From contig JBBTQW010000002.1 of the NCBI GenBank assembly GCA_038065495.1, forward strand, positions 362,641 through 426,640: a DNA stretch of 64,000 nucleotides. Reading direction: 5' to 3'. Positions 1 through 64,000 of this stretch are shown piece after piece (position 1 is the first letter of the stretch; each line of letters begins with the position of its first letter). The translations under genes were made by a program, and so were the position numbers. The notes under the pieces are model-generated. The model was not told where the DNA came from. It ran no database searches and saw only the letters and a list, made by a program, of their open reading frames with translations. Origin of the DNA: Patescibacteria group bacterium. GTDB taxonomy: Bacteria > Patescibacteriota > Minisyncoccia > Phycocordibacterales > JACOZG01.

Positions 1-107
1 TGCAATTGGCATACCAGAGTCTCCTTGTGAGAAAAAACGAAACCTCAACACAGCCACTTGATCCTAGGTCAAGCGCTAGTTGCTGCTACGCAACCAAGTC
101 CAATCCG

Positions 108-136
108 GGCCACTTCTTCGGAGGTGGCCTTTTTTC
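108..136 (+). terminator. Intrinsic terminator hairpin ggccacttc-ttcg-gaggtggcc followed by a T-tract, abutting the yidC stop
   Basis: GC stem of about 9 bp with one mismatch, then TTTTTTCTT on the plus strand. Confidence 0.5.
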
Positions 137-859
137 TTACCCCAAAATTTTCTCGGCCTGACGGCGGACGAACATTTCGTGGACGATAGCGAAGAGATTG
201 CTGGTGAGCCAGTAGAGCGGCACGGCGGCCGGGAGCGTGGCGGAGATGAAGATGACCATTGCAGGCATAAAGTAGCGCATCTGGAGGTTGAGACTGCGGC
301 TAAAGTCGGCTTGGAAGGACGGTGTGGCGGTCTCGCTCTTGTTAGCTGGCGGTGTGGGTGGCAGAGCCAAGCGCATCTGGAAGAACTGCGTGACACCAAC
401 TAAAATAGCCAAGTAATAATTGTGAGCGGTGATGTCTAAAAAGCCGAGAAATTGCGTATTGAGCGTCTCGGGATGCGTCACAAAACTGTAGAGAAACTCG
501 CGATTGAGTACGAAGCTGTCTTTGAAGACCCAAAACAAGGCTATTAGGATGGGTAACTGGATGATTAAGACAAGAAAACCGGCGAAAGGATTAACGCCAT
601 GCTCGCGGTACAGCGCCATCATCTGCTTGGCATGCTCGTTTTTATTATCTTTATATTTTTCTTTAAGGTTCGTGAGTTGGGGTTCGAGTTTCTTGAGCGC
701 CAACTGGGTTTTGCTCATCTTGTGCTGGAGCGGGAAGAGGAGAAATTTGACTAACAGCGTGAGAATGACGATCGCCAAGCCCACATCGGCGCCAGGCACC
801 ACAGAACTAAGCCAGATTAGGGCATTGTAGAGTGGCAAAAAGAAAATAGTGTGAAACAT
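137..859 (-). CDS. yidC: Membrane protein insertase YidC/Oxa1 family (short form)
   Basis: 240 aa. Conserved YidC core HGVNPFAGFLVLIIQLPILIALFWVF. Sits in the rpmH-rnpA-yidC arrangement. Confidence 0.85.
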   Translation of the reverse strand: MFHTIFFLPLYNALIWLSSVVPGADVGLAIVILTLLVKFLLFPLQHKMSKTQLALKKLEPQLTNLKEKYKDNKNEHAKQMMALYREHGVNPFAGFLVLIIQLPILIALFWVFKDSFVLNREFLYSFVTHPETLNTQFLGFLDITAHNYYLAILVGVTQFFQMRLALPPTPPANKSETATPSFQADFSRSLNLQMRYFMPAMVIFISATLPAAVPLYWLTSNLFAIVHEMFVRRQAEKILG

Positions 860-864
860 ATTAT

Positions 865-1212
865 TTACAGCACTTTAACTAACTTAGATTTAGTGAGTAA
901 CTCTGTTAGTTTAAGCTTTAGCTCCGCAAAAGACCAGTTTTTGACTTCTTTATTACAGAAAACTACCAACATCAAGCCGGGCAAGAGTTCTGGCGTTAAT
1001 TTAACCAAAATGGCTCTAACCCGGCGCTTGATCTGGTGCCGCGTCACAGCCAGCGGCACTTGCTTGGCTGGCACCACGATGGCAAAGCGCGACGGGAGAG
1101 CCTGATCGTCGAGCAAGGCTCTCAAAGTTAGAGCCTGATCGCCATAGCGCCGGCCGCCAGTCAGCACTTCGGCCACCTCGGTACGGGTTAATCGCTGACG
1201 GCGGGGGAGCAT
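865..1212 (-). CDS. rnpA: Ribonuclease P protein component
   Basis: 115 aa basic protein. Start overlaps the rpmH stop, the classic rpmH-rnpA arrangement. Confidence 0.8.
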   Translation of the reverse strand: MLPRRQRLTRTEVAEVLTGGRRYGDQALTLRALLDDQALPSRFAIVVPAKQVPLAVTRHQIKRRVRAILVKLTPELLPGLMLVVFCNKEVKNWSFAELKLKLTELLTKSKLVKVL

Positions 1213-1346
1213 TAGACCGTCAGCTTCTTGCGCCCTTTGCGACGGCGCGCCTGGACCACGCGGCGGCCGTTCTTGGTGGCCTGGCGGACCAAGAAGCCGT
1301 GCGTCTTAGCGCGTTTGCGCTTCTTCGGTTGATAGGTTATAGACAT
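1212..1346 (-). CDS. rpmH: 50S ribosomal protein L34
   Basis: Hand-translated 44 aa: [44 protein letters not shown]. Below the 60-aa ORF track cutoff. Confidence 0.85.
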
Positions 1347-1444
1347 GTGGAAGAGTCTAACATAGTTGTCCACAGTAATCCACTGATTATTAACAGTTTA
1401 GACTAGTTGGACAGAGCCGCCGAAGAGCATATACTTGGTCTGCG
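1347..1444. promoter_or_regulatory. dnaA upstream region with DnaA-box-like 9-mers (TTGTCCACA, TAATCCACT)
   Basis: ttgtccaca at about 1367-1375. Likely dnaA promoter or autoregulation site, or part of oriC. Confidence 0.4.
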
Positions 1445-2800
1445 ATGCAAGACCACAAAACACTTTGGAGCAATGCGTTGGTGGAAATTGAGCTAGAAGT
1501 CTCGCGCGCCAACTTTGGCACTTGGTTTAAGAACACGAAAATTGTCAAAGAAGATGACGGCATCATCCATCTCGGCGTGCCCAATGCTTTTGTCAAAGAC
1601 TGGTTGTTTAAGAAATATCACAAATCTATTCTCCGCTCACTGCGTAATCTCTTCCCAGAAATTCGCGCAGTTGAATATTTAATTATCAAAGCTGAAGTCG
1701 AGACAGAAAATGCCAAAGCCAATCTCCAGCCAACCCTCGTTAGTCCGCAGTTAAATTTAACCGAGCTCTACACTAATCGCGAGGACAACCTCAATCCCAA
1801 ATACATCTTCGAGTCATTTATTGTTGGGCCATTTAATGAACTGGCGCACGCAGCCACGCAAGCGGTGATCAAACAACCTGGCCAGAGCTACAATCCGCTC
1901 TTTATCTACGGTGGCACCGGCCTGGGCAAGACGCACTTGATCCAATCTGTCGGCAATTACATTAAGAAAAACTATCCGGGCAAAAAAGCATTCTACATTA
2001 CTTCCGAACAGTTTACGGTTGACTATGTTAACGCCATGCAGAACAACAAAGGCAATTTGTTTAAAGAAAAATACCGACGCTATGATCTCCTAATCATTGA
2101 CGATGTCCAGTTCTTCTCAAACAAAGAGCGCACGCAAGAAGAGCTTTTTCATCTCTTCAATCATTTTCACGATAATGGCAAGCAGATTATCTTCTCGTCT
2201 GATAAAGCGCCCAAGCAGATCCCCGATATCGAGGAGCGCTTGCGATCACGCTTTGAGGGCGGAATGATGGTCGATATCAGTAAGCCAGAATACGAGTCGC
2301 GTCTCGCTATTTTGCGCACCAAGAGTGGTCAATTACAGTTTAATCTACCGCCAGAGACGCTCGAGTATATTGCAGAAGTAATTCAGGATAACATCAGAGA
2401 GCTAGAGGGCTGCTTGAACACGATTATCTGCCAGAGTCAGCTCAAGAATAGACACTTGACGCTATCAGAAGTCAAAACGCTGATCAAGAACAATATCAAG
2501 CCGAAGAAAATGGCTTCGATCCAAGACGTGGCAAATATTATTTCTAGTTTCTACAACATCACTGAGAAGAACTTATACGAGAAAACAAGAAAGAAAGAAG
2601 TAGTTAAGCCCCGACAGGTGATGATGTACTTGTTGCGTGAAGACTTCAACACTTCTTATCCGTATATTGGCCAGAAGTTGGGCGGACGCGATCACACCAC
2701 CGTGATCCACGCTTATGAGAAGGTAAAAAAAGAAGTGCTAACTGATGATAATCTCAAGCGCGAGATCGAGCAAATTAGAAACCTAATTTATCAGGGATAA
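1445..2800 (+). CDS. dnaA: Chromosomal replication initiator DnaA
   Basis: 451 aa. AAA+ Walker A GGTGLGKTHL. C-terminal DnaA-box-binding domain. Confidence 0.95.
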   Translation: MQDHKTLWSNALVEIELEVSRANFGTWFKNTKIVKEDDGIIHLGVPNAFVKDWLFKKYHKSILRSLRNLFPEIRAVEYLIIKAEVETENAKANLQPTLVSPQLNLTELYTNREDNLNPKYIFESFIVGPFNELAHAATQAVIKQPGQSYNPLFIYGGTGLGKTHLIQSVGNYIKKNYPGKKAFYITSEQFTVDYVNAMQNNKGNLFKEKYRRYDLLIIDDVQFFSNKERTQEELFHLFNHFHDNGKQIIFSSDKAPKQIPDIEERLRSRFEGGMMVDISKPEYESRLAILRTKSGQLQFNLPPETLEYIAEVIQDNIRELEGCLNTIICQSQLKNRHLTLSEVKTLIKNNIKPKKMASIQDVANIISSFYNITEKNLYEKTRKKEVVKPRQVMMYLLREDFNTSYPYIGQKLGGRDHTTVIHAYEKVKKEVLTDDNLKREIEQIRNLIYQG

Positions 2801-3033
2801 ACTCGGGATAACTTAGGGAAAAGTTTGGGATAAGTCATGAATAAATTGCCCAGAAAAAAAGTTTAAAAAATTATTATCAAGTGTCGTCCCCAAGTTTAGA
2901 AAAAATAAAATGTCAGAAAAGCTTTATCTAGTAACAGTTTCTCGGACTTATCCACTTATTAACAAGTTTAATAATAAAATATTTTATTTAGCTAAATAAA
3001 TTAATTAATAACTAAAACAGAAAATAAAAAGTT
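2801..3033. promoter_or_regulatory. AT-rich dnaA-dnaN intergenic region, candidate oriC with a DNA-unwinding element
   Basis: Very AT-rich 230 nt. DnaA-box TTATCCACT at about 2949-2957 and degenerate boxes at 2811-2840. Confidence 0.5.
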
Positions 3034-4140
3034 ATGAAACTAGAATGCCAGAAAGAAAAACTAAAAGAAGTGATCGCGCTAGCCGAGCGGATGACGGGCA
3101 AGAATCTCTCACTGCCAGTCTTGGCGCGCGTGCTCTTGATCGCCGAAGAAAGGCATTTAATAATCAGAGCGACTAATTTAGATTTGGGCTTGGAATGGCA
3201 ATTGCCGGCGAAGGTGGAGAAAACTGGTCAGGTGCTGGTAAATGGTGCCGTGCTGGCGAATTTCTTGGCAAATATTGGCGTGGTGGAAGATAAAATTAAA
3301 CTGGAGCTGGCTGGTGAAAACTTAAGCTTAACTAGTACCAGACACAAGACTGTCTTGAAAGTTTATCCGGCCGAAGACTTTCCCACTTTGCCAGAGATTG
3401 CTGGTACGGGTAAGTTAGCTCTCCCGGCCAGTGATCTGCTCGCTGGTTTACGTTCGGTAGCTTATGCTGCGGCACTGAACGATATTAAACCGGAGATTGC
3501 CAGTGTTTACCTGCACACGCAGCCGGGCTGTTTATTACTCGTCGCCACGGATTCGTTTCGCTTAGCCGAGAGCAAGATTAGCTTGAGCCACAGTCTGGAG
3601 AACAAGCTTAGGTTAATTATCCCGATTCGGAATATTACGGAAATTATGCGTGTGCTAGAGCGTTTGCCGGCGCAAGTGGAGTTAATTTATGATCAGCATC
3701 AGTTATCACTCAAGGCCGAGCAAGTCACACTCACTTCGCGCTTGATTGATGGCATCTTCCCTGATTATCAACAATTAATTCCCACCAAATCAGCCACGCA
3801 AGTGACACTCGATAAAACCGAGCTATTATCCACGCTGCGCGTCGCCAATATCTTTACCGATAGACTCAACCACGTAACGCTCAAAGTGCGCCCAGAAGAG
3901 CAATTGGTGGAAATGGAGAGCCGTAGCGGCGAGGTTGGTGAGGATACTAGTTTGTTGCCAGCAACAATCAGTGGTGAAGAACTCATAATCAGCTTTAATT
4001 CACGTTACTTGATCGAAGGTTTACAGTCTGTGATGTCAGATAAAGTATTTCTACAGTTTAATGGCAAAACTAAAGCGATTGTGGTGACCGGTGCGGGCGA
4101 GCAAGCTTTTACTTATCTCATCATGCCACTGAACCGGTAA
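3034..4140 (+). CDS. dnaN: DNA polymerase III beta sliding clamp
   Basis: 368 aa, immediately downstream of dnaA. Three-domain clamp length. Confidence 0.9.
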   Translation: MKLECQKEKLKEVIALAERMTGKNLSLPVLARVLLIAEERHLIIRATNLDLGLEWQLPAKVEKTGQVLVNGAVLANFLANIGVVEDKIKLELAGENLSLTSTRHKTVLKVYPAEDFPTLPEIAGTGKLALPASDLLAGLRSVAYAAALNDIKPEIASVYLHTQPGCLLLVATDSFRLAESKISLSHSLENKLRLIIPIRNITEIMRVLERLPAQVELIYDQHQLSLKAEQVTLTSRLIDGIFPDYQQLIPTKSATQVTLDKTELLSTLRVANIFTDRLNHVTLKVRPEEQLVEMESRSGEVGEDTSLLPATISGEELIISFNSRYLIEGLQSVMSDKVFLQFNGKTKAIVVTGAGEQAFTYLIMPLNR

Positions 4141-4176
4141 TTTTTAATTTTAAAATAATAATAAAAATAGAATAGA

Positions 4177-4434
4177 GTGGAAAAATTAGCTTTATTTCTC
4201 GATAAATTTAAGTTACTCAAGACACTCGATTTTGATCTCAAAGCAGTGCTAACTTCTAGCATCAAGAAACACACGGGACTAGAAATTTTGCCGGAAGATA
4301 TTAGCGTCACGCGTCACGGTGTTTATCTTCAGATTTCTTCTAGCTTTAAGAGTGTGATTTTTATCAACCGTGAGAAAATCGAAGCAGATGTGTTGCAACA
4401 AACTAATTATCTTCAGCCGCCGAACGTGATTTAG
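4177..4434 (+). CDS. DUF721/DciA-like small protein (putative helicase-loader family)
   Basis: 85 aa. KKHTG...SVTRHGVYLQISSSFKSVIF resembles the DUF721 core. Position after dnaN is typical for this family. Confidence 0.4.
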   Translation: MEKLALFLDKFKLLKTLDFDLKAVLTSSIKKHTGLEILPEDISVTRHGVYLQISSSFKSVIFINREKIEADVLQQTNYLQPPNVI

Positions 4435-4450
4435 CTCCTAGTTTTCTAGA

Positions 4451-6922
4451 TTACTCAATATTGTTCAATAGCAAGTGCGTTTCGATTTCGTTTTTGTTAC
4501 CTACGCTGTCGCGGACGATCAAGCGCAAGAGATTGTCAGTTTTTAAATTATCAACGTCGGCCGGCACAAACGAGAATTCTACTGGTGGCTGCTTTACCGA
4601 GCCGAGATAAGCGCTATTGAGGAAATAATCCACTTGGCCAAGCGGGAAGCGCCCGCTGTAGCTGGCACTAATCTTGATTAAACTATTGGCCGGGTAACTT
4701 TTCTTCAAATCCGGCGCGAGTAAGACTAAATTAGGTTTGTAATCAGCGAGGTGCACGTCGTCTGTGGCTTGCGGTAGGTCAGTATCCGTTTGTTCGCGGA
4801 TATTTTGCGTTGCTAGCCAGCGGCGCACTGGCCCTTCCCACAGATCAAACTGCGGATCATCTTGGCGGTCGAGCCAGTAGAGAATCGAGTGGACTTGGGT
4901 GAGCACGCGCTCTTCTTGCGTCTCCGGTGGTGTGTATTCGGTCGCTAATTTACCCGACACTTTATCTACCAAGTAGCTCTTGCCGCCTTGCCAGAAGCCG
5001 CGCATCACCGGCGGCAGTTCGGTATTGAGTGGCTCTGGTTTAGTAAAAGTTTCAACTGGGATAACCTTGAAAGCTTCGGCCATAAAGGCGTGCCAGAGTG
5101 GCGCCACAATCAAGCCAGCCACCTTCTTCTCCATCGGACTATTGTCGTTATTGCCAGCCCAGGCGCCCACCGCAATATTTGGCGTGTAACCCACAATCCA
5201 GGCGTCTTTCGAGTCATTTGTTGTACCAGTCTTGGCGGCGACTGGCCGGTCAGAGAAATACAGCGGCGAATTAGCGCCATAAGCCGGCACGCGCGCCACG
5301 TTGTCTGACAAAATGTCAGAAATTAAACGCGCCGTATTGGCTGGCAAGACTTCGCGCGGCTTGGGTGTAAATTCTTCCAGAATATTGCCGGCGTCATCTT
5401 CTACTTTTAAGATCGCCGTGTATGGATTCCTGATGCCATCGTTGGCAAAGACGCCGTAGGCACTGGTCATGTCGAGTGGCGAGACTTCGCCACCGCCGAG
5501 CACCAGCGTGAGGCCGTATTGGCTCGCTGTCGTCAGACTCTCAATGCCCATGTTTTTTGCGAGATTAAGCGTATCTTTTAGACCCGCGAGATAAAGCACT
5601 TTTAGCGACGGAATGTTGATGGATTGTCCTAGCGCCTCGCGCATACTCATTGGGCCGCGGAATTTGTCGTCATAATTTTTTGGCTTATAACAATCGCCAC
5701 CGGTCTGATTACATGTGGTATCAAACTGCGTTTCGAGATCGAAGAGCATAGTCTCCGGCGTATAGCCTTTGTTGAAAGCCTCCGCATAAGCAAAAGGTTT
5801 AAACGCCGAACCCGGCTGGCGATGGGCGAGCGCGATATTAAAGTTTCCCTCATCTTTAGTATTAAAGTAATCTTTCGAACCAACCATCACTAGCACTTGG
5901 CCAGTCTTGGGATCAATCGCTACGAGGCTGGCGTTTTTCGCATTAAATTTCGCCAGATTTTCCTCCGCATATTGCTTCACAATTTCTTCGGCCTTTTGTT
6001 GGAGCGGGAAATCCAGTGTTGTTGTCACTTTTAAGCCGCGAGAATCCAGCGCCTCTTTGCCATACTTTTCTTCCAGATAATCACGGACCCAGAGCACAAA
6101 GTGGGGCGCCTTAATACCTTGCTCATTGGTCGTCAAGAAAGTCACTTTTTCTGCCAGCGCTTGCTCTTGTTCTACTTTAGTAATCAAGCTCAATTCTGCC
6201 ATGCGGTTTATTACCACATTTTTGCGTTTATCCAGATCAGCCCGGTGACTGCCATATGGTGAGTAATAAGTTGGCGCTTTCGGGATCGCCGCCAGGTAAG
6301 CCGCTTCGGCGAGAGTCGCTTCGCTAGCTGGTTTGCCAAAGAAAGTTTCCGAGGCTTCTTCCACACCGTAGATACTGCCGCCGTAAGGGATTTCGTTCAG
6401 GTAATGCGCCAAGATTTCGTCTTTGCCCATCACTTGCTCTAGCTTGAGTGAGAGAATCAACTCTTTGATTTTTCTCGCCCAACTCCGGTCTTGCGTTAGG
6501 AGCGAGTTTTTCACTAATTGCTGAGTAATAGTCGAGCCACCTTGCCGCACGCCACCAGCGCCGAGGTTGGCGATGAAAGCGCGCAAGATCGAGCTAATCA
6601 TCACGCCATTGTGCTGGTAAAACCGATCATCTTCGATCGCAATTGTGGCACTCTGGATATTCTTAGAGATTTCTGTAAGTGGTACAACCTGACGCTTGAT
6701 ATTGTTGTGGATGTCGTAGAGCAAAATCTTGCCGGTTTTATCGTAAATCTTAGTCGATTTGGTCACTACGCGTTCGGTAAAGTTATCAAAAGAGGGGATC
6801 TTGAGATTGGCGAACCACAAAGCGAGCAAGCCTCCACCGAGGAAGCAGGCAATTAGCACTATCAGCACGATTTTTACAGCCAGATGCTTAATATTCTCAC
6901 TATAACATTTTTCCCGTTTTTT
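4451..6922 (-). CDS. Class A penicillin-binding protein 1A (glycosyltransferase plus transpeptidase) with a long C-terminal extension
   Basis: GT51 motifs EDDRFYQHNG and QGGSTITQQLVKN. TPase SAFKPF (SxxK) and KTGTTND. True start is unresolved (see finding). The track ORF runs to 7108 through a low-complexity R/H/S-rich N-terminal stretch and a hairpin. Confidence 0.85.
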   Translation of the reverse strand, partial: KKREKCYSENIKHLAVKIVLIVLIACFLGGGLLALWFANLKIPSFDNFTERVVTKSTKIYDKTGKILLYDIHNNIKRQVVPLTEISKNIQSATIAIEDDRFYQHNGVMISSILRAFIANLGAGGVRQGGSTITQQLVKNSLLTQDRSWARKIKELILSLKLEQVMGKDEILAHYLNEIPYGGSIYGVEEASETFFGKPASEATLAEAAYLAAIPKAPTYYSPYGSHRADLDKRKNVVINRMAELSLITKVEQEQALAEKVTFLTTNEQGIKAPHFVLWVRDYLEEKYGKEALDSRGLKVTTTLDFPLQQKAEEIVKQYAEENLAKFNAKNASLVAIDPKTGQVLVMVGSKDYFNTKDEGNFNIALAHRQPGSAFKPFAYAEAFNKGYTPETMLFDLETQFDTTCNQTGGDCYKPKNYDDKFRGPMSMREALGQSINIPSLKVLYLAGLKDTLNLAKNMGIESLTTASQYGLTLVLGGGEVSPLDMTSAYGVFANDGIRNPYTAILKVEDDAGNILEEFTPKPREVLPANTARLISDILSDNVARVPAYGANSPLYFSDRPVAAKTGTTNDSKDAWIVGYTPNIAVGAWAGNNDNSPMEKKVAGLIVAPLWHAFMAEAFKVIPVETFTKPEPLNTELPPVMRGFWQGGKSYLVDKVSGKLATEYTPPETQEERVLTQVHSILYWLDRQDDPQFDLWEGPVRRWLATQNIREQTDTDLPQATDDVHLADYKPNLVLLAPDLKKSYPANSLIKISASYSGRFPLGQVDYFLNSAYLGSVKQPPVEFSFVPADVDNLKTDNLLRLIVRDSVGNKNEIETHLLLNNIE

Positions 6923-6924
6923 GG

Positions 6925-6968
6925 CGAAAAGAAAAAACGCCAGATCCCATTTCTGGGACGTGGCGTTT
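6925..6968 (-). terminator. Hairpin aacgcca-gatccca/tgggacg-tggcgtt with a T-rich tail on the minus strand
   Basis: 12-14 bp imperfect stem, then TTTTTCTTTTCGCC on the minus strand, downstream of the small gene 6991-7209. Confidence 0.4.
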
Positions 6969-6990
6969 GGTAGCAAGATCTGCTGGCCTG

Positions 6991-7209
6991 CTAGTCTCTC
7001 AAGATTAGTCTCTTGGTGACGACTGTATCTTGAACGGCTGTCTTGGTGGTGTGTTGTTCGACAACCTTCACCGTGACGTAAAGAGAGATGAAGGCAATAG
7101 CGAAGCAAGTAAGAATACTCAATGGTCTTTTTGCATGCTCAATAAACATCCCCGCCGCAAAAGTGACCATGAAAGATACCCCGATTGTAAGCAATACTAC
7201 ATTGGACAT
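6991..7209 (-). CDS. Small membrane protein (2 TM helices), hypothetical
   Basis: 72 aa from an internal Met (MSNVVLLTIGVSF...) with GGAG 7 nt upstream. Strong promoter TTGACA-N16-TGCTATAAT on the minus strand at 7270-7297. Confidence 0.5.
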   Translation of the reverse strand: MSNVVLLTIGVSFMVTFAAGMFIEHAKRPLSILTCFAIAFISLYVTVKVVEQHTTKTAVQDTVVTKRLILRD

Positions 7210-7269
7210 CGGAACACTCCAGTTTTGTAGGTTCATTCGAAGCAAGGACAATCCAAGCCTCCAACTCCT

Positions 7270-7297
7270 ATTATAGCAAGTCCACAGAACTTGTCAA
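7270..7297 (-). promoter_or_regulatory. Sigma-70 promoter with extended -10 (TTGACA / TGCTATAAT)
   Basis: Reverse complement reads cTTGACAagttctgtggacTTGCTATAAT. Near-identical spacer (ttctgtgga) to the promoter at 23303. Confidence 0.6.
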
Positions 7298-7360
7298 GAG
7301 GTAAAACGTGGCTCTAAATATAGCTGGTTTTGGTGTTAATTTTTGTGATAAGATATTGAA

Positions 7361-8524
7361 ATGAATAGTGATTTGCTCACCCGGGCTGTTTCTAATATCT
7401 ATCCAGCATCAGAAAAGCTGAAAAGCGCGCTGGAAAGTGGTCAGAAATTGCGTATTTACTTTGGCATTGACCCAACGGGGCCAACTTTGCACGTTGGGCA
7501 TTTGTCTGTTTTGCTAAAACTGCGTGATTTGCAGAACTTGGGTGAGCAGATCAAGATTGTGATCTTGTTTGGCGACTTTACGGCGCAGATTGGTGATCCA
7601 ACGGATAAGAGTGCTGTGCGGAAAATGTTGACGCCAGAAACTATTTCGGAAAATCTAAAAAATTATCGCGAACAGATTGGCAAAATTCTAGATTTAGAAA
7701 AAACGGAGTTTAGAAATAACAGCGAGTGGTTAGCGAAGCTTGGTTTGGAAAAATTATTGCCACTGGCATCAGAATTTACGGTGTCGCAAATGCTTGAACG
7801 CGACATGTTTCAAGAAAGAATCAAGAAAGAGTCACCGATTTATCTTCACGAATTTCTCTATCCGCTTTTGCAAGGTTACGATTCTGTTGTGTTAGAAGTA
7901 GATATGGAAATCGGCGGCAATGATCAGACTTTCAACATGCTTGTCGGTCGTGACCTCTTGAAAAAATTAAAAAGCAAAGAAAAGTTTGTGCTCGCGACTA
8001 AGTTACTGACAGATTCAGGTGGCGAGAAGATGGGCAAGACCACGGGCAACATGGTCGCTTTCGCTGACACTCCCACCGATGCTTATGGCAAAGTGATGAG
8101 CTGGCCGGATTCTCTTTTGCCACTAGCTTTTGAGCTCTGCACGAGATTAAGTGATGAAGAAGTAAAAAATATTTTGGCTGGTCATCCCAAAGAGGCCAAG
8201 ATGAAACTCGCGCACGAGATTGTCACACTAATTCATGACTCTAAATTAGCTGGCCAAGCAGAAGAATCTTTTGTGCAGACTTTTCAGAAAGAAGCAGAAC
8301 CAACTGAGTGGCAAGAGCTGACGGGGAAAGCGGGAGAGAAGATTTCAGAAATTTTAGTGAGTAATAGTGTAGTAAAGTCTAAAACTGATTTTAGAAATTT
8401 GGTGGAAGCCGGAGCGGTAGAGGAGTGGCCAAATAAAAATCCGATCGTTGCCGATCAGATTTTTACTGCGGAAATCAAGCTAAGGATTGGCAAGAAGCGC
8501 TTTGTGCGCATCCGGCCGGCTTAA
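7361..8524 (+). CDS. tyrS: Tyrosyl-tRNA synthetase
   Basis: 387 aa. HIGH motif (HVGHL). KMSKS variant KMGKT. C-terminal S4-like region. Confidence 0.9.
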   Translation: MNSDLLTRAVSNIYPASEKLKSALESGQKLRIYFGIDPTGPTLHVGHLSVLLKLRDLQNLGEQIKIVILFGDFTAQIGDPTDKSAVRKMLTPETISENLKNYREQIGKILDLEKTEFRNNSEWLAKLGLEKLLPLASEFTVSQMLERDMFQERIKKESPIYLHEFLYPLLQGYDSVVLEVDMEIGGNDQTFNMLVGRDLLKKLKSKEKFVLATKLLTDSGGEKMGKTTGNMVAFADTPTDAYGKVMSWPDSLLPLAFELCTRLSDEEVKNILAGHPKEAKMKLAHEIVTLIHDSKLAGQAEESFVQTFQKEAEPTEWQELTGKAGEKISEILVSNSVVKSKTDFRNLVEAGAVEEWPNKNPIVADQIFTAEIKLRIGKKRFVRIRPA

Positions 8525-8747
8525 CTACATCTCCAACTCGTCATCAAGCTCGTCATCATCTTCTTCGCCCGGGACTTTTTCGAGGTCGCTCTCTAATTCG
8601 TCATCGCCTAGGCCCATACCAGCTTCATTTTCGATATCGTCCATAAAATATTTAACTTAATTTTGCTACTTAATTTGTAACGCCCTCATTTTTAGCACCA
8701 TCAAGCTAGTTTGGCAAGAAGATTTCTGGCGACTTGTGGATAACTGT

Positions 8748-9224
8748 TTAGGCCCGCGCCAGCGCCGTTAGAGCCAGCCCAATCGCATCGTATTCGTCAT
8801 CATGTTTGATCGCTTTGTTTATTTTGATCAGCTTGGGCAACATTTGCATCATTTGCGCTTTATCTGCTCGGCCGTAGCCGGTGATTGTCAGTTTCACAGT
8901 GTTCGGCGAGTGTTCGGAAATTTCTAAGTTATTTTTCTCGGCCAGATAGATAATCATTCCGCGCACGCTCGCTACCGCCATCGCCGTCTTCTGATTCTTG
9001 GCGAAAAATAAATCCTCTAGTGCCAAGCAGTCTGGCTGATATTTCTTAATAATTTTTTCTAATTCTGTACCCAGCTTCAACAATCTTTTAGAAAAAGTAA
9101 GATTCTTAGATGTAATTAAACAGTCAGAGTAAATTAGAATTTCTTGATTATTAGTGTTTTTACTTTTTTCTACAATAGCGACACCCAATCGCTCATAACC
9201 CGGATCAATGCCTAAAATCTTCAT
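8748..9224 (-). CDS. ruvC: Holliday junction resolvase RuvC
   Basis: 158 aa. N-terminus MKILGIDPGYERLGVAIVE is typical of RuvC. Confidence 0.85.
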   Translation of the reverse strand: MKILGIDPGYERLGVAIVEKSKNTNNQEILIYSDCLITSKNLTFSKRLLKLGTELEKIIKKYQPDCLALEDLFFAKNQKTAMAVASVRGMIIYLAEKNNLEISEHSPNTVKLTITGYGRADKAQMMQMLPKLIKINKAIKHDDEYDAIGLALTALARA

Positions 9225-9760
9225 GCCAGATTGGTCACTATTTTTTTAATATCCTCGTGGCTTTCTAATTCTTCTAGTAAAATATTTATTTTCTCACGAT
9301 CTTCAGTGCCCACTTCTGTTGTCATTTCTGCTGTCCAGTCAGTATTATTTATTTTTTTGAAAGCCCAAGTCACCGAGCCAGGCGTGGCCAGATTCCCGCC
9401 ATGTTCGGCCAGCAAGTGCTTAATTTCCTGATTAGTTCTGTTGTTGTTATCCGTAATGCCTTCAATCAGAATCGCCACACCGCCCGGGCCATAAACCTCG
9501 TACAAGACTTCCTGCAGTTCTGCACCGCCTTTATCTGTCGCATTTTTAATCGCCCTGTCTATATTCTCATTCGGCATATTTGCCGTGCGCGCCTTCTCAA
9601 TCGCCGTGCGCAGGCCGGGCAAATTCCGATCGCCGTTTGCTTTTTTTGCTTCTACCGAGATAGTTTTGGCCAAGATGCCAAAGAGTTTGCTTTTCTTACC
9701 GTCCTCTGCGCCTTTTTGCCGCTTAATCTGCGACCATTTGTTATGTCCAGCCATTGCCAC
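9221..9760 (-). CDS. YebC/PmpR family DNA-binding regulatory protein
   Basis: 179 aa. N-terminus MAGHNKWSQIKRQKGAEDGKKSKLF matches the YebC family. Shorter than the typical 240 aa. Confidence 0.75.
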   Translation of the reverse strand: MAMAGHNKWSQIKRQKGAEDGKKSKLFGILAKTISVEAKKANGDRNLPGLRTAIEKARTANMPNENIDRAIKNATDKGGAELQEVLYEVYGPGGVAILIEGITDNNNRTNQEIKHLLAEHGGNLATPGSVTWAFKKINNTDWTAEMTTEVGTEDREKINILLEELESHEDIKKIVTNLA

Positions 9761-9800
9761 AGCTTATATAGTTTAGTTATTTAATGCAAAGTCTTAGCCC

Positions 9801-9828
9801 TTGACAAGTTCTGTGCATATGCTATGCT
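9801..9828 (+). promoter_or_regulatory. Promoter TTGACA-N16-TGcTATGCT
   Basis: cTTGACAagttctgtgcataTGCTATGCT upstream of the secreted-protein gene. Confidence 0.55.
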
Positions 9829-9948
9829 TGCATTAAGGCCCAGTTTTGGGCTGATTTTGGTCTTTTACAAGAGAGGAGAGTGATAGTTCCGCTGTTTGGG
9901 GGACGTGTTCTTAACTTTGGGGGACATTTCTGTGTGAAGGAGAAAGTG

Positions 9949-10614
9949 ATGAAGAAAGCTTGTTGTTTGGTTTTGGCGTTGGTTCTGGCGGTGCTCGCTT
10001 CGCCGTTCGCGGTGGAGGCCAGCCAGGTTTCCTCGTTCCATCAGAGTTGGAATGTGGGCGGTTTCCAGGCCAATTACGGCGGTGGCACGGACGAGTTCGG
10101 CGCTTGGGGTCACGTGTGGGCCGAGTCCCCAGTCCATCGGATAGAAGGAGTTTACGCGTCGTTCGATCACCCGCAAGGGTCCTCTGACGATGTCTGGATT
10201 TGGTCTGTTGGCGTGCGCGGTATCAAGAACAATTCGCTCAATCAACAGTCGAATAGCACTTGGACGAATCTCAGTATCGCCGGCGTGAGCTTCAGTCAGG
10301 GCGCCGCGGTCGGTTATTCTGATTGGAATGGTGGCTTCAATAACGCTTCCGCCAGTCTGAATGTCGGCCCATCGCAGGTCAGTGGCGCCTATCTCTGGTA
10401 CAACGAGTATTGGGAAGAATACGACGGCCTAACTCACTTCTCGATCAACGTGAACTTCTACGGAAGCTTCGGCGCTGACGAGGAGGGGAGAATGCTCGGT
10501 CGTTCGTACTTTGGCCTCACGCCGGAACCCGGCTCGCTTGGTCAGATGGGCCTCGCCGCTCTTCTGCTCCTCTGGCGTCGGCCGATGGCGCTGAACCTCC
10601 GTTGCTTGTTCTGA
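9949..10614 (+). CDS. Secreted protein with N-terminal signal peptide and a PEP-CTERM-like C-terminal sorting signal
   Basis: AAGGAG RBS before ATG 9949. Signal peptide MKKACCLVLALVLAVLASPFAVEA. C-terminus TPEPGSLGQMGLAALLLLWRRP. GC-rich relative to neighbouring genes. Confidence 0.6.
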   Translation: MKKACCLVLALVLAVLASPFAVEASQVSSFHQSWNVGGFQANYGGGTDEFGAWGHVWAESPVHRIEGVYASFDHPQGSSDDVWIWSVGVRGIKNNSLNQQSNSTWTNLSIAGVSFSQGAAVGYSDWNGGFNNASASLNVGPSQVSGAYLWYNEYWEEYDGLTHFSINVNFYGSFGADEEGRMLGRSYFGLTPEPGSLGQMGLAALLLLWRRPMALNLRCLF

Positions 10615-10653
10615 AAAACCTCACCAGCTAGACTACTAGCTTCTAGGGGGAGT

Positions 10654-10687
10654 CCCGCTTGGTCAATCGACTGAGCGGGATTTTTTA
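10654..10687 (+). terminator. Intrinsic terminator tcccgct-N13-agcggga plus T7
   Basis: 7-bp GC stem then TTTTTTA. Confidence 0.6.
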
Positions 10688-10705
10688 TGTTTAAAAATTT
10701 AGCTC

Positions 10706-10733
10706 TTGACAAAGATTTTGCCTGTGCTATGTT
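10706..10733 (+). promoter_or_regulatory. Promoter TTGACA-N16-TGcTATGTT
   Basis: cTTGACAaagattttgcctgTGCTATGTT. Confidence 0.5.
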
Positions 10734-10786
10734 CGTGGTTGGGAGTGCTGTGTTGCACTTTGTAAATCTACTGAAAGGGTAAATTC

Positions 10787-11230
10787 ATGAAGCGTTACTT
10801 GTTGCTCGGTTGGCCGTTTGCGGTGCTTCTTGCCGTGGGTTTTGCAGGAGGCAGTGAGCTGAGAATCACTTCGGGGCTTGGAACATTTCTGTTTGCTATC
10901 ATTGCGGCAGCTTGCGCGTGTTGTGCCGTTTTCGGCACCATCCACGCTCGTGGCTTTCCGGCGGACTATCAATTTTTGGTGAATCACGCCATTTACGAAG
11001 TCTTGAATGTTTATCAAGCAGAAGGCTCGCGCCAGGATGACAAGGGTTCTGTTTGGTGGTTAGTTCTCCGTCATCAGAACGGTGACCAGCTTGTCTATAG
11101 CTGGCAAGGTGTTCCGCCAGTTTGTAGTACTTCGGTGAAGGTAAGGAGGGTGACGGCAGGTTCCACAAATGGCGGCTTTGTTCTCGACCCTTACCCACCG
11201 CCAGCAGAAAAGCCGAAAACGGATGTCTGA
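10787..11230 (+). CDS. Hypothetical membrane/secreted protein
   Basis: 147 aa. N-terminal hydrophobic segments. No recognisable domain. Confidence 0.5.
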   Translation: MKRYLLLGWPFAVLLAVGFAGGSELRITSGLGTFLFAIIAAACACCAVFGTIHARGFPADYQFLVNHAIYEVLNVYQAEGSRQDDKGSVWWLVLRHQNGDQLVYSWQGVPPVCSTSVKVRRVTAGSTNGGFVLDPYPPPAEKPKTDV

Positions 11231-11256
11231 TTCTCAGTAAGTTCAGTCGAAACCGT

Positions 11257-11305
11257 CCCGCTAGAGTCACAACAAAATGTTGTTGATTCTGGCGGGATTT
11301 TTTTA
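11257..11305. terminator. Bidirectional intrinsic terminator between convergent genes (10787 gene and ruvB)
   Basis: cccgctaga...caacaaaatgttgttg...tctggcggg stem with A-tract before and T8 after. Confidence 0.6.
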
Positions 11306-11316
11306 TTGCCAAAAAT

Positions 11317-12339
11317 CTAAATTAGTTTTCCCTGCTTATCTTGTGGATAATCGTAGCCGAGGTGATCATAAGCTTTTTTCGTTGCTTGGCGGCCGCGCGG
11401 CGTGCGCTCCAGCATTCCCAATTGAATTAAATATGGTTCATGGACTTCTTCAATCGTCGCTTCTTCTTCGTGCGTCGCCGTGGCAATCGTGCTCACGCCG
11501 ACTGGCCCGCCGTTGAACTTCTCAATCATCACGGCCAGCATTTTGCGGTCGCCTTCGGTCAGTCCCAGCTCGTCCACGCCCATTAGGCTTAGCGCTTCCC
11601 GCGAGATTTGGTGATTGATTTTCTCGTTTCGCAGTTGCGCGAGATCGCGACATCGCTTCAAGAACTGATTGGCAATCCGGGGTGTAAACCGACTGCGCTG
11701 GGCAATCTCCAGCGCTGCTTTTTCTTCCAGATCTACACCCAAGATCTGCGCCGAGCGCTGGATGATACTTTTTATTTCCTCACTGGAGTAAAATTCAAGC
11801 CGAAAAGTGCCACCGGAGAAGCGCGAGCGCAGTGGCGCAGAGAGTAATGCCGGTCGAGTGGTCGCGGCTACGAGCGTGAAGGGTGGGAGATCGAGTTGGA
11901 TCACGCGCGCGCCGGGACCTTTGCCAATAATGATATTTAATTTGCCACTTTCCATCGCGGGATAGAGAATTTCTTCGATCATTTTGTTCAAGCGATGCAC
12001 TTCGTCTATAAAGAGCATATCGCCTGATGCTAAATTGGTGAGAATGCTCGCGAGATCGCCGACGCGCTCAATGGCTGGGCCGGAAGTAATTTTTAACTGC
12101 GCACCAATCTCTTTGGCAATCAAGTGGGCGAGTGTGGTCTTGCCGAGGCCGGGTGGACCGTAGAAAAGTAGATGTTCCGGCGGCTGACCACGCTCTTTGG
12201 CGGCGCGGAGCAAGATTTGGAGGTTGTCTTTGATATTTTTTTGGCCAATATAATCGGCCCAGGCGCTTGGTCGGAGCGCACTATCGAGGAACCACTCGGG
12301 CGAGGCGGTATTTGGCTGGTTGTTCTTGCTACTTGACAT
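11317..12339 (-). CDS. ruvB: Holliday junction branch-migration ATPase RuvB
   Basis: 340 aa. Walker A GPPGLGKTTLAHLIA. RuvB winged-helix C-terminal domain. Confidence 0.95.
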   Translation of the reverse strand: MSSSKNNQPNTASPEWFLDSALRPSAWADYIGQKNIKDNLQILLRAAKERGQPPEHLLFYGPPGLGKTTLAHLIAKEIGAQLKITSGPAIERVGDLASILTNLASGDMLFIDEVHRLNKMIEEILYPAMESGKLNIIIGKGPGARVIQLDLPPFTLVAATTRPALLSAPLRSRFSGGTFRLEFYSSEEIKSIIQRSAQILGVDLEEKAALEIAQRSRFTPRIANQFLKRCRDLAQLRNEKINHQISREALSLMGVDELGLTEGDRKMLAVMIEKFNGGPVGVSTIATATHEEEATIEEVHEPYLIQLGMLERTPRGRQATKKAYDHLGYDYPQDKQGKLI

Positions 12340-12361
12340 TTAATCTTGGTTATGCTAGGAT
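12333..12361 (+). promoter_or_regulatory. Plus-strand promoter TTGACA-N17-TGcTAGGAT overlapping the ruvB start codon
   Basis: cTTGACAtttaatcttggttaTGCTAGGAT. Same family as the other strong promoters. Would transcribe the 238-nt ruvB-pilB intergenic region on the plus strand. Confidence 0.4.
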
Positions 12362-12367
12362 GCCCTT

Positions 12368-12570
12368 TGGTTGGTCATCAAGGTCATAAACCTCTAAGCA
12401 ACTAAGCTCTTCCGGGTTTAAACGGGTTTAGCCAAAAGGACAAGGCAGTTACTAGCTTTCGGGCCAGTTTGCTTCCTTTATCCTTGCGGCTTTACCTCAC
12501 TCTCCGCTTTGGCGGAGGGGCTTGCTTAGAGGTTTATGCTCTCGATGTAAGGTGCCAACCGTTCGGGATT
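12368..12570 (+). ncRNA. Candidate structured ncRNA of about 200 nt with extensive 5'/3' end pairing, class unknown (6S-like or SRP-like rod topology)
   Basis: Perfect 17-bp long-range helix 12385-12401 / 12522-12538. Outer GGUUGG/CCAACC (12368-73 / 12555-60). Inner CUCUUCC/GGAGGGG. Local hairpin ctccgc-tttg-gcggag. No ORF. Confidence 0.35.
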
Positions 12571-12577
12571 TACTCTA

Positions 12578-14275
12578 CTACAGAATTTCTTCGTGGATAT
12601 CCACCACTCGGCTTAGTTCACCCAGATCCGTCTCGCCTTTTAGCACTTTTAGCACGCCGTCTTGCCGCATATCTAGGATCCCTTGCGGCCGAGCGGCGAT
12701 TTTGATCTCCCGCTCGCTCGGATTCTCTACCAAGAGCGCCGCCACCGCATTATCAATCATAATTGCCTCAAATAATCCTTGCCGGCCGCGGTAACCGGTG
12801 TGATTACATTCGTCACAGCCGCCGACTTTTGGCTGCAAGACTTGGTCCGTGCTTGGCAGCACTAGGGTCGGCCGCTTGACCTTGATAGATTCTAGCACAG
12901 CGTCCAGTAATTTTTTTTCTTCACTTGTTGGCGTGCGCTTTTCTTTGCAAACTGGGCACAAATTGCGCACAAGCCGTTGCGCCATCGCTAAGTTTAGTGC
13001 CGAGTCGATAATTTTGGGATTCACGTCCAGATCAATCAATCTTGGCACCGTACCAGCGGCGTTATTGGTGTGGAGTGTAGAAAAAACAAGGTGACCAGTG
13101 AGTGAGGCGTTAATTGCAATCTTGGCTGTTTCTTTATCCCGAATTTCGCCGACCATAATGATGTCCGGATCTTGGCGAAGAGCGCTGCGCAAACCGGTTA
13201 AGAAAGTGTAATTCTTGTCTGGATTCACTTGTGTCTGGTTAATGCCTTGCAAGTGATATTCGATTGGATCTTCGATCGTGATAATTTTATTTTCTGAGTT
13301 GCTGACATAACGCAGAAAAGCATACAAAGTAGTTGTTTTACCCGAACCGGTGGGGCCGGTGAGGAAGACGGCCCCATTCGGTTTGGTAATCTCTTTTTTT
13401 ACAATTTCAAAGAGTTGCGGTTCGATTCCTAATGTTTCGAAAGTAACGGCAATTGCCTCGGGATTGAGCAAGCGCAGCACGATTGACTCGCCATAAGCGC
13501 CGGGCAAGATCGAAGTTCTGATTTCAATGTCTGTTTCGTTTAATCTAATACTTAACCGGCCATCTTGCGCGGACTTTTTGATATTCAACTTCAAGCCTGA
13601 TAGCAACTTTACTCTAGACAAAATCTGATTGTATAACTTGTGCTCGAGAAAAGTAACATCATGCAAGACGCCGTCTAGTCTAAATCTGACTCTCACTCTT
13701 TCTGCCTGCGGCTCAATGTGGATGTCAGACGCTTTCGTCACAATCCCGCCAGCCAGCAAGACTTCCAGAAGATTAGAAATGCCACCAGCCGCCAGCGCTG
13801 TTACGCCTTCGGCCGAGAAGAGTTGGTTGAGGCTAGCCAGGTCATTAATTTTCTTAGTAAACTCGGCAATGGCCTCATTAGAAATATCAATTACGCCCGC
13901 CTCTGTTCTAGTAGAGCGCGAAATTTCTTTGTAACGACTCCAAGCGCGGTCCAGACTAGCCTGTGAGCCGAGATAGAGATTGAGATTATAATTTTTCTCA
14001 CGCAACTCTGCTAAAGCATTTTTCGTTTCCTGCTTCTCTGGCGAGATAGTGACGAGAAACAAATTCCGGCCACTAAGTTTAAAAGCCGCGAGACTACTCT
14101 TGCGCGCATCAGTTTCGCTAATCAGTCTCAACGCATCAGTATTGATAGGGAACTTAGAGAGATCGATGTAGGGGATCTGATATTTCGCCGAGAGCATATC
14201 GGCCAGCGCCTCGGCCTCATGGCCGTGGAGCTCGGCGAGCTTCTTAACCTCCGTTTCGTCACTAAATTTAAGCAT
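12578..14275 (-). CDS. pilB: Type IV pilus / type II secretion assembly ATPase (PilB/GspE family)
   Basis: 565 aa. Walker A FLTGPTGSGKTTTLYA. C-terminal tetracysteine CPVCK...CDECNHTGYRGRQG. N-terminal GSPII domain. Confidence 0.9.
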   Translation of the reverse strand: MLKFSDETEVKKLAELHGHEAEALADMLSAKYQIPYIDLSKFPINTDALRLISETDARKSSLAAFKLSGRNLFLVTISPEKQETKNALAELREKNYNLNLYLGSQASLDRAWSRYKEISRSTRTEAGVIDISNEAIAEFTKKINDLASLNQLFSAEGVTALAAGGISNLLEVLLAGGIVTKASDIHIEPQAERVRVRFRLDGVLHDVTFLEHKLYNQILSRVKLLSGLKLNIKKSAQDGRLSIRLNETDIEIRTSILPGAYGESIVLRLLNPEAIAVTFETLGIEPQLFEIVKKEITKPNGAVFLTGPTGSGKTTTLYAFLRYVSNSENKIITIEDPIEYHLQGINQTQVNPDKNYTFLTGLRSALRQDPDIIMVGEIRDKETAKIAINASLTGHLVFSTLHTNNAAGTVPRLIDLDVNPKIIDSALNLAMAQRLVRNLCPVCKEKRTPTSEEKKLLDAVLESIKVKRPTLVLPSTDQVLQPKVGGCDECNHTGYRGRQGLFEAIMIDNAVAALLVENPSEREIKIAARPQGILDMRQDGVLKVLKGETDLGELSRVVDIHEEIL

Positions 14276-14351
14276 CTTTGCTTAAGCTTAACGCTTTTCA
14301 CTTTCTCCCACAACCGCCAAATTAGCCTTATTTTGGGCCATTTTTTACCCC

Positions 14352-14379
14352 TTGACAAAATCTACCCATTTGCTATACT
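14352..14379 (+). promoter_or_regulatory. Promoter TTGACA-N16-TGcTATACT
   Basis: cTTGACAaaatctacccattTGCTATACTtagg. Confidence 0.55.
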
Positions 14380-14451
14380 TAGGCTAGTCTAGAGTTAAGT
14401 AAAAACATTGGCTTTTTGGCTTGAGATATAGCCTAGAAAGAGAAATTAGCC

Positions 14452-15048
14452 ATGAAAAGGTCTTTGATTTGGATTGCTGTTATCGTTCTTCTCTTCGTCG
14501 CGCAAGTCGCTTCGGCACAGAACTATTCTGCCGGACGCCATTCTTATGGCGGTGGATACTATGGCTTCGGTGGTGGTGTGCGGCCAAGTTTCTTGAGTTC
14601 TGGCCGGGGTTGTAATTCTGGTTACTATCAGAGTTACCGCTACAGCTCTTACTACTACAATCCTGCGCCGATTATCTACGCTCCGCCGCCGGTGATCTAT
14701 CGGCCTCAGCCGATCTACTACAGCCAGCCGGCAGTTGTTTATACACAACCAGCGCCGGTGGTGGTGAATGTGGTTCCGGTCAAGATTTGGACTGAAGCGG
14801 AACTGATCTCAGTGGTGAAGCAACGCTTTGAGATGAAATATCGCAGCGAGCTGAGCCAGATCAGCGACATCACGATCCAGCGTGTGGCCGGCAGTGAGGA
14901 GTATCACAAGAGCGGCGCCATGGAAGAGGTCAAGTACCTCGTTATCTGGAATTTCACTGAGAAATCTCGAGATGGCGTGGAGAAGACCACGATGAAAGAC
15001 AAGAAAGTCGAACTTGAGTTCGACAAGTTTGGGAATCTGGACGATTAA
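14452..15048 (+). CDS. Secreted low-complexity Tyr/Gly/Pro-rich protein
   Basis: Signal peptide MKRSLIWIAVIVLLFVAQVASA. GGYYGFGGG...YYYNPAPIIYAPPPVIYRPQPIYYSQP repeats. Confidence 0.55.
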   Translation: MKRSLIWIAVIVLLFVAQVASAQNYSAGRHSYGGGYYGFGGGVRPSFLSSGRGCNSGYYQSYRYSSYYYNPAPIIYAPPPVIYRPQPIYYSQPAVVYTQPAPVVVNVVPVKIWTEAELISVVKQRFEMKYRSELSQISDITIQRVAGSEEYHKSGAMEEVKYLVIWNFTEKSRDGVEKTTMKDKKVELEFDKFGNLDD

Positions 15049-15073
15049 GCATCTTCCAAATTGCCGGACAACC

Positions 15074-15106
15074 CAGCCCCAGCGGAAACGCCGGGGCTGT
15101 TTTTTA
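15074..15106 (+). terminator. Intrinsic terminator agccccagcg-gaaa-cgccggggct plus T6
   Basis: 10-bp GC stem with GAAA loop, then TTTTTT. Confidence 0.7.
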
Positions 15107-15125
15107 TGCTAAAATCGGGTAGTAA

Positions 15126-15557
15126 ATGGTAGAAAAGTTGAGCAAAAGTCTAGAGGAGACGAGAGAATTAGCCAGAGATTTCTTGGCTAGTTTGAACGCG
15201 AATAATACCAGCGCAACTGTTGTTGGTTTGTCTGGAGATCTTGGTTCTGGTAAAACCGCCTTCACGCAAGCCTTGGCGCGCGAGCTAGGCATCTCTGAAC
15301 CAATCACCAGCCCGACTTTTGTGCTTGAAAAAATATATAAACTAGAGAATCAGAAATTCGGGAAGTTAATTCACGTTGATGCGTATAGATTAGAGGGTGG
15401 CGCAGAATTATTGAAACTCGGTTTTGCAGAATTATTGCAAGATAAAAGTAATTTGATAATTATTGAGTGGGTCGAGAGAGTGCGAGAAATTTTGGGTGAG
15501 TTTAGAGAAATAGATTTTAAATTTATTGATGAACAAACTCGTGAAATCAAATACTAA
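15126..15557 (+). CDS. tsaE: tRNA t6A37 threonylcarbamoyladenosine biosynthesis protein TsaE
   Basis: 143 aa. P-loop GLSGDLGSGKTAFTQ. SPTFVL and HVDAYRL motifs of YjeE/TsaE. Confidence 0.8.
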   Translation: MVEKLSKSLEETRELARDFLASLNANNTSATVVGLSGDLGSGKTAFTQALARELGISEPITSPTFVLEKIYKLENQKFGKLIHVDAYRLEGGAELLKLGFAELLQDKSNLIIIEWVERVREILGEFREIDFKFIDEQTREIKY

Positions 15558-17910
15558 AGTTAAAACTAAAAATAAAAACAGCAAGAAGCTAATCTTGCTC
15601 GACGCGCATGCGATTATCCATCGCGCTTATCACGCGCTACCAGACTTCCAGAATAGCGCTGGTGTGCCCACGGGCGCGCTGTACGGTATCGCCGCGATGC
15701 TGGTGAAAATTATTAACGAACTCAAGCCGGATTATCTGGTGGCTTGTTACGACCGTGCGGAGGCCACTTTCCGGAAGCAGATTTATGATGATTACAAAGC
15801 TGGTCGGGCGAAGACGGAAGATAATCTGGTTGCGCAACTTGAGAGTTCACGTGAATTATTCACGAGCTTCAATATTCCCATCTATGATCTCGCCGGCTTC
15901 GAAGCTGATGACATGATTGGCACGATTGTAGAGCAGATTAAGCAAGATAAAACGCAGAAGAACACGCAAGTGATTATCGCGAGTGGCGATATGGACACAC
16001 TTCAGCTGGTTGATGATGAGAAAGTGGTGGTTTATACGCTCAAGAAGGGAATTAATGACACTATTCTGTATGACGAGCAGAAAGTGGTTGAACGCTTTGG
16101 CTTCAAGCCAGAACTCTTGCCGGATTGGAAAGGTTTGCGTGGTGATCCGAGTGACAACATCATCGGCATTGCGGGCATTGGTGAGAAAACGGCGACTATT
16201 TTGATTACTAAATTTGGCAAACTGGAAGAGATTTATAAAAAACTGAAAGATAAGAAAGTAGAGAAAGAAAATTTTAAGATTTTCAGAGAAGCGGGCTTAA
16301 CTGACAGAATTATTAAATTACTAAAAGATGGCGAAGAAGAAGCGATTTTTTCGAAAACGCTCGCCACGATTCGAAGAGACGCCGGAATTAAGTTTGTGTG
16401 GCCGGAGAAAGTCTGGCGGGAGAGTGTGGATCTCGAAAAAGTGGATGAGTTGTTTAAGAAACTGGAATTCCGAACACTTGGCACGCGTGTGAGATCAGCG
16501 CTAAGTGGCGAAGCGGTGATTAGCGCGAAAACTCCAGCTAAGCCAGAGCCAGAAATATTAGAATCAGAGCTGGCGATTGCGGTTGGCTTGCTGGATTCGG
16601 AAGTGGGCAGTGCGCCGACAAGAGAAGATCTGGAGCGCTTGGGCGGAGAAGAGAAAGTCTTAGCTGAACTAAAAAAGACTAATTTACAAAAAGTTTATGA
16701 AAATATCGAATTGCCACTTGTTGCTATTCTGGAGAAAGCGCAAGAGCACGGGATTCTGGTTGATGTAAAATATTTGAAAAAATTATCAGAGCAATATCAT
16801 GCCGAACAGACAGAAATAGAGCAGAGAATTTATAAAACCGTTGGTCAGGAGTTTAATCTTAATTCGCCGAAACAGCTTGCTGAAATCTTGTTTGATAAAT
16901 TGATGCTGAAAACGGGTAAAAAAACCGCCGGTGGCGCACGCAGTACGAAAGAATCTGAGCTAATTAAACTGCAAGATTCTCATCCGGTAATTGCTGATAT
17001 TCTCGCTTATCGCGAATTACAGAAATTGCTCTCCACTTACATCGATAGTTTGCCAAACTTGGTAGATAAAAACGGCCGACTGCACTCTAAACTGCATCAA
17101 CTCGGCGCTGCGACTGGGCGGATGTCTTCGTCTGATCCTAATCTCCAGAATATCCCAGCGAGTGGTGAGCGCGCAACGGAAATTAGGCGCGCTTTTCTGG
17201 CCAGTCCGGGCTACGCTTGGTGCGCTTGTGATTATTCGCAGATCGAGATGCGTGTGCTGGCAGCTCTCTCGGGAGATCAAGAATTGATCCGGATTTTCAA
17301 CGCTGGCGAGGATGTGCACACGAGTGTAGCCGTGCGCGTTTTCAAAGTTAAGCCAGAAAATGTCACAAAAGAAATGCGACGCCGCGCGAAGGTGATTAAC
17401 TTTGGCATTGTGTATGGCATGGGCGTTAATGCGTTGAAGGCGAATTTGGGAACGAGCCGAGACGAAGCGCAGAAATTCTATGACGATTATTTCGCAAACT
17501 TTCCCAGCATCCAGAACTATTTCGAAGAAGTTAAGACTAATGCACGGAAACTGGGTTATACCGAAACTTTCTTTGGCCGACGCAGATATTTCTCCGGACT
17601 CAAGTCTAGCTTGCCATTTGTGCGCGCGATGAACGAGCGCATGGCGGTGAATGCGCCGCTCCAAGGCACAGCGGCGGATATTGTGAAGATTGCGATGCGC
17701 GAAGTGGATGAGTTAATTCAGAAGAACAAGTGGCAAGATTCGGTGCACTTACTACTCCAAGTCCACGACGAGCTGATCTATGAGATCAAGAGTGAGAAAG
17801 TAGACGAGATTCTACCGCAAATCAAGCAAGCAATGGAGAATGTGAAAGGCTTGAGCGTGCCGCTGGTCGCCACAGCGGGGAGTGGGCCGAACTGGGCGGA
17901 GGTGAGGTAA
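15529..17910 (+). CDS. polA: DNA polymerase I (5'-3' exonuclease plus polymerase domains; 3'-5' exonuclease domain apparently reduced)
   Basis: 5'-nuclease LLDAHAIIHRAYHAL. Pol motif A DYSQIEMRVLA. Motif B RRRAKVINFGIVYGMG. Motif C QVHDELIYE. Confidence 0.9.
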   Translation: MNKLVKSNTKVKTKNKNSKKLILLDAHAIIHRAYHALPDFQNSAGVPTGALYGIAAMLVKIINELKPDYLVACYDRAEATFRKQIYDDYKAGRAKTEDNLVAQLESSRELFTSFNIPIYDLAGFEADDMIGTIVEQIKQDKTQKNTQVIIASGDMDTLQLVDDEKVVVYTLKKGINDTILYDEQKVVERFGFKPELLPDWKGLRGDPSDNIIGIAGIGEKTATILITKFGKLEEIYKKLKDKKVEKENFKIFREAGLTDRIIKLLKDGEEEAIFSKTLATIRRDAGIKFVWPEKVWRESVDLEKVDELFKKLEFRTLGTRVRSALSGEAVISAKTPAKPEPEILESELAIAVGLLDSEVGSAPTREDLERLGGEEKVLAELKKTNLQKVYENIELPLVAILEKAQEHGILVDVKYLKKLSEQYHAEQTEIEQRIYKTVGQEFNLNSPKQLAEILFDKLMLKTGKKTAGGARSTKESELIKLQDSHPVIADILAYRELQKLLSTYIDSLPNLVDKNGRLHSKLHQLGAATGRMSSSDPNLQNIPASGERATEIRRAFLASPGYAWCACDYSQIEMRVLAALSGDQELIRIFNAGEDVHTSVAVRVFKVKPENVTKEMRRRAKVINFGIVYGMGVNALKANLGTSRDEAQKFYDDYFANFPSIQNYFEEVKTNARKLGYTETFFGRRRYFSGLKSSLPFVRAMNERMAVNAPLQGTAADIVKIAMREVDELIQKNKWQDSVHLLLQVHDELIYEIKSEKVDEILPQIKQAMENVKGLSVPLVATAGSGPNWAEVR

Positions 17911-17912
17911 TA

Positions 17913-17941
17913 TTTACAAAAAAGTGTTATGTTGCTAATGT
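17913..17941 (+). promoter_or_regulatory. Promoter TTTACA-N17-TGcTAATGT
   Basis: Downstream of the polA stop. Drives a short non-coding transcript. Confidence 0.4.
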
Positions 17942-17948
17942 GTGGCTG

Positions 17949-18123
17949 ATGGTTGGCGGCTGGTGCCTTGATTCAAAATGAGACTCGACCTAACCATGTC
18001 CCATTGGGGCATCGACTACAACACAATACCACTGGATGCATCCGGTAATTAATCGAGGAGATCACACCAGCTGCCCCCATCATTTATCGCCCAGACATAC
18101 TGTCTAAGGGCGGTTTTTCTTTT
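17949..18123 (+). ncRNA. Candidate structured ncRNA of about 175 nt with its own promoter and intrinsic terminator
   Basis: Long closing helix UGAUGG-uu-GGCGGCUGGUG (17952-68) / CACCAGCUGCC-c-CCAUCA (18068-87). Internal palindrome GGATGCATCC. Terminator cgccc-agac...gtct-aa-gggcg plus T-tract 18088-18123. Only 10-24 aa ORFs, none with an SD. Confidence 0.35.
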
Positions 18124-18136
18124 CCCAAAACTTTCA

Positions 18137-18145
18137 TGCTATAAT
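18137..18145 (+). promoter_or_regulatory. Extended -10 TGCTATAAT for the mgtC-like gene
   Basis: tcaTGCTATAATctgc 25 nt upstream of ATG 18170. Confidence 0.5.
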
Positions 18146-18169
18146 CTGCTTAAGTAAAAAGAGCAAAAT

Positions 18170-18652
18170 ATGCTAGATATTGCCGTCAATAACTGGGAGA
18201 TTATCGCCAAACTGATTTTCGCTGTTGTCCTCGGCGGCGCGGTGGGCATTGAGCGCTCGCTGGCGGGCAAGACGGCGGGCATGCGCACCTATGCGCTGGT
18301 GAGCATGGGCTCGGCGCTCTTTGTGATTATCGCTGACCTGGTGACGCGGCAGTACTTGGCGCTGGGGATCCGCAGTTTTGACCCGCTCCGCGTGGCCTCG
18401 CAGATTGTGGTGGGCATCGGCTTCTTGGGCGCGGGTTTGATTATTTTCAAAGATCACAAGGTCAGTGGCCTCACCACCGCGGCGGGTGTGTGGGTCTCCT
18501 CCGGCATTGGCATGGCCGTGGGTTATGGTTTGTATACTCTGGGATTATTTGTTTCTATTCTCACGCTGTTGATTTTTACCGTTTTCTGGACTTTGGAAGA
18601 AAAAGTGGCGGGCAATCGCGCTGGTGGCGGGGCGGGCCGAGAAAAAGAGTAA
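18170..18652 (+). CDS. MgtC/SapB family membrane protein
   Basis: 160 aa. IIAKLIFAVVLGGAVGIERSLAGKTAGMRTYALVSMGSALF matches the MgtC N-domain. Confidence 0.75.
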   Translation: MLDIAVNNWEIIAKLIFAVVLGGAVGIERSLAGKTAGMRTYALVSMGSALFVIIADLVTRQYLALGIRSFDPLRVASQIVVGIGFLGAGLIIFKDHKVSGLTTAAGVWVSSGIGMAVGYGLYTLGLFVSILTLLIFTVFWTLEEKVAGNRAGGGAGREKE

Positions 18653-18659
18653 GCCAAGT

Positions 18660-19277
18660 ATGGTGACGAAGCTTAGTTTGGATCTAAGTGGGCGAACTGA
18701 AGCGCTGAAGAAAATAAAACAAGAAGTTCTAGCGCTAGAAAGCTCGCCACTGTATGAGTTTAGAATTGCGAATAAAAACTTGCCGGTGATCGGCGAAGGC
18801 GCTCACGACGCCAAAATTATGTTTGTAGGCGAGGCACCGGGCAAGAACGAAGCGGCGACTGGTCGGCCCTTCTGTGGTGCGTCGGGCAAATTGCTAGATG
18901 AACTATTAGCTTCAGTAAAAATTTCTCGCGAGTCTGTTTATATTACAAATATTGTGAAAGACAGACCGCCAGAAAACAGAGATCCCAGTCCAGAAGAAAT
19001 CAAAATTTATGGACCATTTCTCGATAAACAGATTGAGATTATCCAGCCAGAGATAATTGCCACGCTTGGGCGCTTCTCAATGCAATACATTATGACGAGA
19101 TTTGGTTTAGCGGATATTCTGCTCCCAATTAGCCAGATGCACGGGCAACTTTTTGAAACAGAAACGACTTATGGCAAAGTAAAAATCCTGCCACTTTATC
19201 ATCCCGCCGCGGCGATCTACAATCGCGCACTGCTGGATACGCTCAAATTAGATTTTGCCAAATTGCGAGAATTGTGA
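18660..19277 (+). CDS. Uracil-DNA glycosylase, family 4
   Basis: MFVGEAPGKNEAATGRPFCGASGKLL family-4 UDG motif. Start taken at the internal Met MVTKL; the track ORF begins at 18624. Confidence 0.8.
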   Translation: MVTKLSLDLSGRTEALKKIKQEVLALESSPLYEFRIANKNLPVIGEGAHDAKIMFVGEAPGKNEAATGRPFCGASGKLLDELLASVKISRESVYITNIVKDRPPENRDPSPEEIKIYGPFLDKQIEIIQPEIIATLGRFSMQYIMTRFGLADILLPISQMHGQLFETETTYGKVKILPLYHPAAAIYNRALLDTLKLDFAKLREL

Positions 19278-19339
19278 TAGTTGTATAAGTGGATATTGAA
19301 CAAATGTTTTGTGTTTCTTTGTAAAAAGGAGGTCCGAAA

Positions 19340-19744
19340 ATGGGCTGGACAAAAATGAAAGTATGGACTCGTGAGGAGGTTCTTGCTGGCGTGAAGGAGA
19401 TCTTGGTCGTCGCTCTTGGCGTGGACGAAGATGAGATCACAGAGGAGGCAACACTCACTGGCGATCTTGGGGCGGAGTCGATTGATTTTTTGGACATCGC
19501 TTTTCGCTTAGAGCGGGCGTTTGGGATTAAGATTCCGAAAGGCGAACTTTTCCCGCTCGATGGTTTGGGAGACAGCGTTCTAGACGACGGAGCGTTTTCT
19601 GCGAGCGGAGTGAGGTTTGTGAGGGAGATGCTCCCAGGTGTGGACATTTCGGAATTTGAGAAAGATCCACGTCTTGAGAAACTTCCCAACCTCTATACAG
19701 TTAAAACTCTGTTTAACTATGTGATGCACAAACTGGCCACTTGA
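19340..19744 (+). CDS. Acyl-carrier-protein-like (PP-binding) protein with a 55-aa C-terminal extension
   Basis: AAGGAGG RBS. LTGDLGAESIDFLDIAFRLERAFGIKIP resembles the ACP phosphopantetheine attachment site (DSLD motif as ESID). Confidence 0.55.
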   Translation: MGWTKMKVWTREEVLAGVKEILVVALGVDEDEITEEATLTGDLGAESIDFLDIAFRLERAFGIKIPKGELFPLDGLGDSVLDDGAFSASGVRFVREMLPGVDISEFEKDPRLEKLPNLYTVKTLFNYVMHKLAT

Positions 19745-19824
19745 ACTTCCTAGCCAACCCAAGCCCCGAATCGCGCAAGCGAGGAAGGGCTTTTTTCTTG
19801 CCTAAAAAATGCTAAACTCGGGAG

Positions 19825-20610
19825 GTGAAAACTTTTCTCTCTTGGAACGTGAACGGAATTAGGGCTGCGGAACGGAAAGGTTTCGTGGCTTGGCTGGCTG
19901 GCTGTGGGGCGCAGATTGTGGCCGTGCAGGAGACGAAAGTCAGTGATCATGGTGTGCTGAGTGCTGATTTATTAGCGCCGGACGGTTATGTGAGCTTCTG
20001 GCACGGCGCGACGGAGAAAAAAGGTTACAGTGGCGTGGCGTGTTTTGTGAAGAAAGATTTCTTGCCGAAGAAAGTAAAAACAGATTTCGGTAAAAATAGT
20101 TTGCTCAATAAAGAAGGCAGAGTAATAGAATTAGAATATGACGATTTTACTTTCTTAAACATTTACTTTCCCAACGGCGGCGCAAGTGAGGAGAGATTGA
20201 AGTTTAAACTAGAATTTTATGCGGAATTTTTGGATTATATAAAAAAGTTGGTGAAAAATAATAAGCAAGTAATTTTCTGTGGTGATGTGAACACGGCGCA
20301 TCAAGAAATTGATCTAGCCAGACCGAAAGAGAATGCGAACCATTCGGGATTTATGAGAATAGAACGTGATTGGCTGGATAAATTTGCAGAAAATAATCTG
20401 ATAGACACTTTCAGACATTTTTATCCGGACAAAGCTCAGCAATACACTTGGTGGGATCAGAAGACAGCCGCGCGCGAGCGCGATGTGGGCTGGAGAATAG
20501 ATTATTTCTATGTCAGTTCTAATCTGAAAAATAAAATTACAGATGCTTTTATTCTAGCTGATGTGCTTGGCTCAGATCATTGTCCGGTGGGTTTGAAAGT
20601 TGATCTGTAA
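19825..20610 (+). CDS. xth: Exodeoxyribonuclease III (AP endonuclease, Xth family)
   Basis: 261 aa. LSWNVNGIRA, CGDVNTAHQEIDL, WRIDYFYVS, SDHCPV. GTG start with GGGAGG RBS. Confidence 0.9.
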   Translation: MKTFLSWNVNGIRAAERKGFVAWLAGCGAQIVAVQETKVSDHGVLSADLLAPDGYVSFWHGATEKKGYSGVACFVKKDFLPKKVKTDFGKNSLLNKEGRVIELEYDDFTFLNIYFPNGGASEERLKFKLEFYAEFLDYIKKLVKNNKQVIFCGDVNTAHQEIDLARPKENANHSGFMRIERDWLDKFAENNLIDTFRHFYPDKAQQYTWWDQKTAARERDVGWRIDYFYVSSNLKNKITDAFILADVLGSDHCPVGLKVDL

Positions 20611-20625
20611 GATTTTAGAAAAATC

Positions 20626-21279
20626 ATGCTGTATTTATTTAATAATCTCGAAAAACTGCAAGCGCAGGTGGCGAAGTTTAAGGCGAAAAATCCGGCTGGT
20701 TCTGTGCACAAGTTTGATAGTGAGAACTTTCTAGCGCAACAAGAAAAATTAGAAGAATTATTGGCGAGCAATAATGGTTTATTTGGCGAGCAGAATCTGA
20801 TTATTCTCAACGAGATTGGTGATTTGAAAAAAGAGGAGAGAGAAGAACTGACAGAAAAGCTAAAAAATAGCGCGACGAAAGTTTTGTGGTTTGAGCGGGA
20901 AGCGAAGAAACCAGATTTTAATAAATCAGGCTTCAATATTTTTGCACTGACTGACGCACTCGGCGAGCGCGATCGGGGCGAATTGTGGTTGGCGTCACAA
21001 CAAGCGCACAAGGCCGGCATCGCTAGTGAGGAAATATTCTGGAAACTAGTCTGGCAGGTGAAGAATATGCTCTTGGTAGTGCAGATGAGTGCGGTTGATG
21101 CGAAAGTAACTAGCTTGAAGACGTTTGTGTTGGAAAAGTCTAAAAAAGCGAGCAAAAATTACTCTATTCCGGAGCTTTCCCATTTATCTGGCGAACTGGT
21201 GCGCTTGTGGCATGAGACTAAGCGGCATTCTGGTCGTGATTTCGGCTTAGAACTGGAACACTTGATGCTAAAGATCTGA
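20626..21279 (+). CDS. DNA polymerase III delta subunit-like (HolA), short
   Basis: N-terminus MLYLFNNLEKLQAQ and LFGEQNLIILNE...KVLWF resemble HolA. Weak similarity, by eye only. Confidence 0.4.
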   Translation: MLYLFNNLEKLQAQVAKFKAKNPAGSVHKFDSENFLAQQEKLEELLASNNGLFGEQNLIILNEIGDLKKEEREELTEKLKNSATKVLWFEREAKKPDFNKSGFNIFALTDALGERDRGELWLASQQAHKAGIASEEIFWKLVWQVKNMLLVVQMSAVDAKVTSLKTFVLEKSKKASKNYSIPELSHLSGELVRLWHETKRHSGRDFGLELEHLMLKI

Positions 21280-21345
21280 TTTGGGTGTAATATTTAGAGA
21301 TTAGCAGAGTAATATATAGTGAGGTCAGGTCGGTATTTAAGAGCT

Positions 21346-21954
21346 ATGGACAGTCTGTATAAACAAGAAAGTGATGAAGCAATCTTGGCTCGGTCGGTGA
21401 CCGAGCCGGGCTGTTTTGCGGAATTAGTGGAGCGTTACCAAGCGGCGTTCTATCGCAAAGGACGAGGAATTATTCATGACCCGGAAAAGCTGACCGACGT
21501 GGTACAAGAGACTTTTGTAAAGATTTATCTTAATGCGGCTAAGTTTAGAGAGCAAGAGAACGCCGCCAGCTTTCGTCCGTGGGCTTATAAAATTTTCTTA
21601 AACACCTGCTTTAGCGCTTATAAAAAAGAGAAGCGCGAGCGCGAATTTTTCTCAGTGTTGGATCCAGAGCTGATCGCGCTCGCGCCGGATGAGAAGAGCT
21701 TGAGCGCTGAGTCGCGCTGGGCTTGGGACGATCTGCTCGTGCTGGTCTCGCGTCTACCGCTCTTGCTCCGCCGCGTGGCGCTCTTGCACTTAGTCGAGGG
21801 CAGAAGTCAGGAAGAAGTTGCCCAGCTCGAGGGCGTGCCGGTGGGCACGATCCGCACGCGCCTGCACCGCGCGCGGCGAGCGCTACAGAAGCTGGTTCTC
21901 TCTGACCCAAATTTTAATTTGTCTCTTGCGAGCAACAACTTGAGTCATGTCTGA
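21346..21954 (+). CDS. ECF-type RNA polymerase sigma factor (sigma-70 family)
   Basis: Region 2 VQETFVKIYLNAAKF...FRPWAYKIFLN. Region 4 HTH SQEEVAQLEGVPVGTIRTRLHRARRALQ. Confidence 0.8.
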   Translation: MDSLYKQESDEAILARSVTEPGCFAELVERYQAAFYRKGRGIIHDPEKLTDVVQETFVKIYLNAAKFREQENAASFRPWAYKIFLNTCFSAYKKEKREREFFSVLDPELIALAPDEKSLSAESRWAWDDLLVLVSRLPLLLRRVALLHLVEGRSQEEVAQLEGVPVGTIRTRLHRARRALQKLVLSDPNFNLSLASNNLSHV

Positions 21955-22300
21955 TTTTTATCTCTATAGCCAGGCGCAAGCCGACGTGATGACACGTGTG
22001 CTCTTTCTCTATCGCCTCAAGCGCGTCTTGTTCTCACCTCTAACCCGAGCGGGCCTCCTGCTCGGTTTTTCTGTCCTCGCCTTTTTTGTCGTCTCTGTTC
22101 CGGCGATTATCGCCAATGCTCGCCAAACGTCGAGCTTTTTCGACAGTTTCGCCTATCTCTGGCGCTCGTTCCTCCACACCGCTTACCCGGTTCAAATAAT
22201 TGCTGTGATCACGCTCTTATTCGCTCTCTTGCTTGCCCGCGACACTTTTCGCTACTTCAAGCCTGTTTCTTTACTGCAAAATTTTAGATTTTTGAGTTAG
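21947..22300 (+). CDS. Putative anti-sigma factor / membrane protein co-transcribed with the ECF sigma
   Basis: ATGTCTGA start/stop overlap with the sigma gene. Two or three predicted TM helices. Confidence 0.4.
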   Translation: MSDFYLYSQAQADVMTRVLFLYRLKRVLFSPLTRAGLLLGFSVLAFFVVSVPAIIANARQTSSFFDSFAYLWRSFLHTAYPVQIIAVITLLFALLLARDTFRYFKPVSLLQNFRFLS

Positions 22301-22351
22301 ATTTCTTACTCCTCGACAAAGAGGCAGTTTTTACTTATGATGGCACTACTC

Positions 22352-22428
22352 GGGCTCCGTTAGCTCAGTTGGTAGAGCAGTTGCCTTTTAAGCAAACGGT
22401 CGCAGGTTCGATTCCTGCACGGAGCACA
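22352..22428 (+). tRNA. tRNA-Lys (anticodon TTT)
   Basis: GGGCUCCGUUAGCUCAGUUGGUAGAGCAGUUGCCUUUUAAGCAAACGGUCGCAGGUUCGAUUCCUGCACGGAGCA closely matches E. coli tRNA-Lys(UUU). No encoded CCA. Confidence 0.85.
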
Positions 22429-22442
22429 GATTTTATTTTAAG

Positions 22443-22775
22443 TTAGAGTGGCAAATCGAAAGCGAATAGCCCCGGGCCGGTGAGGGCGAGGGAGAGGAGA
22501 ATCGCGAGCATTAGCGCGCGGGCGGGCCAGCCAATTTGCCGATCGGGGCGGATTAAGATTAGAATGGCCATGACGAGTGCCGCTGGTTGAGTGCACAAGC
22601 CAATGATGAGCAAGACGGCCAGGGCTAGTTCAACCCAGCCGGCCAAGCGGCGTTTGGGCTCTGCCATTCTGGTAGACTGATAGCCGTGCCAGGCCAGCAG
22701 GCCGCCGGCTACGAGGCGCAGGATTACCGGCGCGAGCCAGTGATAAACCAGTAAACTAGGGAAAATGCTTAACAT
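22443..22775 (-). CDS. DoxX-like small membrane protein
   Basis: About 110 aa with 3-4 TM segments. Confidence 0.45.
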   Translation of the reverse strand: MLSIFPSLLVYHWLAPVILRLVAGGLLAWHGYQSTRMAEPKRRLAGWVELALAVLLIIGLCTQPAALVMAILILIRPDRQIGWPARALMLAILLSLALTGPGLFAFDLPL

Positions 22776-23244
22776 CACCTTAATCTTACACAATATCCGG
22801 AGCGCTCACAATGTTGGTTCTATTTTCCGGACTGCAGAATGCGCGGGAGTCAAAAAGATATTTCTAACCGGTTACACGCCGTCTCCAACAGATAAATTTG
22901 ATAGAGAAAATAAAGAAATTAGCAAAACGGCACTCGGCGCGGAGAAAATTGTGCAGTGGGAAAAAGAAGAGAATATCAAAACTCAAATTACAAAACTCAA
23001 AAAAGAGGGTTTTCAGATTATTGCGCTCGAACAGAGTGAGAAGAGTTTAGATTACAAAAATTTTGCCCGAGAAAATAAGAACGAGAAGCTAGCGCTAATT
23101 CTCGGCAACGAAGTGGGCGGGATTGAGGCAGAAATCCTCGCGCTTTGCGATCAAATTATCGAGATTCCCATGAGAGGCGAGAAGGAATCGCTCAATGTGA
23201 GCGTGGCGGTTGGAATTGCGATTTTCCGACTTTTGGAGCTTTAG
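22765..23244 (+). CDS. SpoU/TrmH-family RNA 2'-O-methyltransferase (TrmL-like)
   Basis: 159 aa. LILHNIRSAHNVGSIFRTAECAGVKKIFLTGYTP SPOUT motif I. C-terminal SLNVSVAVGIAIF. Confidence 0.8.
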   Translation: MLNITLILHNIRSAHNVGSIFRTAECAGVKKIFLTGYTPSPTDKFDRENKEISKTALGAEKIVQWEKEENIKTQITKLKKEGFQIIALEQSEKSLDYKNFARENKNEKLALILGNEVGGIEAEILALCDQIIEIPMRGEKESLNVSVAVGIAIFRLLEL

Positions 23245-23302
23245 AAAATAGGCTAAATACCGCTCTAGTTAGCCGTTTTTGGTAAAAATGAGGTTAAAAC
23301 AC

Positions 23303-23330
23303 TTGACAAATTCTGTGGATTTGCTATACT
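23303..23330 (+). promoter_or_regulatory. Promoter TTGACA-N16-TGcTATACT
   Basis: cTTGACAaattctgtggattTGCTATACT. Confidence 0.55.
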
Positions 23331-23336
23331 GGGGTC

Positions 23337-23513
23337 AGTACATTCAAGCAGTTGGTCAAAAAAAGCCAAGGTGCGTGCTCAGGCTCCAGAATACTGGGCG
23401 TATGTGTTTCTAAGCTCTTCAGCTTTTCTGGCTTTGGCGCTGGACCCGCTAGACTTGATGTATAGAGCTTATGGCTCCGCCTTGGGATTTCAATCCCAAG
23501 GCGTTTTTCTTTT
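23337..23513 (+). ncRNA. Candidate sRNA of about 175 nt (promoter to terminator, no plausible ORF)
   Basis: Terminator gccttggga-tttcaa-tcccaaggc plus TTTTTCTTTT at 23479-23513. 3' end is antisense to the 3' end of the convergent kinase gene. The only long ORF (GTG 23371) reads through the terminator. Confidence 0.4.
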
Positions 23514-24041
23514 GTCGAAATATCTTTCCCAGTCCTTGTCGCTAGTATCAATCTTGATGTGACGCAGAATCGTTTGTTGGCAAAGATTATCAAGATAGAT
23601 TTGTTGATTTTGATAATATTCCACGCGCTCTTCCAATGTTCCCGGCTTAGCTTTAGTCCAACTGTCACCACGGCGTTCGATTGTTTCCTTAATTCGTTCA
23701 GAAATTTGTTTCTCAGAGATTGTTAAGAGAACAACTAGAGTTGAGTGTTTTTTCAATCGTCGCTCTATTTCTTGGAATGAGGTGAGTGTTGAGTGTGTGC
23801 GAAACGCATGGGTGAAATGAAAACGATCAAGAATGATGTTTGTTTGTTCCAGTGTCTCGATTCTTTCTAGGATTTTATTTAGATAAGAAATCGATTGTGT
23901 CACGTCGCGATTATCAATGAGCGGCATCAGAGTTTCTGTTTCGTCAATCAGGGTTGAGTTTGGTAGACGATCTAGAAGCATTTTTTCGAGAGTAGTTTTA
24001 CCACTCGACGCAATGCCTTCGAAAATAAATAGTTTTTTCAT
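23490..24041 (-). CDS. P-loop NTPase, putative (deoxy)nucleoside or nucleotide kinase
   Basis: MKKLFIFEGIASSGKTTLEKML Walker A. No other assignable motifs. Confidence 0.5.
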   Translation of the reverse strand: MKKLFIFEGIASSGKTTLEKMLLDRLPNSTLIDETETLMPLIDNRDVTQSISYLNKILERIETLEQTNIILDRFHFTHAFRTHSTLTSFQEIERRLKKHSTLVVLLTISEKQISERIKETIERRGDSWTKAKPGTLEERVEYYQNQQIYLDNLCQQTILRHIKIDTSDKDWERYFDKRKTPWD

Positions 24042-24046
24042 GATAA

Positions 24047-24859
24047 TTATTTCTGACACTTATTACAAAAATGCGTTCCACGACCTCCAAACTTTATCTT
24101 GGTGATTACGCCAGTTTTGCAACGCTTACACTTTTCATTTTTTCGGCCGTAGACATTGAGATAGGGGACGAAACCGCCTTTGGTGCCGTCACTGCGCACG
24201 TAATTCTTGGCCGAAGTGCCTTTTTTAGAAATAGAAAGTTTTAATATTTTGATAATGCTGGTGTGCAGAAGTTTCTGTTCTGGTTTTGTTAAACTCTTCA
24301 CGATTCTGGTTGGCAAGATTTTGGCGAGGAAACAGCTCTCGTCCACATAGATATTTCCCAAACCAGCGATCAAGCTCTGATCGAGTAAGAACTGTTTCAG
24401 CTTTCTATTGGGATATTTTTGTAATAAATTTTGAAAAGTCTGGAAAGTGAATAATTTAGATAATGGCTCGACACCGTGTTTGTTTAATAACTTTTCTGAT
24501 TCTGTTTTGTTAAGCAATTTAATCCAGCCAAATTTGCGCAAGTCGTTGAAATATAATTTAGAATTATCAGTGAAAAGAAATTCCGCGCGCGTGTACTTGA
24601 ATGGATTCTTTTCTGGATGACCGCCAATAATCATTTTGCCCTTTTTTGGCTGATAAATCAGTTGCCCCGTCATCTTGAGGTGAACGAGTAATTTCTCGCT
24701 ATTGTCTAAGCTAATAATCAAGATTTTCGCGCGCCTTTCTACGCTGATTATTTTCTTATTTTTCAGTTCACGCGAGAAGATACTAGCAGTTTGGAATTTC
24801 TTGCCAATAATTACCACCAGCTCGCGCTTAAGTGTTTCGACTTCAGGCAGTTCGGGCAT
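24047..24859 (-). CDS. mutM: Formamidopyrimidine-DNA glycosylase (Fpg/MutM)
   Basis: N-terminus MPELPEVETLKREL (catalytic Pro2/Glu3). C-terminal zinc finger CKRCKTGV...THFCNKCQ. Confidence 0.9.
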   Translation of the reverse strand: MPELPEVETLKRELVVIIGKKFQTASIFSRELKNKKIISVERRAKILIISLDNSEKLLVHLKMTGQLIYQPKKGKMIIGGHPEKNPFKYTRAEFLFTDNSKLYFNDLRKFGWIKLLNKTESEKLLNKHGVEPLSKLFTFQTFQNLLQKYPNRKLKQFLLDQSLIAGLGNIYVDESCFLAKILPTRIVKSLTKPEQKLLHTSIIKILKLSISKKGTSAKNYVRSDGTKGGFVPYLNVYGRKNEKCKRCKTGVITKIKFGGRGTHFCNKCQK

Positions 24860-26129
24860 TTTTCAATTTCTCCAGTTCTTCGTGAGCCACGCTGGCATCG
24901 CTCCAGGGCGTTTTGGTATTTTTTGGTCCCATAATGTACGGATCTGTGCCTTTGCCAGTGATGATCACCACATCATCTTTCTTGGCCATTTGCACGGCCT
25001 TCCGGATCGCTTCACGGCGGTCTAGCACTATTTCGTAATTCCCCGATTTAATCCCGCTCGCCACTTCTTGCACAATTTTTTCTGGATCTTCGTCATACGG
25101 ATCTTCGTCTGTCAGAATTATTCTGTAACAGTAATCATCAGCAATCTGGCCCATCAGTGGCCGCTTCCAGTGGTCGCGCCCGCCGCCCGTGCCGCCGAGC
25201 ACACAGATTTTCCGGCGCTGGTTTAGCGTTTCGTAAACGGCTTTGAGAGAATCTGGTGTGTGCGCGTAGTCGACTAGCACATCGAACTCTTGCCAGCCGA
25301 CCGGTTCCATTCTTCCTCTGATTCCCGCAAAGCTTTCTAGTGCCGTTTTGATCGTTGCGACTGGTACTTGATAAGCGCGAGCAAGAGAGATGGCGCCGAG
25401 TAGATTGTAGAGATTAAACCGCCCGGGCAAACGCGTTTTGATTCTGCTGTTTTCGATCGTTAGTTCTGTGCTTTTGTCATCAGCATAGTGTGGTTCGGCA
25501 TCAGTTAGTTTATAAATAATTTTCTCCACTTGGCTCTCACCATCAACTGCTTGCAAAAATTTCTCATGTTCTTGATCATCGCCATTGACGACAATAAATT
25601 TATTTAATTTTTTAGATTTAGCTAGCTGTTTGGCAATTTCTAATTTGGCTTCTAGATATTTCTGATAAGAACCGTGGCTCTCGATGTGTTCTGGCGCCAG
25701 ATTGGTAAAAACTAAAGCATCTAGATCAATAAACTTGTGCCGAAATTGTTTAGCGCCTTCGCTCGTTAGTTCTATTATTGCATGCGTACAACCGGCCCTA
25801 ACCGCTCGACGCAAGAATCTCTGCAAGAAAAATCGCCCCTTGATCGTCATCTTGAACAAGTTTGGTTGCGAGTCGCCGGCGACTTTAATTCTTAGTGTGC
25901 CGGCCAGAGCGGTAATTTTGCCATCGGCTTCGAGGATCGCGTTAATCAGTTCCACGGTGCTGGTTTTGCCTTTTGTGCCCGTAACGGCAATCACAGTTAA
26001 TTCTCGCGAGGGAAAAAGATAAAAAACTGCACCAAACATGGCCAACAAATAATGATAAACCGGCTGTAAAGTTTGGAACAAACTTGCGGGAATCAGTGTG
26101 CGACCAAAATCTAGAATCTTTTCTAGCAT
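24843..26129 (-). CDS. murE: UDP-N-acetylmuramoyl-L-alanyl-D-glutamate--2,6-diaminopimelate (or L-Lys) ligase MurE-like Mur ligase
   Basis: VIAVTGTKGKTST P-loop. VDYAHTPDSL matches the MurE DYAHTPDAL motif. Confidence 0.75.
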   Translation of the reverse strand: MLEKILDFGRTLIPASLFQTLQPVYHYLLAMFGAVFYLFPSRELTVIAVTGTKGKTSTVELINAILEADGKITALAGTLRIKVAGDSQPNLFKMTIKGRFFLQRFLRRAVRAGCTHAIIELTSEGAKQFRHKFIDLDALVFTNLAPEHIESHGSYQKYLEAKLEIAKQLAKSKKLNKFIVVNGDDQEHEKFLQAVDGESQVEKIIYKLTDAEPHYADDKSTELTIENSRIKTRLPGRFNLYNLLGAISLARAYQVPVATIKTALESFAGIRGRMEPVGWQEFDVLVDYAHTPDSLKAVYETLNQRRKICVLGGTGGGRDHWKRPLMGQIADDYCYRIILTDEDPYDEDPEKIVQEVASGIKSGNYEIVLDRREAIRKAVQMAKKDDVVIITGKGTDPYIMGPKNTKTPWSDASVAHEELEKLKNARTA

Positions 26130-26131
26130 AT

Positions 26132-26716
26132 TTATTTGCTCAACTGCTTGAGCGCAAATTTTATCTTCTCACTCGTTTCTGTTACGCTTTCCGGCACGCG
26201 CTGGAGCGCCTCGCGGGCTTCGCGCAAGCTGTAACCCAGCGCTTGCAGCGCCTCAATCGCCTCGGCCTCACTTTGTCGTTCGGTAGACTTAGTATCTGCC
26301 AGCGCGATACTGCCCAGTTTATCTTTCAGTTCTAAAACTATTTTTTCCGCACTTTTCCGGCCAATGCCGGAAACTTTCGTGAGATAGCCAGCATCGCTTG
26401 CCGTGATCGCTTTCTCTAGCACTTCTGGCGGCGCGAGCGATAAAATTGCAATCGCGCTTTTCGGTCCAATCCCCGAAACGCCAATCAATAATTCAAAAAA
26501 GTCTAGCTCGCGTTGCTCCAAGAAGCCGTACAAGTCTAGTGCATTTTCTCGCACAATCAAGTGCGTCCAGAACTTTACTATCTCGTTCCCGTTCTCACTT
26601 TTTAGTCGCTTGAGTGCCTCCAGCGAGAGATTAACGCGGTAGCCGACGCCGTTGACGTCTAGGATAACGTGCTTCTCGCCACGCTTGGCGATAGTGCCGG
26701 TCAGTTGCCCAATCAT
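26132..26716 (-). CDS. ruvA: Holliday junction helicase subunit RuvA
   Basis: 194 aa. N-terminus MIGQLTGTIAKRGEKHVILDVNGVGYRV. HhH motifs. Confidence 0.9.
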   Translation of the reverse strand: MIGQLTGTIAKRGEKHVILDVNGVGYRVNLSLEALKRLKSENGNEIVKFWTHLIVRENALDLYGFLEQRELDFFELLIGVSGIGPKSAIAILSLAPPEVLEKAITASDAGYLTKVSGIGRKSAEKIVLELKDKLGSIALADTKSTERQSEAEAIEALQALGYSLREAREALQRVPESVTETSEKIKFALKQLSK

Positions 26717-26785
26717 GGCTCTGACTATAGCAAAAGTTTGCCTTTTTCTCTAATCTAAGTATACTAGCTGTACTTAATTAAATTT

Positions 26786-27025
26786 ATGGCAATTATCAAG
26801 TCAGCAAAGAAAGCTATCCGGAGTTCCGCCCGCAAGCGGACCTTTAATCTCCGTCGCCAGCGGACGATGCGCGAAGCGATGAAAGCTTTTGTAAAAGCGC
26901 CTAACGCCAAGCTCTTGCCAGACGTATATCAAGCGATCGATAAGGCCATGAAGCGGGGGATTATCAAGAAAAACAACGCCGCCAGGAAGAAAGCCAGATT
27001 GGCGAAGATGATTAAAACAAAGTAA
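26786..27025 (+). CDS. rpsT: 30S ribosomal protein S20
   Basis: 79 aa. N-terminus MAIIKSAKKAIRSSARKRTFNLRRQ. Confidence 0.9.
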   Translation: MAIIKSAKKAIRSSARKRTFNLRRQRTMREAMKAFVKAPNAKLLPDVYQAIDKAMKRGIIKKNNAARKKARLAKMIKTK

Positions 27026-27029
27026 AAAC

Positions 27030-27060
27030 AAAAACCGTCCAACTGGACGGTTTTTGTTTT
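27030..27060. terminator. Bidirectional intrinsic terminator accgtcca-ac-tggacggt
   Basis: A-tract then 8-bp stem then TTTTTGTTTT. Confidence 0.7.
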
Positions 27061-27146
27061 GGTGCGCGGGAGAGGATTTGAACCTCCATGCCCTTGCGGG
27101 CGTTACCACCTCAAGGTAGTGCGTCTGCCAGTTTCGCCACCCGCGC
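27060..27146 (-). tRNA. tRNA-Leu (anticodon GAG), CCA encoded
   Basis: Reverse complement GCGCGGGUGGCGAAACUGGCAGACGCACUACCUUGAGGUGGUAACGCCCGCAAGGGCAUGGAGGUUCAAAUCCUCUCCCGCGCACCA. Long variable arm. Matches E. coli tRNA-Leu(GAG). Confidence 0.85.
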
Positions 27147-27202
27147 TTGTTTCTTAGTGTAGTGCGCCCGCCTGCGGCGGGCAAGTCTGCCTCCGCGCGG
27201 TA

Positions 27203-27442
27203 TTAAGAGCTTAAAGTATTAAGGTATTCTCGTCCAGCACCACTTTTTAGGAATTTTTCTCTGATTCTAGCTTCACTATAGCTTTCGAATTTTTCAGTGT
27301 AGATGATTATTAAAGGAGCAGACAACTTTGTGCTTCGATTTCTTCCACCATTGTGTCGCTTCAGTCTGTCGGCCAGATCTCTGGTGATGCCGACATATTT
27401 AAAATTCTTTTTCAAACTTTGTATGACGTAAACAAAAATCAT
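27203..27442 (-). CDS. GIY-YIG nuclease family protein (UPF0213/YhbQ-like)
   Basis: MIFVYVIQSLKKNFKYVGITRDLADRLKRHNGG carries the GIY-YIG core, R and HN residues. Adjacent to tRNA-Leu. Confidence 0.75.
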   Translation of the reverse strand: MIFVYVIQSLKKNFKYVGITRDLADRLKRHNGGRNRSTKLSAPLIIIYTEKFESYSEARIREKFLKSGAGREYLNTLSS

Positions 27443-27537
27443 TTTGTGTCTGCCAGCTCGTCTGCCTACGGCAGATTTCGCCATCCGCCACAGGCGGACA
27501 AGCCCGCGCTTGTTTACTTGGGAGATTATAACAAAAA

Positions 27538-27978
27538 CTAAGCCGTCGCTGTTTCGGTCACTTCAGCCTCTGGTTTTGTTTCTACTTTTTCTGTCTCTTC
27601 ACCGAGGACTTCGTCAGCCTCGGCTTTAGTGGTAAAGAGGTTGCGCATCTGGCGGCGGACTTCTTTGGCCGCTTTCTCGCGTACGTAATAGAGTTTAGAA
27701 CGTCTGACTCGAGCCTTTTTCAAGACTTCAATTTTATCGATATTTGGGGAATAAATAGGCAGGATTTTCTCCACGCCAATGCCGCCCACGATCCGGCGGA
27801 CGGTAAAAGTGCCACCAGCTTCTTTGCCATGCTTACGCGCGATAACCAAGCCTTCAAACGCTTGCAGGCGAGTTTTGCCTTTTTCTTGAATTTTCTGCCA
27901 CACACGCACGGTGTAGCCAGCGCGCAAATCTAGTTTAGCGCGCTTGGTCACATCTACGGGGGAAATCTTAAATGCCAT
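27538..27978 (-). CDS. rplS: 50S ribosomal protein L19 with an acidic C-terminal extension of about 30 aa
   Basis: MAFKISPVDVTKRAKLDLRAGYTVRVWQKIQEKGKTRLQAFEGLVIARKHG. Confidence 0.9.
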   Translation of the reverse strand: MAFKISPVDVTKRAKLDLRAGYTVRVWQKIQEKGKTRLQAFEGLVIARKHGKEAGGTFTVRRIVGGIGVEKILPIYSPNIDKIEVLKKARVRRSKLYYVREKAAKEVRRQMRNLFTTKAEADEVLGEETEKVETKPEAEVTETATA

Positions 27979-28004
27979 AAGAGTCACAATCTAGCACAAG
28001 CTGG

Positions 28005-28676
28005 TTAAGTCTTCAAGTCTGCTAGGGCTTTGGCAAAATCCGCTGGAATTGGGGCTTCAAAAAATCTTTCTGTCTTATCTGGCATTGGCACGGTGAGCTG
28101 GTACGCGTGTAGTGCCTGACGCTCCAGCCCGGGCAGAGACTTAGTGTGCGGCGCATAGAGCCGGTCACTAGCAATCGGGAAGCCGAGATACTTAAAGTGC
28201 ACACGGAGCTGATGCGTGCGGCCCGTGACCGGTCTCGCTTCGAGATAAGTGTAGCCTTTGCCGCTACCACCACGCGCGGGGAAGTTCTGGAGAATCTGAT
28301 AATGTGTCACCGCTTCGCGCTTCTCACCCACGGCGTGACCGCCAGCAATCCGCCGGCGCGCATCGCTTGGATGCCGGCCAATCGCGGCGGTGATTGTCCC
28401 CGTCGGCCGACCGGCTTCCGCTTTCAAGTTTCCAGCCACAATCGCGCGATAGACTTTCTTAATTTTTCGCTCTTTAAATTGCGCTTTGAGCCACTCGCTC
28501 ATCTTTTCATTTTTCGCGAGCAATAACAGGCCACTCGTATCGCGGTCCAGTCTGTGCGCGAGCTTGATATTCTTGTCTTTCTTCGCCAATTGCGCTTCCA
28601 CAGCGTACACGTCCTCACCAACAGGCTTATTTACCACCAAGATGTTTTCGTCCTGATAGATTACGGGGATTCTCAT
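28005..28676 (-). CDS. RluA-family pseudouridine synthase
   Basis: HRLDRDTSGLLLLAKN catalytic motif with Asp. Confidence 0.85.
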   Translation of the reverse strand: MRIPVIYQDENILVVNKPVGEDVYAVEAQLAKKDKNIKLAHRLDRDTSGLLLLAKNEKMSEWLKAQFKERKIKKVYRAIVAGNLKAEAGRPTGTITAAIGRHPSDARRRIAGGHAVGEKREAVTHYQILQNFPARGGSGKGYTYLEARPVTGRTHQLRVHFKYLGFPIASDRLYAPHTKSLPGLERQALHAYQLTVPMPDKTERFFEAPIPADFAKALADLKT

Positions 28677-28797
28677 CTGCTCATCCTAGCATACTTGACT
28701 TCTTAACTCTAGTGTGATAGGGTGGGAGTCGGTACAAGTTCTTTGACTGACGATGGTCGTTGGTTAAGTTGAGATAACATTTTTGGAGGATATTCCC

Positions 28798-29238
28798 GTG
28801 AAGCCAATAATGGCCTTTGTACTGGCGGTAATTGTGGTGTTTGGCGGTGTCATCTGGGTTTTGTTTTCGGGCGATGCCTTCCTTGTGGAAAGACAAAAGA
28901 AAAGGACGGCAGCTTTTTATGCCTCTCTTCCGAAAGAAACTCGAGAGGCCAAAGACGAAATCAGGGCCGAATTGCCTAAGAGCAAGAGAGGTGATTTCAT
29001 TGTTTACGGAAAGGAGGTAGGAGATAAGCGAGACAGTGTTGAACCAGATGACATTGTCTGTGTTACAAAGATCAACGGTGGCAGAGTTTTTCTCCGATCT
29101 TGTGGTGGCCATGAATTTTCTCGCCATGTGGACGTAATGTATGTCTATGTTAGCGAAGTCGTTTCTTCTTCCGATCAGGTGAGATGGGCAAGTTTGGCTC
29201 ATAAGTATCTCACTGACTTTCGTGAGGGCGACAACTAG
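28798..29238 (+). CDS. Hypothetical membrane-anchored protein
   Basis: GGAGGA RBS and GTG start. One N-terminal TM helix. The overlapping antisense ORF 28681-29334 is judged spurious. Confidence 0.4.
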   Translation: MKPIMAFVLAVIVVFGGVIWVLFSGDAFLVERQKKRTAAFYASLPKETREAKDEIRAELPKSKRGDFIVYGKEVGDKRDSVEPDDIVCVTKINGGRVFLRSCGGHEFSRHVDVMYVYVSEVVSSSDQVRWASLAHKYLTDFREGDN

Positions 29239-29312
29239 ACTGGCATTGTTCCAAAGGTCGGATCGAGGTGTCCCCGAGTCCGCGCTCTCGCAAGGGAGAA
29301 AAAATAGGGCAC

Positions 29313-29343
29313 GAGTGGGGCAATCCAGCCTCACTCTTTTTTA
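29313..29343 (+). terminator. Intrinsic terminator gagtggggc-aatcca-gcctcactc plus T6
   Basis: 9-bp stem with one G·U pair, then TTTTTT. Confidence 0.65.
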
Positions 29344-29363
29344 TTCTCTAAATCTAGAAAGTT

Positions 29364-29392
29364 TGTCAGAACTCACTTTCTCACTTATGCTG
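29364..29392 (+). promoter_or_regulatory. Promoter TTGTCA-N17-TATGCT upstream of tRNA-Val
   Basis: TTGTCAgaactcactttctcactTATGCTgg. Confidence 0.4.
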
Positions 29393-29416
29393 GAGGGGGA
29401 AGTAAGGAAATGTTTT

Positions 29417-29488
29417 GGGCGATTAGCTCAGTGGTAGAGCAGCGCTTTTACACAGCGAAGGTCAGGGGTTCAAATCCCTTATCGCCCA
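29417..29488 (+). tRNA. tRNA-Val (anticodon TAC)
   Basis: GGGCGAUUAGCUCAGUGGUAGAGCAGCGCUUUUACACAGCGAAGGUCAGGGGUUCAAAUCCCUUAUCGCCCA. Anticodon loop UUUACAC. Confidence 0.85.
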
Positions 29489-29537
29489 CATTTGACTTGG
29501 CTTGATTGGGGTTAGAGTCTCATGCTATAATCCCTAT

Positions 29538-29849
29538 GTGCCGTACAAACTCAAAAAGGACTTATACGAAGCACAGAAAAGACATCGCCTGCGAGTCAGG
29601 GAACAACTATTCGAGTACCTGTCGTCGAAGAGGTGTGTTGATTGTGGAGAGGATGATCCGGTGGTACTTGAGTTTGACCACGTTCGTCCAAGCAAAAAGT
29701 TTAAGCAAATATCCAAAATGCTTTCTGGCCACTATTCTTGGGCGTCGGTTCGGCGGGAAATTGCCAAGTGCGAAATAAGATGTGCGAATTGCCATAGGCG
29801 GAAAACTTATGTACAGTTGAAGTGTTTCGGAAGAAGCAAGCCCCTGTAG
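29538..29849 (+). CDS. HNH endonuclease (His-Me finger with CxxC...CxxC zinc site)
   Basis: CVDCGEDDPVVLEFDHVRP...KCEIRCANCHRRK. Internal extended -10 TGCTATAAT at 29523-31 suggests a leaderless GTG start. The track ORF begins at 29502. Confidence 0.6.
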   Translation: MPYKLKKDLYEAQKRHRLRVREQLFEYLSSKRCVDCGEDDPVVLEFDHVRPSKKFKQISKMLSGHYSWASVRREIAKCEIRCANCHRRKTYVQLKCFGRSKPL

Positions 29850-29911
29850 TTAAATGGATATAACTGCGGACTTCTAAGCCGCTATTCGAGGTTCGATTCC
29901 TCGCGGGGGCA
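29840..29911 (+). tRNA. tRNA-Arg (anticodon TCT)
   Basis: GCCCCUGUAGUUAAAUGGAUAUAACUGCGGACUUCUAAGCCGCUAUUCGAGGUUCGAUUCCUCGCGGGGGCA. Arg-type D-loop. Overlaps the last 10 nt of the HNH ORF. Confidence 0.8.
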
Positions 29912-29914
29912 CAA

Positions 29915-30241
29915 CTAGATCGACGGATCAGTCACTTTTTCTGGCGCAATCAAGAGTGTGTCAAGCTTAGCCTGGCGGGCAGATAATTCGTCACTGTATT
30001 TTTGCAATTCAGCACGGTTGAGCTTGGGTAGAGTAGAACTGGCAGAAATGATAGCCGGGTTTTCTGGATCATTGCTCAGATTATTTAAATAAGCAGGATA
30101 ATTATTGAGCTGATAGTTTAGCCAAGCGTAAACGGCAAGCAAGATAATCACGCAAGCGAGAGCCCCGGCCAGCAACCAACGCCAATCGCGCTCGGGTTGG
30201 AAGGGTGGTGGTTTGGGATTTTTTTTAAATAAACTAAACAT
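29915..30241 (-). CDS. Small single-TM protein, last gene of the pilM operon (PilP-like or pilus assembly accessory?)
   Basis: 108 aa. One TM helix WRWLLAGALACVIILLAVYAWL. Position downstream of pilO. Confidence 0.35.
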   Translation of the reverse strand: MFSLFKKNPKPPPFQPERDWRWLLAGALACVIILLAVYAWLNYQLNNYPAYLNNLSNDPENPAIISASSTLPKLNRAELQKYSDELSARQAKLDTLLIAPEKVTDPSI

Positions 30242-30262
30242 GATTTTATTTTAAATGATTAA

Positions 30263-30793
30263 TTATAAATCCAGACTAGCTTGCAGTTGCCACTCTGGCG
30301 CTTTTTTATTTTCTTCTACACCTTGGCGACTCAGTGTGACTTGAGTAAAAGTAAACTGCGTGGGTAATTGCTCCAGCAAGGCCGCGTAGTGCCAGAGCTG
30401 GCTAAACGAGCCCTTGGCCGTGAGCGCAATCTTGAGCTTGCTCGTTTTATCAGCTGGAGTAACGCTATTGAGTGTTAGTTCCGTGCCGGTGCTGGTAGCG
30501 AGCGTCTCTAGTTGATCAATAAATTCCGGCAAAGCGTCGGCGCTAATGAGCGAATCGTGCAGAGCTTGGCGTGCCGTGACGGTCTCGGCCAGCATTGCCT
30601 GCCAGTCAGTTTCTTGCGAGGCTTCCAGATTAGCCACATTTTTCTCTAGCAGTAATTCTCGATATCTTTCTTGAGCGTGTAGGCCATACCAAATGCCACC
30701 AGCTAGCGCTAGCAAGGCGATTAGGTCGATAGCAATCACTAGCCAGCCGAGCGACAGGCTATTCTTGTTTTGCTGGTTATTATTTTCTGGCAT
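30263..30793 (-). CDS. pilO: Type IV pilus assembly protein PilO-like
   Basis: 176 aa. N-terminal TM helix then a periplasmic coiled-coil/ferredoxin-like domain. Operon context pilM-N-O. Confidence 0.5.
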   Translation of the reverse strand: MPENNNQQNKNSLSLGWLVIAIDLIALLALAGGIWYGLHAQERYRELLLEKNVANLEASQETDWQAMLAETVTARQALHDSLISADALPEFIDQLETLATSTGTELTLNSVTPADKTSKLKIALTAKGSFSQLWHYAALLEQLPTQFTFTQVTLSRQGVEENKKAPEWQLQASLDL

Positions 30794-30802
30794 GTTGATT
30801 GG

Positions 30803-31348
30803 CTAATTTTTGGCTCGCGCGAGTGTTAGTTTGAGTGTAAAGTCGATATCCTTGCTCCGGATCAGGTTGGAAACTGGCGACTCAACATTTGCAAATCTCT
30901 CGTCGCGCTTAAGTGTCTCGATAAACTGGAGCAATCCTGCTCGCGTCGCGGCTTGGCCGGCGATCTCGAGCGTGGCGCTCTCGGTGCCGGCGCCAGCCTG
31001 CCACCGCCAACCGGCTAGTGCCACACTAGCCGGTTGGCTGGCGAGCGTGGCTCGCCAGAGCGCGGTGAGAGCCGCGCGCGGTGGTAGACTCTTGATCGCT
31101 TGCAAGTCAGCACTCGCGGCTTGTAACTCTTGCTTGGTGGCTTGGCGGGCCAGTGCGGCGGCGTCTGGCTCGCTACTGGTCGTCGCTAGCGCATTAGTTT
31201 CGCGATGCAGTTGCCACAAAATCAAACTGCCCAGGATTAGCGCCACAATCAAGAGCGCTAAAATGATAAAACCAGCCACCACCAGTCTCCGGTGACGGAT
31301 TTCTTGTCTTAACTGCAGTTTGGTCGCTGGTGTGAGGAGGTTAATCAT
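30803..31348 (-). CDS. pilN: Type IV pilus assembly protein PilN-like
   Basis: Starts MINLLTPATKLQLRQEIRHRRLVVAGFIILALLIV, a typical PilN N-terminus. The track ORF 30803-31699 extends spuriously upstream into pilM. Confidence 0.55.
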   Translation of the reverse strand: MINLLTPATKLQLRQEIRHRRLVVAGFIILALLIVALILGSLILWQLHRETNALATTSSEPDAAALARQATKQELQAASADLQAIKSLPPRAALTALWRATLASQPASVALAGWRWQAGAGTESATLEIAGQAATRAGLLQFIETLKRDERFANVESPVSNLIRSKDIDFTLKLTLARAKN

Positions 31349-31352
31349 GAGT

Positions 31353-32453
31353 TTAGTTGGGGATAAAAGTCTTGAGGGCGAGGCCGATGGCTGTGGCATA
31401 GCGGAGCGAGGCGGTTTGGGATAAATCAGGCACAGTTTGATTGAGCTCCAGCACATTGTTCCAAACTTGGCCCAGCTCGACCTGGAGCGGCAAGTGAGCA
31501 TTGAGATACTCCACCAAGCCGGGCAGGGCCGCCTCGCCGCCGCAGAGCACGGCGCGCTGGAGCGCCACGCGTTCCTCCACCACTTGCCAATGATCATGCC
31601 AGAAGCTCTGGAGCTTAAGCACTTCGTCGCGGAGCACGGAGAGTGCCGGCACAATGGCCGTGAGGCGGGCTGCGCTATCCTCACCAGCCAGCAAGCCACG
31701 CGTGAACTTAACTTGTTCGGCTTCGGGCGTTTTTAAGTTCAGACTTTTCTCCAGCGCGCGAGTGATAATATCTCCGCCGAGTTGCGCCGAAGTGAAAGTG
31801 AATAAGACTTGCTGGCCGCGGACAATAAAGAAGCTCGTGCGCGTTTTGCCAAAGTCGATGATCATCGCCGTTTCGCGACTCGTCACTGGCACTAGCGCTC
31901 GCGCCACCGCTTGCGCTTCAATTTCAAAAGCGCGCGGCCGCAGACCAGCCGCTTGCAGGACTTCCTCATAATCTTGAACTAGTTGCGCCGGCAGGGCGGA
32001 GACTAAAGCCGCCGGCGCTAGCGAGGTGGTGTTGGGCCGGATCTGTACCGGCTCGTAATCAAAGACTGTCTCGCCCGGCGGCAAGGGCACGTATTCTTCC
32101 AGCTGCAGCTCAATCAATTCACGCCAGTCGCCATTGGCCGCTGCGCCCACGATTGGCATCCGGGCAATGTAGGCTTTTTCTTCCGGCAAGGCGGCCACCA
32201 CATTCTCTAGTTTCCATTCTAGTTTAGCCTGCTTAAGAATCTCAATTAAGGCCGGTTTATTTTTGATCTCGCCCGCTTGGACAATATCGAGCGGCAGAAC
32301 TTTCTCACCGTAAGCGCTAAGTTCTAAACTGCTTTTGCCCGTTCGCAAGCGCACAAACTTGAGTGACCGGTCAGACAAATCTAAACCATCAGCTGGTAAC
32401 GCCAAGTATCTTGGCGGCGGGAAGAGCTTGGCAAAGAGTCCCACTTTCATCAC
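31353..32453 (-). CDS. pilM: Type IV pilus assembly ATPase-like protein PilM (actin/HSP70 fold)
   Basis: 366 aa with an FtsA/PilM-like fold. Followed by pilN and pilO. Confidence 0.75.
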   Translation of the reverse strand: MMKVGLFAKLFPPPRYLALPADGLDLSDRSLKFVRLRTGKSSLELSAYGEKVLPLDIVQAGEIKNKPALIEILKQAKLEWKLENVVAALPEEKAYIARMPIVGAAANGDWRELIELQLEEYVPLPPGETVFDYEPVQIRPNTTSLAPAALVSALPAQLVQDYEEVLQAAGLRPRAFEIEAQAVARALVPVTSRETAMIIDFGKTRTSFFIVRGQQVLFTFTSAQLGGDIITRALEKSLNLKTPEAEQVKFTRGLLAGEDSAARLTAIVPALSVLRDEVLKLQSFWHDHWQVVEERVALQRAVLCGGEAALPGLVEYLNAHLPLQVELGQVWNNVLELNQTVPDLSQTASLRYATAIGLALKTFIPN

Positions 32454-32458
32454 TTATA

Positions 32459-32857
32459 TTATAACCTATCAAGATAAGTTTGGAGAATCAGCGCGGCGGC
32501 CGAGTCATCCATTCGCGCCATTTTTTTGCCAGAATTAGCCTGACCATCTAGTGCACGCTTGGCGAGCATCGAGGTTAGCCACTCCGGTTCCAGAATTATT
32601 TCTAAATTAGTCTTAGTTTCTAGATCTTTCTTAAATTCCCGAATCTCTTTCATAATCTGATTATCTTGGCGTTGATAATTTAGCGATTCACCAAGCACAA
32701 TTTTCCCCACTTTTTTCTGCCCACACAAGTTGGCGATTTTCTCCACCAAGTCTTTGCGGTTATTTAAAATACTTTCGGGGAAGGCGATTTTCCCCGATTC
32801 ATCAGACAAGGCGAGTCCAACTCTTTGCGCGCCGTAATCAATGCCAAGATAACGCAT
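32459..32857 (-). CDS. ruvX: Putative pre-16S rRNA nuclease / Holliday junction resolvase-like YqgF (RuvX)
   Basis: MRYLGIDYGAQRVGLALSDESG, a typical YqgF N-terminus with catalytic Asp. Confidence 0.8.
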   Translation of the reverse strand: MRYLGIDYGAQRVGLALSDESGKIAFPESILNNRKDLVEKIANLCGQKKVGKIVLGESLNYQRQDNQIMKEIREFKKDLETKTNLEIILEPEWLTSMLAKRALDGQANSGKKMARMDDSAAALILQTYLDRL

Positions 32858-32886
32858 AATTATTACTTATGTTAACATAGATAAAT

Positions 32887-33126
32887 ATGACAATGTTCAC
32901 AACCGAGACAGTACAACAATTAGTGCAGTTCTGGTGGCTTGGGCCACTGATCTTGGTGGACCTCGTCGCCAAGGGTTTTGGTCTCTGGTACGCGGCCAAG
33001 CGAGGGCAGAAGACTTGGTTCATCGCCATTCTGGTAGTCAACTCTTTTGCGATCTTGCCGTTGATTTATCTCTTCTTAGTCGCTAGGATTCAGGATGGTT
33101 CATCAAGCGAGAAACTTGGTGGGTAA
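32887..33126 (+). CDS. Small 2-TM membrane protein, hypothetical
   Basis: 79 aa, hydrophobic. Confidence 0.35.
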   Translation: MTMFTTETVQQLVQFWWLGPLILVDLVAKGFGLWYAAKRGQKTWFIAILVVNSFAILPLIYLFLVARIQDGSSSEKLGG

Positions 33127-33144
33127 GCAGGATGGAATAAGCCA

Positions 33145-33234
33145 GGATGGGTGGCCGAGTGGTTTAAGGCAACAGTCTTGAAAACTGTCATACGGGAAAC
33201 CGTATCGTGAGTTCGAATCTCACCCCATCCGCCA
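33145..33234 (+). tRNA. tRNA-Ser (anticodon TGA), CCA encoded
   Basis: GGAUGGGUGGCCGAGUGGUUUAAGGCAACAGUCUUGAAAACUGUCAUACGGGAAACCGUAUCGUGAGUUCGAAUCUCACCCCAUCCGCCA. Long variable arm. Confidence 0.85.
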
Positions 33235-33241
33235 GATAATC

Positions 33242-33841
33242 ATGAATAATTTTAAGGATCTGATTAGCCACGATGATTACGAGATAGTGATCTCTGGTCA
33301 AAAGATTTTGGTTAAAGATGGGGTTTTTACACCCGATTCGGTGGTTACCAATTCAACCTCGATTATTCTACGGCATTTGCCTGTTGTAAAAAATTGCGAT
33401 GTCTTGGATATGGGAACCGGTACTGGTGTAATAGCTATTGAGTGTGCTAGGAACCTGGCTCGCCATGTCGTAGCGGTGGATAACAGCGAAGTTGCGCTTG
33501 CTAACGCTCGAGAAAACATTTCTGCATCTAAATTAAAAAATATCGATTTAATAAAATCTGATTTGTATCAGAATGTGACTGGCAGTTTTGATTATATCTT
33601 CGCTAATTTACCGATTGATGATGAGATCTGGGACATGAAAGAACAAACCACGAGCTTGGTCGAGCGGTTTCTACAGCAATCGAGAGAGTATCTTAATAAA
33701 AATGGTCAGATTTATTTAACCTGGTTTTCAATTTCTGACCCTGCTAGAATAAAAGAGATTATAAATAAATTGGGGTACTATTATCAGGTGATTTCAGAAG
33801 AAAAGTTTGGTTTTACTTGGTGTTTATTCTTAATTAGTTAA
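33242..33841 (+). CDS. Class I SAM-dependent methyltransferase (HemK/PrmC- or RsmC-like)
   Basis: VLDMGTGTGVIAIE motif I. FANLPI resembles the NPPY-type motif IV. Confidence 0.65.
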   Translation: MNNFKDLISHDDYEIVISGQKILVKDGVFTPDSVVTNSTSIILRHLPVVKNCDVLDMGTGTGVIAIECARNLARHVVAVDNSEVALANARENISASKLKNIDLIKSDLYQNVTGSFDYIFANLPIDDEIWDMKEQTTSLVERFLQQSREYLNKNGQIYLTWFSISDPARIKEIINKLGYYYQVISEEKFGFTWCLFLIS

Positions 33842-33867
33842 CGCGTCATTCAAGTTAGCATTCCACT

Positions 33868-34542
33868 ATGGATTTATCGAAACAATACAATAATTTTGCG
33901 GGTGATTTTTCGAAGAATCAGGATCTTGGGGTAAAAAGCAATCGATTAAATCGAGAGATCTTTTATGGTCATCTTGATTTTGTAAAGCCAGGAATGCGGC
34001 TCCTTGATCTTGCTTGCGGTGACGGACTTGATCTGGTTTATTACAAAAATTTGGGCGCAGAGACATTCGGGCTAGACGCTTCAGAGGAGTTGGTCAAGAT
34101 TGCAAAAGAGAGAAATCCTGAGGCGGATATCAGAGTTGGCCTTTTCGAAAGTATACCCTTTGCAGATAATTTTTTCGATATTGTGCTTAGTAAATATGCT
34201 ATCCAGACTTCTACTGATATGAGACCTGTTTTTTCAGAAATTCATCGGGTTTTGAAGGCGGGAGGTGTGATGATGTATTTGGTGGTACACCCCTTTCGGC
34301 AATTTTTCGAGAAAAAACAAAATAATGCCGACTATTTTGAACAAAAGATAGTTGATTCAAATATTTTAAATAATTCGATTTTAGTCAAAGAGCCAACTCA
34401 CGTGATGACGGAGTTTTTAAACGATTTTTTGTTCCAAAATTTTGATGTTCAGGCCTACGACGAACGCTGGGATCCAGCGGCCGAGTTTATTGAGGGCAAA
34501 AAATATCCAGGTTTCTTTATTCTTAAAGCAAAGAAGCGCTAG
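33868..34542 (+). CDS. Class I SAM-dependent methyltransferase (Methyltransf_11/UbiE-like)
   Basis: LLDLACGDGLDL motif I. DIVLSKYAIQ. Confidence 0.7.
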   Translation: MDLSKQYNNFAGDFSKNQDLGVKSNRLNREIFYGHLDFVKPGMRLLDLACGDGLDLVYYKNLGAETFGLDASEELVKIAKERNPEADIRVGLFESIPFADNFFDIVLSKYAIQTSTDMRPVFSEIHRVLKAGGVMMYLVVHPFRQFFEKKQNNADYFEQKIVDSNILNNSILVKEPTHVMTEFLNDFLFQNFDVQAYDERWDPAAEFIEGKKYPGFFILKAKKR

Positions 34543-34611
34543 AGTTTCTCAGTCTGTGATTATAAACATAAGATGTCGCCAAAATTGTTTTTTAGTTCGT
34601 GTTATAATTAA

Positions 34612-35085
34612 TTGATGTCGACGATTGAAGTAATCGAGTGGTCAGCGCCAGAATATACTTATTATCCCAAGACCCAGAACTGGTACTGGGGCGTGGCCAC
34701 GGTGGCTGGCGTGCTGGTGCTCGTTGCGCTCTTTACTGTTAATCTCTTGCTGGCGATTATGATCGTGATTGCCGCCTTTGCGGTGATGATGTACGGCGCG
34801 CGGCCGCCAGAGGTGATCAAGTTCGCGCTCACGCGCAGGGGCGTGCGCTTCCACACTCGGCTCTATCCTTACGACCAACTCAAATCTTTCTGGATTATCG
34901 AGGATCACAACAGGCGGAAAATTATTCTGGAGTCTGATAGATTAGTCCTGCCACACATTGTGGTGCCGCTGGTGGAGAGCGTGAATGCCGAGACCGTGCG
35001 CGAATACTTAAGAAACCGCAACTTGCCGGAAGTGAGACAAGAAGAAAGTTTGGCTGACATTTTATCTGACTATTTCGGCTTCTAA
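34612..35085 (+). CDS. Hypothetical membrane protein
   Basis: 157 aa. Two TM helices near the N-terminus. Confidence 0.4.
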   Translation: MMSTIEVIEWSAPEYTYYPKTQNWYWGVATVAGVLVLVALFTVNLLLAIMIVIAAFAVMMYGARPPEVIKFALTRRGVRFHTRLYPYDQLKSFWIIEDHNRRKIILESDRLVLPHIVVPLVESVNAETVREYLRNRNLPEVRQEESLADILSDYFGF

Positions 35086-35109
35086 GCTTTTGTGTTAAGG
35101 TAAAAATAA

Positions 35110-35181
35110 GCTCTCGTAGTTCAATGGATAGAACGCAGGTTTGCGGAACCTGCGATGTAGGTTCGATTCCTACCGAGAGCA
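35110..35181 (+). tRNA. tRNA-Arg-like (anticodon reads GCG; Arg-type D-loop)
   Basis: GCUCUCGUAGUUCAAUGGAUAGAACGCAGGUUUGCGGAACCUGCGAUGUAGGUUCGAUUCCUACCGAGAGCA. Perfect acceptor and T-arm. Anticodon loop UUGCGGA. Confidence 0.7.
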
Positions 35182-35182
35182 C

Positions 35183-35692
35183 ATGTTGTTTACTGGCAAA
35201 GGCGACAGTGGTGAGACGAGCTTATTTGGCTCTAGCGCTAGAATCTCCAAAAATTCGAGTAGAATACAAGCGTTGGGAAGTTTAGATGAGTTAAATTCTT
35301 GGCTCGGCGTGTGCAAGGCGAAAGCTGGCGCTGAAGTTCAGTCAGAATTAGCCGAAGTGCAACAGAATTTGTTTATTATTCAAGCTGAGCTGGCTGGCGT
35401 GCCAAAAAATATTGAAGAAAGTAAAGTAAAAAATTTAGGCGAGAGAGTAGAACAGATAGAAAAGCTCTTGCCAGCGATTCACACTTTTTTCCTCCCCGGC
35501 GGGAGCGAACTGGCCGCGCACTTGGACTATGCGCGCACGGTGGCTCGCCGGGCAGAGCGGTCGGTGATTGGCGAGAAACTTGGCGAATTCTCGCTGGCTT
35601 ATTTGAACAGGCTATCTTCGCTCCTCTATGCGCTGGCTCGACTAGAGAACCATAAGTCTGGTATAAAGGAGGAGAAACCTACTTACGAGTAG
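35183..35692 (+). CDS. PduO-type ATP:cob(I)alamin adenosyltransferase-like protein
   Basis: MLFTGKGDSGETSL...LGSLDELNSWLG, the signature of the PduO/MMAB family. Starts 2 nt after the tRNA. The track ORF 35141 overlaps the tRNA. Confidence 0.7.
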   Translation: MLFTGKGDSGETSLFGSSARISKNSSRIQALGSLDELNSWLGVCKAKAGAEVQSELAEVQQNLFIIQAELAGVPKNIEESKVKNLGERVEQIEKLLPAIHTFFLPGGSELAAHLDYARTVARRAERSVIGEKLGEFSLAYLNRLSSLLYALARLENHKSGIKEEKPTYE

Positions 35693-35729
35693 GCGAAGGG
35701 AGACACGCCAGCCCGAGGCTGACAAGCAT

Positions 35730-35794
35730 GGTGCCTATGGTGTAACGGTTAACACTAGAGATTGTGGATCTCTCAATCTGGGTTCGATTCCCAG
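35730..35794 (+). tRNA. tRNA-His (anticodon GTG) with G-1 and encoded CCA
   Basis: GGUGCCUAUGGUGUAACGGUUAACACUAGAGAUUGUGGAUCUCUCAAUCUGGGUUCGAUUCCCAGUAGGCACCCCA. Confidence 0.85.
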
Positions 35795-35858
35795 TAGGCA
35801 CCCCAAATAGAGGACGTTGGAATAATCGATGACTTTTTGAGTTTAAACTGTTAGAGTT

Positions 35859-36581
35859 TTGAGTATGGAAACTGGCTACATTGGTGATTTCCAAAAGTTT
35901 CTTGATTATACAAATGAGAAAGAAGTTTTGCTGGCAGAAATCACGGAAGAATTGAGGCGGCATCAGTGCCGTTCTCTGCTCGATGTGGGCGCCGGCAATG
36001 GCCTGATGGCCATACCATTGTCACGACAAGTTTCGAAATATACTGCTGTTGAGACAAAGAAAGAATATGCTCTGGCGTTAAGAGAAGCTGGTTTGGAAGT
36101 AATAAACAGCGCTTTCCCAATAGAGCTTAGCCAAAAATATGACGCAGTCCTGTTTTCTCACGTTTTTTCTTATCTTCATCCTGATCACGAAGAATTTATC
36201 AACGCCGCGTGGCAGTTTCTTAACCAAAATGGCGTTCTGGTCATCGTTACTTATCGAGGCGAAGAAGACGATTGGACTAGGCTCATCAAGCAGCTTGGCT
36301 TACTTAACCCGGGAGATTATCCGGCAATCTTTGAGAATATGGTTAATCTCTTATCTTCGTTAGGGAAAACAACAGTCAGAAAAGTGGTCACGACCGTAAA
36401 AGCAGATAACATAGAGGACATGATCGCGGCATTATCTTTCGTCGCTAGCAACGGCGTGCCGGAGCGTAAGCAAAAGTTTATGACGCACCGAGAAGAAATC
36501 GTCGCTTTTCTGGAAAATTACAAAACAGATGATGGTTTCGCTTTTCCTTTCCAGCATTTTATTCTAGTGACGGAAAAATAG
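35859..36581 (+). CDS. SAM-dependent methyltransferase, hypothetical
   Basis: LLDVGAGNGLMAI motif I. Confidence 0.6.
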   Translation: MSMETGYIGDFQKFLDYTNEKEVLLAEITEELRRHQCRSLLDVGAGNGLMAIPLSRQVSKYTAVETKKEYALALREAGLEVINSAFPIELSQKYDAVLFSHVFSYLHPDHEEFINAAWQFLNQNGVLVIVTYRGEEDDWTRLIKQLGLLNPGDYPAIFENMVNLLSSLGKTTVRKVVTTVKADNIEDMIAALSFVASNGVPERKQKFMTHREEIVAFLENYKTDDGFAFPFQHFILVTEK

Positions 36582-36608
36582 TTCTAGTTTTATTGAGAGC
36601 TCTTGGTC

Positions 36609-36617
36609 TGCTATAAT
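36609..36617 (+). promoter_or_regulatory. Extended -10 TGCTATAAT upstream of the tiny uORF and ABC-F gene
   Basis: ggtcTGCTATAATtaa. Confidence 0.45.
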
Positions 36618-36647
36618 TAAACTTAATTAACAGCTAAGCAAAAAATT

Positions 36648-36710
36648 ATGGCGAAAGGGAATAATAGACAACAGAGAAACAAGAAAAAGCCGAAGAAAGT
36701 TAAGAAATAA
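36648..36710 (+). CDS. Tiny 20-aa poly-basic ORF (MAKGNNRQQRNKKKPKKVKK), possible leader peptide of the ABC-F gene
   Basis: Hand-translated. Sits between the TGCTATAAT promoter and the ABC-F ATG. No SD. Confidence 0.25.
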   Translation: MAKGNNRQQRNKKKPKKVKK

Positions 36711-36760
36711 GCGAGGGTCGGTGATATCGCGAGTGCGAGATTTGTGCTAGGCTCACAGCT

Positions 36761-38227
36761 ATGTCGCGCGACGAAGTTATTTTGCGTTTTGACGAAGTTA
36801 GCTTTGCTTACGAGCAGAATAAACCTATCTTGGAAGAGGTGAGTTTCTCTGTGCGTCGGAATTCTAAAATCACTATCATGGGGCAGAACGGTGGCGGCAA
36901 GAGCACAATTTTTAAACTAATTAATCGCGATCTCAAGCCAGAGTCGGGGAGCGTGATTGTCGGGCAAGGTCAGACTGTGGCGCTCTCGCGGCAGGTGATT
37001 CCCAGAGACGAATTAGATCTAACCGTGCGCGAGTTCTTTGCGAAAGGTTTTAAAAATAAAGTTTACGACATTGATCCCAAGATTGACGAAGTGTTGGAAG
37101 TCGTGAACTTGCGTGGTCATGTCAAAATGCATGAGCGAATCATGCGCTCGTTCTCGGGCGGTCAACAAGCGCGACTCTTGCTCGCTTCGGCACTAATCCA
37201 AAATCCGGATTTATTACTTCTTGATGAGCCGACTAACAACTTAGATAAAGCGGGCATCGCGCATCTCACAGATTTTCTCAAAAATTACGAGAAAACGGTT
37301 CTGGTAATTTCTCATGACTCAGACTTTCTCAACGCTTTTACTGACGGCGTTTTATATCTCGATATTTTTACGAGAAAAATTGAGCAATATCAGGGCAATT
37401 ATTTCGACGTGGTAAAGCAAATTGCGGCGAGAGTGGAGAAAGAGAATCGCAAAAATGCGCAGTTAGCGAAAGAGATTCAGGCTAATAAAGATAAAGCGAA
37501 CTTTTTTGCGAACAAAGGCGGGCAAATGCGCCTGGTGGCGCGCCGGATGCGCGACAAAGCCGAAGAACTGGAAGAAGCGAAAGTGGATACGAGACGTGAG
37601 GATAAAACGATTCGACCGTTTACGATTCCCACTCAGGCTAATCTGACTGGCAACATTCTCACGATTACAGACTTCACCACGCTAAATTTCAAAACGCATA
37701 AACCGGTCAAGCGCAAAGCGAATGTGATCTTGCGTCAGAAACAGCATTTGCTCTTGAGTGGGCCGAATGGTATTGGCAAGAGCACATTGCTCGAAGCAAT
37801 TGCGGAGAATAAAGCGAGTGGCTCGGTAATTCTGCCCGGCACAGTCGTTGGCTATTATCGTCAGGATTTCTCGACTTTAAATTTCGAAGACACAGTTCAT
37901 CAGTCGCTCTTGTCTGTAATGCGAGAGAAAGTAGAAGAAAATATGAGAGTCACCGCGGCGGGTTTTTTAATCACTTCGGACTTGATTAGAAGCAAAATTG
38001 GCAGTTTGTCGGAAGGGCAAAAAGGTTTAGTCGCTTTTGCGCGATTGGTTTTACAAAAGCCGGGATTATTAATTCTCGATGAGCCGACGAATCACATCAA
38101 CTTCCGGCACCTTCCTATAATCGCCGAGGCGCTCAATAAATACGAAGGCGCCATGGTCCTCGTGAGCCACGTGCCAGAATTTGTAGCGAAAATTCGGATT
38201 GACGAGACGTTAGATTTGGAGAAGTAA
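36761..38227 (+). CDS. ABC-F family ATPase (tandem ABC domains, no TM; translation factor or ARE-like)
   Basis: Walker A GQNGGGKST and GPNGIGKST. Signatures LSGGQQARL and LSEGQKGLV. Interdomain linker of about 80 aa. Confidence 0.9.
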   Translation: MSRDEVILRFDEVSFAYEQNKPILEEVSFSVRRNSKITIMGQNGGGKSTIFKLINRDLKPESGSVIVGQGQTVALSRQVIPRDELDLTVREFFAKGFKNKVYDIDPKIDEVLEVVNLRGHVKMHERIMRSFSGGQQARLLLASALIQNPDLLLLDEPTNNLDKAGIAHLTDFLKNYEKTVLVISHDSDFLNAFTDGVLYLDIFTRKIEQYQGNYFDVVKQIAARVEKENRKNAQLAKEIQANKDKANFFANKGGQMRLVARRMRDKAEELEEAKVDTRREDKTIRPFTIPTQANLTGNILTITDFTTLNFKTHKPVKRKANVILRQKQHLLLSGPNGIGKSTLLEAIAENKASGSVILPGTVVGYYRQDFSTLNFEDTVHQSLLSVMREKVEENMRVTAAGFLITSDLIRSKIGSLSEGQKGLVAFARLVLQKPGLLILDEPTNHINFRHLPIIAEALNKYEGAMVLVSHVPEFVAKIRIDETLDLEK

Positions 38228-38266
38228 GCTCGGGACTTTTAAAGCTTAAACTGCTAGAATTTTGGA

Positions 38267-38641
38267 ATGCAAAAAGTGAAACTCGGAGTGCTGCTTGTCG
38301 GTGTTTCGGACTTGAATAAGGCGAGACCGTTCTACGAGAATGTTTTTGGGATAAAAGTCACAGATTTCAGACCGCCATTTATGCAAGGGGAATTGGGTAA
38401 TATCGAGTTTAATATTGAAGAAAATGCCCCATATCGAAGTTCTGATTGGGGGATTAAGAACATTGGAAATAGAAAATCGTTTACGTTTCAAGTGGGTGAC
38501 ATTTTCAAGTTTTTAGAAGACGCTGAAAAGGCGGGAGCAAAAGTAGTAGAAAAGCCGATCAAACAGGAGTGGGGTTGGTACGATGCGGTAATTGCCGATA
38601 TGGATGGCAATGAATTTGTCATCGAACAGGAGATTAACTAG
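38267..38641 (+). CDS. VOC (glyoxalase/bleomycin-resistance) family protein
   Basis: 124 aa with a betaalphabetabetabeta-fold-like pattern. DMDGNEFVIEQ. Confidence 0.6.
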   Translation: MQKVKLGVLLVGVSDLNKARPFYENVFGIKVTDFRPPFMQGELGNIEFNIEENAPYRSSDWGIKNIGNRKSFTFQVGDIFKFLEDAEKAGAKVVEKPIKQEWGWYDAVIADMDGNEFVIEQEIN

Positions 38642-39914
38642 CACTCGCCGCTGAGCCAGCTACAAAGCCGGAAGTCCAGCAGAGTTGCAGGCTGTAGCCA
38701 CCGCTTGGGCGATCGATGTTGAGAATGTCGCCGATCAAGTAGAGATTGGGGTAAAGTCGGGAGCGCATATGTTTGAAATCAACTTCGTGGATCGCCACGC
38801 CGCCACTGGTGATTACCGCTTTCTCGACGCCCAATAATTTTTTTACAGCCAGTGGAACACTTTTTAGTGTTTGCACGAGCTTTATTCGCGCTTCGCGCGT
38901 CACACTGTGGCACGGCGTTTCTGGCGCAATCTCGGCGAGCTCGAGAATCACTGGCACTAGCGCGGTGGGGATAATCTCGGCTAGAGCATTGCGGAGCTTT
39001 TTCTTATCATGACTTTTAAATAATTCTTGCAGCGATTTATTTAACTCGCCATAATCTTGTTTTGGTAATAAATCGAGCACGAGTGTGACTTCGCCATACT
39101 TCAATAGTTCGCCAATATCTTTGCTTAAGTTGAGAATCATTGGCCCGGTCAGGCCCACATGCGTAAAGAGAATTTTGCCTTTTGCGATTTGCTGTTTCTG
39201 ATTGTTTTGCAGAACTGTAATTTTCGTATCAGCCAAGCTTACGCCGGCGAGATTCTTGATCCACTTATCTTTCAACATTACTGGCACCAGCGATGGTTCT
39301 GGCTCGATCACCGTGTGGCCCAGCGCTCTGAGCCACTTATAACCGTCACCAGTCGAGCCAGTTTCTGGTCGGGAAGTGCCACCAGTCGCAATAATAATAT
39401 TTCTACCCAGAATTATTTTTTTATTTTTCAATTTCACGCCGGTAATTACTTTATTCTCACAAATTATTTCTGTGACGCTAGAATTAGATAAAACAGTCAC
39501 TTTATTTTTCTGTAAATTCTCAACTAAAACATCCCAGACAGACTGCGCTGAGTTAGAAACCGGAAAAGTGCGCAATTCGTTTTCCACTTTTGTGGGCATG
39601 TTTCTGGTGTGGAAAAAGTCTAGAGTTTCGGCCACAGACCATTGCGCGAAAGCCGAAAAGAGGAATTTTCCGCCGCCTTTAAATTTTTCTAATAATTTTC
39701 GCGTATCAAATTCTGAATTGGTGACGTTACAACGCCCACCGCCAGTGATCAGCAATTTCTCGCCTAATTTATTATTTTTTTCTAATAAGATTACGCGCGC
39801 GCCACGCTCCGCCGCCGTGCCGGCGGCCATCATCCCGGCTGGTCCGCCACCAACAACGATTACGTCCCAGATCTTTTCTGTTGCGCCTAGAGCATTTTCA
39901 ATCATTTCTGCCAC
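38634..39914 (-). CDS. HI0933/BaiN-family FAD-dependent flavoprotein
   Basis: DVIVVGGGPAGMMAAGTAAERGARVILLEKNNKLGEKLLITGGGRCNVTN. Confidence 0.8.
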   Translation of the reverse strand: MAEMIENALGATEKIWDVIVVGGGPAGMMAAGTAAERGARVILLEKNNKLGEKLLITGGGRCNVTNSEFDTRKLLEKFKGGGKFLFSAFAQWSVAETLDFFHTRNMPTKVENELRTFPVSNSAQSVWDVLVENLQKNKVTVLSNSSVTEIICENKVITGVKLKNKKIILGRNIIIATGGTSRPETGSTGDGYKWLRALGHTVIEPEPSLVPVMLKDKWIKNLAGVSLADTKITVLQNNQKQQIAKGKILFTHVGLTGPMILNLSKDIGELLKYGEVTLVLDLLPKQDYGELNKSLQELFKSHDKKKLRNALAEIIPTALVPVILELAEIAPETPCHSVTREARIKLVQTLKSVPLAVKKLLGVEKAVITSGGVAIHEVDFKHMRSRLYPNLYLIGDILNIDRPSGGYSLQLCWTSGFVAGSAASAS

Positions 39915-40051
39915 TCTAGCAGAAAAGTGGCATTAGCTCTATTGGGGGAAAAGAGTCTTGCTTTTTGTTGTTCTCTGAGTAGTATCTTGGTTGGCACTTG
40001 GACATACGATATAGATATACAGAACTTCTACAAGAAAAGGAAGGTACAAAA

Positions 40052-40693
40052 ATGATTACTGTAGCTAGAACAAGAAGCGCTTTGTTGTCGGCTTATGACA
40101 AGACTGGCGTGGAAGATTTGGCTCAAGGTCTGACCGATCTTGGCTGGAACATTTTAGCTTCGTCAGGTACGCGGAAGTATCTGGTGGAGAAAGGCGTTGA
40201 GTCCAGAGACGTGGCTGACCTCGTTGGTGAGCCAATCTTGGACCATCGGGTGGTGACGCTTTCTCGCAAGATCCACGCTGGTCTCTTGGCTAGGAATAAT
40301 CTGGACGATCTGGCAGAGTTGAAACGAATCGACGCTCCGTTCATTGATTTGGTCTTCGTTGATCTCTACCCACTCCAAGACGAGATCAGCAAAGCAGATC
40401 GCACGCTCCGGTCGGTGATCGATAAGACTGACATCGGCGGGCCAACTCTCTTGCGGGCGGCGGCTAAGGGTCGTCGGCTTGTGCTTTGCAACCCGAATCA
40501 GATCTCGGGCATCTTGAATTACCTCAGGGTCAGTGCCACGGTAGGATCGGCGGAGAAGCACGAAAGTCTTGTTTCTGCCCTTGTCGCTCAGGCCGAGTTC
40601 TTGGTCGCAGACTACTGTCGCGCTTCGGCCTTGTTCCACCAAGGTGTGACCGGGGAACAGATTCGCGAATATCTTGGTAGCGCGACGAGTTGA
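40052..40693 (+). CDS. Stand-alone IMP cyclohydrolase domain (PurH N-terminal, MGS-like)
   Basis: ALLSAYDKTGVEDLAQGL...LASSGTRKYL...DLVFVDLYP...TDIGGPTLLRAAAKG matches the PurH cyclohydrolase domain. AAGGAAGG RBS. No AICAR-transformylase domain follows. Confidence 0.65.
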   Translation: MITVARTRSALLSAYDKTGVEDLAQGLTDLGWNILASSGTRKYLVEKGVESRDVADLVGEPILDHRVVTLSRKIHAGLLARNNLDDLAELKRIDAPFIDLVFVDLYPLQDEISKADRTLRSVIDKTDIGGPTLLRAAAKGRRLVLCNPNQISGILNYLRVSATVGSAEKHESLVSALVAQAEFLVADYCRASALFHQGVTGEQIREYLGSATS

Positions 40694-40708
40694 GTAAGTT
40701 GGAAGTTT

Positions 40709-40748
40709 TGGCCCCGCGCGTTTTACGCGCGGGGCCCTTCTGTTTATT
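40709..40748 (+). terminator. Intrinsic terminator ggccccgcgcg-tttta-cgcgcggggcc
   Basis: Perfect 11-bp GC stem, then cttctgtttatttg. Confidence 0.7.
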
Positions 40749-40789
40749 TGTACTTTTAATAATGAAATTGTGATAATGTTTTAATCAAC

Positions 40790-41422
40790 ATGAACAAATC
40801 TGGCAAAATCATTGCAATTGTGGGGGCGCCACGGAGCGGGAAATCTTTTTTGGCAAAAAAGTTGGCAGCGCATTATGATGCTAAATTATTTCTCGAGGGT
40901 GATAACGGTTCCGGCGCGGAAAAATTTCCCGATTGGCTAGCGGAAAGTATTGCCGAGGATAAGTGGCATCTCGGGCGGCAATTGTGGTTCCGTTCGCAAC
41001 TGGCCAAGAGCCAATTAGTCGCTCAACAAGAGCGAGAACTGGGCCGTGTGGTGATTATGGACACTTTTTGGATGAGCACTAGCCTTTATGTCGAGACGAC
41101 TTTATCTGGCTGGGAGCGCGACTTGATGCGAGAAGTGATAGATCTAGATCGTAATTGGCTCAGCTTGCCTGACCTGGTGATCTGGCTTAAGATATCAGAG
41201 GCGGGTATCAGGCGTTTCTTGGCATCCGGCGGGCGAGCCTTTGATCAATCAGAGGCTTATCTGCAGAATACCGTTTTGCCAGTCAACGACTTGCATGCCA
41301 AGTTCTTTACAGCAGATAAAACAGGAATGAAGGTGCTAACAGTCGAGCGCGAGTCGCTGGACTTTGCGAACAATCACGACTTCCTTGCTCTCGTGGAGCA
41401 GGTGGAGTCTCGGCTCAAATAA
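40790..41422 (+). CDS. P-loop kinase, deoxynucleoside-kinase-like
   Basis: IIAIVGAPRSGKSFLAKKLA Walker A. Size and layout like dNK/dNMP kinases. Confidence 0.5.
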   Translation: MNKSGKIIAIVGAPRSGKSFLAKKLAAHYDAKLFLEGDNGSGAEKFPDWLAESIAEDKWHLGRQLWFRSQLAKSQLVAQQERELGRVVIMDTFWMSTSLYVETTLSGWERDLMREVIDLDRNWLSLPDLVIWLKISEAGIRRFLASGGRAFDQSEAYLQNTVLPVNDLHAKFFTADKTGMKVLTVERESLDFANNHDFLALVEQVESRLK

Positions 41423-41471
41423 ACTAGGACCAAAACAGTAAAACCAGAAAATATTTCAGAAGGAGAGTTAC

Positions 41472-42116
41472 GTGTTTAAGAAAGTTATTTTTGATGTTGA
41501 CGGTGTCTTGGTGGATAGCGCGCCAGAGATGTATCGAGGTTGTCGGGCGGTCTTTGCTCAGCTGGGTCAGGGTTTGAGAGTGCCTAGCTACGACGACTTT
41601 CTGAAGACAGTCCAGACACCTTTCTCGGTTTACTATCGAGAGCTTGGTGTTAAGGGTACTGACGAGGAAATTACCCGGGCCTATTTCTCGGCGGCAAGAC
41701 ATGATGAGGCGCCACTCTTCCCTGACGTGATCAACACGCTTCAGGCGCTTGCCGATGCTAATGTGCGCTTGGCAATCGTGAGCGGGCATCATCAGGCGAG
41801 CTTGGAGAAGCGCTTTACCGAGCGGGGTTTGGCCGACTACTTCGATGCTATTGTTGGCAATGCTTCTAACAAGGTTGAGGCGATCAGACGTCTCTGTGCC
41901 AGTGCTGGTGTGGATCCAGAATCGACTTGCTTGGTTGGAGATCTGATCTCGGATGCACGCGATGGCCGTGATGCCGGTGTGAAGGTGGTTGGTTGTACCC
42001 GTGGCAATCCCACGATGCATGCGCTTCGGCACGCCGGTGCTCACCATGTGATCAGAGATCTGGACGGGCTGGTTCACTTGATCCATTCTAATCCGTCTGT
42101 CGCCGCTTCCTGTTGA
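41472..42116 (+). CDS. HAD-superfamily hydrolase (phosphoglycolate-phosphatase-like)
   Basis: VIFDVDGVLVDS motif I (DxDG). Motif III/IV region VGDLISDARDG. Confidence 0.8.
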   Translation: MFKKVIFDVDGVLVDSAPEMYRGCRAVFAQLGQGLRVPSYDDFLKTVQTPFSVYYRELGVKGTDEEITRAYFSAARHDEAPLFPDVINTLQALADANVRLAIVSGHHQASLEKRFTERGLADYFDAIVGNASNKVEAIRRLCASAGVDPESTCLVGDLISDARDGRDAGVKVVGCTRGNPTMHALRHAGAHHVIRDLDGLVHLIHSNPSVAASC

Positions 42117-42156
42117 GTCTGCTTCTGCTGTGGCCTTAAAACCACAGAAATCCCAA

Positions 42157-42195
42157 GCCCCGGGCGCGTTACTGCGCTTGGGGCTTTCTTTTTCT
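42157..42195 (+). terminator. Intrinsic terminator gccccgggcgc-gttact-gcgcttggggc plus T-rich tail
   Basis: 11-bp stem with 2 G·U pairs, then TTTCTTTTTC. Confidence 0.6.
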
Positions 42196-42223
42196 TAATC
42201 CAGATAATCCACTGTCCGAACGC

Positions 42224-42253
42224 TTGACAGCCCGCTACCTTTTAGACTAGACT
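42224..42253 (+). promoter_or_regulatory. Promoter TTGACA-N18-TAGACT
   Basis: cTTGACAgcccgctaccttttagacTAGACT. Confidence 0.35.
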
Positions 42254-42382
42254 AAAGTCTGCTGTGATTGTCTTGTTTCTGGCGCCGCGCGGCGTCCCAA
42301 GATGATCAAAAAACAAATTGTTCTTTCCCAATCGAACAACATTGAGGGGAAGAAGTTGAGTTTGTAGAAGGAGGAAAGTGTC

Positions 42383-42592
42383 ATGGTTATTTTTGATGGC
42401 TCTAAAGATGGTCCCCATCGAACTGAACCTTATTCCGGTGATTCAGTTCCACAGATCCAGACTCCGCGGGGAGAGATCGTTGGCTTTTTTACCCACGGAT
42501 CGTCTAAGTCTGAAGGGGGATCTCTCCCCAAGGGTCCCGGGCCGCCTAAACCCGAAAAACCCTTTGCCCCACATCCACAGTCAACCCGATAG
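42383..42592 (+). CDS. Small Pro/Gly-rich hypothetical protein (69 aa)
   Basis: GAAGGAGGA RBS 8 nt upstream of the ATG. Confidence 0.35.
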   Translation: MVIFDGSKDGPHRTEPYSGDSVPQIQTPRGEIVGFFTHGSSKSEGGSLPKGPGPPKPEKPFAPHPQSTR

Positions 42593-42640
42593 TTTTCTTT
42601 CATGTCTTGGGGGGTTAAAAATTAGAAAAGGATTTCTGTA

Positions 42641-43003
42641 ATGAACGCTCCAGCGGTAGTGGAAAAAAGTGTCCATGTCCATATTGGGCAACTCATTATT
42701 GGCGGTCGTGATGATCTGGTGTTTGGTAAGTTGGCGATGATTGATGTTAGATCCAACGCTTTCATCGAGCCGTCTCCGACTCTACGCCAGAGGAAGGCCA
42801 AGGTCTTTTCCATCGGACACGATGGAAAGCTTACCCCCGTGGCCATACCCAGGGATGGCAGGATCAGGATGGCCGCTTCGCAAGTTTTTAAGGTTATGCC
42901 TATGGACGGGAGATCAACCGTCTTCATTGGCCGGACCGGTGTGGCCACAGAACTGGGGACAAAGTTTATTTTTCCAGATGAGTGGCCACCATACCCCAAC
43001 TGA
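42641..43003 (+). CDS. Hypothetical protein (120 aa)
   Basis: Co-oriented with the 42383 gene. Followed by two GC hairpin terminators (43026-43064, 43103-43120). Confidence 0.35.
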   Translation: MNAPAVVEKSVHVHIGQLIIGGRDDLVFGKLAMIDVRSNAFIEPSPTLRQRKAKVFSIGHDGKLTPVAIPRDGRIRMAASQVFKVMPMDGRSTVFIGRTGVATELGTKFIFPDEWPPYPN

Positions 43004-43160
43004 TTCCTCAATGTTCGATTCCAAGCGCCTAGTCTGGTTTATCCGGCCTGGGCGTTTTTTTTGACTTGACTTTCGCTGGCGCTTAGCCCATACTAGCCCT
43101 AAGCCCCCGGGGCGTTTTTTAAACTAAATAAATCAGTTAAAATACTATAAAATAAACAAA

Positions 43161-43340
43161 ATGGGATTAGCTAATTATTTTCGCGAGACGAGAGTGGAAC
43201 TGCGACAGGTCACTTGGCCCACGCGGCGCCAAACTCTTGTCTACACTATCGTTGTTGTCGTCTTGTCGCTTGGCGTGGCGCTATTCTTGGGTCTGTTTGA
43301 TGTGATCTTTAGCTGGTTGTTAAAATTAATTTTTAGCTAA
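43161..43340 (+). CDS. secE: Preprotein translocase subunit SecE
   Basis: Hand-translated 59 aa: MGLANYFRETRVELRQVTWPTRRQTLVYTIVVVVLSLGVALFLGLFDVIFSWLLKLIFS*. Below the ORF track cutoff. Immediately precedes nusG. Confidence 0.75.
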   Translation: MGLANYFRETRVELRQVTWPTRRQTLVYTIVVVVLSLGVALFLGLFDVIFSWLLKLIFS

Positions 43341-43342
43341 AC

Positions 43343-43888
43343 ATGAGCAAACAAGAACTGCCACCAGAGCGACAATGGTATGCCATCCACACTTATGCCG
43401 GCTACGAGAACGCCGTGGCGCGTAACTTGCGGCAGAGAATTGAATCGCTCGACATGGGCAATAAAATCTTTCAAGTTATCGTGCCCACGGAGAAAAAGGT
43501 GAAAGTCAAAGGCGGTAAGCGCGTGACGGTGGAAGAAAAGATTTACCCCGGCTATGTGTTGGTGGAGATGATGGTGACGGAAGATTCTTGGTACGTGGTG
43601 CGCAATACGCCACGCGTGACGGGCTTCGTCGGCTCGGGTGTGGTGCCAGTGCCGCTGGACGCTAGCGAGATTGCTGGCTTGTTTGCGCGCATGGACACAG
43701 ATAACGTGAAGCACAAGATCGACTTTTCCATCGGTGAGGCGATCCAGATTACGGACGGACCGTTTAAAGATTTCGAAGGTAAAGTGAGCGAGCTGGACGA
43801 TGAGCGGGGCAAAGTGAAGGTGCTGGTCTCCCTCTTCGGCCGCGAGACACCGGTGGAGATCGACTTCTTGCAAATCAAGAAGATTTAA
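43343..43888 (+). CDS. nusG: Transcription termination/antitermination factor NusG
   Basis: 181 aa. NGN domain WYAIHTYAGYENAV. C-terminal KOW. Confidence 0.9.
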   Translation: MSKQELPPERQWYAIHTYAGYENAVARNLRQRIESLDMGNKIFQVIVPTEKKVKVKGGKRVTVEEKIYPGYVLVEMMVTEDSWYVVRNTPRVTGFVGSGVVPVPLDASEIAGLFARMDTDNVKHKIDFSIGEAIQITDGPFKDFEGKVSELDDERGKVKVLVSLFGRETPVEIDFLQIKKI

Positions 43889-43913
43889 GGTAGTTTAAAG
43901 TCTCAACTAGATT

Positions 43914-44339
43914 ATGGCTAAACAAATTACTAAAAAGCTCAAACTCGTGATCCCAGGCGGCGCGGCCGTGCCGGGGCAGAAGTTGGGTCCAGCTCTCGGT
44001 CAGGCCGGTATCCCGATCGGCGACTTCGTTAAGCGCTTCAACGACGCTACAGCGAATATGAAAGGCGATCTGATCCCGGCCGAAATTACTGTTTATGCTG
44101 ACAGATCATTTGATTTTATTCTCAAAACGCCGCCAGTTTCGTCATTACTTTTCAAAGCAGCAGGTGTAGAAGGTGGTTCGGGCAAGAATAATCAGAAGAA
44201 AGCCGGCAAAGTGACAATGAAGCAAATCCGCGAGATTGCGGAGAAGAAACTGCCTGACTTGAATGCTACAACTATCGAATCAGCTGTAAAAACAGTTTTA
44301 GGCTCGGCTCGCTCGGCGGGGATTGAGGTGGTTGGTTAG
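43914..44339 (+). CDS. rplK: 50S ribosomal protein L11
   Basis: MAKQITKKLKLVIPGGAAVPGQKLGPALGQAGIPIGDFVKRFN. Confidence 0.95.
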   Translation: MAKQITKKLKLVIPGGAAVPGQKLGPALGQAGIPIGDFVKRFNDATANMKGDLIPAEITVYADRSFDFILKTPPVSSLLFKAAGVEGGSGKNNQKKAGKVTMKQIREIAEKKLPDLNATTIESAVKTVLGSARSAGIEVVG

Positions 44340-44347
44340 TTTTTAAA

Positions 44348-45025
44348 TTATTTCTTTCGCAATTCGCGATCGCGCCACAGGGTCGGCAGCATCATTTCTG
44401 GTTTCCAGGTTTTTTCTAACTTTTTAATATCCGTCGTTTTGTTGTATTTGCCGGTTTTAGTGTAATCGTCACCCATAATTTCGCCAGTTTCAAAGAAGAT
44501 CATCTGCGCGATTCTGCGGCCGACAACTAGGGGAATACTGTATCGTGTAGAATTATTGGTAATTTCCATCGTCCAGCGATTGGTGTAGCCCACATCGCCC
44601 CAGCCAGCACACTTGCAGACAGAGATGAAGACTCGGCCGAAGGATGAGCGCGCCTTCATCATGGTGGTGATGTGCTTCTTGCCACCGATAAATTCATTGG
44701 TGTGGCCAAGGATTGTCTCGCCCGGCTCAAGCAGAATAATCCGGTCATCCGGACTGATATTATCGTAATCAAAGTTGAAGCGTTGGAAGACGTCCTTGGC
44801 CTTCTCGGCCCGATAAGGTTTCTCGCCCCACACGTAATCTGTATCCGCTTTGCTATAAATATTGTAGATTTTGTGATGATACTTAGAGTGATGCTGTTCG
44901 CGATAGAACCATTCGCCCAGCGTTAAGTCATAACTAGAAGTCGCGAGATTAGCGCGCTTAAAAGGCGAAATCACAATATCGCCTTTCCCCATTTCTTCTA
45001 AGATTCGCTTATCTGATAGCGCCAT
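44348..45025 (-). CDS. dcd: dCTP deaminase-family protein (Dcd/dUTPase superfamily, long form with insertion)
   Basis: MALSDKRILEEMGKGDIVISPF...ATSSYDLTLG, a Dcd N-terminal signature. In a thyA-folA-dcd operon. Confidence 0.7.
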   Translation of the reverse strand: MALSDKRILEEMGKGDIVISPFKRANLATSSYDLTLGEWFYREQHHSKYHHKIYNIYSKADTDYVWGEKPYRAEKAKDVFQRFNFDYDNISPDDRIILLEPGETILGHTNEFIGGKKHITTMMKARSSFGRVFISVCKCAGWGDVGYTNRWTMEITNNSTRYSIPLVVGRRIAQMIFFETGEIMGDDYTKTGKYNKTTDIKKLEKTWKPEMMLPTLWRDRELRKK

Positions 45026-45054
45026 GTTTTTTGTGATTTAGTTGCCCGAGTGTA

Positions 45055-45543
45055 TCACAGCCGTTCCCACACCGTAAAGCGCAGGGCGTAGCGATTTTCT
45101 GAATTGGTTGATTGGAGTTTTTCTTCACGCAAGAGCCATTGGTGCCACAAGATTTCCGGAAAATAAGTGTCGCCAGTAAAGCTCGCGCCGATCTGGGTGA
45201 GATAAAGCTCGCTGGCGTGAGGCAAGAATTGTTGATAAATACTGGCGCCGCCAATCACGAAAATCTTTTCTTCTGGTCTAGCGAGAATTTGCTCGAGATT
45301 ATTGATAATCTCACAATCTGGGTGAGAGAAGTCTGGATCACGCGTGAGAATAATATTTGCTCTCATTGGTAACGGCCGCGCGCCGATAGATTCGAAAGTT
45401 TTCCGGCCCATCACAATTGGCGAGCCAAGTGTTGTGCGCCGGAAGTGCTGCATATCAGCCTTAATTCTAGGCCAGGGCAGGCCATTGCCTCGGCCGATCA
45501 AGCCATTCTCGTCCAGCGCTGTGATAATCGCGATTTTACTCAT
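45055..45543 (-). CDS. folA: Dihydrofolate reductase
   Basis: MSKIAIITALDENGLIGRGNGLPWPRIKADMQHFRRTTLGSPIVMGRKTFESIG. Confidence 0.85.
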   Translation of the reverse strand: MSKIAIITALDENGLIGRGNGLPWPRIKADMQHFRRTTLGSPIVMGRKTFESIGARPLPMRANIILTRDPDFSHPDCEIINNLEQILARPEEKIFVIGGASIYQQFLPHASELYLTQIGASFTGDTYFPEILWHQWLLREEKLQSTNSENRYALRFTVWERL

Positions 45544-45553
45544 GATTTTTAAA

Positions 45554-46381
45554 TTAAACCGCCATCGGTGCAGAGATCGCCGGATGATGCTGGTAATCTA
45601 CTAATTCTATATCTTCCATTTTAAAATCAAACAGATTTTTCACTTCTTGATTTAATTTTAATTTTGGCAGAGGGAGTGGCTCGCGCTTTAATTGCTCGTT
45701 CACAGCGTCGAAGTGATTGTGATAAATATGCGCATCGCCAAGCGTGATGATTAATTCGTGAGCGGATAAATCTGTAACTTGCGCCAGCATTTTTAATAAT
45801 AAAGCATAAGAAGCAATATTAAACGGCACGCCGAGGAACATGTCGCAAGAGCGCTGGAACATGTGGAGCGAGAGCCGACCTTTGGCCACAAAACATTGGA
45901 ACATCATATGGCAAGGCGGGAGCGCCATCTGCTCCAGTTCGCCTGGGTTCCAGGCGCTTACAATCAAGCGCCTATCACTCGGATCTTTCTTAATTCTCGC
46001 GACTAAATCTGCCAACTGATCTAGTTCAGAACCGTCCGGACGCTTCCAGTGTCGCCACTGCACGCCATAGACTCGCCCAAGATCGCCGGGGAATTTCGCT
46101 TTAGCCTTCCAGTAATCAGCATTCGCATTATCCGTCCAAATTGTTCGCTCTTTTCCCAGAATTTCTTGCAGTCTATTGTCATCGCCCGAGCCTTCGATAA
46201 ACCACAAGAGTTCGCTCACCACACTTTTCCACGCCAGCTTTTTCGTTGTCATCGCCGGGAAGCCTTCGTCTAATTTAAATCTCATTTGAAGAGTAAACAG
46301 CGCGCGCGTGGCGCCATTCCGGCCTTCGCGGTCAATGCCGTTCTTCATAATCTCTTTCAGAGCTTCTTGATACTGGCGCAT
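45554..46381 (-). CDS. thyA: Thymidylate synthase (ThyA)
   Basis: 275 aa. DREGRNGATRALF...PPCHMMFQCFV (catalytic Cys)...DMFLGVPFNIASYALL. Confidence 0.95.
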   Translation of the reverse strand: MRQYQEALKEIMKNGIDREGRNGATRALFTLQMRFKLDEGFPAMTTKKLAWKSVVSELLWFIEGSGDDNRLQEILGKERTIWTDNANADYWKAKAKFPGDLGRVYGVQWRHWKRPDGSELDQLADLVARIKKDPSDRRLIVSAWNPGELEQMALPPCHMMFQCFVAKGRLSLHMFQRSCDMFLGVPFNIASYALLLKMLAQVTDLSAHELIITLGDAHIYHNHFDAVNEQLKREPLPLPKLKLNQEVKNLFDFKMEDIELVDYQHHPAISAPMAV

Positions 46382-46442
46382 GTTAAGAGAATTATAACAG
46401 AATCATAACGTCTCTCTAGTCCAGAGGTATTTTCTTTTCATC

Positions 46443-46472
46443 TTGACAGTTACAGCTTACTCGTGCTAGTTC
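46443..46472 (+). promoter_or_regulatory. Promoter TTGACA-N18-TGcTAGTTC (weak -10)
   Basis: cTTGACAgttacagcttactcgTGCTAGTTC. Confidence 0.3.
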
Positions 46473-46517
46473 TATAAACGGAGAAGGCCTTTAACTTACT
46501 TTCTGAAAGGGAAAATC

Positions 46518-46964
46518 ATGATTGTTTTCGAATGCGACGTGTCGGTGGTCGAAAGCTTTGCCAGAATTCTCGATTCTTGTCATGCTCAAAATATGCCAGA
46601 GTGCGTGGTCAAGTTCGGCCCGACTCCGGCGAGACCGGGCAAGACCAAGAGTGGAGAGAAAGTCATCCCCTTCGTTCTGATTACTGATGACAAAAACAAT
46701 TCGATCACCTTTGGACCAGCTAGAGGGGAGTTTGATGGCGACTCCTACGAACTTGATGTCCGAACTTTTGTGCCTACCATCGAGCTACCTGGCGAACCAG
46801 GAGAAATCGCCAAAGCTTTTTTGGCAGCCGTTGCTCTCGCCACAGAGGGGGATAGCATCCGGATCGAGAAGGATGATCGGGTACTCAAGTTCTGGGTTTT
46901 TCCCGTTCCAACGAAAAAGGTCACGATTGATTCCGGACTGGCGACTCGAGTGACCAGAGAATAG
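46518..46964 (+). CDS. Hypothetical protein (148 aa)
   Basis: RBS GAAAGGGAAAAUC. Followed by GC terminator gccccg...cggggc plus T6 (46988-47020). Confidence 0.4.
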   Translation: MIVFECDVSVVESFARILDSCHAQNMPECVVKFGPTPARPGKTKSGEKVIPFVLITDDKNNSITFGPARGEFDGDSYELDVRTFVPTIELPGEPGEIAKAFLAAVALATEGDSIRIEKDDRVLKFWVFPVPTKKVTIDSGLATRVTRE

Positions 46965-47150
46965 TGGAGTAGTGATTGTCTACCAGTGCCCCGCGCGTTC
47001 TACACGCCGGGGCTTTTTTGTTTGCCCAAAATACCGCTCAACCTAGGCCTGGAACCAGCCCTAAGAATAAGGCCAATTTCACCCTCTTTCCCAAATAAGG
47101 CTAAGAATATAGCTTTTCTGACTTCCAAAAGCTTGATCTTGCAAAAACAC

Positions 47151-47180
47151 TTGACAAGTATATGCCACTTATGCTATACT
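47151..47180 (+). promoter_or_regulatory. Promoter TTGACA-N18-TGcTATACT
   Basis: cTTGACAagtatatgccacttaTGCTATACTtaggg. Confidence 0.55.
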
Positions 47181-47262
47181 TAGGGTTGGTAAGTAGTTCT
47201 TTGACTTGCGGTGTAGCAGTCAAAGGCAAAACGATAAACAAGGCAATTTAAGGAGTTTTGTT

Positions 47263-47490
47263 ATGAAGAAGTCTTTTAGAGCTTTTCCGGTCGGTTCGGC
47301 TCAGTACGTAGTTGCTCATGCTGTTTGGCAGAGGTCGCGTGGTCGAGGCCCTTCTTGCTGTTTTGGCGAGGAACGAGAACCTCGTCAGGCCCTGCGGAGC
47401 GCATTTTCTTCCATCAAGACCAGCATCATGCGGGCTGATGGTAACAGACCTCAGACCACCCACTTACTTGACTTGCTCAAAGCAAGATAA
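47263..47490 (+). CDS. Small hypothetical protein (75 aa: MKKSFRAFPVGSAQYVVAHAVWQRSRGRGPSCCFGEE...)
   Basis: AAGGAG RBS 7 nt upstream. Strong promoter. Terminator cacac-aatcgg-gtgtg plus T-rich tail at 47522-47549. Confidence 0.35.
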   Translation: MKKSFRAFPVGSAQYVVAHAVWQRSRGRGPSCCFGEEREPRQALRSAFSSIKTSIMRADGNRPQTTHLLDLLKAR

Positions 47491-47586
47491 CGCTTACCAG
47501 ATACGCGTCAAACTGGAAGCTCACACAATCGGGTGTGGGCTTTTCTTATGCTCAAAAATCTATGCTAGACTGGCGAAAAGATGAGT

Positions 47587-47660
47587 CCCGTTAGAAGTCA
47601 CAGGAGGCGAAGTCTGGCGGGATATTACAAACAGTAAGTAAATATTTAACTTCTAACGGG
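47587..47660 (+). promoter_or_regulatory. glyA 5' leader hairpin: perfect 12-bp inverted repeat cccgttagaagt / acttctaacggg abutting the glyA ATG
   Basis: Arms 47587-47598 and 47649-47660. 50-nt loop contains AGGAGG. Would occlude the glyA translation initiation region. Confidence 0.35.
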
Positions 47661-48863
47661 ATGAAAGATAAACAGATCGAGAAACTGATAAAACGCGAAC
47701 AAAAACGGCAGAAAAGTGTCACTAATTTGATCGCCTCGGAGAATTATGTCTCGCGTGACGTGCTAGATGCGCTGGGTTCGGAATTGAATAATAAATACGC
47801 CGAGGGTTATTCTAAGTTGAGATATTACGGTGGGAATGAAGTGGTGGATGAAGTAGAGAATCTCTGTAAAGAACGCGCTTTAAAACTTTTTAAATTAAGT
47901 GATAAGAAGTGGAATGTAAATGTGCAGGCTTTGTCTGGATCGCCGGCTAATCTCGCCGTTTATCTCGCGCTCGTGCCCTTCGACTTCGCTCAGGGCAAGC
48001 CGGGGAAAATCATGGGTATGAGCCTGGATCACGGCGGACATCTGACGCACGGGCATAGAGTGTCGGCGACTGGCAAAATCTGGCAACAAATTGCTTATGG
48101 TGTTGATCAGAAAACAGAGCAACTTAATTACGCTGAACTCATGAAAATCGCGAAGCGCGAGAAACCGGATATTATTGTGGCTGGTTATACGGCTTATCCG
48201 AGAAAGATAGATTTTAAAAAGTGGCGCGAAATTTCTGATGAAGTGGGAAGTATTCTGATGGTGGATATGTCGCACACGGCTGGGCTGGTCGCTGGCGGGG
48301 CTTATCCTTCGCCTTTCAAGTTTGCCGATGTGGTCACAACCACGACGCACAAGACTCTGCGCGGACCACGCGCGGCGCTGATTTTCTCTAAAATTGATAA
48401 GCGCGAATTGGGTAAAAAAATCGACAAAGCGGTTTTCCCCGGTTTGCAAGGCGGACCGCATGCGAATCAGATTGCTGGTGTGGCCGTGGCTCTGCAAGAA
48501 GCAATGAAGCCGGAGTTTAAGAAGTATGCCAAGCAAGTGGTGGCCAATGCGAAAATTCTCGCACAAGAGCTGAAAAAGCTTGGCTGGAGAATAGTTTCTG
48601 GTGGCACAGACTCGCATTTGATTCTCGTAGACACTTGGCTGGGTGGGGCTGGCGTGAGTGGGAAGGTGGCGAGTGATGCGCTGGAGAAAGCCGGAATTAT
48701 TGTGAACAAGAACACAATCCCAAATGACACGCGCAGTCCAATTGATCCATCGGGGATTAGACTGGGCACGGCGGCGGAGACGACGCGCGGGGCAGGAGCC
48801 AAAGAGATGAAGCAAATTGCCCAGAAAATTGCTAAGATACTGACTAAAGCAAAACATGGCTAA
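47661..48863 (+). CDS. glyA: Serine hydroxymethyltransferase
   Basis: 400 aa. SGSPANLAVYLAL...HGGHLTHGH...TTTHKTLRGPR (PLP-Lys). Contains the in-frame FDFAQGKP repeat insertion. Confidence 0.95.
   Translation: MKDKQIEKLIKREQKRQKSVTNLIASENYVSRDVLDALGSELNNKYAEGYSKLRYYGGNEVVDEVENLCKERALKLFKLSDKKWNVNVQALSGSPANLAVYLALVPFDFAQGKPGKIMGMSLDHGGHLTHGHRVSATGKIWQQIAYGVDQKTEQLNYAELMKIAKREKPDIIVAGYTAYPRKIDFKKWREISDEVGSILMVDMSHTAGLVAGGAYPSPFKFADVVTTTTHKTLRGPRAALIFSKIDKRELGKKIDKAVFPGLQGGPHANQIAGVAVALQEAMKPEFKKYAKQVVANAKILAQELKKLGWRIVSGGTDSHLILVDTWLGGAGVSGKVASDALEKAGIIVNKNTIPNDTRSPIDPSGIRLGTAAETTRGAGAKEMKQIAQKIAKILTKAKHG
47975..48003 (+). repeat. 29-nt in-frame intragenic repeat copy 1 (in glyA): gcccttcgacttcgctcagggcaagccgg
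   Basis: 27 of 29 identical to the copy at 62310-62338. Encodes PFDFAQGKP. Confidence 0.7.
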
Positions 48864-49560
48864 AAATCAGAAAACTGGCAAGTTTATTGTGATCGACGGC
48901 ATTGACGGCTCGGGCAAAGGAACGCAGACCACCTTGCTGGTGAAGAAATTAAAGAAACTGGGCGTGCCCGTGAAGACGATTGATTTTCCCCAGTATTACA
49001 AAAACTTTTTTGGTGAACTCTTGGGTGAATACTTGGCCGGGGAATATGGCGATTTTACGCAAGTGGATCCTAGAGTTGCTTCTGTTTTATACGCGGCAGA
49101 CAGATTTGAATCTAGTCAGCAGATCAAGAGCTGGCTGGACGCTGGCTACAACGTGGTCGCCGATCGTTATGTGAGCGCCAACCAGATTCATCAAGGTGGG
49201 AAAATCGCTGACTCAAAAGAGCGGAAAGAGTTTATGGCTTGGCTCGCCAAGATGGAGTATCAGATTTTCCAGATTCCCAAGCCGAGTCTGGTGATTTATC
49301 TGGACGTGCCGTTTGAGGTGAGCAAAGAATGGCTGAAGCAGAAGATTGCTAAAATAAAGAAGAAATATCTCAAAGGTCGGCAGGATGTGGCGGAAGAGAA
49401 CTTAACTTACCTCAAGAATTCCCGCCAGAGCGCGCTGATGCTGGTGGAAGAGAATAAAAATTGGCGCAAGATTGAGTGTTGCCAGGGGATGACTTGTCTG
49501 CCGGTAGAGGCGGTGCATGAGCGCGTCTTTGCCATTGCGCAAGAGCATTTAAATAAATAA
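48856..49560 (+). CDS. tmk: Thymidylate kinase
   Basis: KFIVIDGIDGSGKGTQ P-loop. DRY motif. Overlaps the glyA stop. Confidence 0.9.
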   Translation: MAKNQKTGKFIVIDGIDGSGKGTQTTLLVKKLKKLGVPVKTIDFPQYYKNFFGELLGEYLAGEYGDFTQVDPRVASVLYAADRFESSQQIKSWLDAGYNVVADRYVSANQIHQGGKIADSKERKEFMAWLAKMEYQIFQIPKPSLVIYLDVPFEVSKEWLKQKIAKIKKKYLKGRQDVAEENLTYLKNSRQSALMLVEENKNWRKIECCQGMTCLPVEAVHERVFAIAQEHLNK

Positions 49561-49584
49561 CAGAACACTAATTTATCCTAAATA

Positions 49585-51201
49585 ATGCTTAGCGAAAAGA
49601 TCAAAACTTGGCTGGGTGATGAGCGAGCGCAGGTGATGCCAACGGAAAACTTGGCGAATGGCGATTATGCCAGCAACTTGGCGCTAGTCACCAAGCAAGA
49701 TGCGAGTGTTCTGAAAGCCAGATTAGAACAGAATTTATTGCCAGAGATAGAAAAAATAGAAGTGGCTGGCGGTTTCTTGAACTTTTTTCTTAAACCAGAG
49801 TATTTTGCGCAAAATTTGCAGAATATTACTGAACAGCAAGATAAATTTGGCTGGAATAATAATCTGGAACAGAAAAAAATAATTGTTGAGTATACTGATC
49901 CCAATCCGTTCAAAGAATTCCACATCGGGCACTTGATGAGCAACGCTATCGGCGAGAGCATTTCGCGTTTAATTGAAGCAAATAATGCCGAAGTGAAGCG
50001 CGCTTGTTATCAAGGCGATGTGGGCTTGCACGTGGCGAAAGCTATTTGGGGTTACAAGAAAGGAGGAAAAGGTGGTTTTGAATTTGGCAAAGCTTATGCC
50101 CTTGGTTCTTCTGCTTATGAAAATGAGGAGAAGGCAAAAGAGGAAATCCAGAACATTAACCAAAAGATATACGATCGTTCTGATCCAGAAATAAATGAAA
50201 TTTATGATCTTGGTAGAGGAAAAAGCCTTGAGAACTTTCTTTTGATCTATGAGAAGCTTGATACAGACTTTGATTTCTTTTTCTTTGAGAGCGAAACAGG
50301 GGAGCTGGGCAAGAAAATTGTGGAAGAAAATGTGGGGGGGATTTTTGAAAAGAGCGAGAACGCTGTTGTTTTCCATGCCGAAAAGTTTGACGCTAAATTG
50401 CATACGCGCGTCTACATTACAGCGCAAGGTTTGCCGACTTATGAGGCCAAAGAGCTGGGTTTGCATCTCAAAAAGTCGCAAGTTTTCCCTTTCGACCGCT
50501 CGCTGATTATCACCGCCAACGAGCAGGATGGCGTCTTTCGTGTTGGCTTGGCCGCGCTCCGGCAACTTGATCCGGAATTGGCCGATAAAACTCAACATCT
50601 CTCGCACGGCATGTTGCGCTTGCCGACGGGCAAAATGAGTTCCAGAACTGGCGATGTGATTACGGCCGAAAGTTTGATTGCTGAAGTGAAAGAGAAAGTT
50701 TTAGAGAAAATGCCTGCCCGCGCAGGTGGGGAAGAGAAAGATGAGCAGGTTGCCGAGCAAGTCGCCGTGGGGGCGATCAAGTACGCGATTCTCAAGCAGG
50801 CGCCTGGACGGGATGTGATCTTCGACTTTGCCAAATCACTTTCTTTCGAAGGTGACTCCGGTCCGTATCTTCAATACACTTACGCGCGGGCCAAGTCTGT
50901 TCTAGCCAAAGCAAATTCTGGGTCAGAGAAAGTGAACTTAGAAAATTTAGAGCTTAGTGACACAGTTAGACTGCTAGCCCGTTTCCCAGAGATTGTCGCT
51001 CGTGCGAGTGCGGCTTATGCGCCGCAACTCTTGCTTAATTATCTCATTAATTTGGCGAGCAGTTTCAACAGCTTCTACGCGCAGAACAAAATTATTGGCG
51101 GTCCGGAAGAAAAATCTCGCCTCGCGCTCACCCAAGCCGTAGCACAGGTTATGAAAAATGGCCTGTGGTTGCTGGGTATCCAAGCGCCGGAGAAGATGTG
51201 A
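49585..51201 (+). CDS. argS: Arginyl-tRNA synthetase
   Basis: 538 aa. HIGH motif (HIGHLMSNAIGESISRL). DALR anticodon-binding C-terminus. Confidence 0.9.
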   Translation: MLSEKIKTWLGDERAQVMPTENLANGDYASNLALVTKQDASVLKARLEQNLLPEIEKIEVAGGFLNFFLKPEYFAQNLQNITEQQDKFGWNNNLEQKKIIVEYTDPNPFKEFHIGHLMSNAIGESISRLIEANNAEVKRACYQGDVGLHVAKAIWGYKKGGKGGFEFGKAYALGSSAYENEEKAKEEIQNINQKIYDRSDPEINEIYDLGRGKSLENFLLIYEKLDTDFDFFFFESETGELGKKIVEENVGGIFEKSENAVVFHAEKFDAKLHTRVYITAQGLPTYEAKELGLHLKKSQVFPFDRSLIITANEQDGVFRVGLAALRQLDPELADKTQHLSHGMLRLPTGKMSSRTGDVITAESLIAEVKEKVLEKMPARAGGEEKDEQVAEQVAVGAIKYAILKQAPGRDVIFDFAKSLSFEGDSGPYLQYTYARAKSVLAKANSGSEKVNLENLELSDTVRLLARFPEIVARASAAYAPQLLLNYLINLASSFNSFYAQNKIIGGPEEKSRLALTQAVAQVMKNGLWLLGIQAPEKM

Positions 51202-51207
51202 GCTGAC

Positions 51208-51236
51208 TTGACAGGAGTTATACATTATGCTAGCTT
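51208..51236 (+). promoter_or_regulatory. Promoter TTGACA-N17-TGcTAGCTT
   Basis: cTTGACAggagttatacattaTGCTAGCTTaagg. Confidence 0.45.
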
Positions 51237-51297
51237 AAGGGCGGCGTTTTGTTGAATTTTGATCCTCGTAAATTTTGAAACAGGAAAGGAATTGTGT

Positions 51298-51915
51298 ATG
51301 TCAGTTGAAAAAGTTGTGCCTCCACTGGAGGAATTGGGAACTATTTGCCAGATTCTGTCTGGGATGGGGGTGGAAGATCAAAGACCGTTAGCGACCACCC
51401 TTCGCAAGATCTGTCAGCAAGCAGAAACCTCTCTCCTCTCGTTTGCTCCGCAGGGTTTGGAGTCGTTGATCCATGTTTTTGGGGTTATCCTGGAAGCTGA
51501 TATCCATTTGCCGAATGTCTGGTGTGCCCGGTTACGACTTACACCAGAGAGTTGGCCTAGCTTGGCGATCGTCTCTAAGTTTCAGCTGGTAGATCCGAGA
51601 GAAGCGGTCTGGAAAGCGTTTCCTCGTGACCAGCATCCTATTGTCAACGCCTATCAGGCAAAGGAGTGTATCGTCAACATGTTGGCGAGTCGTGGATTGA
51701 GGTTGGCCACGGAGACCGAAATTACTATGGCACAGACTTTACTGGCAACCAACATTTTTGCCGGGAAAAAGCTTTGCCAGTTGGGTTCTCTCGAGCCAGA
51801 AGCTCAATTCCATGCCCAGATGGATTGGCCTCTTTGTTCAGCTGGGTCGGAGAGGTTCCTGTGGGTTCCTGCAATGCCGGCGGATGTTGAGTCTTGCAAC
51901 GGGCCGCTCAAGTAG
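51298..51915 (+). CDS. Hypothetical protein (about 205 aa), GC-rich
   Basis: RBS AAAGGAAUUG. Followed by terminator gcccc-aagt-ctcga...tcgag-aggc-ggggc plus T7 (51937-51979). Confidence 0.4.
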   Translation: MSVEKVVPPLEELGTICQILSGMGVEDQRPLATTLRKICQQAETSLLSFAPQGLESLIHVFGVILEADIHLPNVWCARLRLTPESWPSLAIVSKFQLVDPREAVWKAFPRDQHPIVNAYQAKECIVNMLASRGLRLATETEITMAQTLLATNIFAGKKLCQLGSLEPEAQFHAQMDWPLCSAGSERFLWVPAMPADVESCNGPLK

Positions 51916-52018
51916 TTCGTTCTCCGCTGGTCCGACAGCCCCAAGTCTCGATTAATTTCGAGAGGCGGGGCTTTTTTTGTGCCAAAAAACGCGAAAAATG
52001 CTAGGATGGTTAAACAAA

Positions 52019-55000
52019 ATGTCTGATCCCGAGAATAAAAAGTCTAAAAGTAAAGTCGCTGAGCGGGAGGAGAAAACGCTCGCTTTTTGGCGTGAGCAGA
52101 AGATTTTTGAGAAATCTGTAGAAAAAACAGCTCCAAGGGGGGATTTTGTCTTTTATGACGGTCCACCGTTTGCGACTGGTCGACCCCACTTCGGACACAT
52201 TATGACGGGAACGATTAAAGATGTGACTCTGAGATACAAAACGATGCGCGGTTATCGCGTGCCCCGGCGCTGGGGCTGGGATTGTCACGGTTTGCCAGTG
52301 GAAAACTTGGTGGAGAAAGAATTAAATCTCGCGACCAAGAAAGAAATAGAGAAATTTGGCATCGATAAATTTAATGAAAAAGCGCGGGCGAGTGTCTTGC
52401 GTTACGAAGAAGTGTGGAAAGAGATAATCCCGCGCACGGGACGCTGGGTGGACATGGATCATCCGTACAAGACGATGGACGCGAACTACACAGAATCTGT
52501 GTGGTGGTCGTTCAAAACTTTATTTGAGAAAAAACTGATTTATCAGGGCTTTAAGAGTATGCACTTGTGTCCGAGATGTGAGACAACGCTATCTAACTTC
52601 GAAGTGTCGCAAGGCTACAAAGATATCACGGATATTTCGGTTTACGCGAAATTTAAATTATTAGATGAAGAAAATACTTATTTATTAGCCTGGACTACAA
52701 CGCCGTGGACTCTGCCGGGCAATGTGGCGCTGGCTGTAAAAAGTGATGGAATTTATGTGAAAGCAAAATTAAAAAATAGCGAAGAAAATTATATTTTGCT
52801 GAAAAGTTTAGTGGAGAAAGTGTTAAAAACAGATTTTGAAATTCTAGAAGAATTTGCTGGTGAAAAATTAATTGGCAAAGAATATAAAACTTTGTTTGAT
52901 TATTATGCGAAAACTGGGAAAGTCTACGGTGCCGAATTTGTGAGTACAGAAGAAGGAACGGGGATTGTGCACATTGCGCCAGCTTTTGGTGAAGAAGATT
53001 ATCAGCTTTCGCTGCAAGAAAAATTGGCTTTTGTGCAACATGTGGGAACCGACGGGAGATTCAAGCCAGAAGTCACGGACTTTGCGGGAGAATTGGTAAA
53101 GCCAAAAGAAGCGCATCAAGAAACAGATATCAAGATTATCAAATATCTGGCGGGGAAAAATTTACTTTTTGCGAAAGAGAAAATCGTGCACAGTTATCCG
53201 CACTGTTGGCGTTGCGATACGCCACTCTTGAACTACGCTTCTAGTTCGTGGTTCTTGAAAGTGACTGATCCGGAACTGAAGAATAAAATAATTGCGGAGA
53301 ATCAGAAGGTGGCGTGGACGCCGGCGGAAATCAGAGATGGGCGGTTTGGGAAATGGCTGGAAGGCGCCCGCGATTGGGCGATCTCGCGCTCGCGTTACTG
53401 GGGCGCGACTCTGCCGGTCTGGGTTTGTGAGAAGTGTGAAGCGCAGAAAGTGGTGGGAAGTGTTGAAGAACTAAAAAACTTGTTGCCGAAGTCGGGCAAT
53501 AACTATTTCTTGATACGTCATGGCGAGGCGGAGAGTAATGTGCGCGGAATTGTGACTTCCGAAATGACGGGAAATGGTTTGACGGAGAAAGGTCGGGAGC
53601 AAGTTTTAGAAAAGTTAGGATTTTTTAAAGAAAAAAAGATTGAGTTAATTTTGGCTTCTGATTTATTGCGAGTGAAAGAAACGGCAGAAATTGTTGCTAA
53701 TGGTCTGGGTTTTGATTCAACAAAAGTTATTTATGACGAACGATTGCGCGAACTGAATTTCGGCGATTACAGTGGCGAAGAAATCGCGACTTATCATCAG
53801 CATTTTATTAGCGAAGATGCGCGGTTCACAGTCCGTCCGCCAAAGGGTGAGAATCTCACTGATCTCAAGAAGCGGGTGATGAATTTATTGTATGAATTGG
53901 AAAATAAATATCAGAATCAGAATATTTTGCTGATTTCTCACGGCGATCCAACTTGGTTGATGCAGGAAAAATCTGATGCCACTTATTTACAAAATGGCGA
54001 AATCAAAGAGCTAAATTTTACAGCACTGCCCCACAATTCTGACTATGAATTAGATCTTCACCGGCCGTATATTGATGAAGTAAAACTGAAGTGTGAGAAG
54101 TGTGCGGGAGGAATGACCAGAGTGCCGGAAGTCTTTGACACTTGGTACGATTCTGGCTCGGTGCCATTTGCGTCGCAAAATTTGCGTCAATTAGTGCCGG
54201 CGGATTTTATCGCCGAAGGCTTAGATCAAACTAGAGGTTGGTTCTACACTTTGCTAGTTTTATCTACTGCGCTGTTTAATAAATCGCCTTACAAACAGGT
54301 AGTGGTAAACGGTTTAATACTCGCCGAAGATGGTAAGAAGATGAGCAAGCGCTTGAATAATTATCCGGAACTAACAGACGTGCTGGACAAATATGGCGCG
54401 GATGCACTGAGATATTACTTGATGGCCAGCCCGGCGGTGCGCGCGGAGGACGTGGCTTTCTCCGAGAAAGGCTTAGATGAAGTGGTGAAGAAGATAATTT
54501 TGCGGTTGGAGAATGTGGTGGCTTTCTATGAGTTGTATCAACAAGAGAATCCAGAAAATAAAAATAATTCAGAAATAAAAAAATCAGAAAAAAATAGCGA
54601 AAATATTTTAGACCAGTGGATTCTCGCGCGCTTGGCTCAGTTGAATACAGAAGTGACTGAAAGTCTAGAAAATTACGAATTAGATCAAGCGTCCCGGCCG
54701 TTTAGTTTATTCGTTGACGATTTATCAACTTGGTACTTGCGGCGTTCTAGAAAACGCCCGGAAGCGCTGGTAGTGCTAAAAAAAGTTCTACTAGAATTAG
54801 CAAAACTGCTCGCACCATTTATGCCGTTTATCGCGGAAGAAATTTATCAGAAGTTTAGAGAAAGTTCTGACCCAAAAAGCGTGCATCTGGAAAATTGGCC
54901 TAAAACGGAAAAATCTAACACAGAATCTGATCATGTTTTAGCAGCGATGTCTTTTGCGCGTAGCTTTGTCACAATGGCGTTGATGCAACGGGCTGAGAAA

Positions 55001-55417
55001 GGTATAAAAGTGCGGCAACCTCTTTCGCTTTTGCTGATTAAGCATTCATCTGATTTAGAGCTACCTTTCTGGGATGAAATATCAGAGATTATTAAAGAAG
55101 AAGTGAACGTTAAGAAGGTCGAATTATCTGCTGAATTGACACAGGATGATCCTCCAATTGTTATTTATCTTGATCTGGAAATTACAGCGGAGTTAAAAGC
55201 CGAAGGCGAGTTTCGTGATTTAATCCGCGCGGTGCAAGATGAAAGAAAAAAACTAAAATTAGTACCCGGCCAAATGGCCGAATTAACTCTTAATCCAGAC
55301 AAACAAGCTTTGCTAGAAAAAACTGATAATAAATTAGAATTACAGAAAACTTGTTCTGTTTCTCTGATTAAATTTGACGATCAATGTCCCACCAACTCTA
55401 TCAGACTGAAGGTTTAA
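52019..55417 (+). CDS. ileS: Isoleucyl-tRNA synthetase with an embedded histidine-phosphatase (PGAM-type) domain
   Basis: HIGH (PHFGHIMTGTIKD). Editing site GTGIVHIAPAFGEEDY. KMSKS (KMSKRLNN). Split zinc knuckle CEKCEAQ...CEKCAGG flanking an insert of about 165 aa (LIRHGEAESN...LLISHGDP). Confidence 0.95.
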   Translation: MSDPENKKSKSKVAEREEKTLAFWREQKIFEKSVEKTAPRGDFVFYDGPPFATGRPHFGHIMTGTIKDVTLRYKTMRGYRVPRRWGWDCHGLPVENLVEKELNLATKKEIEKFGIDKFNEKARASVLRYEEVWKEIIPRTGRWVDMDHPYKTMDANYTESVWWSFKTLFEKKLIYQGFKSMHLCPRCETTLSNFEVSQGYKDITDISVYAKFKLLDEENTYLLAWTTTPWTLPGNVALAVKSDGIYVKAKLKNSEENYILLKSLVEKVLKTDFEILEEFAGEKLIGKEYKTLFDYYAKTGKVYGAEFVSTEEGTGIVHIAPAFGEEDYQLSLQEKLAFVQHVGTDGRFKPEVTDFAGELVKPKEAHQETDIKIIKYLAGKNLLFAKEKIVHSYPHCWRCDTPLLNYASSSWFLKVTDPELKNKIIAENQKVAWTPAEIRDGRFGKWLEGARDWAISRSRYWGATLPVWVCEKCEAQKVVGSVEELKNLLPKSGNNYFLIRHGEAESNVRGIVTSEMTGNGLTEKGREQVLEKLGFFKEKKIELILASDLLRVKETAEIVANGLGFDSTKVIYDERLRELNFGDYSGEEIATYHQHFISEDARFTVRPPKGENLTDLKKRVMNLLYELENKYQNQNILLISHGDPTWLMQEKSDATYLQNGEIKELNFTALPHNSDYELDLHRPYIDEVKLKCEKCAGGMTRVPEVFDTWYDSGSVPFASQNLRQLVPADFIAEGLDQTRGWFYTLLVLSTALFNKSPYKQVVVNGLILAEDGKKMSKRLNNYPELTDVLDKYGADALRYYLMASPAVRAEDVAFSEKGLDEVVKKIILRLENVVAFYELYQQENPENKNNSEIKKSEKNSENILDQWILARLAQLNTEVTESLENYELDQASRPFSLFVDDLSTWYLRRSRKRPEALVVLKKVLLELAKLLAPFMPFIAEEIYQKFRESSDPKSVHLENWPKTEKSNTESDHVLAAMSFARSFVTMALMQRAEKGIKVRQPLSLLLIKHSSDLELPFWDEISEIIKEEVNVKKVELSAELTQDDPPIVIYLDLEITAELKAEGEFRDLIRAVQDERKKLKLVPGQMAELTLNPDKQALLEKTDNKLELQKTCSVSLIKFDDQCPTNSIRLKV

Positions 55418-55977
55418 TTCTCGCCGCGCACGACTACGGCGAGGCGAACGGTTTTTATCAGTTGCTAACGCCGGATCTGGGCTTGATCGGCGCGAGTGCG
55501 CAAGGCGTGCGACACCTTAAGTCTAAACTGCGCCCCCAGCTTGGCAGTTTGAGTCATGCCAAGCTCACGCTGGTGCGTGGCCGCCAAGTGTGGCGGCTAG
55601 TGGGCGCGGAGGCGAGTGGCCTGCTCGCGTCAGTTTTGAGTGAAGCCAGCAAGCACCGCGCTTGGGCGCGAGTGGCCTTGTTGGCACGCCGCTTGATCCG
55701 CGGCGAGGCGGCTGATGCGAGGCTGTACGAAGATCTACTCGCTGGCCTGACAGTTTTGAACCAGATCGAATCAGCGCAAGTGGTGGACTTTGAGGCTGTC
55801 ATAGTTTTGCGTTTGCTAAACAGTTTGGGTTATGTGCAAGAGTCAGTGGCGCTAGCGCCGTGGTTGCAGGCCGATCTGTGGCCAAGTGGTGCTGGTTTGG
55901 CGCTTGCTTTGCCGGCACCAGAACGCGAACGGGTGATTAGCGTGATTAATTACGGTTTGGAACACAGTCAGCTCTAG
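55384..55977 (+). CDS. recO: DNA repair protein RecO (short form)
   Basis: N-terminus YQTEGLILAAHDYGEANGFYQLLTPDLG... resembles the RecO OB-fold N-terminus. GC-rich. Confidence 0.65.
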   Translation: MSHQLYQTEGLILAAHDYGEANGFYQLLTPDLGLIGASAQGVRHLKSKLRPQLGSLSHAKLTLVRGRQVWRLVGAEASGLLASVLSEASKHRAWARVALLARRLIRGEAADARLYEDLLAGLTVLNQIESAQVVDFEAVIVLRLLNSLGYVQESVALAPWLQADLWPSGAGLALALPAPERERVISVINYGLEHSQL

Positions 55978-55997
55978 CATGTTATAATTAGCGCAAG

Positions 55998-57938
55998 ATG
56001 ATGGAAGGCGAAATTGGAAACGAGAAAGAGAATCGCTTAGAGCGTCTCAAGCGCTTGCTGTATGCGCGCCAGCGCGGGCTCAAGCCACTGCGGCGCTCGG
56101 GTTTGGAATCGAGAACCAACGAAACTCCCACCGCTTGGCGCCACGTGGAGCCGCTCAAGCTCGCCTCGAGTTTGCCTTCAACAAAGTTGCTCAAGAGAAT
56201 TCTCTGGTGGACGGCAGGATTCTTCTTGTTGGCGGCCGCGGTGGCGCTGTTTGTTTTTTATCGTGGTAATAATTTAATTTTAGCGAGCAATGTGGTGCTA
56301 AAAGTGACTGGGCCATTAGAAATTGCCGCTGGGCAGGAATTGAGTTTGCAGGTGGAGGTGGAAAATAAGAACAACGCCGCGCTGGAGCTGGCCGACTTGA
56401 TTGTGGAATATCCGAGCGGCACGCGCCAAGCTGGCGCGGTGGACAAAGCCCTGGCGCGGGAGCGCCTGCCGCTCGGCACGATCGCGCCTGGCCAGAGTGC
56501 GCGCAAGCTGGTACGCGCCGTGCTCTTTGGCGAGAAGGGGGCTCGCGTGCCAATCAAGTTGACGGTGGAGTATCGCCTGGCGCAATCAAGTGCGATTTTT
56601 GATAAAACGGAAAATTACGAAGTGACGATTGGCTCCACACCACTCTTGCTTTCGCTCAACGTTCCGGCGGAGGTAAATAGCAATCAAGAGATTTTGTTGG
56701 AAGTGGAAGCGCAGTCCAATGCCGAGAGCGTGATCACTAATCCAGTGTTGATCATGAGCTATCCGGCTGGCTTCCGGTTTATCCAAGCCACGCCGGTGCC
56801 CACGCGCGGCCAGAATATTTGGTCGCTGCCGTCGCTCAAGCCCGGTGCTCGTGCGCGAGTCCAGATCCGCGGGACGCTGGAGGGCCAAGATGACGAACAA
56901 GAATCCTTCCGCGCTGCGGCTGGTACAATCGAAACTGACACGGCGCTGGAGTTAGCCGCCACTTATGGTTCGGCTTTCGAGACTGTCACCATCAAGCGAC
57001 CGTTTGTGGGCCTAGACGTGGCACTTAATCAGAGCACGGCCAGCGAATATATTGCCGATAGCCGCGAGCCGGTGCGCGTGGATATCGGCTGGGTCAACAA
57101 CTTGCCTGGTGAGATCACCGCTGGCGAGATCCAAGCTACGCTGGCTGGCCGGCCGCTGGATCCCACCTCAGTTTCAGCACCAAAAGGTTTCTATAATTCC
57201 ACGCAGAACACGATTCTCTGGAATCAGACCAGTGATAGCAAGCTAGCGCAGATTAGCGCTGGTGATGCGGGGCAAATTTCTTTTACTTTTGCATCACTCT
57301 CACTCGTGAGTGCGGAGGGTGCGGCTTTGCGTCAGCCGGTCTTGGATTTAGTTGTTAAATTTAAAGGCAAACACTTAGACGACAATGGTAAAGCCGTCCC
57401 AGTTTATTCCGAAGTAAAACGCAAAATCAAATTTAGCTCAGCCGTGCAACTGGCGGCAAAAACGTTGCAACGCACTGGCGCTTTCACCAATCACGGACCA
57501 TTGCCGCCAAAAGTTGGCGCCGAAACTAGTTACACTATTGTGTGGTCAGTTCTCAACTCCGCTAATTCGCTTGACGCGGCGCAAGTCAGCGCCACTCTGC
57601 CGCCATATGTGCGTTGGCTGGGCGCCACTAAGCCAAGCAGTGAGACGGTCAAGTTTAGTGGCGCAGAATCCAGTGGTGGGGAAGTGGTCTGGCAATTGGG
57701 CCAAGTGGCACCGGGCACCGGCACGGCGGGGCCGGCGCGTGAGGTTTCCTTCCAAGTCGCGCTCACGCCGAGCGTGAGCCAGGTTGGCTCGGCGCCGGTG
57801 CTGGTGAGCGAGGCCACGCTCTCGGCCTTTGATACCTTTACCAAAGCCACTCTGACTGCTAAGCTCAAGCGGGCGCTGGATACGGTGCTGGTGAACGAAG
57901 CCGGCTTCCAGCTTGGCGAAGACCGCGTGGTTAAGTAG
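55998..57938 (+). CDS. Large membrane-anchored surface protein with repeated beta-rich (DUF11/CARDB-like) domains, hypothetical
   Basis: N-terminal basic cytoplasmic tail, one TM helix WWTAGFFLLAAAVALFVF, then about 570 aa extracytoplasmic. Very GC-rich. Confidence 0.45.
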   Translation: MMEGEIGNEKENRLERLKRLLYARQRGLKPLRRSGLESRTNETPTAWRHVEPLKLASSLPSTKLLKRILWWTAGFFLLAAAVALFVFYRGNNLILASNVVLKVTGPLEIAAGQELSLQVEVENKNNAALELADLIVEYPSGTRQAGAVDKALARERLPLGTIAPGQSARKLVRAVLFGEKGARVPIKLTVEYRLAQSSAIFDKTENYEVTIGSTPLLLSLNVPAEVNSNQEILLEVEAQSNAESVITNPVLIMSYPAGFRFIQATPVPTRGQNIWSLPSLKPGARARVQIRGTLEGQDDEQESFRAAAGTIETDTALELAATYGSAFETVTIKRPFVGLDVALNQSTASEYIADSREPVRVDIGWVNNLPGEITAGEIQATLAGRPLDPTSVSAPKGFYNSTQNTILWNQTSDSKLAQISAGDAGQISFTFASLSLVSAEGAALRQPVLDLVVKFKGKHLDDNGKAVPVYSEVKRKIKFSSAVQLAAKTLQRTGAFTNHGPLPPKVGAETSYTIVWSVLNSANSLDAAQVSATLPPYVRWLGATKPSSETVKFSGAESSGGEVVWQLGQVAPGTGTAGPAREVSFQVALTPSVSQVGSAPVLVSEATLSAFDTFTKATLTAKLKRALDTVLVNEAGFQLGEDRVVK

Positions 57939-57950
57939 GTTAGAAAATTT

Positions 57951-59627
57951 ATGTCAGAAAAAGAAAAACGAGATGCAAATTTATTAGAGAAAATCGTGTC
58001 GCTGTGCAAGCGGCGTGGTTTTATTTATCCCGGTTCGGAGATTTATGGTGGCTTGGCCGGCACTTACGATTATGGTCCACTTGGTGTGGCGCTCAAGAAT
58101 AATTTAAAAAATCTCTGGTGGAAAAACTTTGTAAGCAACAGAGAAGATATGTATGGCTTGGATGCCGCGATTATTATGAATCCCAAAACTTGGGAAGCAA
58201 GCGGTCACGTGGCTGGCTTTGCTGATCCGCTTATTGGTTGTTTAACATGTTCAGAAAAATTTAGAACGGATCATCTGATTGATACTAAGGCATTCAATGA
58301 ATATCGACTCAATTTGGTCAGAGAACATTGGAGAGAAATAATGGATGTATCAGAAAAAATGGTAACAGAAACCGAGGGTAATAAAGAATATCTTTCCAAA
58401 GTTGAGTCTGCCATTAAAGTTTTGGAGCAAAATAATTTACCCAAAGATATTGAAGAAATAATGGCCAGTGCATTGAAAGCCCATATGCTCGCTTCTGTAA
58501 GTAAGGCTAGGAAAAATCTAAAAGATCTGGTTGCAGAAATAAAACCAAGCGCTGCTCCTGAAGGATTTAGTGAGACTAAAAACTTTTCTGGTCATCTTAC
58601 TCAGCTCTTTCTTGCGGAGAATAAAATTAAATGTCCCAACTGTGGTTCCATCGAATGGAATGTTCCTTCACAATTCAACATGATGTTGAAAACAAATGTT
58701 GGTGTGGTTGATGATTTATCCTCAACCACTTACTTACGTCCAGAAACTGCTCAGGGCATGTTCGTTAATTTCAAAAATATTATCGATTCGTTCCACCCTA
58801 AACTGCCATTTGGTTTGGCGCAAATTGGTAAAGCTTTTAGAAATGAAATTGCTCCCAGAGACTTTTTATTTCGCACAAGAGAGTTTGAACAAATGGAAGT
58901 GGAATATTTTGTGAAAGCAGAAGATTGGCAGAAATATTTCGAAGAATGGCGCGTTCTAATTCAGAATTATTTTGCAGAAATTGGTTTAGATTCTAGTCAC
59001 GTGCATGAGTTAGAAGTCCCAGACGGCGATCGCGCGCATTATTCGGCGCGAACTATTGATTTCGAATTTGACTTTTCGTTTGGCAAAAAAGAATTATCAG
59101 GCTTGGCTTACAGATCTGATTACGATCTCAAGCAACATCAGGAATTTAGCAAACAAGATTTAACTTATTTTGATGAAGAAAGTAAAACCAGATTCTTGCC
59201 ACACGTAATTGAGCCTTCGCTTGGCTTAGATCGCATCTTGTTAGCTGTTTTAACAGATGCTTATACCGAAGATGAACTGGGTGGGGAAGCGCGGACTTAT
59301 CTGAAGTTAAATAAAAATATTGCGCCAGTGAGATTAGCTATTTTTCCACTGCTCAAGAATAAACCGGATTTAGTTAATAAAGCGCGCGAAGTTTATCAGA
59401 ATCTTAAAGTGCAAATGCCACATCAGACTGTCGTTTTCGATGACAATGGCAATATCGGCAAGCGTTATCGCCGGCAAGATGAGATTGGCACGCCACACTG
59501 CATTACTATTGATTTTGACACGCTCGGTGAAGGCGGTGAAGATAAAAAAGATACTGTCACGGTGCGCGATCGAGATACCGGCGAGCAGGAGAGGGTGAAA
59601 ATCTCTGAATTGACAAGTAAACTCTAG
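57951..59627 (+). CDS. glyQS: Glycyl-tRNA synthetase (alpha2 dimeric class II type)
   Basis: YPGSEIYGGLAGTYDYGPLG...class II motifs. 558 aa. Confidence 0.9.
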   Translation: MSEKEKRDANLLEKIVSLCKRRGFIYPGSEIYGGLAGTYDYGPLGVALKNNLKNLWWKNFVSNREDMYGLDAAIIMNPKTWEASGHVAGFADPLIGCLTCSEKFRTDHLIDTKAFNEYRLNLVREHWREIMDVSEKMVTETEGNKEYLSKVESAIKVLEQNNLPKDIEEIMASALKAHMLASVSKARKNLKDLVAEIKPSAAPEGFSETKNFSGHLTQLFLAENKIKCPNCGSIEWNVPSQFNMMLKTNVGVVDDLSSTTYLRPETAQGMFVNFKNIIDSFHPKLPFGLAQIGKAFRNEIAPRDFLFRTREFEQMEVEYFVKAEDWQKYFEEWRVLIQNYFAEIGLDSSHVHELEVPDGDRAHYSARTIDFEFDFSFGKKELSGLAYRSDYDLKQHQEFSKQDLTYFDEESKTRFLPHVIEPSLGLDRILLAVLTDAYTEDELGGEARTYLKLNKNIAPVRLAIFPLLKNKPDLVNKAREVYQNLKVQMPHQTVVFDDNGNIGKRYRRQDEIGTPHCITIDFDTLGEGGEDKKDTVTVRDRDTGEQERVKISELTSKL

Positions 59628-59708
59628 TTTGCTAAAAATTCGCTAGTCGCGTCCGGACGTTCCGTGACGCAAGAGTACCTTACACACATCGGCAACGGAG
59701 GAGTCTCT

Positions 59709-60152
59709 ATGGCTATTGCTCTCGGTCGTAACTTTAAGTTAGTTGATCCCACTCTGATGACAAAGCTGAGGGCAGATCCCAGTCGCGTGCCCAAGGATTG
59801 GGGAGAACCGCGGAAACCTGGTTCTCCAGACACCGTCTACATTTCTCGAGAGTTAATCGCGGATGGACATGGTGGATTCACAATTCTCGGGTTATGGCAC
59901 GACGGGACGCACTGGCGCAAGATTGATTATCTCGAGATTTTTGCGGACAGGGCCTTCACAGAACCACCGGTTTCCGCGCCAGCGCAAGTCGTTAACCCAG
60001 TCGCCAACGTGGATCCGGCTCACGCTGAGCCGCCCAAGAAGGCAAAGGCGAAGGCAAAGAAGGGAGATAGTGATGTTATCATCTCTCTGGAACCTGAACC
60101 TGAAGCTCTGACGAAAAAAGAAAAGCCGGCTCTGGCCGGCGCCCCCGCCTAG
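59709..60152 (+). CDS. Hypothetical protein with a Lys/Ala/Pro-rich C-terminal tail
   Basis: GGAGG RBS before the internal Met MAIALGRNF. The track ORF begins at 59664. Confidence 0.4.
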   Translation: MAIALGRNFKLVDPTLMTKLRADPSRVPKDWGEPRKPGSPDTVYISRELIADGHGGFTILGLWHDGTHWRKIDYLEIFADRAFTEPPVSAPAQVVNPVANVDPAHAEPPKKAKAKAKKGDSDVIISLEPEPEALTKKEKPALAGAPA

Positions 60153-60228
60153 GGGGTATTTTTATTTGCTAAAAACGGCCTTAATTAGCCATATCTTGGC
60201 AAAAACACGCTAAAAACTAGACAGAATA

Positions 60229-60255
60229 CTTGACAAATAAACAAGCTTGTGATAG
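60229..60255 (+). promoter_or_regulatory. Promoter TTGACA-N15-TGtGATAGG (weak -10)
   Basis: cTTGACAaataaacaagctTGTGATAGGcttata. Confidence 0.35.
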
Positions 60256-60261
60256 GCTTAT

Positions 60262-60487
60262 AACGGAAGGCTGGATGTGGACATCTGGCCGAAGTGGACC
60301 CCAAAAGTGGAAGGATCGTGTCATGGGAAGAATCATTTGTTGGCTCACGGACTCTCTCACGCTGGATGAGTTGCGAGATCGGCAAGAAGTCTGTGCGTGG
60401 TAAGTGCTTTCCGGAGAGGAAGCGAGAGAAGTGAGAAAGAAGTAACAATCCCGTCGTGCCAAGCGCATGACGGGATTTCTGTTTCTT
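60262..60487 (+). ncRNA. Promoter-to-terminator transcript of about 225 nt upstream of the AI-2E transporter gene. Candidate structured leader/ncRNA, or mRNA for a 41-aa peptide
   Basis: 5' hairpin GGCUGGAUGU-gg-ACAUCUGGCC. Purine-rich middle. Terminator cccgtcgtg-ccaagcg-catgacggg plus AUUUCUGUUUCUU (60450-60487). Possible small ORF ATG 60273 (MWTSGRSGPQKWKDRVMGRIICWLTDSLTLDELRDRQEVCAW) with a GGAAGG SD. Confidence 0.35.
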
Positions 60488-60521
60488 GGCAAAAGATTTT
60501 TTTAATAGTAGAATCAAGCTA

Positions 60522-61592
60522 ATGGCCGACAATGGCAAAACTCTCAATATTGAGGTGACCGTAGGCACAGTGCTCAAGATTATCTTGGTGCTAGCCGGCG
60601 TTTTTCTCTTGTATTATTTATTTGATCTGGTCCTCGTCATTCTGCTTTCAATCGTCATTGCGTCTTCCGTTGAGCCAGCTACGCGCTCGCTGGCGCGCTA
60701 TCGCGTACCAAGAGTTTTGTCGGTGTTGTTTGTGTATGTTTTTGCTTTCTTTATCTTTGCCGTTTTGATTCCCGTTTTCGTCTTCCCAATCTTCAGCGAT
60801 TTGTCTGACTTAACAGCCACTTTGCCGGCCAGGATTACGAGCTTGCCGTTCTTCTCGCAAGCGCCACCACTCTTGGTGGCCTTTACTGGCAAGCTTTCTG
60901 TGTCTGACATCGTCTCCGGCTTGAGTACCGGCCTTGCGGCAATTCCCCATGGCATTACCGAGACAGCCAGTGTGGTTTTCAATAGTTTGTTTAAATTAAT
61001 TCTGGTAATCGTCATTTCGTTTTATCTGGCTGTACAGCCCAAAGGTATTGAGAGTTTCTTGCGCCTCGTCACGCCAATCCCGCGAGAGCGTTATGTGTTG
61101 GATCTGTGGCAACGTGTCCAGCAGAAGATCGGCATGTGGATGCAAGGTCAGCTCTTGCTCGGCCTCATCATGGGCGTGCTCGTCTTCTTGGGCTTGAGCA
61201 TTTTGCAAGTAGAGCATGCGCTCTTGCTCGCGCTCTTGGCTGCGCTTTTCGAGATTATTCCGTTCTTCGGGCCGGTACTTGCGGCAGTGCCGGCGGTTTT
61301 GCTCGCCTTTAGCTCCAGCCCCACGCTCGGCTTTATGGTTATCGGTCTCTATATCATCATGCAGCAATTTGAGAATCACTTGATTTATCCACTCGTCGTG
61401 CGCAAGATTGTGGGCGTGCCGCCACTACTCGTGATTTTGTCGTTGATTATCGGCGCGCAATTGGCCGGCTTTATGGGCCTCATTCTCGCTGTGCCGGTAG
61501 CGACGATCTTGATGGAAATGTTGTCAGATTTTGAGAAGAGCAAATATCTCTTTGAGAAAGTGGAAGAAAAAGTGGAACAAGCGAATGCCTAA
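60522..61592 (+). CDS. AI-2E family transporter (UPF0118/PerM-like permease)
   Basis: About 356 aa, 7-8 TM helices. Conserved C-terminal region LIYPLVVRKIVGVPPLLVILSLIIGAQLAGFMGLILAVPVA. Confidence 0.8.
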   Translation: MADNGKTLNIEVTVGTVLKIILVLAGVFLLYYLFDLVLVILLSIVIASSVEPATRSLARYRVPRVLSVLFVYVFAFFIFAVLIPVFVFPIFSDLSDLTATLPARITSLPFFSQAPPLLVAFTGKLSVSDIVSGLSTGLAAIPHGITETASVVFNSLFKLILVIVISFYLAVQPKGIESFLRLVTPIPRERYVLDLWQRVQQKIGMWMQGQLLLGLIMGVLVFLGLSILQVEHALLLALLAALFEIIPFFGPVLAAVPAVLLAFSSSPTLGFMVIGLYIIMQQFENHLIYPLVVRKIVGVPPLLVILSLIIGAQLAGFMGLILAVPVATILMEMLSDFEKSKYLFEKVEEKVEQANA

Positions 61593-63030
61593 ACGGTTCT
61601 ATCTCACTACCACGTTGCCTTATGTTAACGCCGATCCTCACATCGGCTTTGCTTTAGAAATTATCCAGGCGGATATCATTGCGCGTTATCGCGAGCTACT
61701 GGGCGAAGAAGTTTTCTTCAACACCGGCACTGATGAGCACGGTTTGAAAATTTACAGGAAGGCGCAAGAATTAAATCGCGGCCCGCAAGAATATGTGGAT
61801 GAGTTTGCAAGCAAGTTCAAGAATTTGCAAAATATTTTGGGTCTGAGTGAGAAGTTAAATTTTATCCGGACAACCAATCCTGAACACAAAAAATCAGCGC
61901 AGAAATTCTGGGAAATTTGTCAGACTAATGGTTTTATTTACAAAAAAGATTATCAAGTCAAGTATTGCGTGGGTTGCGAACTGGAGAAAACTGATTCTGA
62001 ACTAGAAAATAATAAATGCGCGATTCATCCAAACTTAGAAATAGAATTAATTTCTGAAGAGAATTACTTTTTTAAATTTTCTAGTTTTCAGGAGAAATTA
62101 CTAGATTTATATAATAAAAATCCGGACTTTGTTATTCCAAATTCGCGTCTAAACGAAATAAAAAGTTTTGTGGCGCGGGGCTTAGAAGATTTCTCTATCT
62201 CAAGACTGAAAAATAAAATGCCTTGGGGCGTGGCCGTGCCGGGCGATCCCGAACACGTGATGTATGTGTGGTTCGACGCGCTGGTGAACTACATTTCTTG
62301 TCTCGGCTGGCCCTTCGACTCCGCTCAGGACAAGCCGGATAATTTTGTAAAGTTCTGGCCGGGCGTTCAATTTGCTGGCAAAGATAATCTGCGCCAGCAA
62401 GCGGCGATGTGGCAGGCGATGTTGCTCGCGGCCGGATTGCCAAACTCGAAACAGATTATCATCCACGGCTTCATCACCTCAGCTGGCCAGAAGATGAGCA
62501 AAAGTTTGGGGAATGTTATCGATCCGGTGAAATTAGTAGCAGAATATGGCACGGATGCTCTGCGCTATTATCTCGCGCGGCATGTGCAGCCGTTTGAAGA
62601 TAGTGATTTCACGCTAGAAAAGTTCAAAGAAGCTTACAATGCTAATCTCGCGAATGGCTTGGGAAATTTAGTGAGCCGTGTGATGAAGATGGCGACGGAT
62701 AATTTAGAAAAACCGGTAGAAATTAACTGGCGAAATATTTCTGACTTTGCTGATCTCACAAAATATTTAAATAATTACGAATATAGTCAGGCGCTAGATG
62801 AGATCTGGAAGCACATCGCCAAGCATGACGAATATATTCAAGAAACGAAGCCGTTTAGTTTGATCAAAACTGATCCAGATCAAGCGCGAGAAATTATTGC
62901 TAAACTGGTGCAAGGTTTGGCAGATTTGGCCGTTTGCTTAGAACCAATCATGCCCTCAACTTCGGCAAAAATAAAACAAGCAGTTCAAGGAAATAAAATG
63001 CCGGAGGCGCTCTTTCCAAGAAAAGAATAA
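61585..63030 (+). CDS. metG: Methionyl-tRNA synthetase (short form, no C-terminal Trbp111 domain)
   Basis: TTTLPYVNADPHIGFALE (HIGH-type). KMSKSLGNVIDP. Contains the in-frame PFDSAQDKP repeat insertion. Confidence 0.9.
   Translation: MPKRFYLTTTLPYVNADPHIGFALEIIQADIIARYRELLGEEVFFNTGTDEHGLKIYRKAQELNRGPQEYVDEFASKFKNLQNILGLSEKLNFIRTTNPEHKKSAQKFWEICQTNGFIYKKDYQVKYCVGCELEKTDSELENNKCAIHPNLEIELISEENYFFKFSSFQEKLLDLYNKNPDFVIPNSRLNEIKSFVARGLEDFSISRLKNKMPWGVAVPGDPEHVMYVWFDALVNYISCLGWPFDSAQDKPDNFVKFWPGVQFAGKDNLRQQAAMWQAMLLAAGLPNSKQIIIHGFITSAGQKMSKSLGNVIDPVKLVAEYGTDALRYYLARHVQPFEDSDFTLEKFKEAYNANLANGLGNLVSRVMKMATDNLEKPVEINWRNISDFADLTKYLNNYEYSQALDEIWKHIAKHDEYIQETKPFSLIKTDPDQAREIIAKLVQGLADLAVCLEPIMPSTSAKIKQAVQGNKMPEALFPRKE
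62310..62338 (+). repeat. 29-nt in-frame intragenic repeat copy 2 (in metG): gcccttcgactccgctcaggacaagccgg
   Basis: Encodes PFDSAQDKP within a variable surface linker of MetRS. Confidence 0.7.
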
Positions 63031-63037
63031 AAAGATA

Positions 63038-63448
63038 ATGCCTAAACCTGATATTTGGAAAGCGGCGGGAGTGATTATCAGAGACCGGAAGTTGTTGGTC
63101 AATAAATCAGCCAAGTATGATTTTTATCTCTCGCCGGGCGGCAAGATTGAGCTTGGCGAGACGCCAGCTCAGTCGCTGATCAGGGAACTGAAAGAGGAAT
63201 TAAATATTGATGTGACTGAGTCTGATTTTTATTACACGAGCACGATCGAGGAACCAGCCGCGAATGATCCGAGTAAAATTCTCAAGATGGAAATATTTTT
63301 TGTTAATAATTGGCGAGGTGAACTGAAAGCGAGCAACGAGATAATCGAGATTAAGTGGATTGATTCCACTTATCCGCGAGAGCGGCTTGGTTCGGTCATT
63401 GCTAGCCACATTATCCCGGACCTGAAGGCTAAAAATCTGATTGACTAA
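63038..63448 (+). CDS. NUDIX hydrolase
   Basis: Nudix box GGKIELGETPAQSLIRELKEELNI. Confidence 0.8.
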   Translation: MPKPDIWKAAGVIIRDRKLLVNKSAKYDFYLSPGGKIELGETPAQSLIRELKEELNIDVTESDFYYTSTIEEPAANDPSKILKMEIFFVNNWRGELKASNEIIEIKWIDSTYPRERLGSVIASHIIPDLKAKNLID

Positions 63449-63449
63449 A

Positions 63450-64000
63450 ATGCTCAAACTAATCGACGTTCACGCTCATCTCAACTTCGCTAATTATGAC
63501 GAAGACCGAGAAGCTGTCTTCGCTCGCGCGAGCGAGGCGGGGATTGGGATGATAAATGTGGGCACAGATCAGAAAACTTCAGAATTTGCGGTTGATTTGG
63601 CCCAAAAATACTCAAATACTTGGGCTACGGTCGGTCTTCATCCCACGGATTTTGTTGAGGGCTTTGATTACGAGGTTTATCTTAATTTAGCAAAACACGA
63701 GAAAACCGTGGCGATAGGCGAATGTGGCTTGGATTATTTTCATCAGAAAAGTGCCGAAGAGCAAGAGAAACAAAAAGAGATATTTATTCAGCAGATTAAG
63801 TTGGCAAATGAAGTCGGCAAGCCACTGATGTTGCATATCCGGAATGCATACAAAGATGCTTATGAAATCTTGAAGAGTGAGGCAAGAGTGAAAGGGAATG
63901 CGCACTTCTTCGCTGGGACTTGGGACGAGGCTAAGTTATTTCTCAATCTCGGTTTCACTTTATCATTTGGCGGCGTCACCACATTTGTTCGCGATTATGA
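63450..64000 (+). CDS. TatD-family metal-dependent DNase/hydrolase (partial, continues past the window end)
   Basis: LIDVHAHLNF...GECGLDYFH...LMLHIRNA. Confidence 0.8.
   Translation, partial: MLKLIDVHAHLNFANYDEDREAVFARASEAGIGMINVGTDQKTSEFAVDLAQKYSNTWATVGLHPTDFVEGFDYEVYLNLAKHEKTVAIGECGLDYFHQKSAEEQEKQKEIFIQQIKLANEVGKPLMLHIRNAYKDAYEILKSEARVKGNAHFFAGTWDEAKLFLNLGFTLSFGGVTTFVRDY

Follow-up and report, generated by a model that had tools for sequence, protein, structure and literature searches.

The ruvB-pilB intergenic region

The window, a 64-kb stretch of Patescibacteria DNA that was analysed as a whole, carries ruvB and a gene for a PilB-type ATPase, both on the minus strand. In the gap between them lies a predicted small RNA that is read from the plus strand. 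The features are listed by their positions in the window.

11317..12339, minus strand: ruvB coding sequence (Pfam RuvB_N 8e-70, AAA_lid_4, RuvB_C)
12333..12338, plus strand: -35 hexamer TTGACA of the predicted sRNA promoter, also covered by the strict scan of relatives
12353..12361, plus strand: extended -10 element TGCTAGGAT (TGnTAnnnT), with TG at 12353-12354 and TAGGAT at 12356-12361
12368..12561, plus strand: predicted sRNA of about 190 nt (covariance model match 12367-12556, 150.4 bits; fold z = -7.2)
12369..12401, plus strand: 5' strand of the closing stem P1, from fold and covariation; holds the 17-nt arm 12385-12401
12403..12420, plus strand: hairpin P2, differing in sequence and length among members; 6/7 pairs covary
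12424..12497, plus strand: long hairpin P3, conserved at its base (AGGAC / UAUCCU) and in a tandem U.G/G.U (CUGG/CUGG)
12500..12519, plus strand: hairpin P4 (ctctccgc-tttg-gcggaggg); 9/9 pairs changed on both sides, 90.9% of cells paired
12522..12560, plus strand: 3' strand of P1, from fold and covariation; holds the 17-nt arm 12522-12538
12578..14275, minus strand: PilB-type T2SSE ATPase gene (Pfam T2SSE, 1e-115, and MshEN), convergent with the sRNA

The ATG of ruvB appears as CAT at 12337-12339 on the plus strand. We infer the 5' end of the sRNA about 7 nt past the -10 element, and the predicted 3' end is set approximately at the end of P1. The earlier note had seen no open reading frame in the gap, and this held: on the minus strand no frame of at least 30 aa was found between pilB and ruvB, and the plus-strand frames that touch the gap are antisense to one of the two genes. 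The element is present once, with no further copies in the 64-kb window. The gene ruvA is located at about 26.1-26.7 kb of the window, and it is not linked to ruvB here. The idea that the RNA replaces RuvA was rejected because of its presence there.

Fold of the RNA

The window RNA folded with -91 kcal/mol (z = -7.2), and none of 200 shuffled sequences was as stable. The long P1 stem of about 27-31 bp, in which the 5' and 3' ends of the RNA are paired, closes a four-way junction that bears the three hairpins P2, P3 and P4. The perfect 17-bp helix between 12385-12401 and 12522-12538 that had been reported in the earlier note is exact and can be lengthened to 26 nt with 88% complementarity. The outer pairing of GGUUGG with CCAACC proposed there is present in the minimum-energy fold, and the proposed hairpin ctccgc-tttg-gcggag is real and conserved as P4. 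The suggested pairing of CUCUUCC with GGAGGGG found no support because the two segments belong to P2 and P4, two separate covarying hairpins. The RNA had also been described as a rod. Its ends do pair in P1, but the overall fold is a tight four-way junction, where P2 and P4 are joined by linkers of 0-4 nt.

Sequence conservation is centred on this junction and comprises the top of P1, the base of P3 (AGGAC/UAUCCU) with its tandem G.U and the base of P4. The loops and P2 are free to vary among the members, and the apical part of P3 is variable as well. A base-pairing sRNA of the seed type was considered and rejected: no conserved single-stranded seed, as in base-pairing trans sRNAs, was found, and nearly all conserved nucleotides lie within the junction helices. 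The search for pseudoknots and loop-loop contacts by mutual information with APC correction yielded nothing beyond clade-level signals and possible extensions of helices by one pair.

Covariation and strand of the RNA

Covariation was analysed in a set of 85 distinct sequences. In this set, 91.1% of the cells were paired, whereas shuffles reached 73.3% and slid controls no more than 52%. Both sides had changed in 53 of 63 pairs. The covariation score was 0.495 versus 0.188 and was reached by none of 500 shuffles. P1 contributed 27 pairs, 23 of them changed on both sides and with 94% of the cells paired, and in P2 90.6% of the cells were paired. Alignments made with the covariance model are biased towards the model structure; with a plain MAFFT alignment, RNAalifold gave 63 pairs, 41 of which had compensatory changes. 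The earlier note had named conservation and covariation of the helix in relatives as the check on its proposal, and among the relatives covariation was very strong and the helix conserved.

These pairs also bear on an element that works at the DNA level, such as a cruciform or palindromic protein site, a recombination site or a miniature transposable element. A long inverted repeat with conserved arm sequence would suit such an element. We give it hardly any likelihood because the internal hairpins covary with G-U pairs, which are relevant in RNA only, and because distant members keep the pairing though the sequence of the arms is altered. In addition, the window holds a single copy and no dispersed ones, and the element was always found at the ruvB locus.

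The strand was read from the G-U and A-C pairs. G-U or U-G pairs were counted 343 times and A-C or C-A pairs 51 times, a ratio of about 7:1 (90 versus 17 in the MAFFT-only alignment), and the RNA is therefore on the plus strand. The G-U pairs of P2 would become A-C mismatches on the opposite strand. The alifold energy was -60.9 kcal/mol for the sense and -31.8 kcal/mol for the antisense strand.

On the minus strand, the element might be read as a 5' leader, riboswitch or attenuator of ruvB, since every locus with the RNA has it immediately upstream of ruvB, and in the window the minus strand folds well too (z = -6.8). However, the sense strand was the more stable one in 101 of 105 members, and P2-P4 were lost from the antisense consensus fold. 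With the conserved promoter and the terminators on the plus strand, and a 27-bp P1 that is too stable for switching, we regard a leader of ruvB as highly improbable.

The promoter of the sRNA overlaps the start of ruvB

The earlier note had claimed a TTGACA-N17 promoter that overlaps the ruvB ATG and points away from the gene. This promoter was confirmed and is conserved in the relatives. In the window copy the spacer between the -35 and the -10 element is 17 nt. The promoter search of the window gave 1 site compared with 0.4 expected in shuffles, which by itself is weak evidence. When the relatives were scanned strictly, 63 of 71 promoters had a perfect TTGACA and 67 of 71 a 17-nt spacer. Plus-strand transcription from a near-consensus extended -10 promoter of the sigma-70 type is shown at the level of sequence-based prediction.

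The -35 box is the reverse complement of ruvB codons 1-2 (ATG TCA). This overlap of ATGTCAA with the -35 box was present in 27 of 38 GTDB loci and in 81 of 105 loci overall. RuvB begins with "MS" in all of the 81 overlap loci, and the TGnTAnnnT element was found in 72 of them. On the ruvB strand, TAnnnT was located at -18 to -13 in 52 of the 81 overlap loci, compared with 0-5 of 81 at control offsets. At the sequence level, these 52 loci have the arrangement AnnnTAnnnT, in which the -10 hexamers of opposite strands share TA. In the window copy, the ruvB strand has TAGCAT at -18 to -13, and the -10 candidates there are poor. In the loci without the overlap, TGnTAnAAT lies just 6-8 nt before the ruvB ATG. 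TRTG is the extended -10 motif of Gram-positive promoters, and the conserved TATG upstream of the -10 could simply be this motif; if so, TATG is no evidence for a ruvB promoter.

Many relatives have terminators, or the P1 stem followed by a T-run, and in the window copy no terminator was recognised. The "CAATTGACA" box downstream of the RNA was considered as a second promoter and discarded, as reading of the flanks identified it as coding sequence of the PilB C-terminus (...SIEF*).

Distribution of the RNA and linkage to ruvB

The RNA was found in more than 100 related genomes, and among the ruvB loci of the Paceibacteria type that were examined, essentially all have it. A sense match of the covariance model just upstream of ruvB and pointing away from it was present in 39 of 55 ruvB loci, and copies of more diverged sequence occupy the same place in the loci L032, L036, L038, L039 and L040. 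From metagenomes, loci were retrieved via the RNA alone by its P1 pattern, and because of this the conservation of P1 is inflated in the metagenome set. In all 61 testable loci of this search, ruvB was adjacent and divergent. A protein of the PilB family is encoded downstream of the RNA in 75 of 93 loci. The first downstream gene is convergent in 85/93 and ruvB is on the opposite strand, which speaks against a riboswitch or cis leader for the downstream gene. A phage origin was dismissed: the two pattern matches in IMG/VR were chance matches in coding DNA, without a covariance model match and without ruvB or pilB nearby.

The position between the two genes would suit a role mainly in cis, in which strong antisense transcription, together with P1 as a bidirectional terminator, insulates ruvB from pilB read-through. 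The RNA might also base-pair, either to the pilB 3' UTR or to a long leader of ruvB. In such a cis role, the RNA product would be secondary. The RNA lies opposite to both genes, with ruvB as neighbour in 100% of the testable loci. The outer part of P1 consists, in several lineages, of an A-run and its matching T-run, a signature of bidirectional terminators, and there are loci in which the pilB stop codon lies across the 3' end of the RNA. Beyond this end, a promoter-like site was seen on the ruvB strand in about 14 of 105 loci. Upstream of the RNA, however, no conserved or dominant position for a ruvB-strand promoter was found, and ruvB has an apparent promoter of its own 6-18 nt from its ATG. 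The predicted start of the sRNA is separated from the ruvB ATG by about 29 nt, on the upstream side, and the RNA therefore cannot cover the ruvB start region. Selection has acted on the plus-strand fold, as seen in the 7:1 excess of G-U over A-C, and on the sequence of the junction core, neither of which an antisense or terminator role requires. We therefore consider a mainly cis role rather unlikely.

Proposed function

The claim of the earlier note, a structured non-coding RNA transcribed on the plus strand from a promoter overlapping ruvB, is strongly supported by conservation, covariation, strand asymmetry, promoter and terminators. The reading we favour, and hold to be reasonably likely, is an unclassified, stand-alone and stable structured sRNA of Paceibacteria/Parcubacteria-type Patescibacteria that acts in trans and has its promoter interleaved with ruvB. 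From the pattern of conservation we argue that the RNA probably binds a protein via the conserved junction core. The folded core would act in trans as a component of an RNP or as a sequestering RNA, and not by base-pairing to mRNAs.

At the level of sequence, the promoter of the sRNA is interleaved with ruvB, with the -35 element being ruvB codons 1-2 and a ruvB-strand TAnnnT sharing TA with the -10 element of the sRNA. Polymerase would therefore bind in one orientation at a time, and the strong sRNA direction would compete with the weak ruvB direction. The latter would probably yield a leaderless mRNA or one with a very short leader. We propose that the RNA never separates from ruvB because of the shared bidirectional promoter. 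The linkage persists in lineages whose promoters no longer overlap, and therefore promoter sharing is not the whole reason for the synteny.

The four-way junction might also make the RNA a partner or decoy that binds RuvA/RuvB or another junction-recognising protein. It would then titrate branch-migration activity, as 6S RNA mimics an open promoter, in organisms relying on DNA uptake and recombination. The linkage to ruvB, absolute even in loci whose promoters have ceased to overlap, the compact four-way junction with its conserved core and the separation of ruvA from ruvB are compatible with a decoy, which we nonetheless judge very unlikely.

Patescibacteria (CPR) account for a large share of bacterial diversity, and to our knowledge their non-coding RNAs are almost entirely uncharacterised. 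The RNA family is new to Rfam, and its covariance model is ready for the annotation of Patescibacteria genomes. As a stable sRNA acting in trans, it would be a candidate for a new stable RNP RNA in cells with a minimal gene set. The locus is an unusually clear natural example of a promoter that is embedded in the start codon of its neighbour and has been kept across a deep radiation. Owing to the overlap, it can be tested directly whether the promoters of an sRNA and of a DNA-repair gene compete.

Comparison with known RNA families

The whole window and 17 relatives gave no relevant match to Rfam 15 at the gathering score. At E <= 10, the element in the window had no Rfam 15 match, including 6S, SRP, RNase P, tmRNA and Y RNA, and the L010 element matched only chance-level fragments of MEG8_3 and ARRPOF. 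The 6S model RF00013 and related 6S-like models had no match at E <= 10 in the window or in L010. ARAGORN reported 0 genes in 12200-12700. In the papers searched, whether by topic or by sequence string, no description of the ruvB-adjacent RNA came up. The check proposed in the earlier note, a search with the Rfam models for 6S (RF00013), SRP and others, was thus run without a match at E <= 10, and the 6S and SRP identities that it had considered are not borne out; the four-way junction fits neither.

For SRP (4.5S) RNA, which was rejected, the Rfam search at E <= 10 gave no match and the fold has no helix-8 hairpin; the earlier note had likewise failed to match domain IV. Both ffh and ffs have been reported as undetected in Parcubacteria genomes (PMC4508563). 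With no ARAGORN gene and no Rfam match, tRNA, tmRNA and RNase P RNA were dismissed. The enclosed 120 nt were considered as 5S rRNA with a processing stem and found not to match the 5S model, and on inspection they form three hairpins as opposed to the three-way junction of 5S.

6S RNAs are abundant, 180-200 nt long and recognised mainly by their shape (PMC9130861), with a central unpaired bubble resembling an open promoter as their hallmark (PMC9130861). A patescibacterial 6S RNA, or a functional analogue that binds the RNA polymerase holoenzyme, would have P1 as the closing stem, P3 as the terminal stem and P2 and P4 as folded strands of the bubble. Like 6S (RF00013) and Ms1 RNAs of about 180-200 nt, the ruvB-adjacent RNA with its ~190 nt pairs its two ends in a long closing stem and has a central interruption about mid-way between two long helical arms. 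It shares with them a strong housekeeping-type promoter, a single copy in the window and a shape recognised over sequence; it is present across the clade, and P2, the element on the 5' side, is the least constrained. In contrast to 6S and Ms1, its centre is a closed four-way junction without an open bubble. The defining feature of 6S is absent because the two covarying hairpins P2 and P4, with linkers of 0-4 nt, occupy the position of the bubble. Covariance model similarity is missing. Sequence is conserved in P1 as well as in the junction core, and for P1 the degree of this conservation is atypical of 6S. A 6S identity is therefore unlikely.

Two further classes resemble the RNA in their layout. 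YrlA has a tRNA-like four-way junction as its multi-helix module. Like Y RNA and YrlA, the ruvB-adjacent RNA forms a long stem of conserved sequence from its 5' and 3' ends, with a multi-helix module above it, and is presumed to be a stable, protein-binding RNA; unlike them, it has no Rfam match and no T-loop-like 7-nt loop, is about twice as long as YrlA and is not located beside rsr or rtcB. The msr-msd ncRNA of retrons has a long terminal inverted repeat that closes two or three hairpins within 150-250 nt. The ruvB-adjacent RNA is similar in size and in its terminal inverted repeat closing hairpins, but its chromosomal position is constant throughout a whole class, unlike that of a mobile defence element. 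A retron was rejected, as no reverse transcriptase was found among the neighbours scanned and the gene downstream is that of the PilB-type ATPase in most loci.

With orphan ncRNAs such as raiA, OLE, ROOL and HEARO the RNA shares its discovery by comparison, heavy covariation, a conserved core and the lack of a known function. It differs from them in having no Rfam 15 match and an invariant gene partner, and in having been seen so far in Patescibacteria only.

For bidirectional, pseudo-symmetrical bacterial promoters, mutually exclusive polymerase binding and a class with 23-bp spacing have been described (PMC12825309). The ruvB-sRNA promoter region resembles them in that the -10 elements share TA (AnnnTAnnnT) at a 23-bp spacing and one orientation would exclude the other. 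It differs from those promoters in that the sRNA arm has a full consensus -35 and a TG, with the -35 inside the first codons of ruvB, and in that an sRNA is paired with a DNA-repair gene and this pairing is conserved over a very broad radiation.

The RNA gene and its neighbours

The ORF listing and Pfam bore out the ruvB and pilB gene calls of an earlier note on this DNA, which had proposed a structured RNA in the 238-nt gap between them.

Features of the locus in the window
8748-9224, minus strand, ruvC, downstream of ruvB on the same strand
9221-9760, minus strand, yebC, downstream of ruvB on the same strand
11317-12339, minus strand, RuvB gene (ORF listing and Pfam)
12333-12338, plus strand, -35 box TTGACA (sequence)
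12353-12354, plus strand, TG of the extended -10 (sequence)
12356-12361, plus strand, -10 box TAGGAT (sequence)
12369-12401 / 12522-12560, plus strand, closing stem P1, about 31 bp (predicted fold)
12403-12420, plus strand, hairpin P2 (predicted fold)
12424-12497, plus strand, long hairpin P3 (predicted fold)
12500-12519, plus strand, hairpin P4 (predicted fold)
12578-14275, minus strand, PilB-type secretion/pilus ATPase gene (ORF listing and Pfam)
about 26130-26716, minus strand, RuvA homologue, 40% identity to E. coli RuvA, residues 1-132

No minus-strand ORF of at least 30 amino acids belonging to the gap itself was found in the ORF listing, and the plus-strand ORFs touching it continue antisense into ruvB or pilB. 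The promoter proposed to overlap the ruvB ATG was found complete on the plus strand, with TTGACA, a 17-nt spacer, TG and TAGGAT; the ruvB start codon reads CAT at 12337-12339 on this strand and overlaps the TTGACA.

The ORFs between yebC and ruvB (9865-11312; e.g. 10899-11312, minus strand, and 9880-10614, plus strand) had no Pfam match. The surroundings at 4451-8524 and 15126-19277 are rich in DNA-repair and replication genes and encode a class A penicillin-binding protein, a class I (Trp/Tyr) tRNA synthetase, TsaE, DNA polymerase I, an MgtC-family protein and uracil-DNA glycosylase. A stretch of about 13 kb (22354-35802) holds seven tRNA genes, six of them on the plus strand and the seventh on the minus strand; they are the sole Rfam matches in the window.

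Predicted fold and its conservation

The 17-bp long-range helix described in the earlier note (12385-12401 / 12522-12538) is exact, without a mismatch, and can be lengthened to 26 nt with 88% complementarity. For 12365-12577 the predicted folding energy is -91 kcal/mol (z = -7.2), a value that none of 200 shuffles equalled. The predicted fold is not the rod that had been suggested: P1 closes a four-way junction with P2, P3 and P4. The proposed CUCUUCC/GGAGGGG pairing is lost, because the former segment sits in P2 and the latter in P4.

The closest RuvB relatives in GTDB genomes were Patescibacteria/CPR MAGs (57-77% identity), with labels that include Vogel-, Taylor-, Kaiser-, Nomura- and Paceibacteria. 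When the gap sequence was used as query with nhmmer and BLAST, weak matches were found directly upstream of ruvB in ten relative loci, and each of these regions, folded singly, gave the P1-P4 architecture. A MAFFT alignment of the ten copies led to an RNAalifold consensus of 63 pairs with compensatory double changes in 41, from which the covariance model R1 was built. R1 matched 39 of 55 ruvB loci with 18-174 bits, on the strand that points away from ruvB, and the window once (12367-12556, 150 bits). Divergent copies in three loci (L032, L036, L040) differ in P1 sequence and keep promoter, fold and position; L041, at 18.5 bits in the default search, folds likewise. Two copies (L038, L039) were gained with the filters off. 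The ruvB loci without the RNA are mostly from non-CPR bacteria with ruvA upstream of ruvB; in four non-CPR loci (L042, L044, L045, L047) ruvA lies directly upstream, at the position of the RNA in Paceibacteria.

Covariation with relatives, a check named in the earlier note, was computed on 88 sequences (85 distinct), and the helix proved conserved with strong covariation. In this alignment, which was fitted to the model and so favours the structure, 91.1% of the pair cells held standard pairs; column shuffles reached 73.3%, and sliding the partners by 1-3 columns left no more than 52%. Both sides had changed in 53 of 63 pairs, and the covariation score was 0.495 versus 0.188, reached by none of 500 shuffles. 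The MAFFT-only consensus and the independent single-sequence folds agree with this result. The sequence evidence strongly supports a real structured RNA family of Patescibacteria.

Coding strand and predicted transcript

Both strands of the window fold, because P1 is a near-perfect palindrome. The paired cells contained 343 G-U/U-G against 51 A-C/C-A combinations (90 against 17 in an unfitted alignment). The consensus folded to -60.9 kcal/mol on the plus (sense) strand and to -31.8 kcal/mol on the antisense strand, there without P2-P4, and the sense strand was the more stable in 101 of 105 members by a mean of 14 kcal/mol. The RNA is therefore encoded on the plus strand and points away from ruvB and towards pilB, with which it is convergent.

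Almost every copy is preceded on the RNA strand by CTTGACAT, 16-17 nt and TGnTAnnnT. A strict scan, which overlooks TAAGCT-type -10 boxes, recognised the promoter at 71 of the 105 loci; 63 of these carry a perfect TTGACA, 66 carry TG, and the spacer is 17 nt long in 67. On the downstream side, many members either have a hairpin and then a T-run or pair an A-run with a T-run in the outer part of P1, so that the stem itself terminates in U's. In the window copy no terminator was recognisable. The promoter and 3' signals define a predicted discrete transcript, which begins between a few and about 110 nt ahead of P1 and stops with P1 or shortly beyond.

Linkage to ruvB

For a linkage test independent of ruvB, metagenome contigs were scanned for the P1 arms (CTCTAARCAA, 100-130 nt, TTGYTTAGAG). 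This gave 80 loci, 66 with strong covariance model matches. In all 61 with enough upstream sequence ruvB was directly upstream and divergent; the remaining 5 stop at the contig edge. Downstream, a PilB-type ATPase gene was found in 75 of 93 loci and other genes in the rest, including a DapB-like gene on the RNA strand in L092 and L121. The invariant partner of the RNA is therefore ruvB. In several loci (L003, L011, L001, L015 and others) the PilB stop codon lies within the 3' P1 strand or the T-run or a few nt from it (offsets between -10 and +2). The whole intergenic space is thus taken up by the RNA gene, which overlaps the signals of both neighbours.

Read on the opposite strand, the -35 box is exactly the first ATG of the ruvB ORF plus TCA-A in 27 of the 38 GTDB loci. 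TTGACAT occurs upstream of the RNA in 81 of 105 loci, followed by TGnTAnnnT in 72 of them, and its reverse complement encodes "MS" in 81 of 81, read irrespective of the ruvB frame in the metagenome loci. Codons 1-2 of RuvB (Met-Ser) are fixed by the opposite-strand promoter, or the reverse.

On the ruvB strand, TAnnnT was present at -18 to -13 in 52 of 81 loci, compared to 0-5 of 81 at control offsets, and at -13 to -8 in 28 of 81. The former shares its TA with the sRNA -10 box and yields AnnnTAnnnT, the geometry derived here for bidirectional promoters of the 23-bp class, where polymerase bound one way round excludes the other (PMC12825309). At the loci where 200-430 nt separate the RNA from ruvB (L027, L014, L012, L006, L022, L049), a TGnTAnAAT box belonging to ruvB stands only 6-8 nt ahead of the ATG and suggests a leaderless mRNA. 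In the common arrangement, we infer, the ruvB mRNA would have little or no leader and its weak promoter would be interleaved with the strong sRNA promoter, fixing the two genes together. The conserved TATG may be just a TRTG-type extended -10 motif, a caveat to this reading of the ruvB promoter.

Conserved core and proposed action

The conserved nucleotides are grouped around the four-way junction. In the main clade the top of P1 is AAUCUCUAAGCAAU / AUUGYUUAGAGAUU; in distant members it covaries, e.g. to CUGGAGGCAAU / AUUGCCUCCGG. The base of P3 (AGGAC / UAUCCU) has a 1x2 internal loop and lies beside a tandem U.G/G.U that hardly varies; P4, too, has a conserved base. Loops, the P3 tip and the whole of P2 are variable or even missing. 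In the model alignment four loci (L031, L029, L023, L051) lack most of P3 and L002 lacks P2, all with P1 and P4 retained. Such natural deletion variants could help to define the minimal functional core.

Neither a conserved single-stranded seed nor a pseudoknot signal was found in the RNA. This pattern is typical of a folded core recognised by a protein, less likely by a ligand, and atypical of base-pairing regulators. With a folded core conserved and no seed, a stable, trans-acting, protein-binding RNA is favoured with moderate confidence. In cis, the sRNA promoter would compete with the ruvB promoter, and in some lineages the RNA could terminate transcription in both directions behind pilB. 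An action of the four-way junction on the RuvAB machinery itself is very improbable; ruvA is present in the window 14 kb from ruvB, and the genes downstream of ruvB include ruvC and yebC.

Comparison with known RNAs

A literature search by topic and by sequence string found no description of the RNA, and the family is apparently undescribed so far. Rfam 15 (4,227 families) at gathering score matched only tRNAs in the whole window, away from the RNA. The cmscan check proposed earlier with 6S, SRP and other Rfam models gave no match on the RNA at E <= 10 and, in L010, chance fragments only; 17 relatives had no match at gathering score, and ARAGORN did not match the RNA.

A riboswitch or leader was rejected, as no gene follows on the RNA strand in 85 of 93 loci. 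A retron RNA was rejected with no reverse transcriptase gene nearby, and a mobile element with one copy at a fixed locus. A phage-borne origin was also rejected: the hits in two IMG/VR contigs (L176, 3515-3660; L177, 9988-10113) are chance P1 10-mer pairs in coding DNA, with no covariance model match and no ruvB or pilB nearby.

The structured RNA of the earlier note stands, and neither of its two candidate identities was borne out. SRP RNA was excluded by the missing domain IV match and is unlikely also because ffh and ffs were both undetected in Parcubacteria genomes (PMC4508563). With 6S RNA the molecule shares size, closed ends and a strong promoter. The defining feature of 6S RNA, however, is a central unpaired bubble (PMC9130861); in its place this RNA has two hairpins, with covariation as strong as elsewhere in the molecule.

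Follow-up and report, generated by a model that had tools for sequence, protein, structure and literature searches.

A strain-specific, small-RNA-like cassette in a compact replacement hotspot between polA and mgtC of a Patescibacteria group bacterium

INTRODUCTION

What occupies the 259 nt between polA and the MgtC/SapB-family gene (mgtC) that follows it in a Patescibacteria group bacterium? The initial annotation of the 64-kb stretch of DNA analyzed here, which we refer to as the window, placed an independent short transcript in this gap, consisting of a promoter, about 175 nt of structured RNA, and a strong terminator and devoid of a credible open reading frame (ORF). It also raised the possibility that this RNA regulates mgtC by terminator gating, perhaps as a metal-sensing leader. 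Here, we consider the anatomy of the element, its occurrence in relatives, and the explanations that compete for it.

RESULTS

Layout of the locus

The element lies between polA and mgtC in a run of genes that starts upstream of polA with tsaE and continues downstream of mgtC with a UDG-family gene and an Exo_endo_phos gene. The PolA protein of the window is 100% identical to a recorded protein (P0001); its best species-level match (locus L054) is 73% identical, and its relatives point to Patescibacteria/Paceibacteria. The base composition of the element is unremarkable, and the only terminator downstream of polA is the one inside it. The features of the locus are as follows.

15529 to 17910, plus strand: polA (DNA polymerase I), with its ATG at 15529 and the Pfam domains DNA_pol_A, 5_3_exonuc_N, and 5_3_exonuc
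17903 to 18108, no strand assigned: variable cassette segment, without detectable homology to the corresponding slot of relatives, between flanks that are 88 to 92% identical
17913 to 17941, plus strand: predicted promoter of the genome's own form, TTTACA, a 17-nt spacer, and TGC-TAATGT (extended -10)
17947 to 17973, plus strand: closing helix, 5' arm (present in both the MFE and the centroid fold)
17974 to 18050, plus strand: A/C-rich interior with two small hairpins, not significantly structured when taken alone
18051 to 18082, plus strand: closing helix, 3' arm (present in both the MFE and the centroid fold), ending 3 nt before the terminator stem
18086 to 18123, plus strand: intrinsic terminator, with a 12-bp interrupted stem (18086 to 18114) followed by the U-tract GUUUUUCUUUU up to 18123
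18137 to 18145, plus strand: mgtC's own extended -10 promoter, TGCTATAAT, after a conserved T-tract/CCCAAAA block
18170 to 18652, plus strand: mgtC (Pfam MgtC, E = 1.4e-34)

A predicted promoter of the genome's own type

Directly 3' of the polA stop codon (17908 to 17910), the proposed TTTACA-N17 promoter is indeed present as a predicted site, with its -35 element TTTACA at 17913 to 17918 and TGC-TAATGT at 17933 to 17941. A generic sigma-70 scan missed it because its -10 box, TAATGT, fits at 3 of 6 positions. The site does belong to a motif class specific to this genome, TT[GT]ACA-N13-15-TGnTAnnnT, which occurs 10 times in the window, compared with 0.14 expected occurrences and a maximum of 2 in first-order Markov simulations. 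On the strength of this motif match, the element would have a promoter of its own, as a small RNA (sRNA) gene should. It is the only one of the 10 sites with TTTACA as its -35 element; the other nine have TTGACA. At 4 of the 10 consensus promoters, the hexamer GGTTGG is found about 2 to 9 nt 3' of the -10 box (about 0.05 expected; sites at 10737, 12369, 17951, and 47184, with a further one at 7297 on the minus strand), and this hexamer may be a motif near the transcript start. The 9-mer GGTTGGCGG is common to the element and an unrelated cassette in a relative (locus L056, positions 2801 to 2809).

The window also contains near-identical promoter modules of about 30 to 60 nt, in which CTTGACAA...TGCTATACTTAGG is accompanied by a leader hairpin; these recur at 9801, 14352, 23303, and 47151 and, on the minus strand, at 7297. 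The cassette of the relatives L058/L138 contains a module (L058, 1879 to 1939) with 89% identity to one of them, which suggests reuse or mobility of such modules.

A long closing helix and a terminator around an open interior

The plus strand of the region from 17944 to 18123 folds with an MFE of -66 kcal/mol (z = -4.95), and none of 200 shuffled sequences folded as well; the z score of the minus strand is -2.59. When the terminator is left out, the core scores -3.67 on the plus strand and -1.75 on the minus strand. In a scan of 180-nt windows along the plus strand, the element ranks second of 532. The top-ranking window (14944 to 15123) covers the 3' end of an ORF (14452 to 15048) with its terminator and has a z score of -5.2 (-7.1 in the coarse scan). 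Since the 3' end of a gene plus its terminator can reach such a value, the z score alone does not prove the existence of an RNA gene.

The dominant feature of the fold is an interrupted closing helix of 25 bp, in which 17947 to 17973 pairs with 18051 to 18082; the 5' arm UGAUGG-UU-GGCGGCUGGUG-CCUUGAUU is matched by the 3' arm AAUCGAGG-AGAUCA-CACCAGCUGCC-C-CCAUCA. The 5' arm begins about 6 nt past the -10 box, which is where the transcript would be predicted to start. Three G-U pairs were counted in the plus strand helices, and their equivalents on the minus strand would be A-C mismatches. The interior comprises hairpins at 17985 to 18015 and 18031 to 18046, the latter enclosing the 10-nt palindrome GGAUGCAUCC (18034 to 18043) that had been pointed out earlier. 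The stretch from 17973 to 18054 (82 nt; A27 C23 G14 T18) gives a z score of only -0.96 when folded alone. With an interior that lacks significant structure, the "structured RNA" is in essence a long closing helix and a terminator, with open A/C-rich sequence between the helix arms. The initial description of a structured RNA of about 175 nt holds for the long closing helix and the overall fold but not for the interior. Likewise, the canonical terminator is borne out both by the fold and by a terminator scan (match at 18099 to 18114), whereas the CUCGA/UCGAG helix described earlier is absent from the MFE fold, in which UCGAGG pairs instead with CCUUGA within the closing helix.

Coding potential

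The longest ORFs on the plus strand encode 31 aa (from a TTG start), 24 aa, and 23 aa, and those on the minus strand encode 36 and 25 aa. The 31-aa ORF is longer than the 10 and 24 codons initially given as the maximum, but inspection of the sequence revealed no Shine-Dalgarno (SD) sequence before any ORF of the element, in agreement with the annotation, and the conclusion that there is no credible ORF stands.

Nevertheless, the element could encode a small protein or be a type I toxin mRNA, with the long 5'-3' pairing masking translation. Fold-back pairing between the 5' and 3' ends is typical of type I toxin mRNAs (hok, tisB, and similar), and the slots of relatives do hold genes for small membrane proteins (59 aa in L140; 65 to 68 aa in L043/L050). 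Against this, the plus strand ORFs are very short, none of their translations resembles a small hydrophobic toxin, and their start codons either are buried in helices or are not preceded by a purine tract, as judged by inspection. We consider a coding function very improbable.

No homologue in the sequences searched

At gathering thresholds, Rfam 15 identified only tRNAs in the window, and on 17850 to 18220, the sole hit at E <= 10 was a noise-level match to AgvB (16.6 bits versus a gathering score of 56). Hence, no Rfam family matches the element. ARAGORN found neither a tRNA nor a tmRNA in 17800 to 18300. For comparison with relatives, we used 55 polA-anchored loci from GTDB species representatives, 80 MgtC-anchored metagenome loci, and 11 additional loci from relatives, with PolA or MgtC as the anchor, 146 loci in total (about 0.83 Mb). 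A single-sequence covariance model of the element (R1) matched nothing but the element itself in the window and these 146 loci, and blastn and nhmmer searches of the first 137 loci and of the slot regions of most later ones yielded no homologue. As to the comparison of the regions downstream of polA, proposed at the outset, neither the 55 polA-centered loci nor the 11 further loci contain a counterpart. Phage and plasmid collections, searched by distant blastn, and viral contigs, searched by pattern scans, gave chance matches (27 nt in the blastn searches) or nothing. Within the window, a search for the helix arms with up to 3 mismatches returned only the element, and a repeat search assigned it to no family, indicating that it is single copy. 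Beyond promoter sequences, it shares only GGTTGG(CGG) with the cassette of L056 and with another structured RNA in the window (12333 to 12575; see below). The proteins that fill the slot in relatives showed no relic similarity to the element when it was examined as a possible pseudogene. Its best duplex with any of 74 translation initiation regions in the window was no better than expected by chance, being equaled by 21% of shuffled sequences. A search of the literature on noncoding RNAs in Patescibacteria/CPR found nothing relevant.

Since no homologue was found in the collections searched, there is no covariation to support the fold and no evidence of purifying selection. The initial annotation had named a lack of conservation in relatives as grounds for abandoning its proposal, and the element is indeed missing from all close relatives examined. 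In our view, this weakens the case for a functional structured RNA, whereas the predicted anatomy of a transcription unit stays.

A hypervariable slot between conserved genes

The gene order tsaE-polA-[slot]-mgtC-UDG is conserved in Paceibacteria relatives, but the content of the slot is hypervariable, and its size ranges from 0 to 1.9 kb. In a blastn comparison of L056 with the window, the alignment breaks off at 17902 and picks up again at 18109. The slot contents of the relatives are as follows.

L056/L057 (MgtC 100% identical; flanks 88 to 92% identical at the DNA level): an unrelated, ORF-less stretch of 248 nt with its own promoter and terminator
L139 (PolA 95% identical): empty, with a 40-nt polA-mgtC gap, TAG-GGTTTAC-TTTCCCCAAAATTTTCG-TGCTATAAT
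L138/L058 and L143 to L145 (PolA 95% identical): a hairpin, a consensus promoter, and a 131-aa ORF
L140 (PolA 89% identical): a 59-aa ORF, apparently for a two-helix membrane protein (by inspection), and a terminator
L146 (same MgtC 90% cluster): a different ORF and a terminator
L054 (more distant): a PD-(D/E)XK/Cas4-like gene
L001 (more distant): a PemK-family toxin gene and a further ORF alongside a PD-(D/E)XK/Cas4-like gene
L141 (more distant): a 58-aa ORF and a YafQ-family toxin gene 3' of polA, on a contig that stops before mgtC
L142 (more distant; PolA 74% identical): 722 nt with a long, near-perfect hairpin (about 30 bp) and no called gene
L043/L050 (more distant): a 65- to 68-aa ORF with a hydrophobic N-terminal stretch and a terminator

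Thus, the element is absent both from relatives with 89 to 95% identical PolA and from those with identical MgtC. The cassette of L056 (2697 to 2950) has a TTGACA-N16-TGCTAGGGT promoter, a second promoter-like site, and a terminator stem of 15 bp; its fold is not significant (z = -1.28), and it has no Rfam match. In L056, L140, and L146, the occupant of the slot is followed by its own terminator hairpin directly before the conserved mgtC promoter. The hairpin region of L142 (5125 to 5400) has z scores of about -3.3 on the plus strand and -3.5 on the minus strand, that is, it folds equally well on both.

Relatedness also changes across the slot. The MgtC of L056 is 100% identical to that of the window, while its polA is only 88% identical at the DNA level; conversely, L139 has a 95% identical PolA, but the N terminus of its MgtC differs. 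This mosaic suggests recombination breakpoints at the slot. The assignment of the locus as a compact replacement hotspot is firmer than any reading of the element as an RNA. A second nonhomologous segment is found nearby, between the UDG and Exo_endo_phos genes (19340 to 19830 in the window versus 4169 to 4486 in L056), with a 134-aa ORF containing a PP-binding domain in the window and a 75-aa product in L056.

Given the complete lack of conservation, two explanations in which the element is not an RNA gene remain in play. The element may be a nonfunctional relic, that is, the promoter and terminator of an old cassette around a decayed or truncated payload in a fast-recombining slot. The inverted repeat would then have arisen at the DNA level, for instance by template switching or hairpin-mediated rearrangement, and the whole would be kept only through the use of the terminator to polA and mgtC. 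Such an origin would be consistent with the extreme variability of the slot among genomes with 89 to 100% identical flanking proteins, with its emptiness in L139, and with the unstructured interior of an element conserved nowhere we searched. Moreover, the ORF-less cassette of L056/L057 and the ORF-poor, hairpin-containing gap of L142 indicate that noncoding filler and palindromes recur in the slot. On the other hand, similarity to the cassette proteins or DNA of relatives is not detectable, the promoter still fits the consensus, and the predicted start and the terminator precisely bracket the helix. In addition, the plus strand has a clearly better fold than the minus strand, which a purely DNA-level palindrome would not have. 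Altogether, we think it rather unlikely that the element is a relic of this kind.

Alternatively, the element may have arrived 3' of polA by insertion of a mobile element of the miniature inverted-repeat or palindromic type (MITE, ERIC-like, or PATE-like), with the closing helix representing its terminal inverted repeats. The dimensions would fit a 140-bp unit with imperfect terminal inverted repeats of 27 to 32 bp, the slot is prone to insertions, and L139 offers what looks like an empty site, TTTAC followed immediately by TTTCCCCAAAA, where the window has TTTAC, about 200 nt, and TTTCCCAAAA. However, the element occurs once in the 64-kb window, and neither the related loci (0.83 Mb) nor the phage, plasmid, and viral sets contain it; its repeats are not flanked by a target-site duplication, and the variable segment takes in the promoter and the terminator, both of which lie outside the repeats. 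We therefore regard a mobile element as improbable.

mgtC has a conserved promoter of its own

The promoter TGCTATAAT at 18137 to 18145 lies 3' of the terminator, as the initial annotation had stated, and is part of a right-edge block (T-tract, CCCnAAAA, TTTC, and TGCTATAAT) present in all close relatives that include this junction. It is conserved in L056, L140, L146, L139, and L138/L058, and in L139, mgtC has it although the slot is devoid of any element. The view that the element is not simply the leader of mgtC is hence well founded, as this promoter is kept whatever lies upstream. A T-tract followed by the motif CC(C)AAAA forms a repeat family (D1) with 7 copies in the window, at terminator-promoter junctions (129, 18112, 19790, 22263, 32710, 47013, and 49782).

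Could the element still be a cis-regulatory leader or riboswitch, for example for Mg2+, whose terminator controls read-through into mgtC? It immediately precedes an MgtC-family gene of the same orientation, and its shape, a long P1-like helix with two hairpins before a terminator, is loosely that of an aptamer. In contrast, the mgtC promoter is conserved under six different upstream contents, the empty slot included, and the 95%-PolA relative L139 manages with a gap of 40 nt. Homologous RNAs, whose regular presence before mgtC-family genes would have suggested a metal-sensing leader, were found neither at the 80 MgtC-centered metagenome loci nor in close relatives. No Rfam family, including the M-box, was matched at E <= 10, and the junction region has no significant structure. 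Finally, the MFE and centroid folds contain no competing antiterminator, the closing helix and the terminator coexisting in both. The idea of a terminator-gated mgtC leader or Mg2+ sensor was rejected on these grounds, namely, the conserved promoter, the empty slot of L139, the lack of homologues, and the lack of competition between helix and terminator. It is largely refuted, and we give it hardly any weight.

A second candidate structured RNA in the window

Elsewhere in the window, 12333 to 12575 on the plus strand contains a consensus promoter, TTGACA-N-TGCTAGGAT (12333 to 12361), followed by a predicted RNA of about 200 nt with a closing helix of 26 bp (arms at 12376 to 12401 and 12522 to 12547) and a four-way junction. 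It folds with an MFE of -95.4 kcal/mol (z = -8.06), has no Rfam match at E <= 10, and is located between two minus strand genes, one of which encodes a T2SSE/MshEN ATPase. As a candidate unannotated structured RNA, it is much stronger than the polA-mgtC element.

DISCUSSION

In this study, we confirm the initial sequence observation in the gap between polA and mgtC. The most fitting description of the locus is that of an orphan cassette resembling a small-RNA gene, within a compact replacement hotspot. As to its nature, we tentatively favor a strain-specific, independently transcribed sRNA on an exchangeable cassette that also ends polA transcription, although we would not place this account above even chances. 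That the element is an independent transcript is plausible from its sequence, albeit without comparative support.

Several observations, besides the match to the genome-specific promoter motif and the unusual fold, are in favor of an sRNA. The closing helix starts at the very base where transcription is predicted to begin and stops 3 nt short of the terminator; such precise framing is not expected of a random palindrome. The core folds better on the plus strand than on the minus strand (-3.67 versus -1.75), and the three G-U pairs fit with this orientation. There is no credible ORF and no relic similarity to the slot proteins of relatives. In addition, the RNA at 12333 to 12575 has the same layout, so RNA genes of such a layout seem to exist in this genome, and the occupants of the slot in L056, L140, and L146 likewise have a terminator of their own. 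Conversely, the -10 hexamer TAATGT is weak and the TTTACA -35 element is the sole one among the 10 promoters, the fold consists of a single long inverted repeat and a terminator around an interior without significant structure, and the element is absent from genomes with 89 to 95% identical PolA or identical MgtC and had no homologue in any sequence searched.

If the element is an sRNA gene, the following picture emerges. The strain-specific cassette at 17903 to 18108 in the hypervariable slot would carry a self-contained small noncoding RNA gene, transcribed from about 17947 to 17950 by a promoter of the genome's own type that presumably fires. The first 27 nt or so would pair with about 32 nt just before a constitutive intrinsic terminator. 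The resulting RNA of about 170 to 175 nt would presumably accumulate and would have a base-paired, protected 5' end and a terminator hairpin at its 3' end. Between the helix arms, some 77 nt of mostly open A/C-rich sequence would be free for RNA pairing or protein binding, and the RNA may act in trans. Since polA lacks a terminator of its own, the same hairpins would also serve as its 3' untranslated region (UTR) and terminator, and they would insulate mgtC, itself started from its own conserved promoter.

Conceivably, the polA-mgtC gap of this Paceibacteria lineage is a dedicated exchange site at which strains swap self-contained modules of promoter, payload, and terminator, some of these payloads being fast-evolving structured noncoding RNAs (as in the window, L056/L057, and L142). 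Such RNAs might have accessory roles, for example in defense or addiction, comparable to those of the PemK, YafQ, and Cas4-like payloads, and would then make up a class of RNA cassettes, each confined to a strain, not described so far for ultra-small genomes. This scenario is speculative, and we consider it improbable as a whole.

If real, the element would be among very few candidate regulatory RNAs in Patescibacteria, and it would imply that strain-specific noncoding genes occur in the flexible regions of genomes as small as about 1 Mb. With mgtC predicted to be expressed from its own conserved promoter whatever lies upstream, the idea of a new metal-sensing leader is removed.

How does the element compare with known systems? 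One general class is that of bacterial sRNA genes ending in a Rho-independent terminator, among them 3'-UTR sRNAs that are transcribed from a promoter of their own up to the terminator of the mRNA. The element resembles these in its predicted promoter, its size of about 175 nt, its lack of an ORF, and its strong intrinsic terminator, as well as in directly following a coding gene that depends on the same terminator to end its transcripts. Like many sRNAs, it is strain specific, but it is not conserved even at 95% PolA identity. We know of no RNA chaperone context in Patescibacteria. With 6S RNA, a housekeeping RNA, the element has in common its size, its long closing helix, and its predicted independent transcription; in contrast to 6S RNA, it does not have a rodlike interior with a central bubble, has no Rfam 6S match (E <= 10), and is absent from close relatives.

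The M-box (ykoK) Mg2+ riboswitch and the enterobacterial mgtA and mgtCBR leaders are similarly found upstream of genes of Mg2+-associated families and consist of a structure followed by a terminator. Unlike these leaders, the element matches no covariance model, lies upstream of the mgtC promoter and hence outside the 5' UTR, is not conserved with mgtC, and has no antiterminator alternative that we could find. MITE and ERIC elements offer a parallel in length (about 140 bp), in their long imperfect inverted repeats, in their intergenic location, and in the hairpin RNA that would be produced, but the element differs from them in being single copy in the sequences searched, in lacking a target-site duplication, and in possessing its own promoter and terminator.

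Finally, the locus may be compared with flexible genomic islets, the replacement hotspots between core genes. The slot is very small for such an islet (0 to 1.9 kb), several of the payloads of relatives have their own promoter and terminator, and no integrase or recombination site was identified at it. It nevertheless shares with these islets the conserved flanks, tsaE-polA on one side and mgtC-UDG on the other, and a strain-specific payload, which in relatives includes toxin genes (PemK and YafQ), a Cas4-like PD-(D/E)XK nuclease, and small membrane proteins.

Follow-up and report, generated by a model that had tools for sequence, protein, structure and literature searches.

HNH endonuclease genes have repeatedly been linked with tRNA arrays (PMC5966550, PMC6582537, PMC8421152), and in phages they have been tied to the diversification of tRNA repertoires (PMC5966550). 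One of these genes, gp102 of the cluster M mycobacteriophage PegLeg (PHROG 2255/3106/4234), is homologous to the gene described here (40% identity over 97% of the query, E = 2e-15). According to its published annotation, gp102 (57809-58258) lies immediately 5' of tRNA-Met (58249-58324) on the same strand and ends 10 nt inside it. The HNH gene of our window, the 64,000-nucleotide stretch of a Patescibacteria contig that was analyzed, has the same position and the same overlap with its tRNA. In other respects the two types differ. The PegLeg type is found in a phage genome with large tRNA arrays, several HNH copies and various tRNA partners, and its product has 149 residues. In contrast, the window gene is chromosomal and single-copy, always accompanies tRNA-Arg(UCU), encodes only 103 residues, and has an apparently leaderless promoter with a GGGTTAGA box and an extended -10 element.

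A free-standing nuclease gene among tRNA genes is also known from phage T4. SegB cleaves in the tRNA gene region and was shown experimentally to bias inheritance in favor of itself and the neighboring tRNA genes (PMC2330249). By analogy, SegB may serve as a model for the mechanism proposed below for the HNH cassette. However, SegB is a GIY-YIG and not an HNH enzyme, it acts during lytic phage co-infection, no overlap between ORF and tRNA is reported, and its activity is experimental, whereas that of the window protein is predicted. In Anabaena, the HNH gene all8564 is conserved upstream of the L-array tRNA operon and co-regulated with it (PMC8421152). This is likewise an HNH-type homing endonuclease gene just 5' of tRNA genes in non-phage bacterial DNA, but the arrays contain up to 43 tRNAs, have spread horizontally and are stress-induced, and neither a stop codon inside a tRNA nor a leaderless promoter is described for all8564 (PMC8421152). 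A tblastn query of 72,556 plasmid records with the window HNH protein gave no match. Finally, HNH genes associated with tRNA-Asn in Patescibacteria share phylum, nuclease superfamily and tRNA association with the window gene. They sit in self-splicing introns at anticodon-loop position 35/36 (PMC13011429), whereas the window gene is free-standing and lies 5' of an uninterrupted tRNA, without an intron.

The window gene is found on the forward strand between tRNA-Val(UAC) (29417-29488/9, Rfam 70.4 bits) and tRNA-Arg(UCU) (29840-29911/12, Rfam 60.5 bits). ARAGORN and Rfam agree on both tRNAs, which bears out the sequence-only reading of a tRNA-Val / HNH / tRNA-Arg locus with a stop codon inside the second tRNA. 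The reading frame is open from TTG 29502 or GTG 29538 to TAG 29847-29849. In an alignment with 32 homologues, the true start was assigned to GTG 29538, because relatives have an ATG at this place. The ORF (29538-29849) thus has 103 codons, instead of the 104 residues originally proposed, and starts 49-50 nt 3' of tRNA-Val. It overlaps tRNA-Arg by exactly 10 nt (29840-29849), with the final codons aaG CCC CTG and the TAG stop formed by acceptor-stem positions 1-7 and U8-A9-G10. Lacking its own stop codon, the ORF reads into tRNA-Arg and ends at U8-A9-G10. A chance ORF is not a plausible explanation, because there are 2324 relatives in the protein database (clusters at 90% identity) and identity at codon positions 1, 2 and 3 is 0.72, 0.83 and 0.43. 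At least 539 species genomes encode a relative.

The neighborhood is made up of chromosomal housekeeping genes (L19, an RluA-type synthase, PilM, RuvX). ARAGORN found only isolated tRNAs in the window and no array, the HNH gene occurs there once, and neither an integrase nor an intron was detected at the locus. The gene does not reside in a phage-borne or otherwise mobile tRNA array. A terminator-like hairpin with a T-run, identified in a consensus scan (29313-29346, forward strand), may close the upstream transcription unit before the promoter-like site of tRNA-Val.

Profile searches place the protein in the phage HNH family phrog_2255 (E = 1.8e-24), with further PHROG HNH families matching at E = 3e-20 and 1.5e-15. 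The Pfam HNH profile PF01844, which had been suggested as a check, fell just short of its gathering threshold (19.3 versus 21.4 bits, aligned to residues 33-90 of 103), so that the HMM evidence is strong for the PHROG families and subthreshold for Pfam. A precomputed PF01844 hit exists for one relative (P0024), and sequence searches of NCBIfam and PDB gave no match. The AF2 model is confident (pLDDT 87.6) and has a beta-beta-alpha core. Model and motifs together indicate a beta-beta-alpha-metal fold of the His-Me finger type, with D/H on the first strand, N/H on the helix and CxxC...CxxC zinc ligands, and the best true structural neighbor is the Gme HNH nickase (4h9d). The zinc ligands are C33, C36, C82 and C85, the catalytic pair is D47-H48 (29676-29681), and C82-A-N-C-H86 is encoded at 29781-29795. 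The CxxC, D-H and CANCH motifs, already recognized from the DNA sequence, are present and invariant in relatives; the 40 invariant columns of the 32-homologue alignment include all cysteines, the D-H pair and the CANCH motif. Judged by these residues, the catalytic D-H...N/H and Zn-Cys4 site is intact, and nuclease activity is predicted.

The tRNA-Arg(UCU) is the invariant 3' partner of the gene. It follows immediately, on the same strand, in all 56 Patescibacterial (CPR) loci that extend past the HNH gene. The overlap of 10 nt recurs in 33 of 57 loci, an overlap of at least 1 nt in 45 of 57, and TAG is present at tRNA positions 8-10 in 55/55 tRNAs, with the C-terminal residues of the protein tracking the acceptor stem. 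In contrast, tRNA-Val precedes the gene in the same orientation in just 7/57 loci, namely the window and six others with the order Val-HNH-Arg, and is otherwise mostly downstream, on the opposite strand or absent. From the comparison of loci, the conserved unit is composed of the GGGTTAGA box, the extended -10 element (TGnTATAAT), the stop-less ORF and tRNA-Arg(UCU), and tRNA-Val is a neighbor outside this cassette. The idea of a unit served by a single promoter before tRNA-Val does not fit these frequencies, nor the far better conservation of the HNH gene's own promoter compared to the tRNA-Val site.

The association with tRNA genes extends beyond Patescibacteria. A same-strand tRNA is found at most 60 nt downstream of the family HNH gene in 56/58 loci from CPR, 11/22 from other bacteria and 38/80 from viruses, and exactly the same 10-nt overlap is seen again with tRNA-Pro, Met, Lys, Thr, Gly and Arg. 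The gene of the phage sister L082 is part of a phage nucleotide-metabolism module, and its stop coincides with positions 8-10 of an element resembling tRNA-Arg(UCU). No viral contig contained a member of the CPR clade with more than 54% identity. That the family adjoins tRNA genes in phages is in line with the homing-endonuclease character proposed at the outset, and the comparisons support a homing-endonuclease / phage ancestry of the HNH gene. In relation to what is already known, the cassette belongs with the homing nucleases of phage tRNA clusters, as an old and well-adapted relative.

A consensus scan identified a possible HNH-proximal promoter, TTGATT-18-TATAAT with an upstream TG (10/12), and a promoter-like site 5' of tRNA-Val, TTGTCA-17-TATGCT (29363-29391, forward strand, 9/12). 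Five promoter-like sites were present in the region, compared to 2.1 +/- 1.3 in shuffled sequences. A lone consensus match is therefore weak evidence, and it is comparative conservation that speaks for the HNH-proximal promoter. The extended -10 element TGCTATAAT (29523-29531; 29523-29533 with a conserved CC) is present at fixed spacing in 41/55 CPR loci, with 93-98% conservation of TG, 88-100% of TATAAT and 93-100% of CC, and with the hexamer at -12 to -7 relative to the start codon. The spacer of the promoter contains the gene-specific GGGTTAGA box (29509-29516, forward strand), conserved to 85% at -29 and to 95-100% at -28 to -22 in the 41 loci. Neither the remainder of the window nor about 316 kb of CPR loci contained another box in such an arrangement. 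Promoter box and spacing are conserved in the phage sisters L082 and L083 as well. The box overlaps the promoter and is a candidate autoregulatory operator.

Six nt separate the -10 hexamer from the start codon, which places the predicted transcription start on the first base of this codon. This arrangement suggests a leaderless HNH mRNA, as had been supposed from the window alone and is now backed by the 41 relatives with the same geometry. The lack of a Shine-Dalgarno motif was rejected as an additional argument, since hardly any ORF has one (1 of 52 in the window). Downstream, 45/57 loci lack any intergenic space between HNH and tRNA-Arg, and an internal promoter candidate in the ORF (TTGCCA-17-TACAGT, 29789-29817) was discarded, as it is not conserved among relatives. 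Both observations argue for co-transcription, and the parsimonious reading is that tRNA-Arg and the nuclease mRNA share one transcript, from which the tRNA would be processed, in agreement with the original expectation. Comparative alignment did not reveal excess synonymous constraint anywhere in the HNH ORF. Two further candidates were dropped: a possible RNA hairpin, GGGGUUA/UAAUCCC, folds with a z-score of only -1.55, and its near-invariant arms preclude an assessment of covariation; the resemblance of GGGTTAGAAT to a tRNA T-arm (7/10 matches) is, by a hand estimate, compatible with chance.

The HNH gene is under strong purifying selection. The dN/dS ratio is 0.05-0.25, and 1237 of 1378 pairs have saturated dS. 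Between genomes, the HNH protein has 68-70% identity, compared to 55% for ribosomal protein L19 in the same genome pairs, and it is also more conserved there than RluA and the proteins of the pilus cluster. The CPR clade is monophyletic in the gene tree, which together with the saturated dS makes the insertion ancient, and at the tip level the most closely related hosts also have the most similar HNH genes. Mantel tests against host markers gave weak correlations (0.10-0.27 with four of them and -0.05 with L19), which a plateau in identity explains; the extreme pairs show no discordance. Monophyly, tip congruence and saturated dS, within the limited power of the short loci available, gave no positive evidence for horizontal movement inside the CPR clade, and descent of the cassette looks mainly vertical.

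At the same time, the cassette can be lost. In L210, tRNA-Val is separated from tRNA-Arg by only 3 nt and HNH is absent, which answers positively the question, raised at the outset, whether the two tRNAs are directly adjacent elsewhere. Empty CPR-type tRNA-Arg(UCU) sites were also found in L214, L232, L229, L183, L168 and others, demonstrating polymorphism at the level of lineages, and they are interspersed with occupied sites on the tree of a PilM-like host marker. The tRNA pattern used to find such sites in metagenomes was not specific to CPR, and most of its 66 "empty" hits were phage arrays or came from other phyla; the comparison was therefore restricted to hits whose tRNAs or flanking genes are CPR-like. 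Decayed copies are few (about 4 of 63): L058 is 5'-truncated, has an in-frame stop and a glutamine in place of H65, L055 contains a frameshift, L024 is truncated by a premature stop, and L219 retains only the last 19 codons (E = 2e-5). The tRNA-Arg genes at the empty sites L214 and L232 are 99% identical to that of the window, and a target located wholly inside the tRNA would therefore also exist in occupied genomes. By these comparisons, the cassette is dispensable despite strong purifying selection.

The sequence-only reading had set conservation under purifying selection at the same position, together with an absence of presence/absence polymorphism, against a selfish element. The purifying selection is indeed found, but the polymorphism exists nonetheless. 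The truth lies between a selfish insertion and a fixed gene: the cassette is ancient, constrained, mostly vertical and still losable.

We favor, with a probability of roughly 55%, an old free-standing cassette of the homing type, of phage ancestry and fused to tRNA-Arg(UCU), which has become a long-term and mostly vertical resident of Patescibacteria (Parcubacteria-type). RNA polymerase would start at the first base of the start codon and produce a leaderless HNH mRNA continuous with pre-tRNA-Arg. As tRNA-Arg has no separate conserved promoter, it would be matured out of the HNH transcript. By cutting at tRNA position 1, RNase P would detach the three terminal codons together with the stop, so that full-length nuclease could be made only from unprocessed transcripts, while processed ones would be non-stop mRNAs. 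This conflict between RNase P and termination would keep the nuclease scarce and coupled to tRNA transcription, and the conserved box overlapping the promoter may add regulation by the nuclease itself. The homing endonuclease I-TevI reportedly represses its own synthesis by binding an operator that overlaps its promoter. In mitochondria, leaderless mRNAs delimited by tRNA processing begin at the start codon and lack a complete stop codon after processing. Both are analogies only for the HNH cassette. The nuclease would presumably cut DNA at or near cassette-free tRNA-Arg(UCU) loci, and repair would copy the cassette in. Selection for homing activity could then explain strong purifying selection on a dispensable gene, and rapid deletion of decayed copies from small genomes could leave clean empty sites. 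For the cassette, we infer cleavage, target site, transcription start and RNA processing alike.

The sequence-only reading had instead considered a recent, selfish insertion of HNH into a Val-Arg tRNA operon, with the tRNA genes as target and a single promoter 5' of tRNA-Val. The order Val-HNH-Arg in the window, without a predicted terminator in between, its recurrence in six further loci and the empty junction of L210 would fit this history. However, tRNA-Val is in another place or absent in most loci, and HNH has a conserved extended -10 element of its own. Saturated dS and monophyly, in addition to purifying selection, point to an ancient event, and no target-site duplication, the search for which had been suggested as a check, was found at the locus, only repeats of 9-17 nt at chance level; nor is there an integrase or intron. 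The comparative data largely refute a recent or sporadic insertion, which we regard as very improbable. The probability is smaller still, and practically negligible, for an endonuclease ORF carried by a group I intron or another structured RNA tied to the tRNA. Patescibacterial tRNA genes often contain group I introns, and four of those in tRNA-Asn encode HNH proteins (PMC13011429), but here the tRNAs on either side are intact and canonical, a sensitive Rfam scan of 29300-30000 returned only these two tRNAs and no intron or other RNA family, and the ORF shows no synonymous or structural constraint. At this locus, Rfam scans and the absence of synonymous constraint refute an intron-borne origin.

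A more serious competitor, though clearly less likely than the homing-type cassette, is a domesticated host gene, a nuclease or nucleic-acid-binding derivative that is immobile and serves the cell; the common 3' end would tie its synthesis to the tRNA precursor. Its role could possibly be defense against phages with tRNA-Arg(UCU) clusters or regulation tied to the expression or processing of tRNA-Arg(UCU). A gene that is selfish and nothing else would not usually be more conserved than L19, RluA and the proteins of the pilus cluster, and this degree of conservation fits a function at the host level. Low dN/dS with saturated dS, the strictly monophyletic clade with host congruence at the tips, the conserved gene-specific promoter and candidate operator, the single copy in the window and the absence of clade-level identity from viral contigs point in the same direction, and a Patescibacterial phage with tRNA-Arg(TCT) has been reported (bioRxiv 10.1101/2024.03.08.584096). 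Against domestication, there have been repeated losses of the gene, some of them in sister lineages, no partner gene apart from the tRNA is conserved, and the phage relatives behave as array-resident mobile genes. Promoter box and tRNA fusion were already present in the phage sister L082 and are therefore not host innovations.

A special form of domestication, which we consider rather unlikely, would be a self-regulating mRNA-tRNA fusion encoding a host-serving nuclease. The stop at the junction of acceptor stem and D-arm would compete with RNase P on tRNA-Arg(UCU), the amount of nuclease made would mirror the maturation of this tRNA or act back on it, and the GGGTTAGA...TAATCC box would be the operator of the nuclease. 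The host might benefit, for example, if the nuclease cut invading phage DNA at tRNA-Arg(UCU) loci that the phages carry. In that case, the cassette would not be a selfish gene, but a widespread and previously unrecognized accessory system of Patescibacteria.

Whether homing or host function maintains it, the small nuclease is very widespread and very conserved in Patescibacteria, mostly unannotated, and inseparable from tRNA-Arg(UCU). Its architecture, a stop-less nuclease ORF that ends on the near-universal U8-A9-G10, recurs in phages and several bacterial phyla, and predicts that any one transcript can undergo either processing by RNase P or termination of translation, but not both. As a homing-type gene under long purifying selection that is dispensable nonetheless, the cassette offers a natural system for the study of such genes. 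We also note that gene callers extend the N-terminus of the HNH protein into the promoter, resulting in a "...CYNP..." sequence, and mark the overlap with the tRNA as an error, although overlap and promoter are both genuine features of the cassette.

ARAGORN and Rfam agreed on a tRNA-Val(UAC) at 29417-29488 and a tRNA-Arg(UCU) at 29840-29911, both on the plus strand. A single frame on the same strand, from TTG 29502 or GTG 29538 to TAG 29847-29849, carries the HNH ORF. ORF and tRNA-Arg (starting at 29840) have 10 nt in common. The features claimed by the sequence-only reading are thus all there, including the stop codon within the first 10 nt of the tRNA. The ORF itself stood, its proposed length of 104 aa did not: in the alignment, homologue conservation begins at GTG 29538, where most relatives have ATG-CCN-TAY-AAR, so the protein has 103 residues. 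An intron was looked for at the HNH/tRNA locus and none was found. Flanking proteins confirmed by Pfam in the window were PilM, L19, an RluA-type synthase and RuvX; PilO was assigned by a sub-threshold match only.

The Pfam HNH score of the protein was slightly below threshold (19.3 vs. 21.4 bits), and three "HNH endonuclease" families of the PHROG phage protein collection matched with E=1.8e-24 to 1.5e-15. In the confident AlphaFold model (pLDDT 87.6), the N-terminus forms a long, basic helix, and a beta-beta-alpha core comes after it. Because C33/C36/C82/C85, D47-H48 and N84/H86 are invariant among relatives, the protein looks like a zinc-stabilised His-Me finger nuclease that is catalytically intact.

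A protein search identified 2324 relatives. Among the best 120, nearly all were about 103 aa long and 64-77% identical, and the named ones came from Patescibacteria. At least 539 of the species-representative genomes scanned encode a relative, and 80 loci were fetched. Fifty-eight of these are Patescibacterial (CPR), with names placed by NCBI in several candidate phyla. A tRNA-Arg(UCU) lies directly 3' on the same strand in all 56 evaluable ones, the rest being cut by a contig end. A same-strand tRNA-Val(UAC) is found upstream in only 7 loci, including the window, and is otherwise downstream, on the opposite strand or absent. The conserved unit is HNH plus tRNA-Arg(UCU), not Val-HNH-Arg.

The overlap between ORF and tRNA is exactly 10 nt in 33/57 loci and at least 1 nt in 45/57, and TAG occupies tRNA positions 8-10 in 55 of 55 tRNAs. 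The final 2-3 residues of the protein track the acceptor stem (PL with GCCCCTG, PS with GCCCTCG, SP with GTCCCCG). Four loci (L006, L007, L011 and L032) have in common a 28-nt spacer between HNH stop and tRNA-Arg that opens with TAG-TATATT. The fossil "...TTG-TAG" in front of it mimics the start of the tRNA, as if that end had been duplicated; the apparent duplication seems to have separated ORF and tRNA and may have given the tRNA a new -10 box.

The HNH protein is under strong purifying selection. Mean pairwise identity at the three codon positions was 0.72/0.83/0.43, and dN/dS was 0.05-0.25 in the 14 pairs with dS <1.5, dS being saturated in 1237 of 1378 pairs. Genes for PilM-like, PilN-like and PilO-like proteins, L19 and RluA are recurrent neighbours of the cassette (18-36 loci, two orientations). 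For the same genome pairs, mean identity was 68-70% for HNH, 55% for L19, 46% for RluA and 20-29% for the pilus-cluster proteins. The global correlation between HNH and host markers was weak; the closest hosts were also the closest HNH pairs (L008-L016, with L19 at 0.97 and HNH at 0.95, L020-L023, L026-L028 and L007-L011), and no pair combined near-identical HNH with divergent neighbours. When 161 family members were placed in a tree, all 59 sequences from CPR formed a strictly monophyletic clade (66% identity within it, 41% to the rest), and their descent appears mainly vertical.

The top promoter-like site of the region is TGCTATAAT at 29523-29531 (+) with TTGATT 18 nt upstream, a 10/12 match plus TG; the region holds 5 such sites vs. 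about 2 by chance. The single promoter before tRNA-Val that had been proposed to drive the unit was not supported: that site is only a 9/12 match, tRNA-Val is rarely upstream, and HNH has a conserved promoter of its own. The last 30 nt before the start codon are conserved far above synonymous sites. In the 41 of 55 loci with modal spacing, and counting from the first base of the start codon, GGGTTAGA occupies -29 to -22 (conserved 85% at -29, 95-100% at -28 to -22), followed by TG at -15/-14 (93-98%), TATAAT at -12 to -7 (88-100%) and CC at -6/-5 (93-100%); the region around -35 is not conserved. Since a -10 hexamer at this position places the expected +1 on the first base of the start codon, the HNH mRNA should be leaderless, in line with the earlier suggestion. 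Shine-Dalgarno motifs are rare across the window, at 1 of 52 ORFs (non-overlapping, >=150 aa, first start codon; background 4.7% in random 15-mers), so their absence before HNH is uninformative alone. Their near absence suggests that translation initiation in this organism is largely SD-independent.

The arrangement GGTTAGA...TAYAAT was found 5' of the HNH gene in 41 loci; about 316 kb of sequence from these loci and the 64-kb window contain it at no other place, which marks it as specific to this gene rather than as a promoter style in general use. Its GGGTTA and TAATCC arms form an imperfect inverted repeat, for which an RNA hairpin was not significant (z=-1.55); the conserved box is a candidate operator. 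Synonymous conservation within the ORF was not in excess at any position; the ORF conceals neither a conserved promoter nor a conserved RNA element. A TTGCCA-17-TACAGT match at 29789-29817 was rejected as a conserved internal promoter, not being conserved.

Empty sites were sought in one metagenome scan with a tRNA-body pattern avoiding positions 1-10. HNH was upstream of 6 of the 72 evaluable tRNA-Arg(UCU)-like loci. The empty loci were mostly phage arrays or from other phyla, about 14 being clearly CPR-like, with tRNAs 82-99% identical to HNH-linked ones (>=0.89 in 13/14) and/or PilM-like or RluA flanks. Presence/absence among relatives, a synteny check proposed by the sequence-only reading, was seen directly: in the empty site L210, tRNA-Val and tRNA-Arg are 3 nt apart without HNH, and the PilM-like protein of L210 shares 66-68% identity with its counterparts in the Val-HNH-Arg loci L006 and L032. 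Empty and occupied loci are interspersed in the PilM-like tree. Decay was also found: only the last 19 HNH codons are left in L219, the L058 copy is 5'-truncated with an in-frame stop and one invariant His mutated, that of L055 is frameshifted, and that of L024 ends early. The cassette has been lost several times, can decay and is dispensable.

Some empty-site loci carry short tRNA-like fragments or a distant HNH gene. L232 has a tRNA-Arg-like anticodon arm (cggacttctaagccg) about 140 nt upstream of the tRNA-Arg at 10039, and L229 a tRNA-Val-like 3' end 34 nt upstream of the tRNA-Arg at 3239; both may have been left behind by an earlier rearrangement or when the cassette was lost. In L233, a more distant HNH of the same family (39% identity, E=2e-12) lies on the opposite strand, 280-480 nt upstream of a CPR-like tRNA-Arg(TCT) at an otherwise "empty" site.

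Relatives at 40-55% identity occur in at least 586 viral contigs, and 317 annotated phage genomes encode relatives, the largest groups being Mycobacterium (123), Streptomyces (44) and Pseudomonas (31). Of 80 viral loci, 38 have a tRNA on the same strand no more than 60 nt downstream, as do 11 of 22 loci from non-CPR bacteria, and the identical 10-nt overlap is also found with tRNA-Pro, Met, Lys, Thr, Gly and Arg. As in the window, gp102 (HNH) of mycobacteriophage PegLeg (NC_021299) overlaps tRNA-Met by exactly 10 nt in the published annotation. Hypothetical gp107 of the same phage (L281, 58767-59089) overlaps the next tRNA, tRNA-Leu, to the same extent and may be left over from such a cassette or related to one. 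In Eremiobacterota-type and other non-CPR loci (L059, L060, L065, L066, L079, L080 and, inverted, L078), a homologue of about 50-58% identity lies directly upstream of a tRNA-Pro(UGG)-led cluster, most continuing Arg(UCU)-His-Lys; four have the same 10-nt overlap with tRNA-Pro. They may represent another lineage of long-established residents, independent of the first.

Closest to the CPR clade from outside are three contigs predicted to be viral (53-58% identity). Upstream of the ORF, the phage sister L082 reads GGGTTAGAAT-ATGG-TATAAT-ATCCTT-ATG, and the stop TAA coincides with positions 8-10 of a tRNA-like element that lacks a D arm and has a UCU anticodon (Rfam 30.5 bits). Its neighbours, thymidylate synthase, dNMP kinase and a second HNH, form a phage-type module. 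In another of them, L083 (a 96-kb contig), tRNA-Arg(UCU) lies directly upstream of a similar promoter. From these promoter and tRNA features, the whole cassette predates the CPR clade and is shared with phages. The L082 element (3309-3386), directly 3' of the HNH gene, has a long variable-region insertion; ARAGORN missed it, and its Rfam score is slightly above gathering.

Starting from the observed anatomy, family membership, family-wide tRNA association and conserved promoter geometry, we favour, at a probability of roughly 0.55, a homing-type resident. A leaderless HNH transcript would continue into pre-tRNA-Arg, and RNase P, by cutting off the stop codon, would compete with translation termination. 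The selected activity would be DNA cleavage of cassette-free tRNA-Arg loci, and the conserved box may serve autoregulation. The main rival reading, a nuclease domesticated for a host function, would fit the extraordinary conservation and the lack of detected horizontal movement, but it is harder to square with a cassette that has been lost repeatedly and has a sister in phages, and we consider it rather unlikely. The recent insertion into a single Val-Arg operon envisaged at the outset recalls the adjacent tRNAs of L210; beside the monophyly of the CPR clade and the scarcity of upstream tRNA-Val, we regard it as highly improbable.

The cassette is more interesting than a stray HNH gene, yet it still elaborates a theme already known from tRNA clusters, that of homing-type HNH genes. 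HNH genes have been linked with tRNA arrays (PMC5966550, PMC6582537, PMC8421152), and for T4 SegB, which belongs to a tRNA cluster, homing endonuclease function has been proven by experiment (PMC2330249). Our literature search turned up no account of the HNH-tRNA-Arg cassette of Patescibacteria, of its stop-in-tRNA geometry or of the promoter box. The nearest paper on Patescibacteria deals with HNH genes in tRNA-Asn (PMC13011429), which are intron-encoded, unlike the gene at the intron-free locus described here.

The window contains a second tRNA-ORF-tRNA unit (35110-35805), consisting of tRNA-Arg(GCG) (35110-35181), a cobalamin adenosyltransferase ORF (35183-35692; Pfam Cob_adeno_trans, E=9e-44) and tRNA-His at 35731. 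The ATG at 35183 is 2 nt past the tRNA-Arg(GCG) discriminator base, and 3'-end processing of this tRNA would produce an mRNA with almost no leader. At 27060-27146 (minus strand) lies a tRNA-like gene of 87 nt whose variable arm is long (Rfam tRNA 45.8 bits); ARAGORN called it tRNA-?(Gln|Ser), with an "anticodon" of 2 nt (tg) and a loop of 6 nt.
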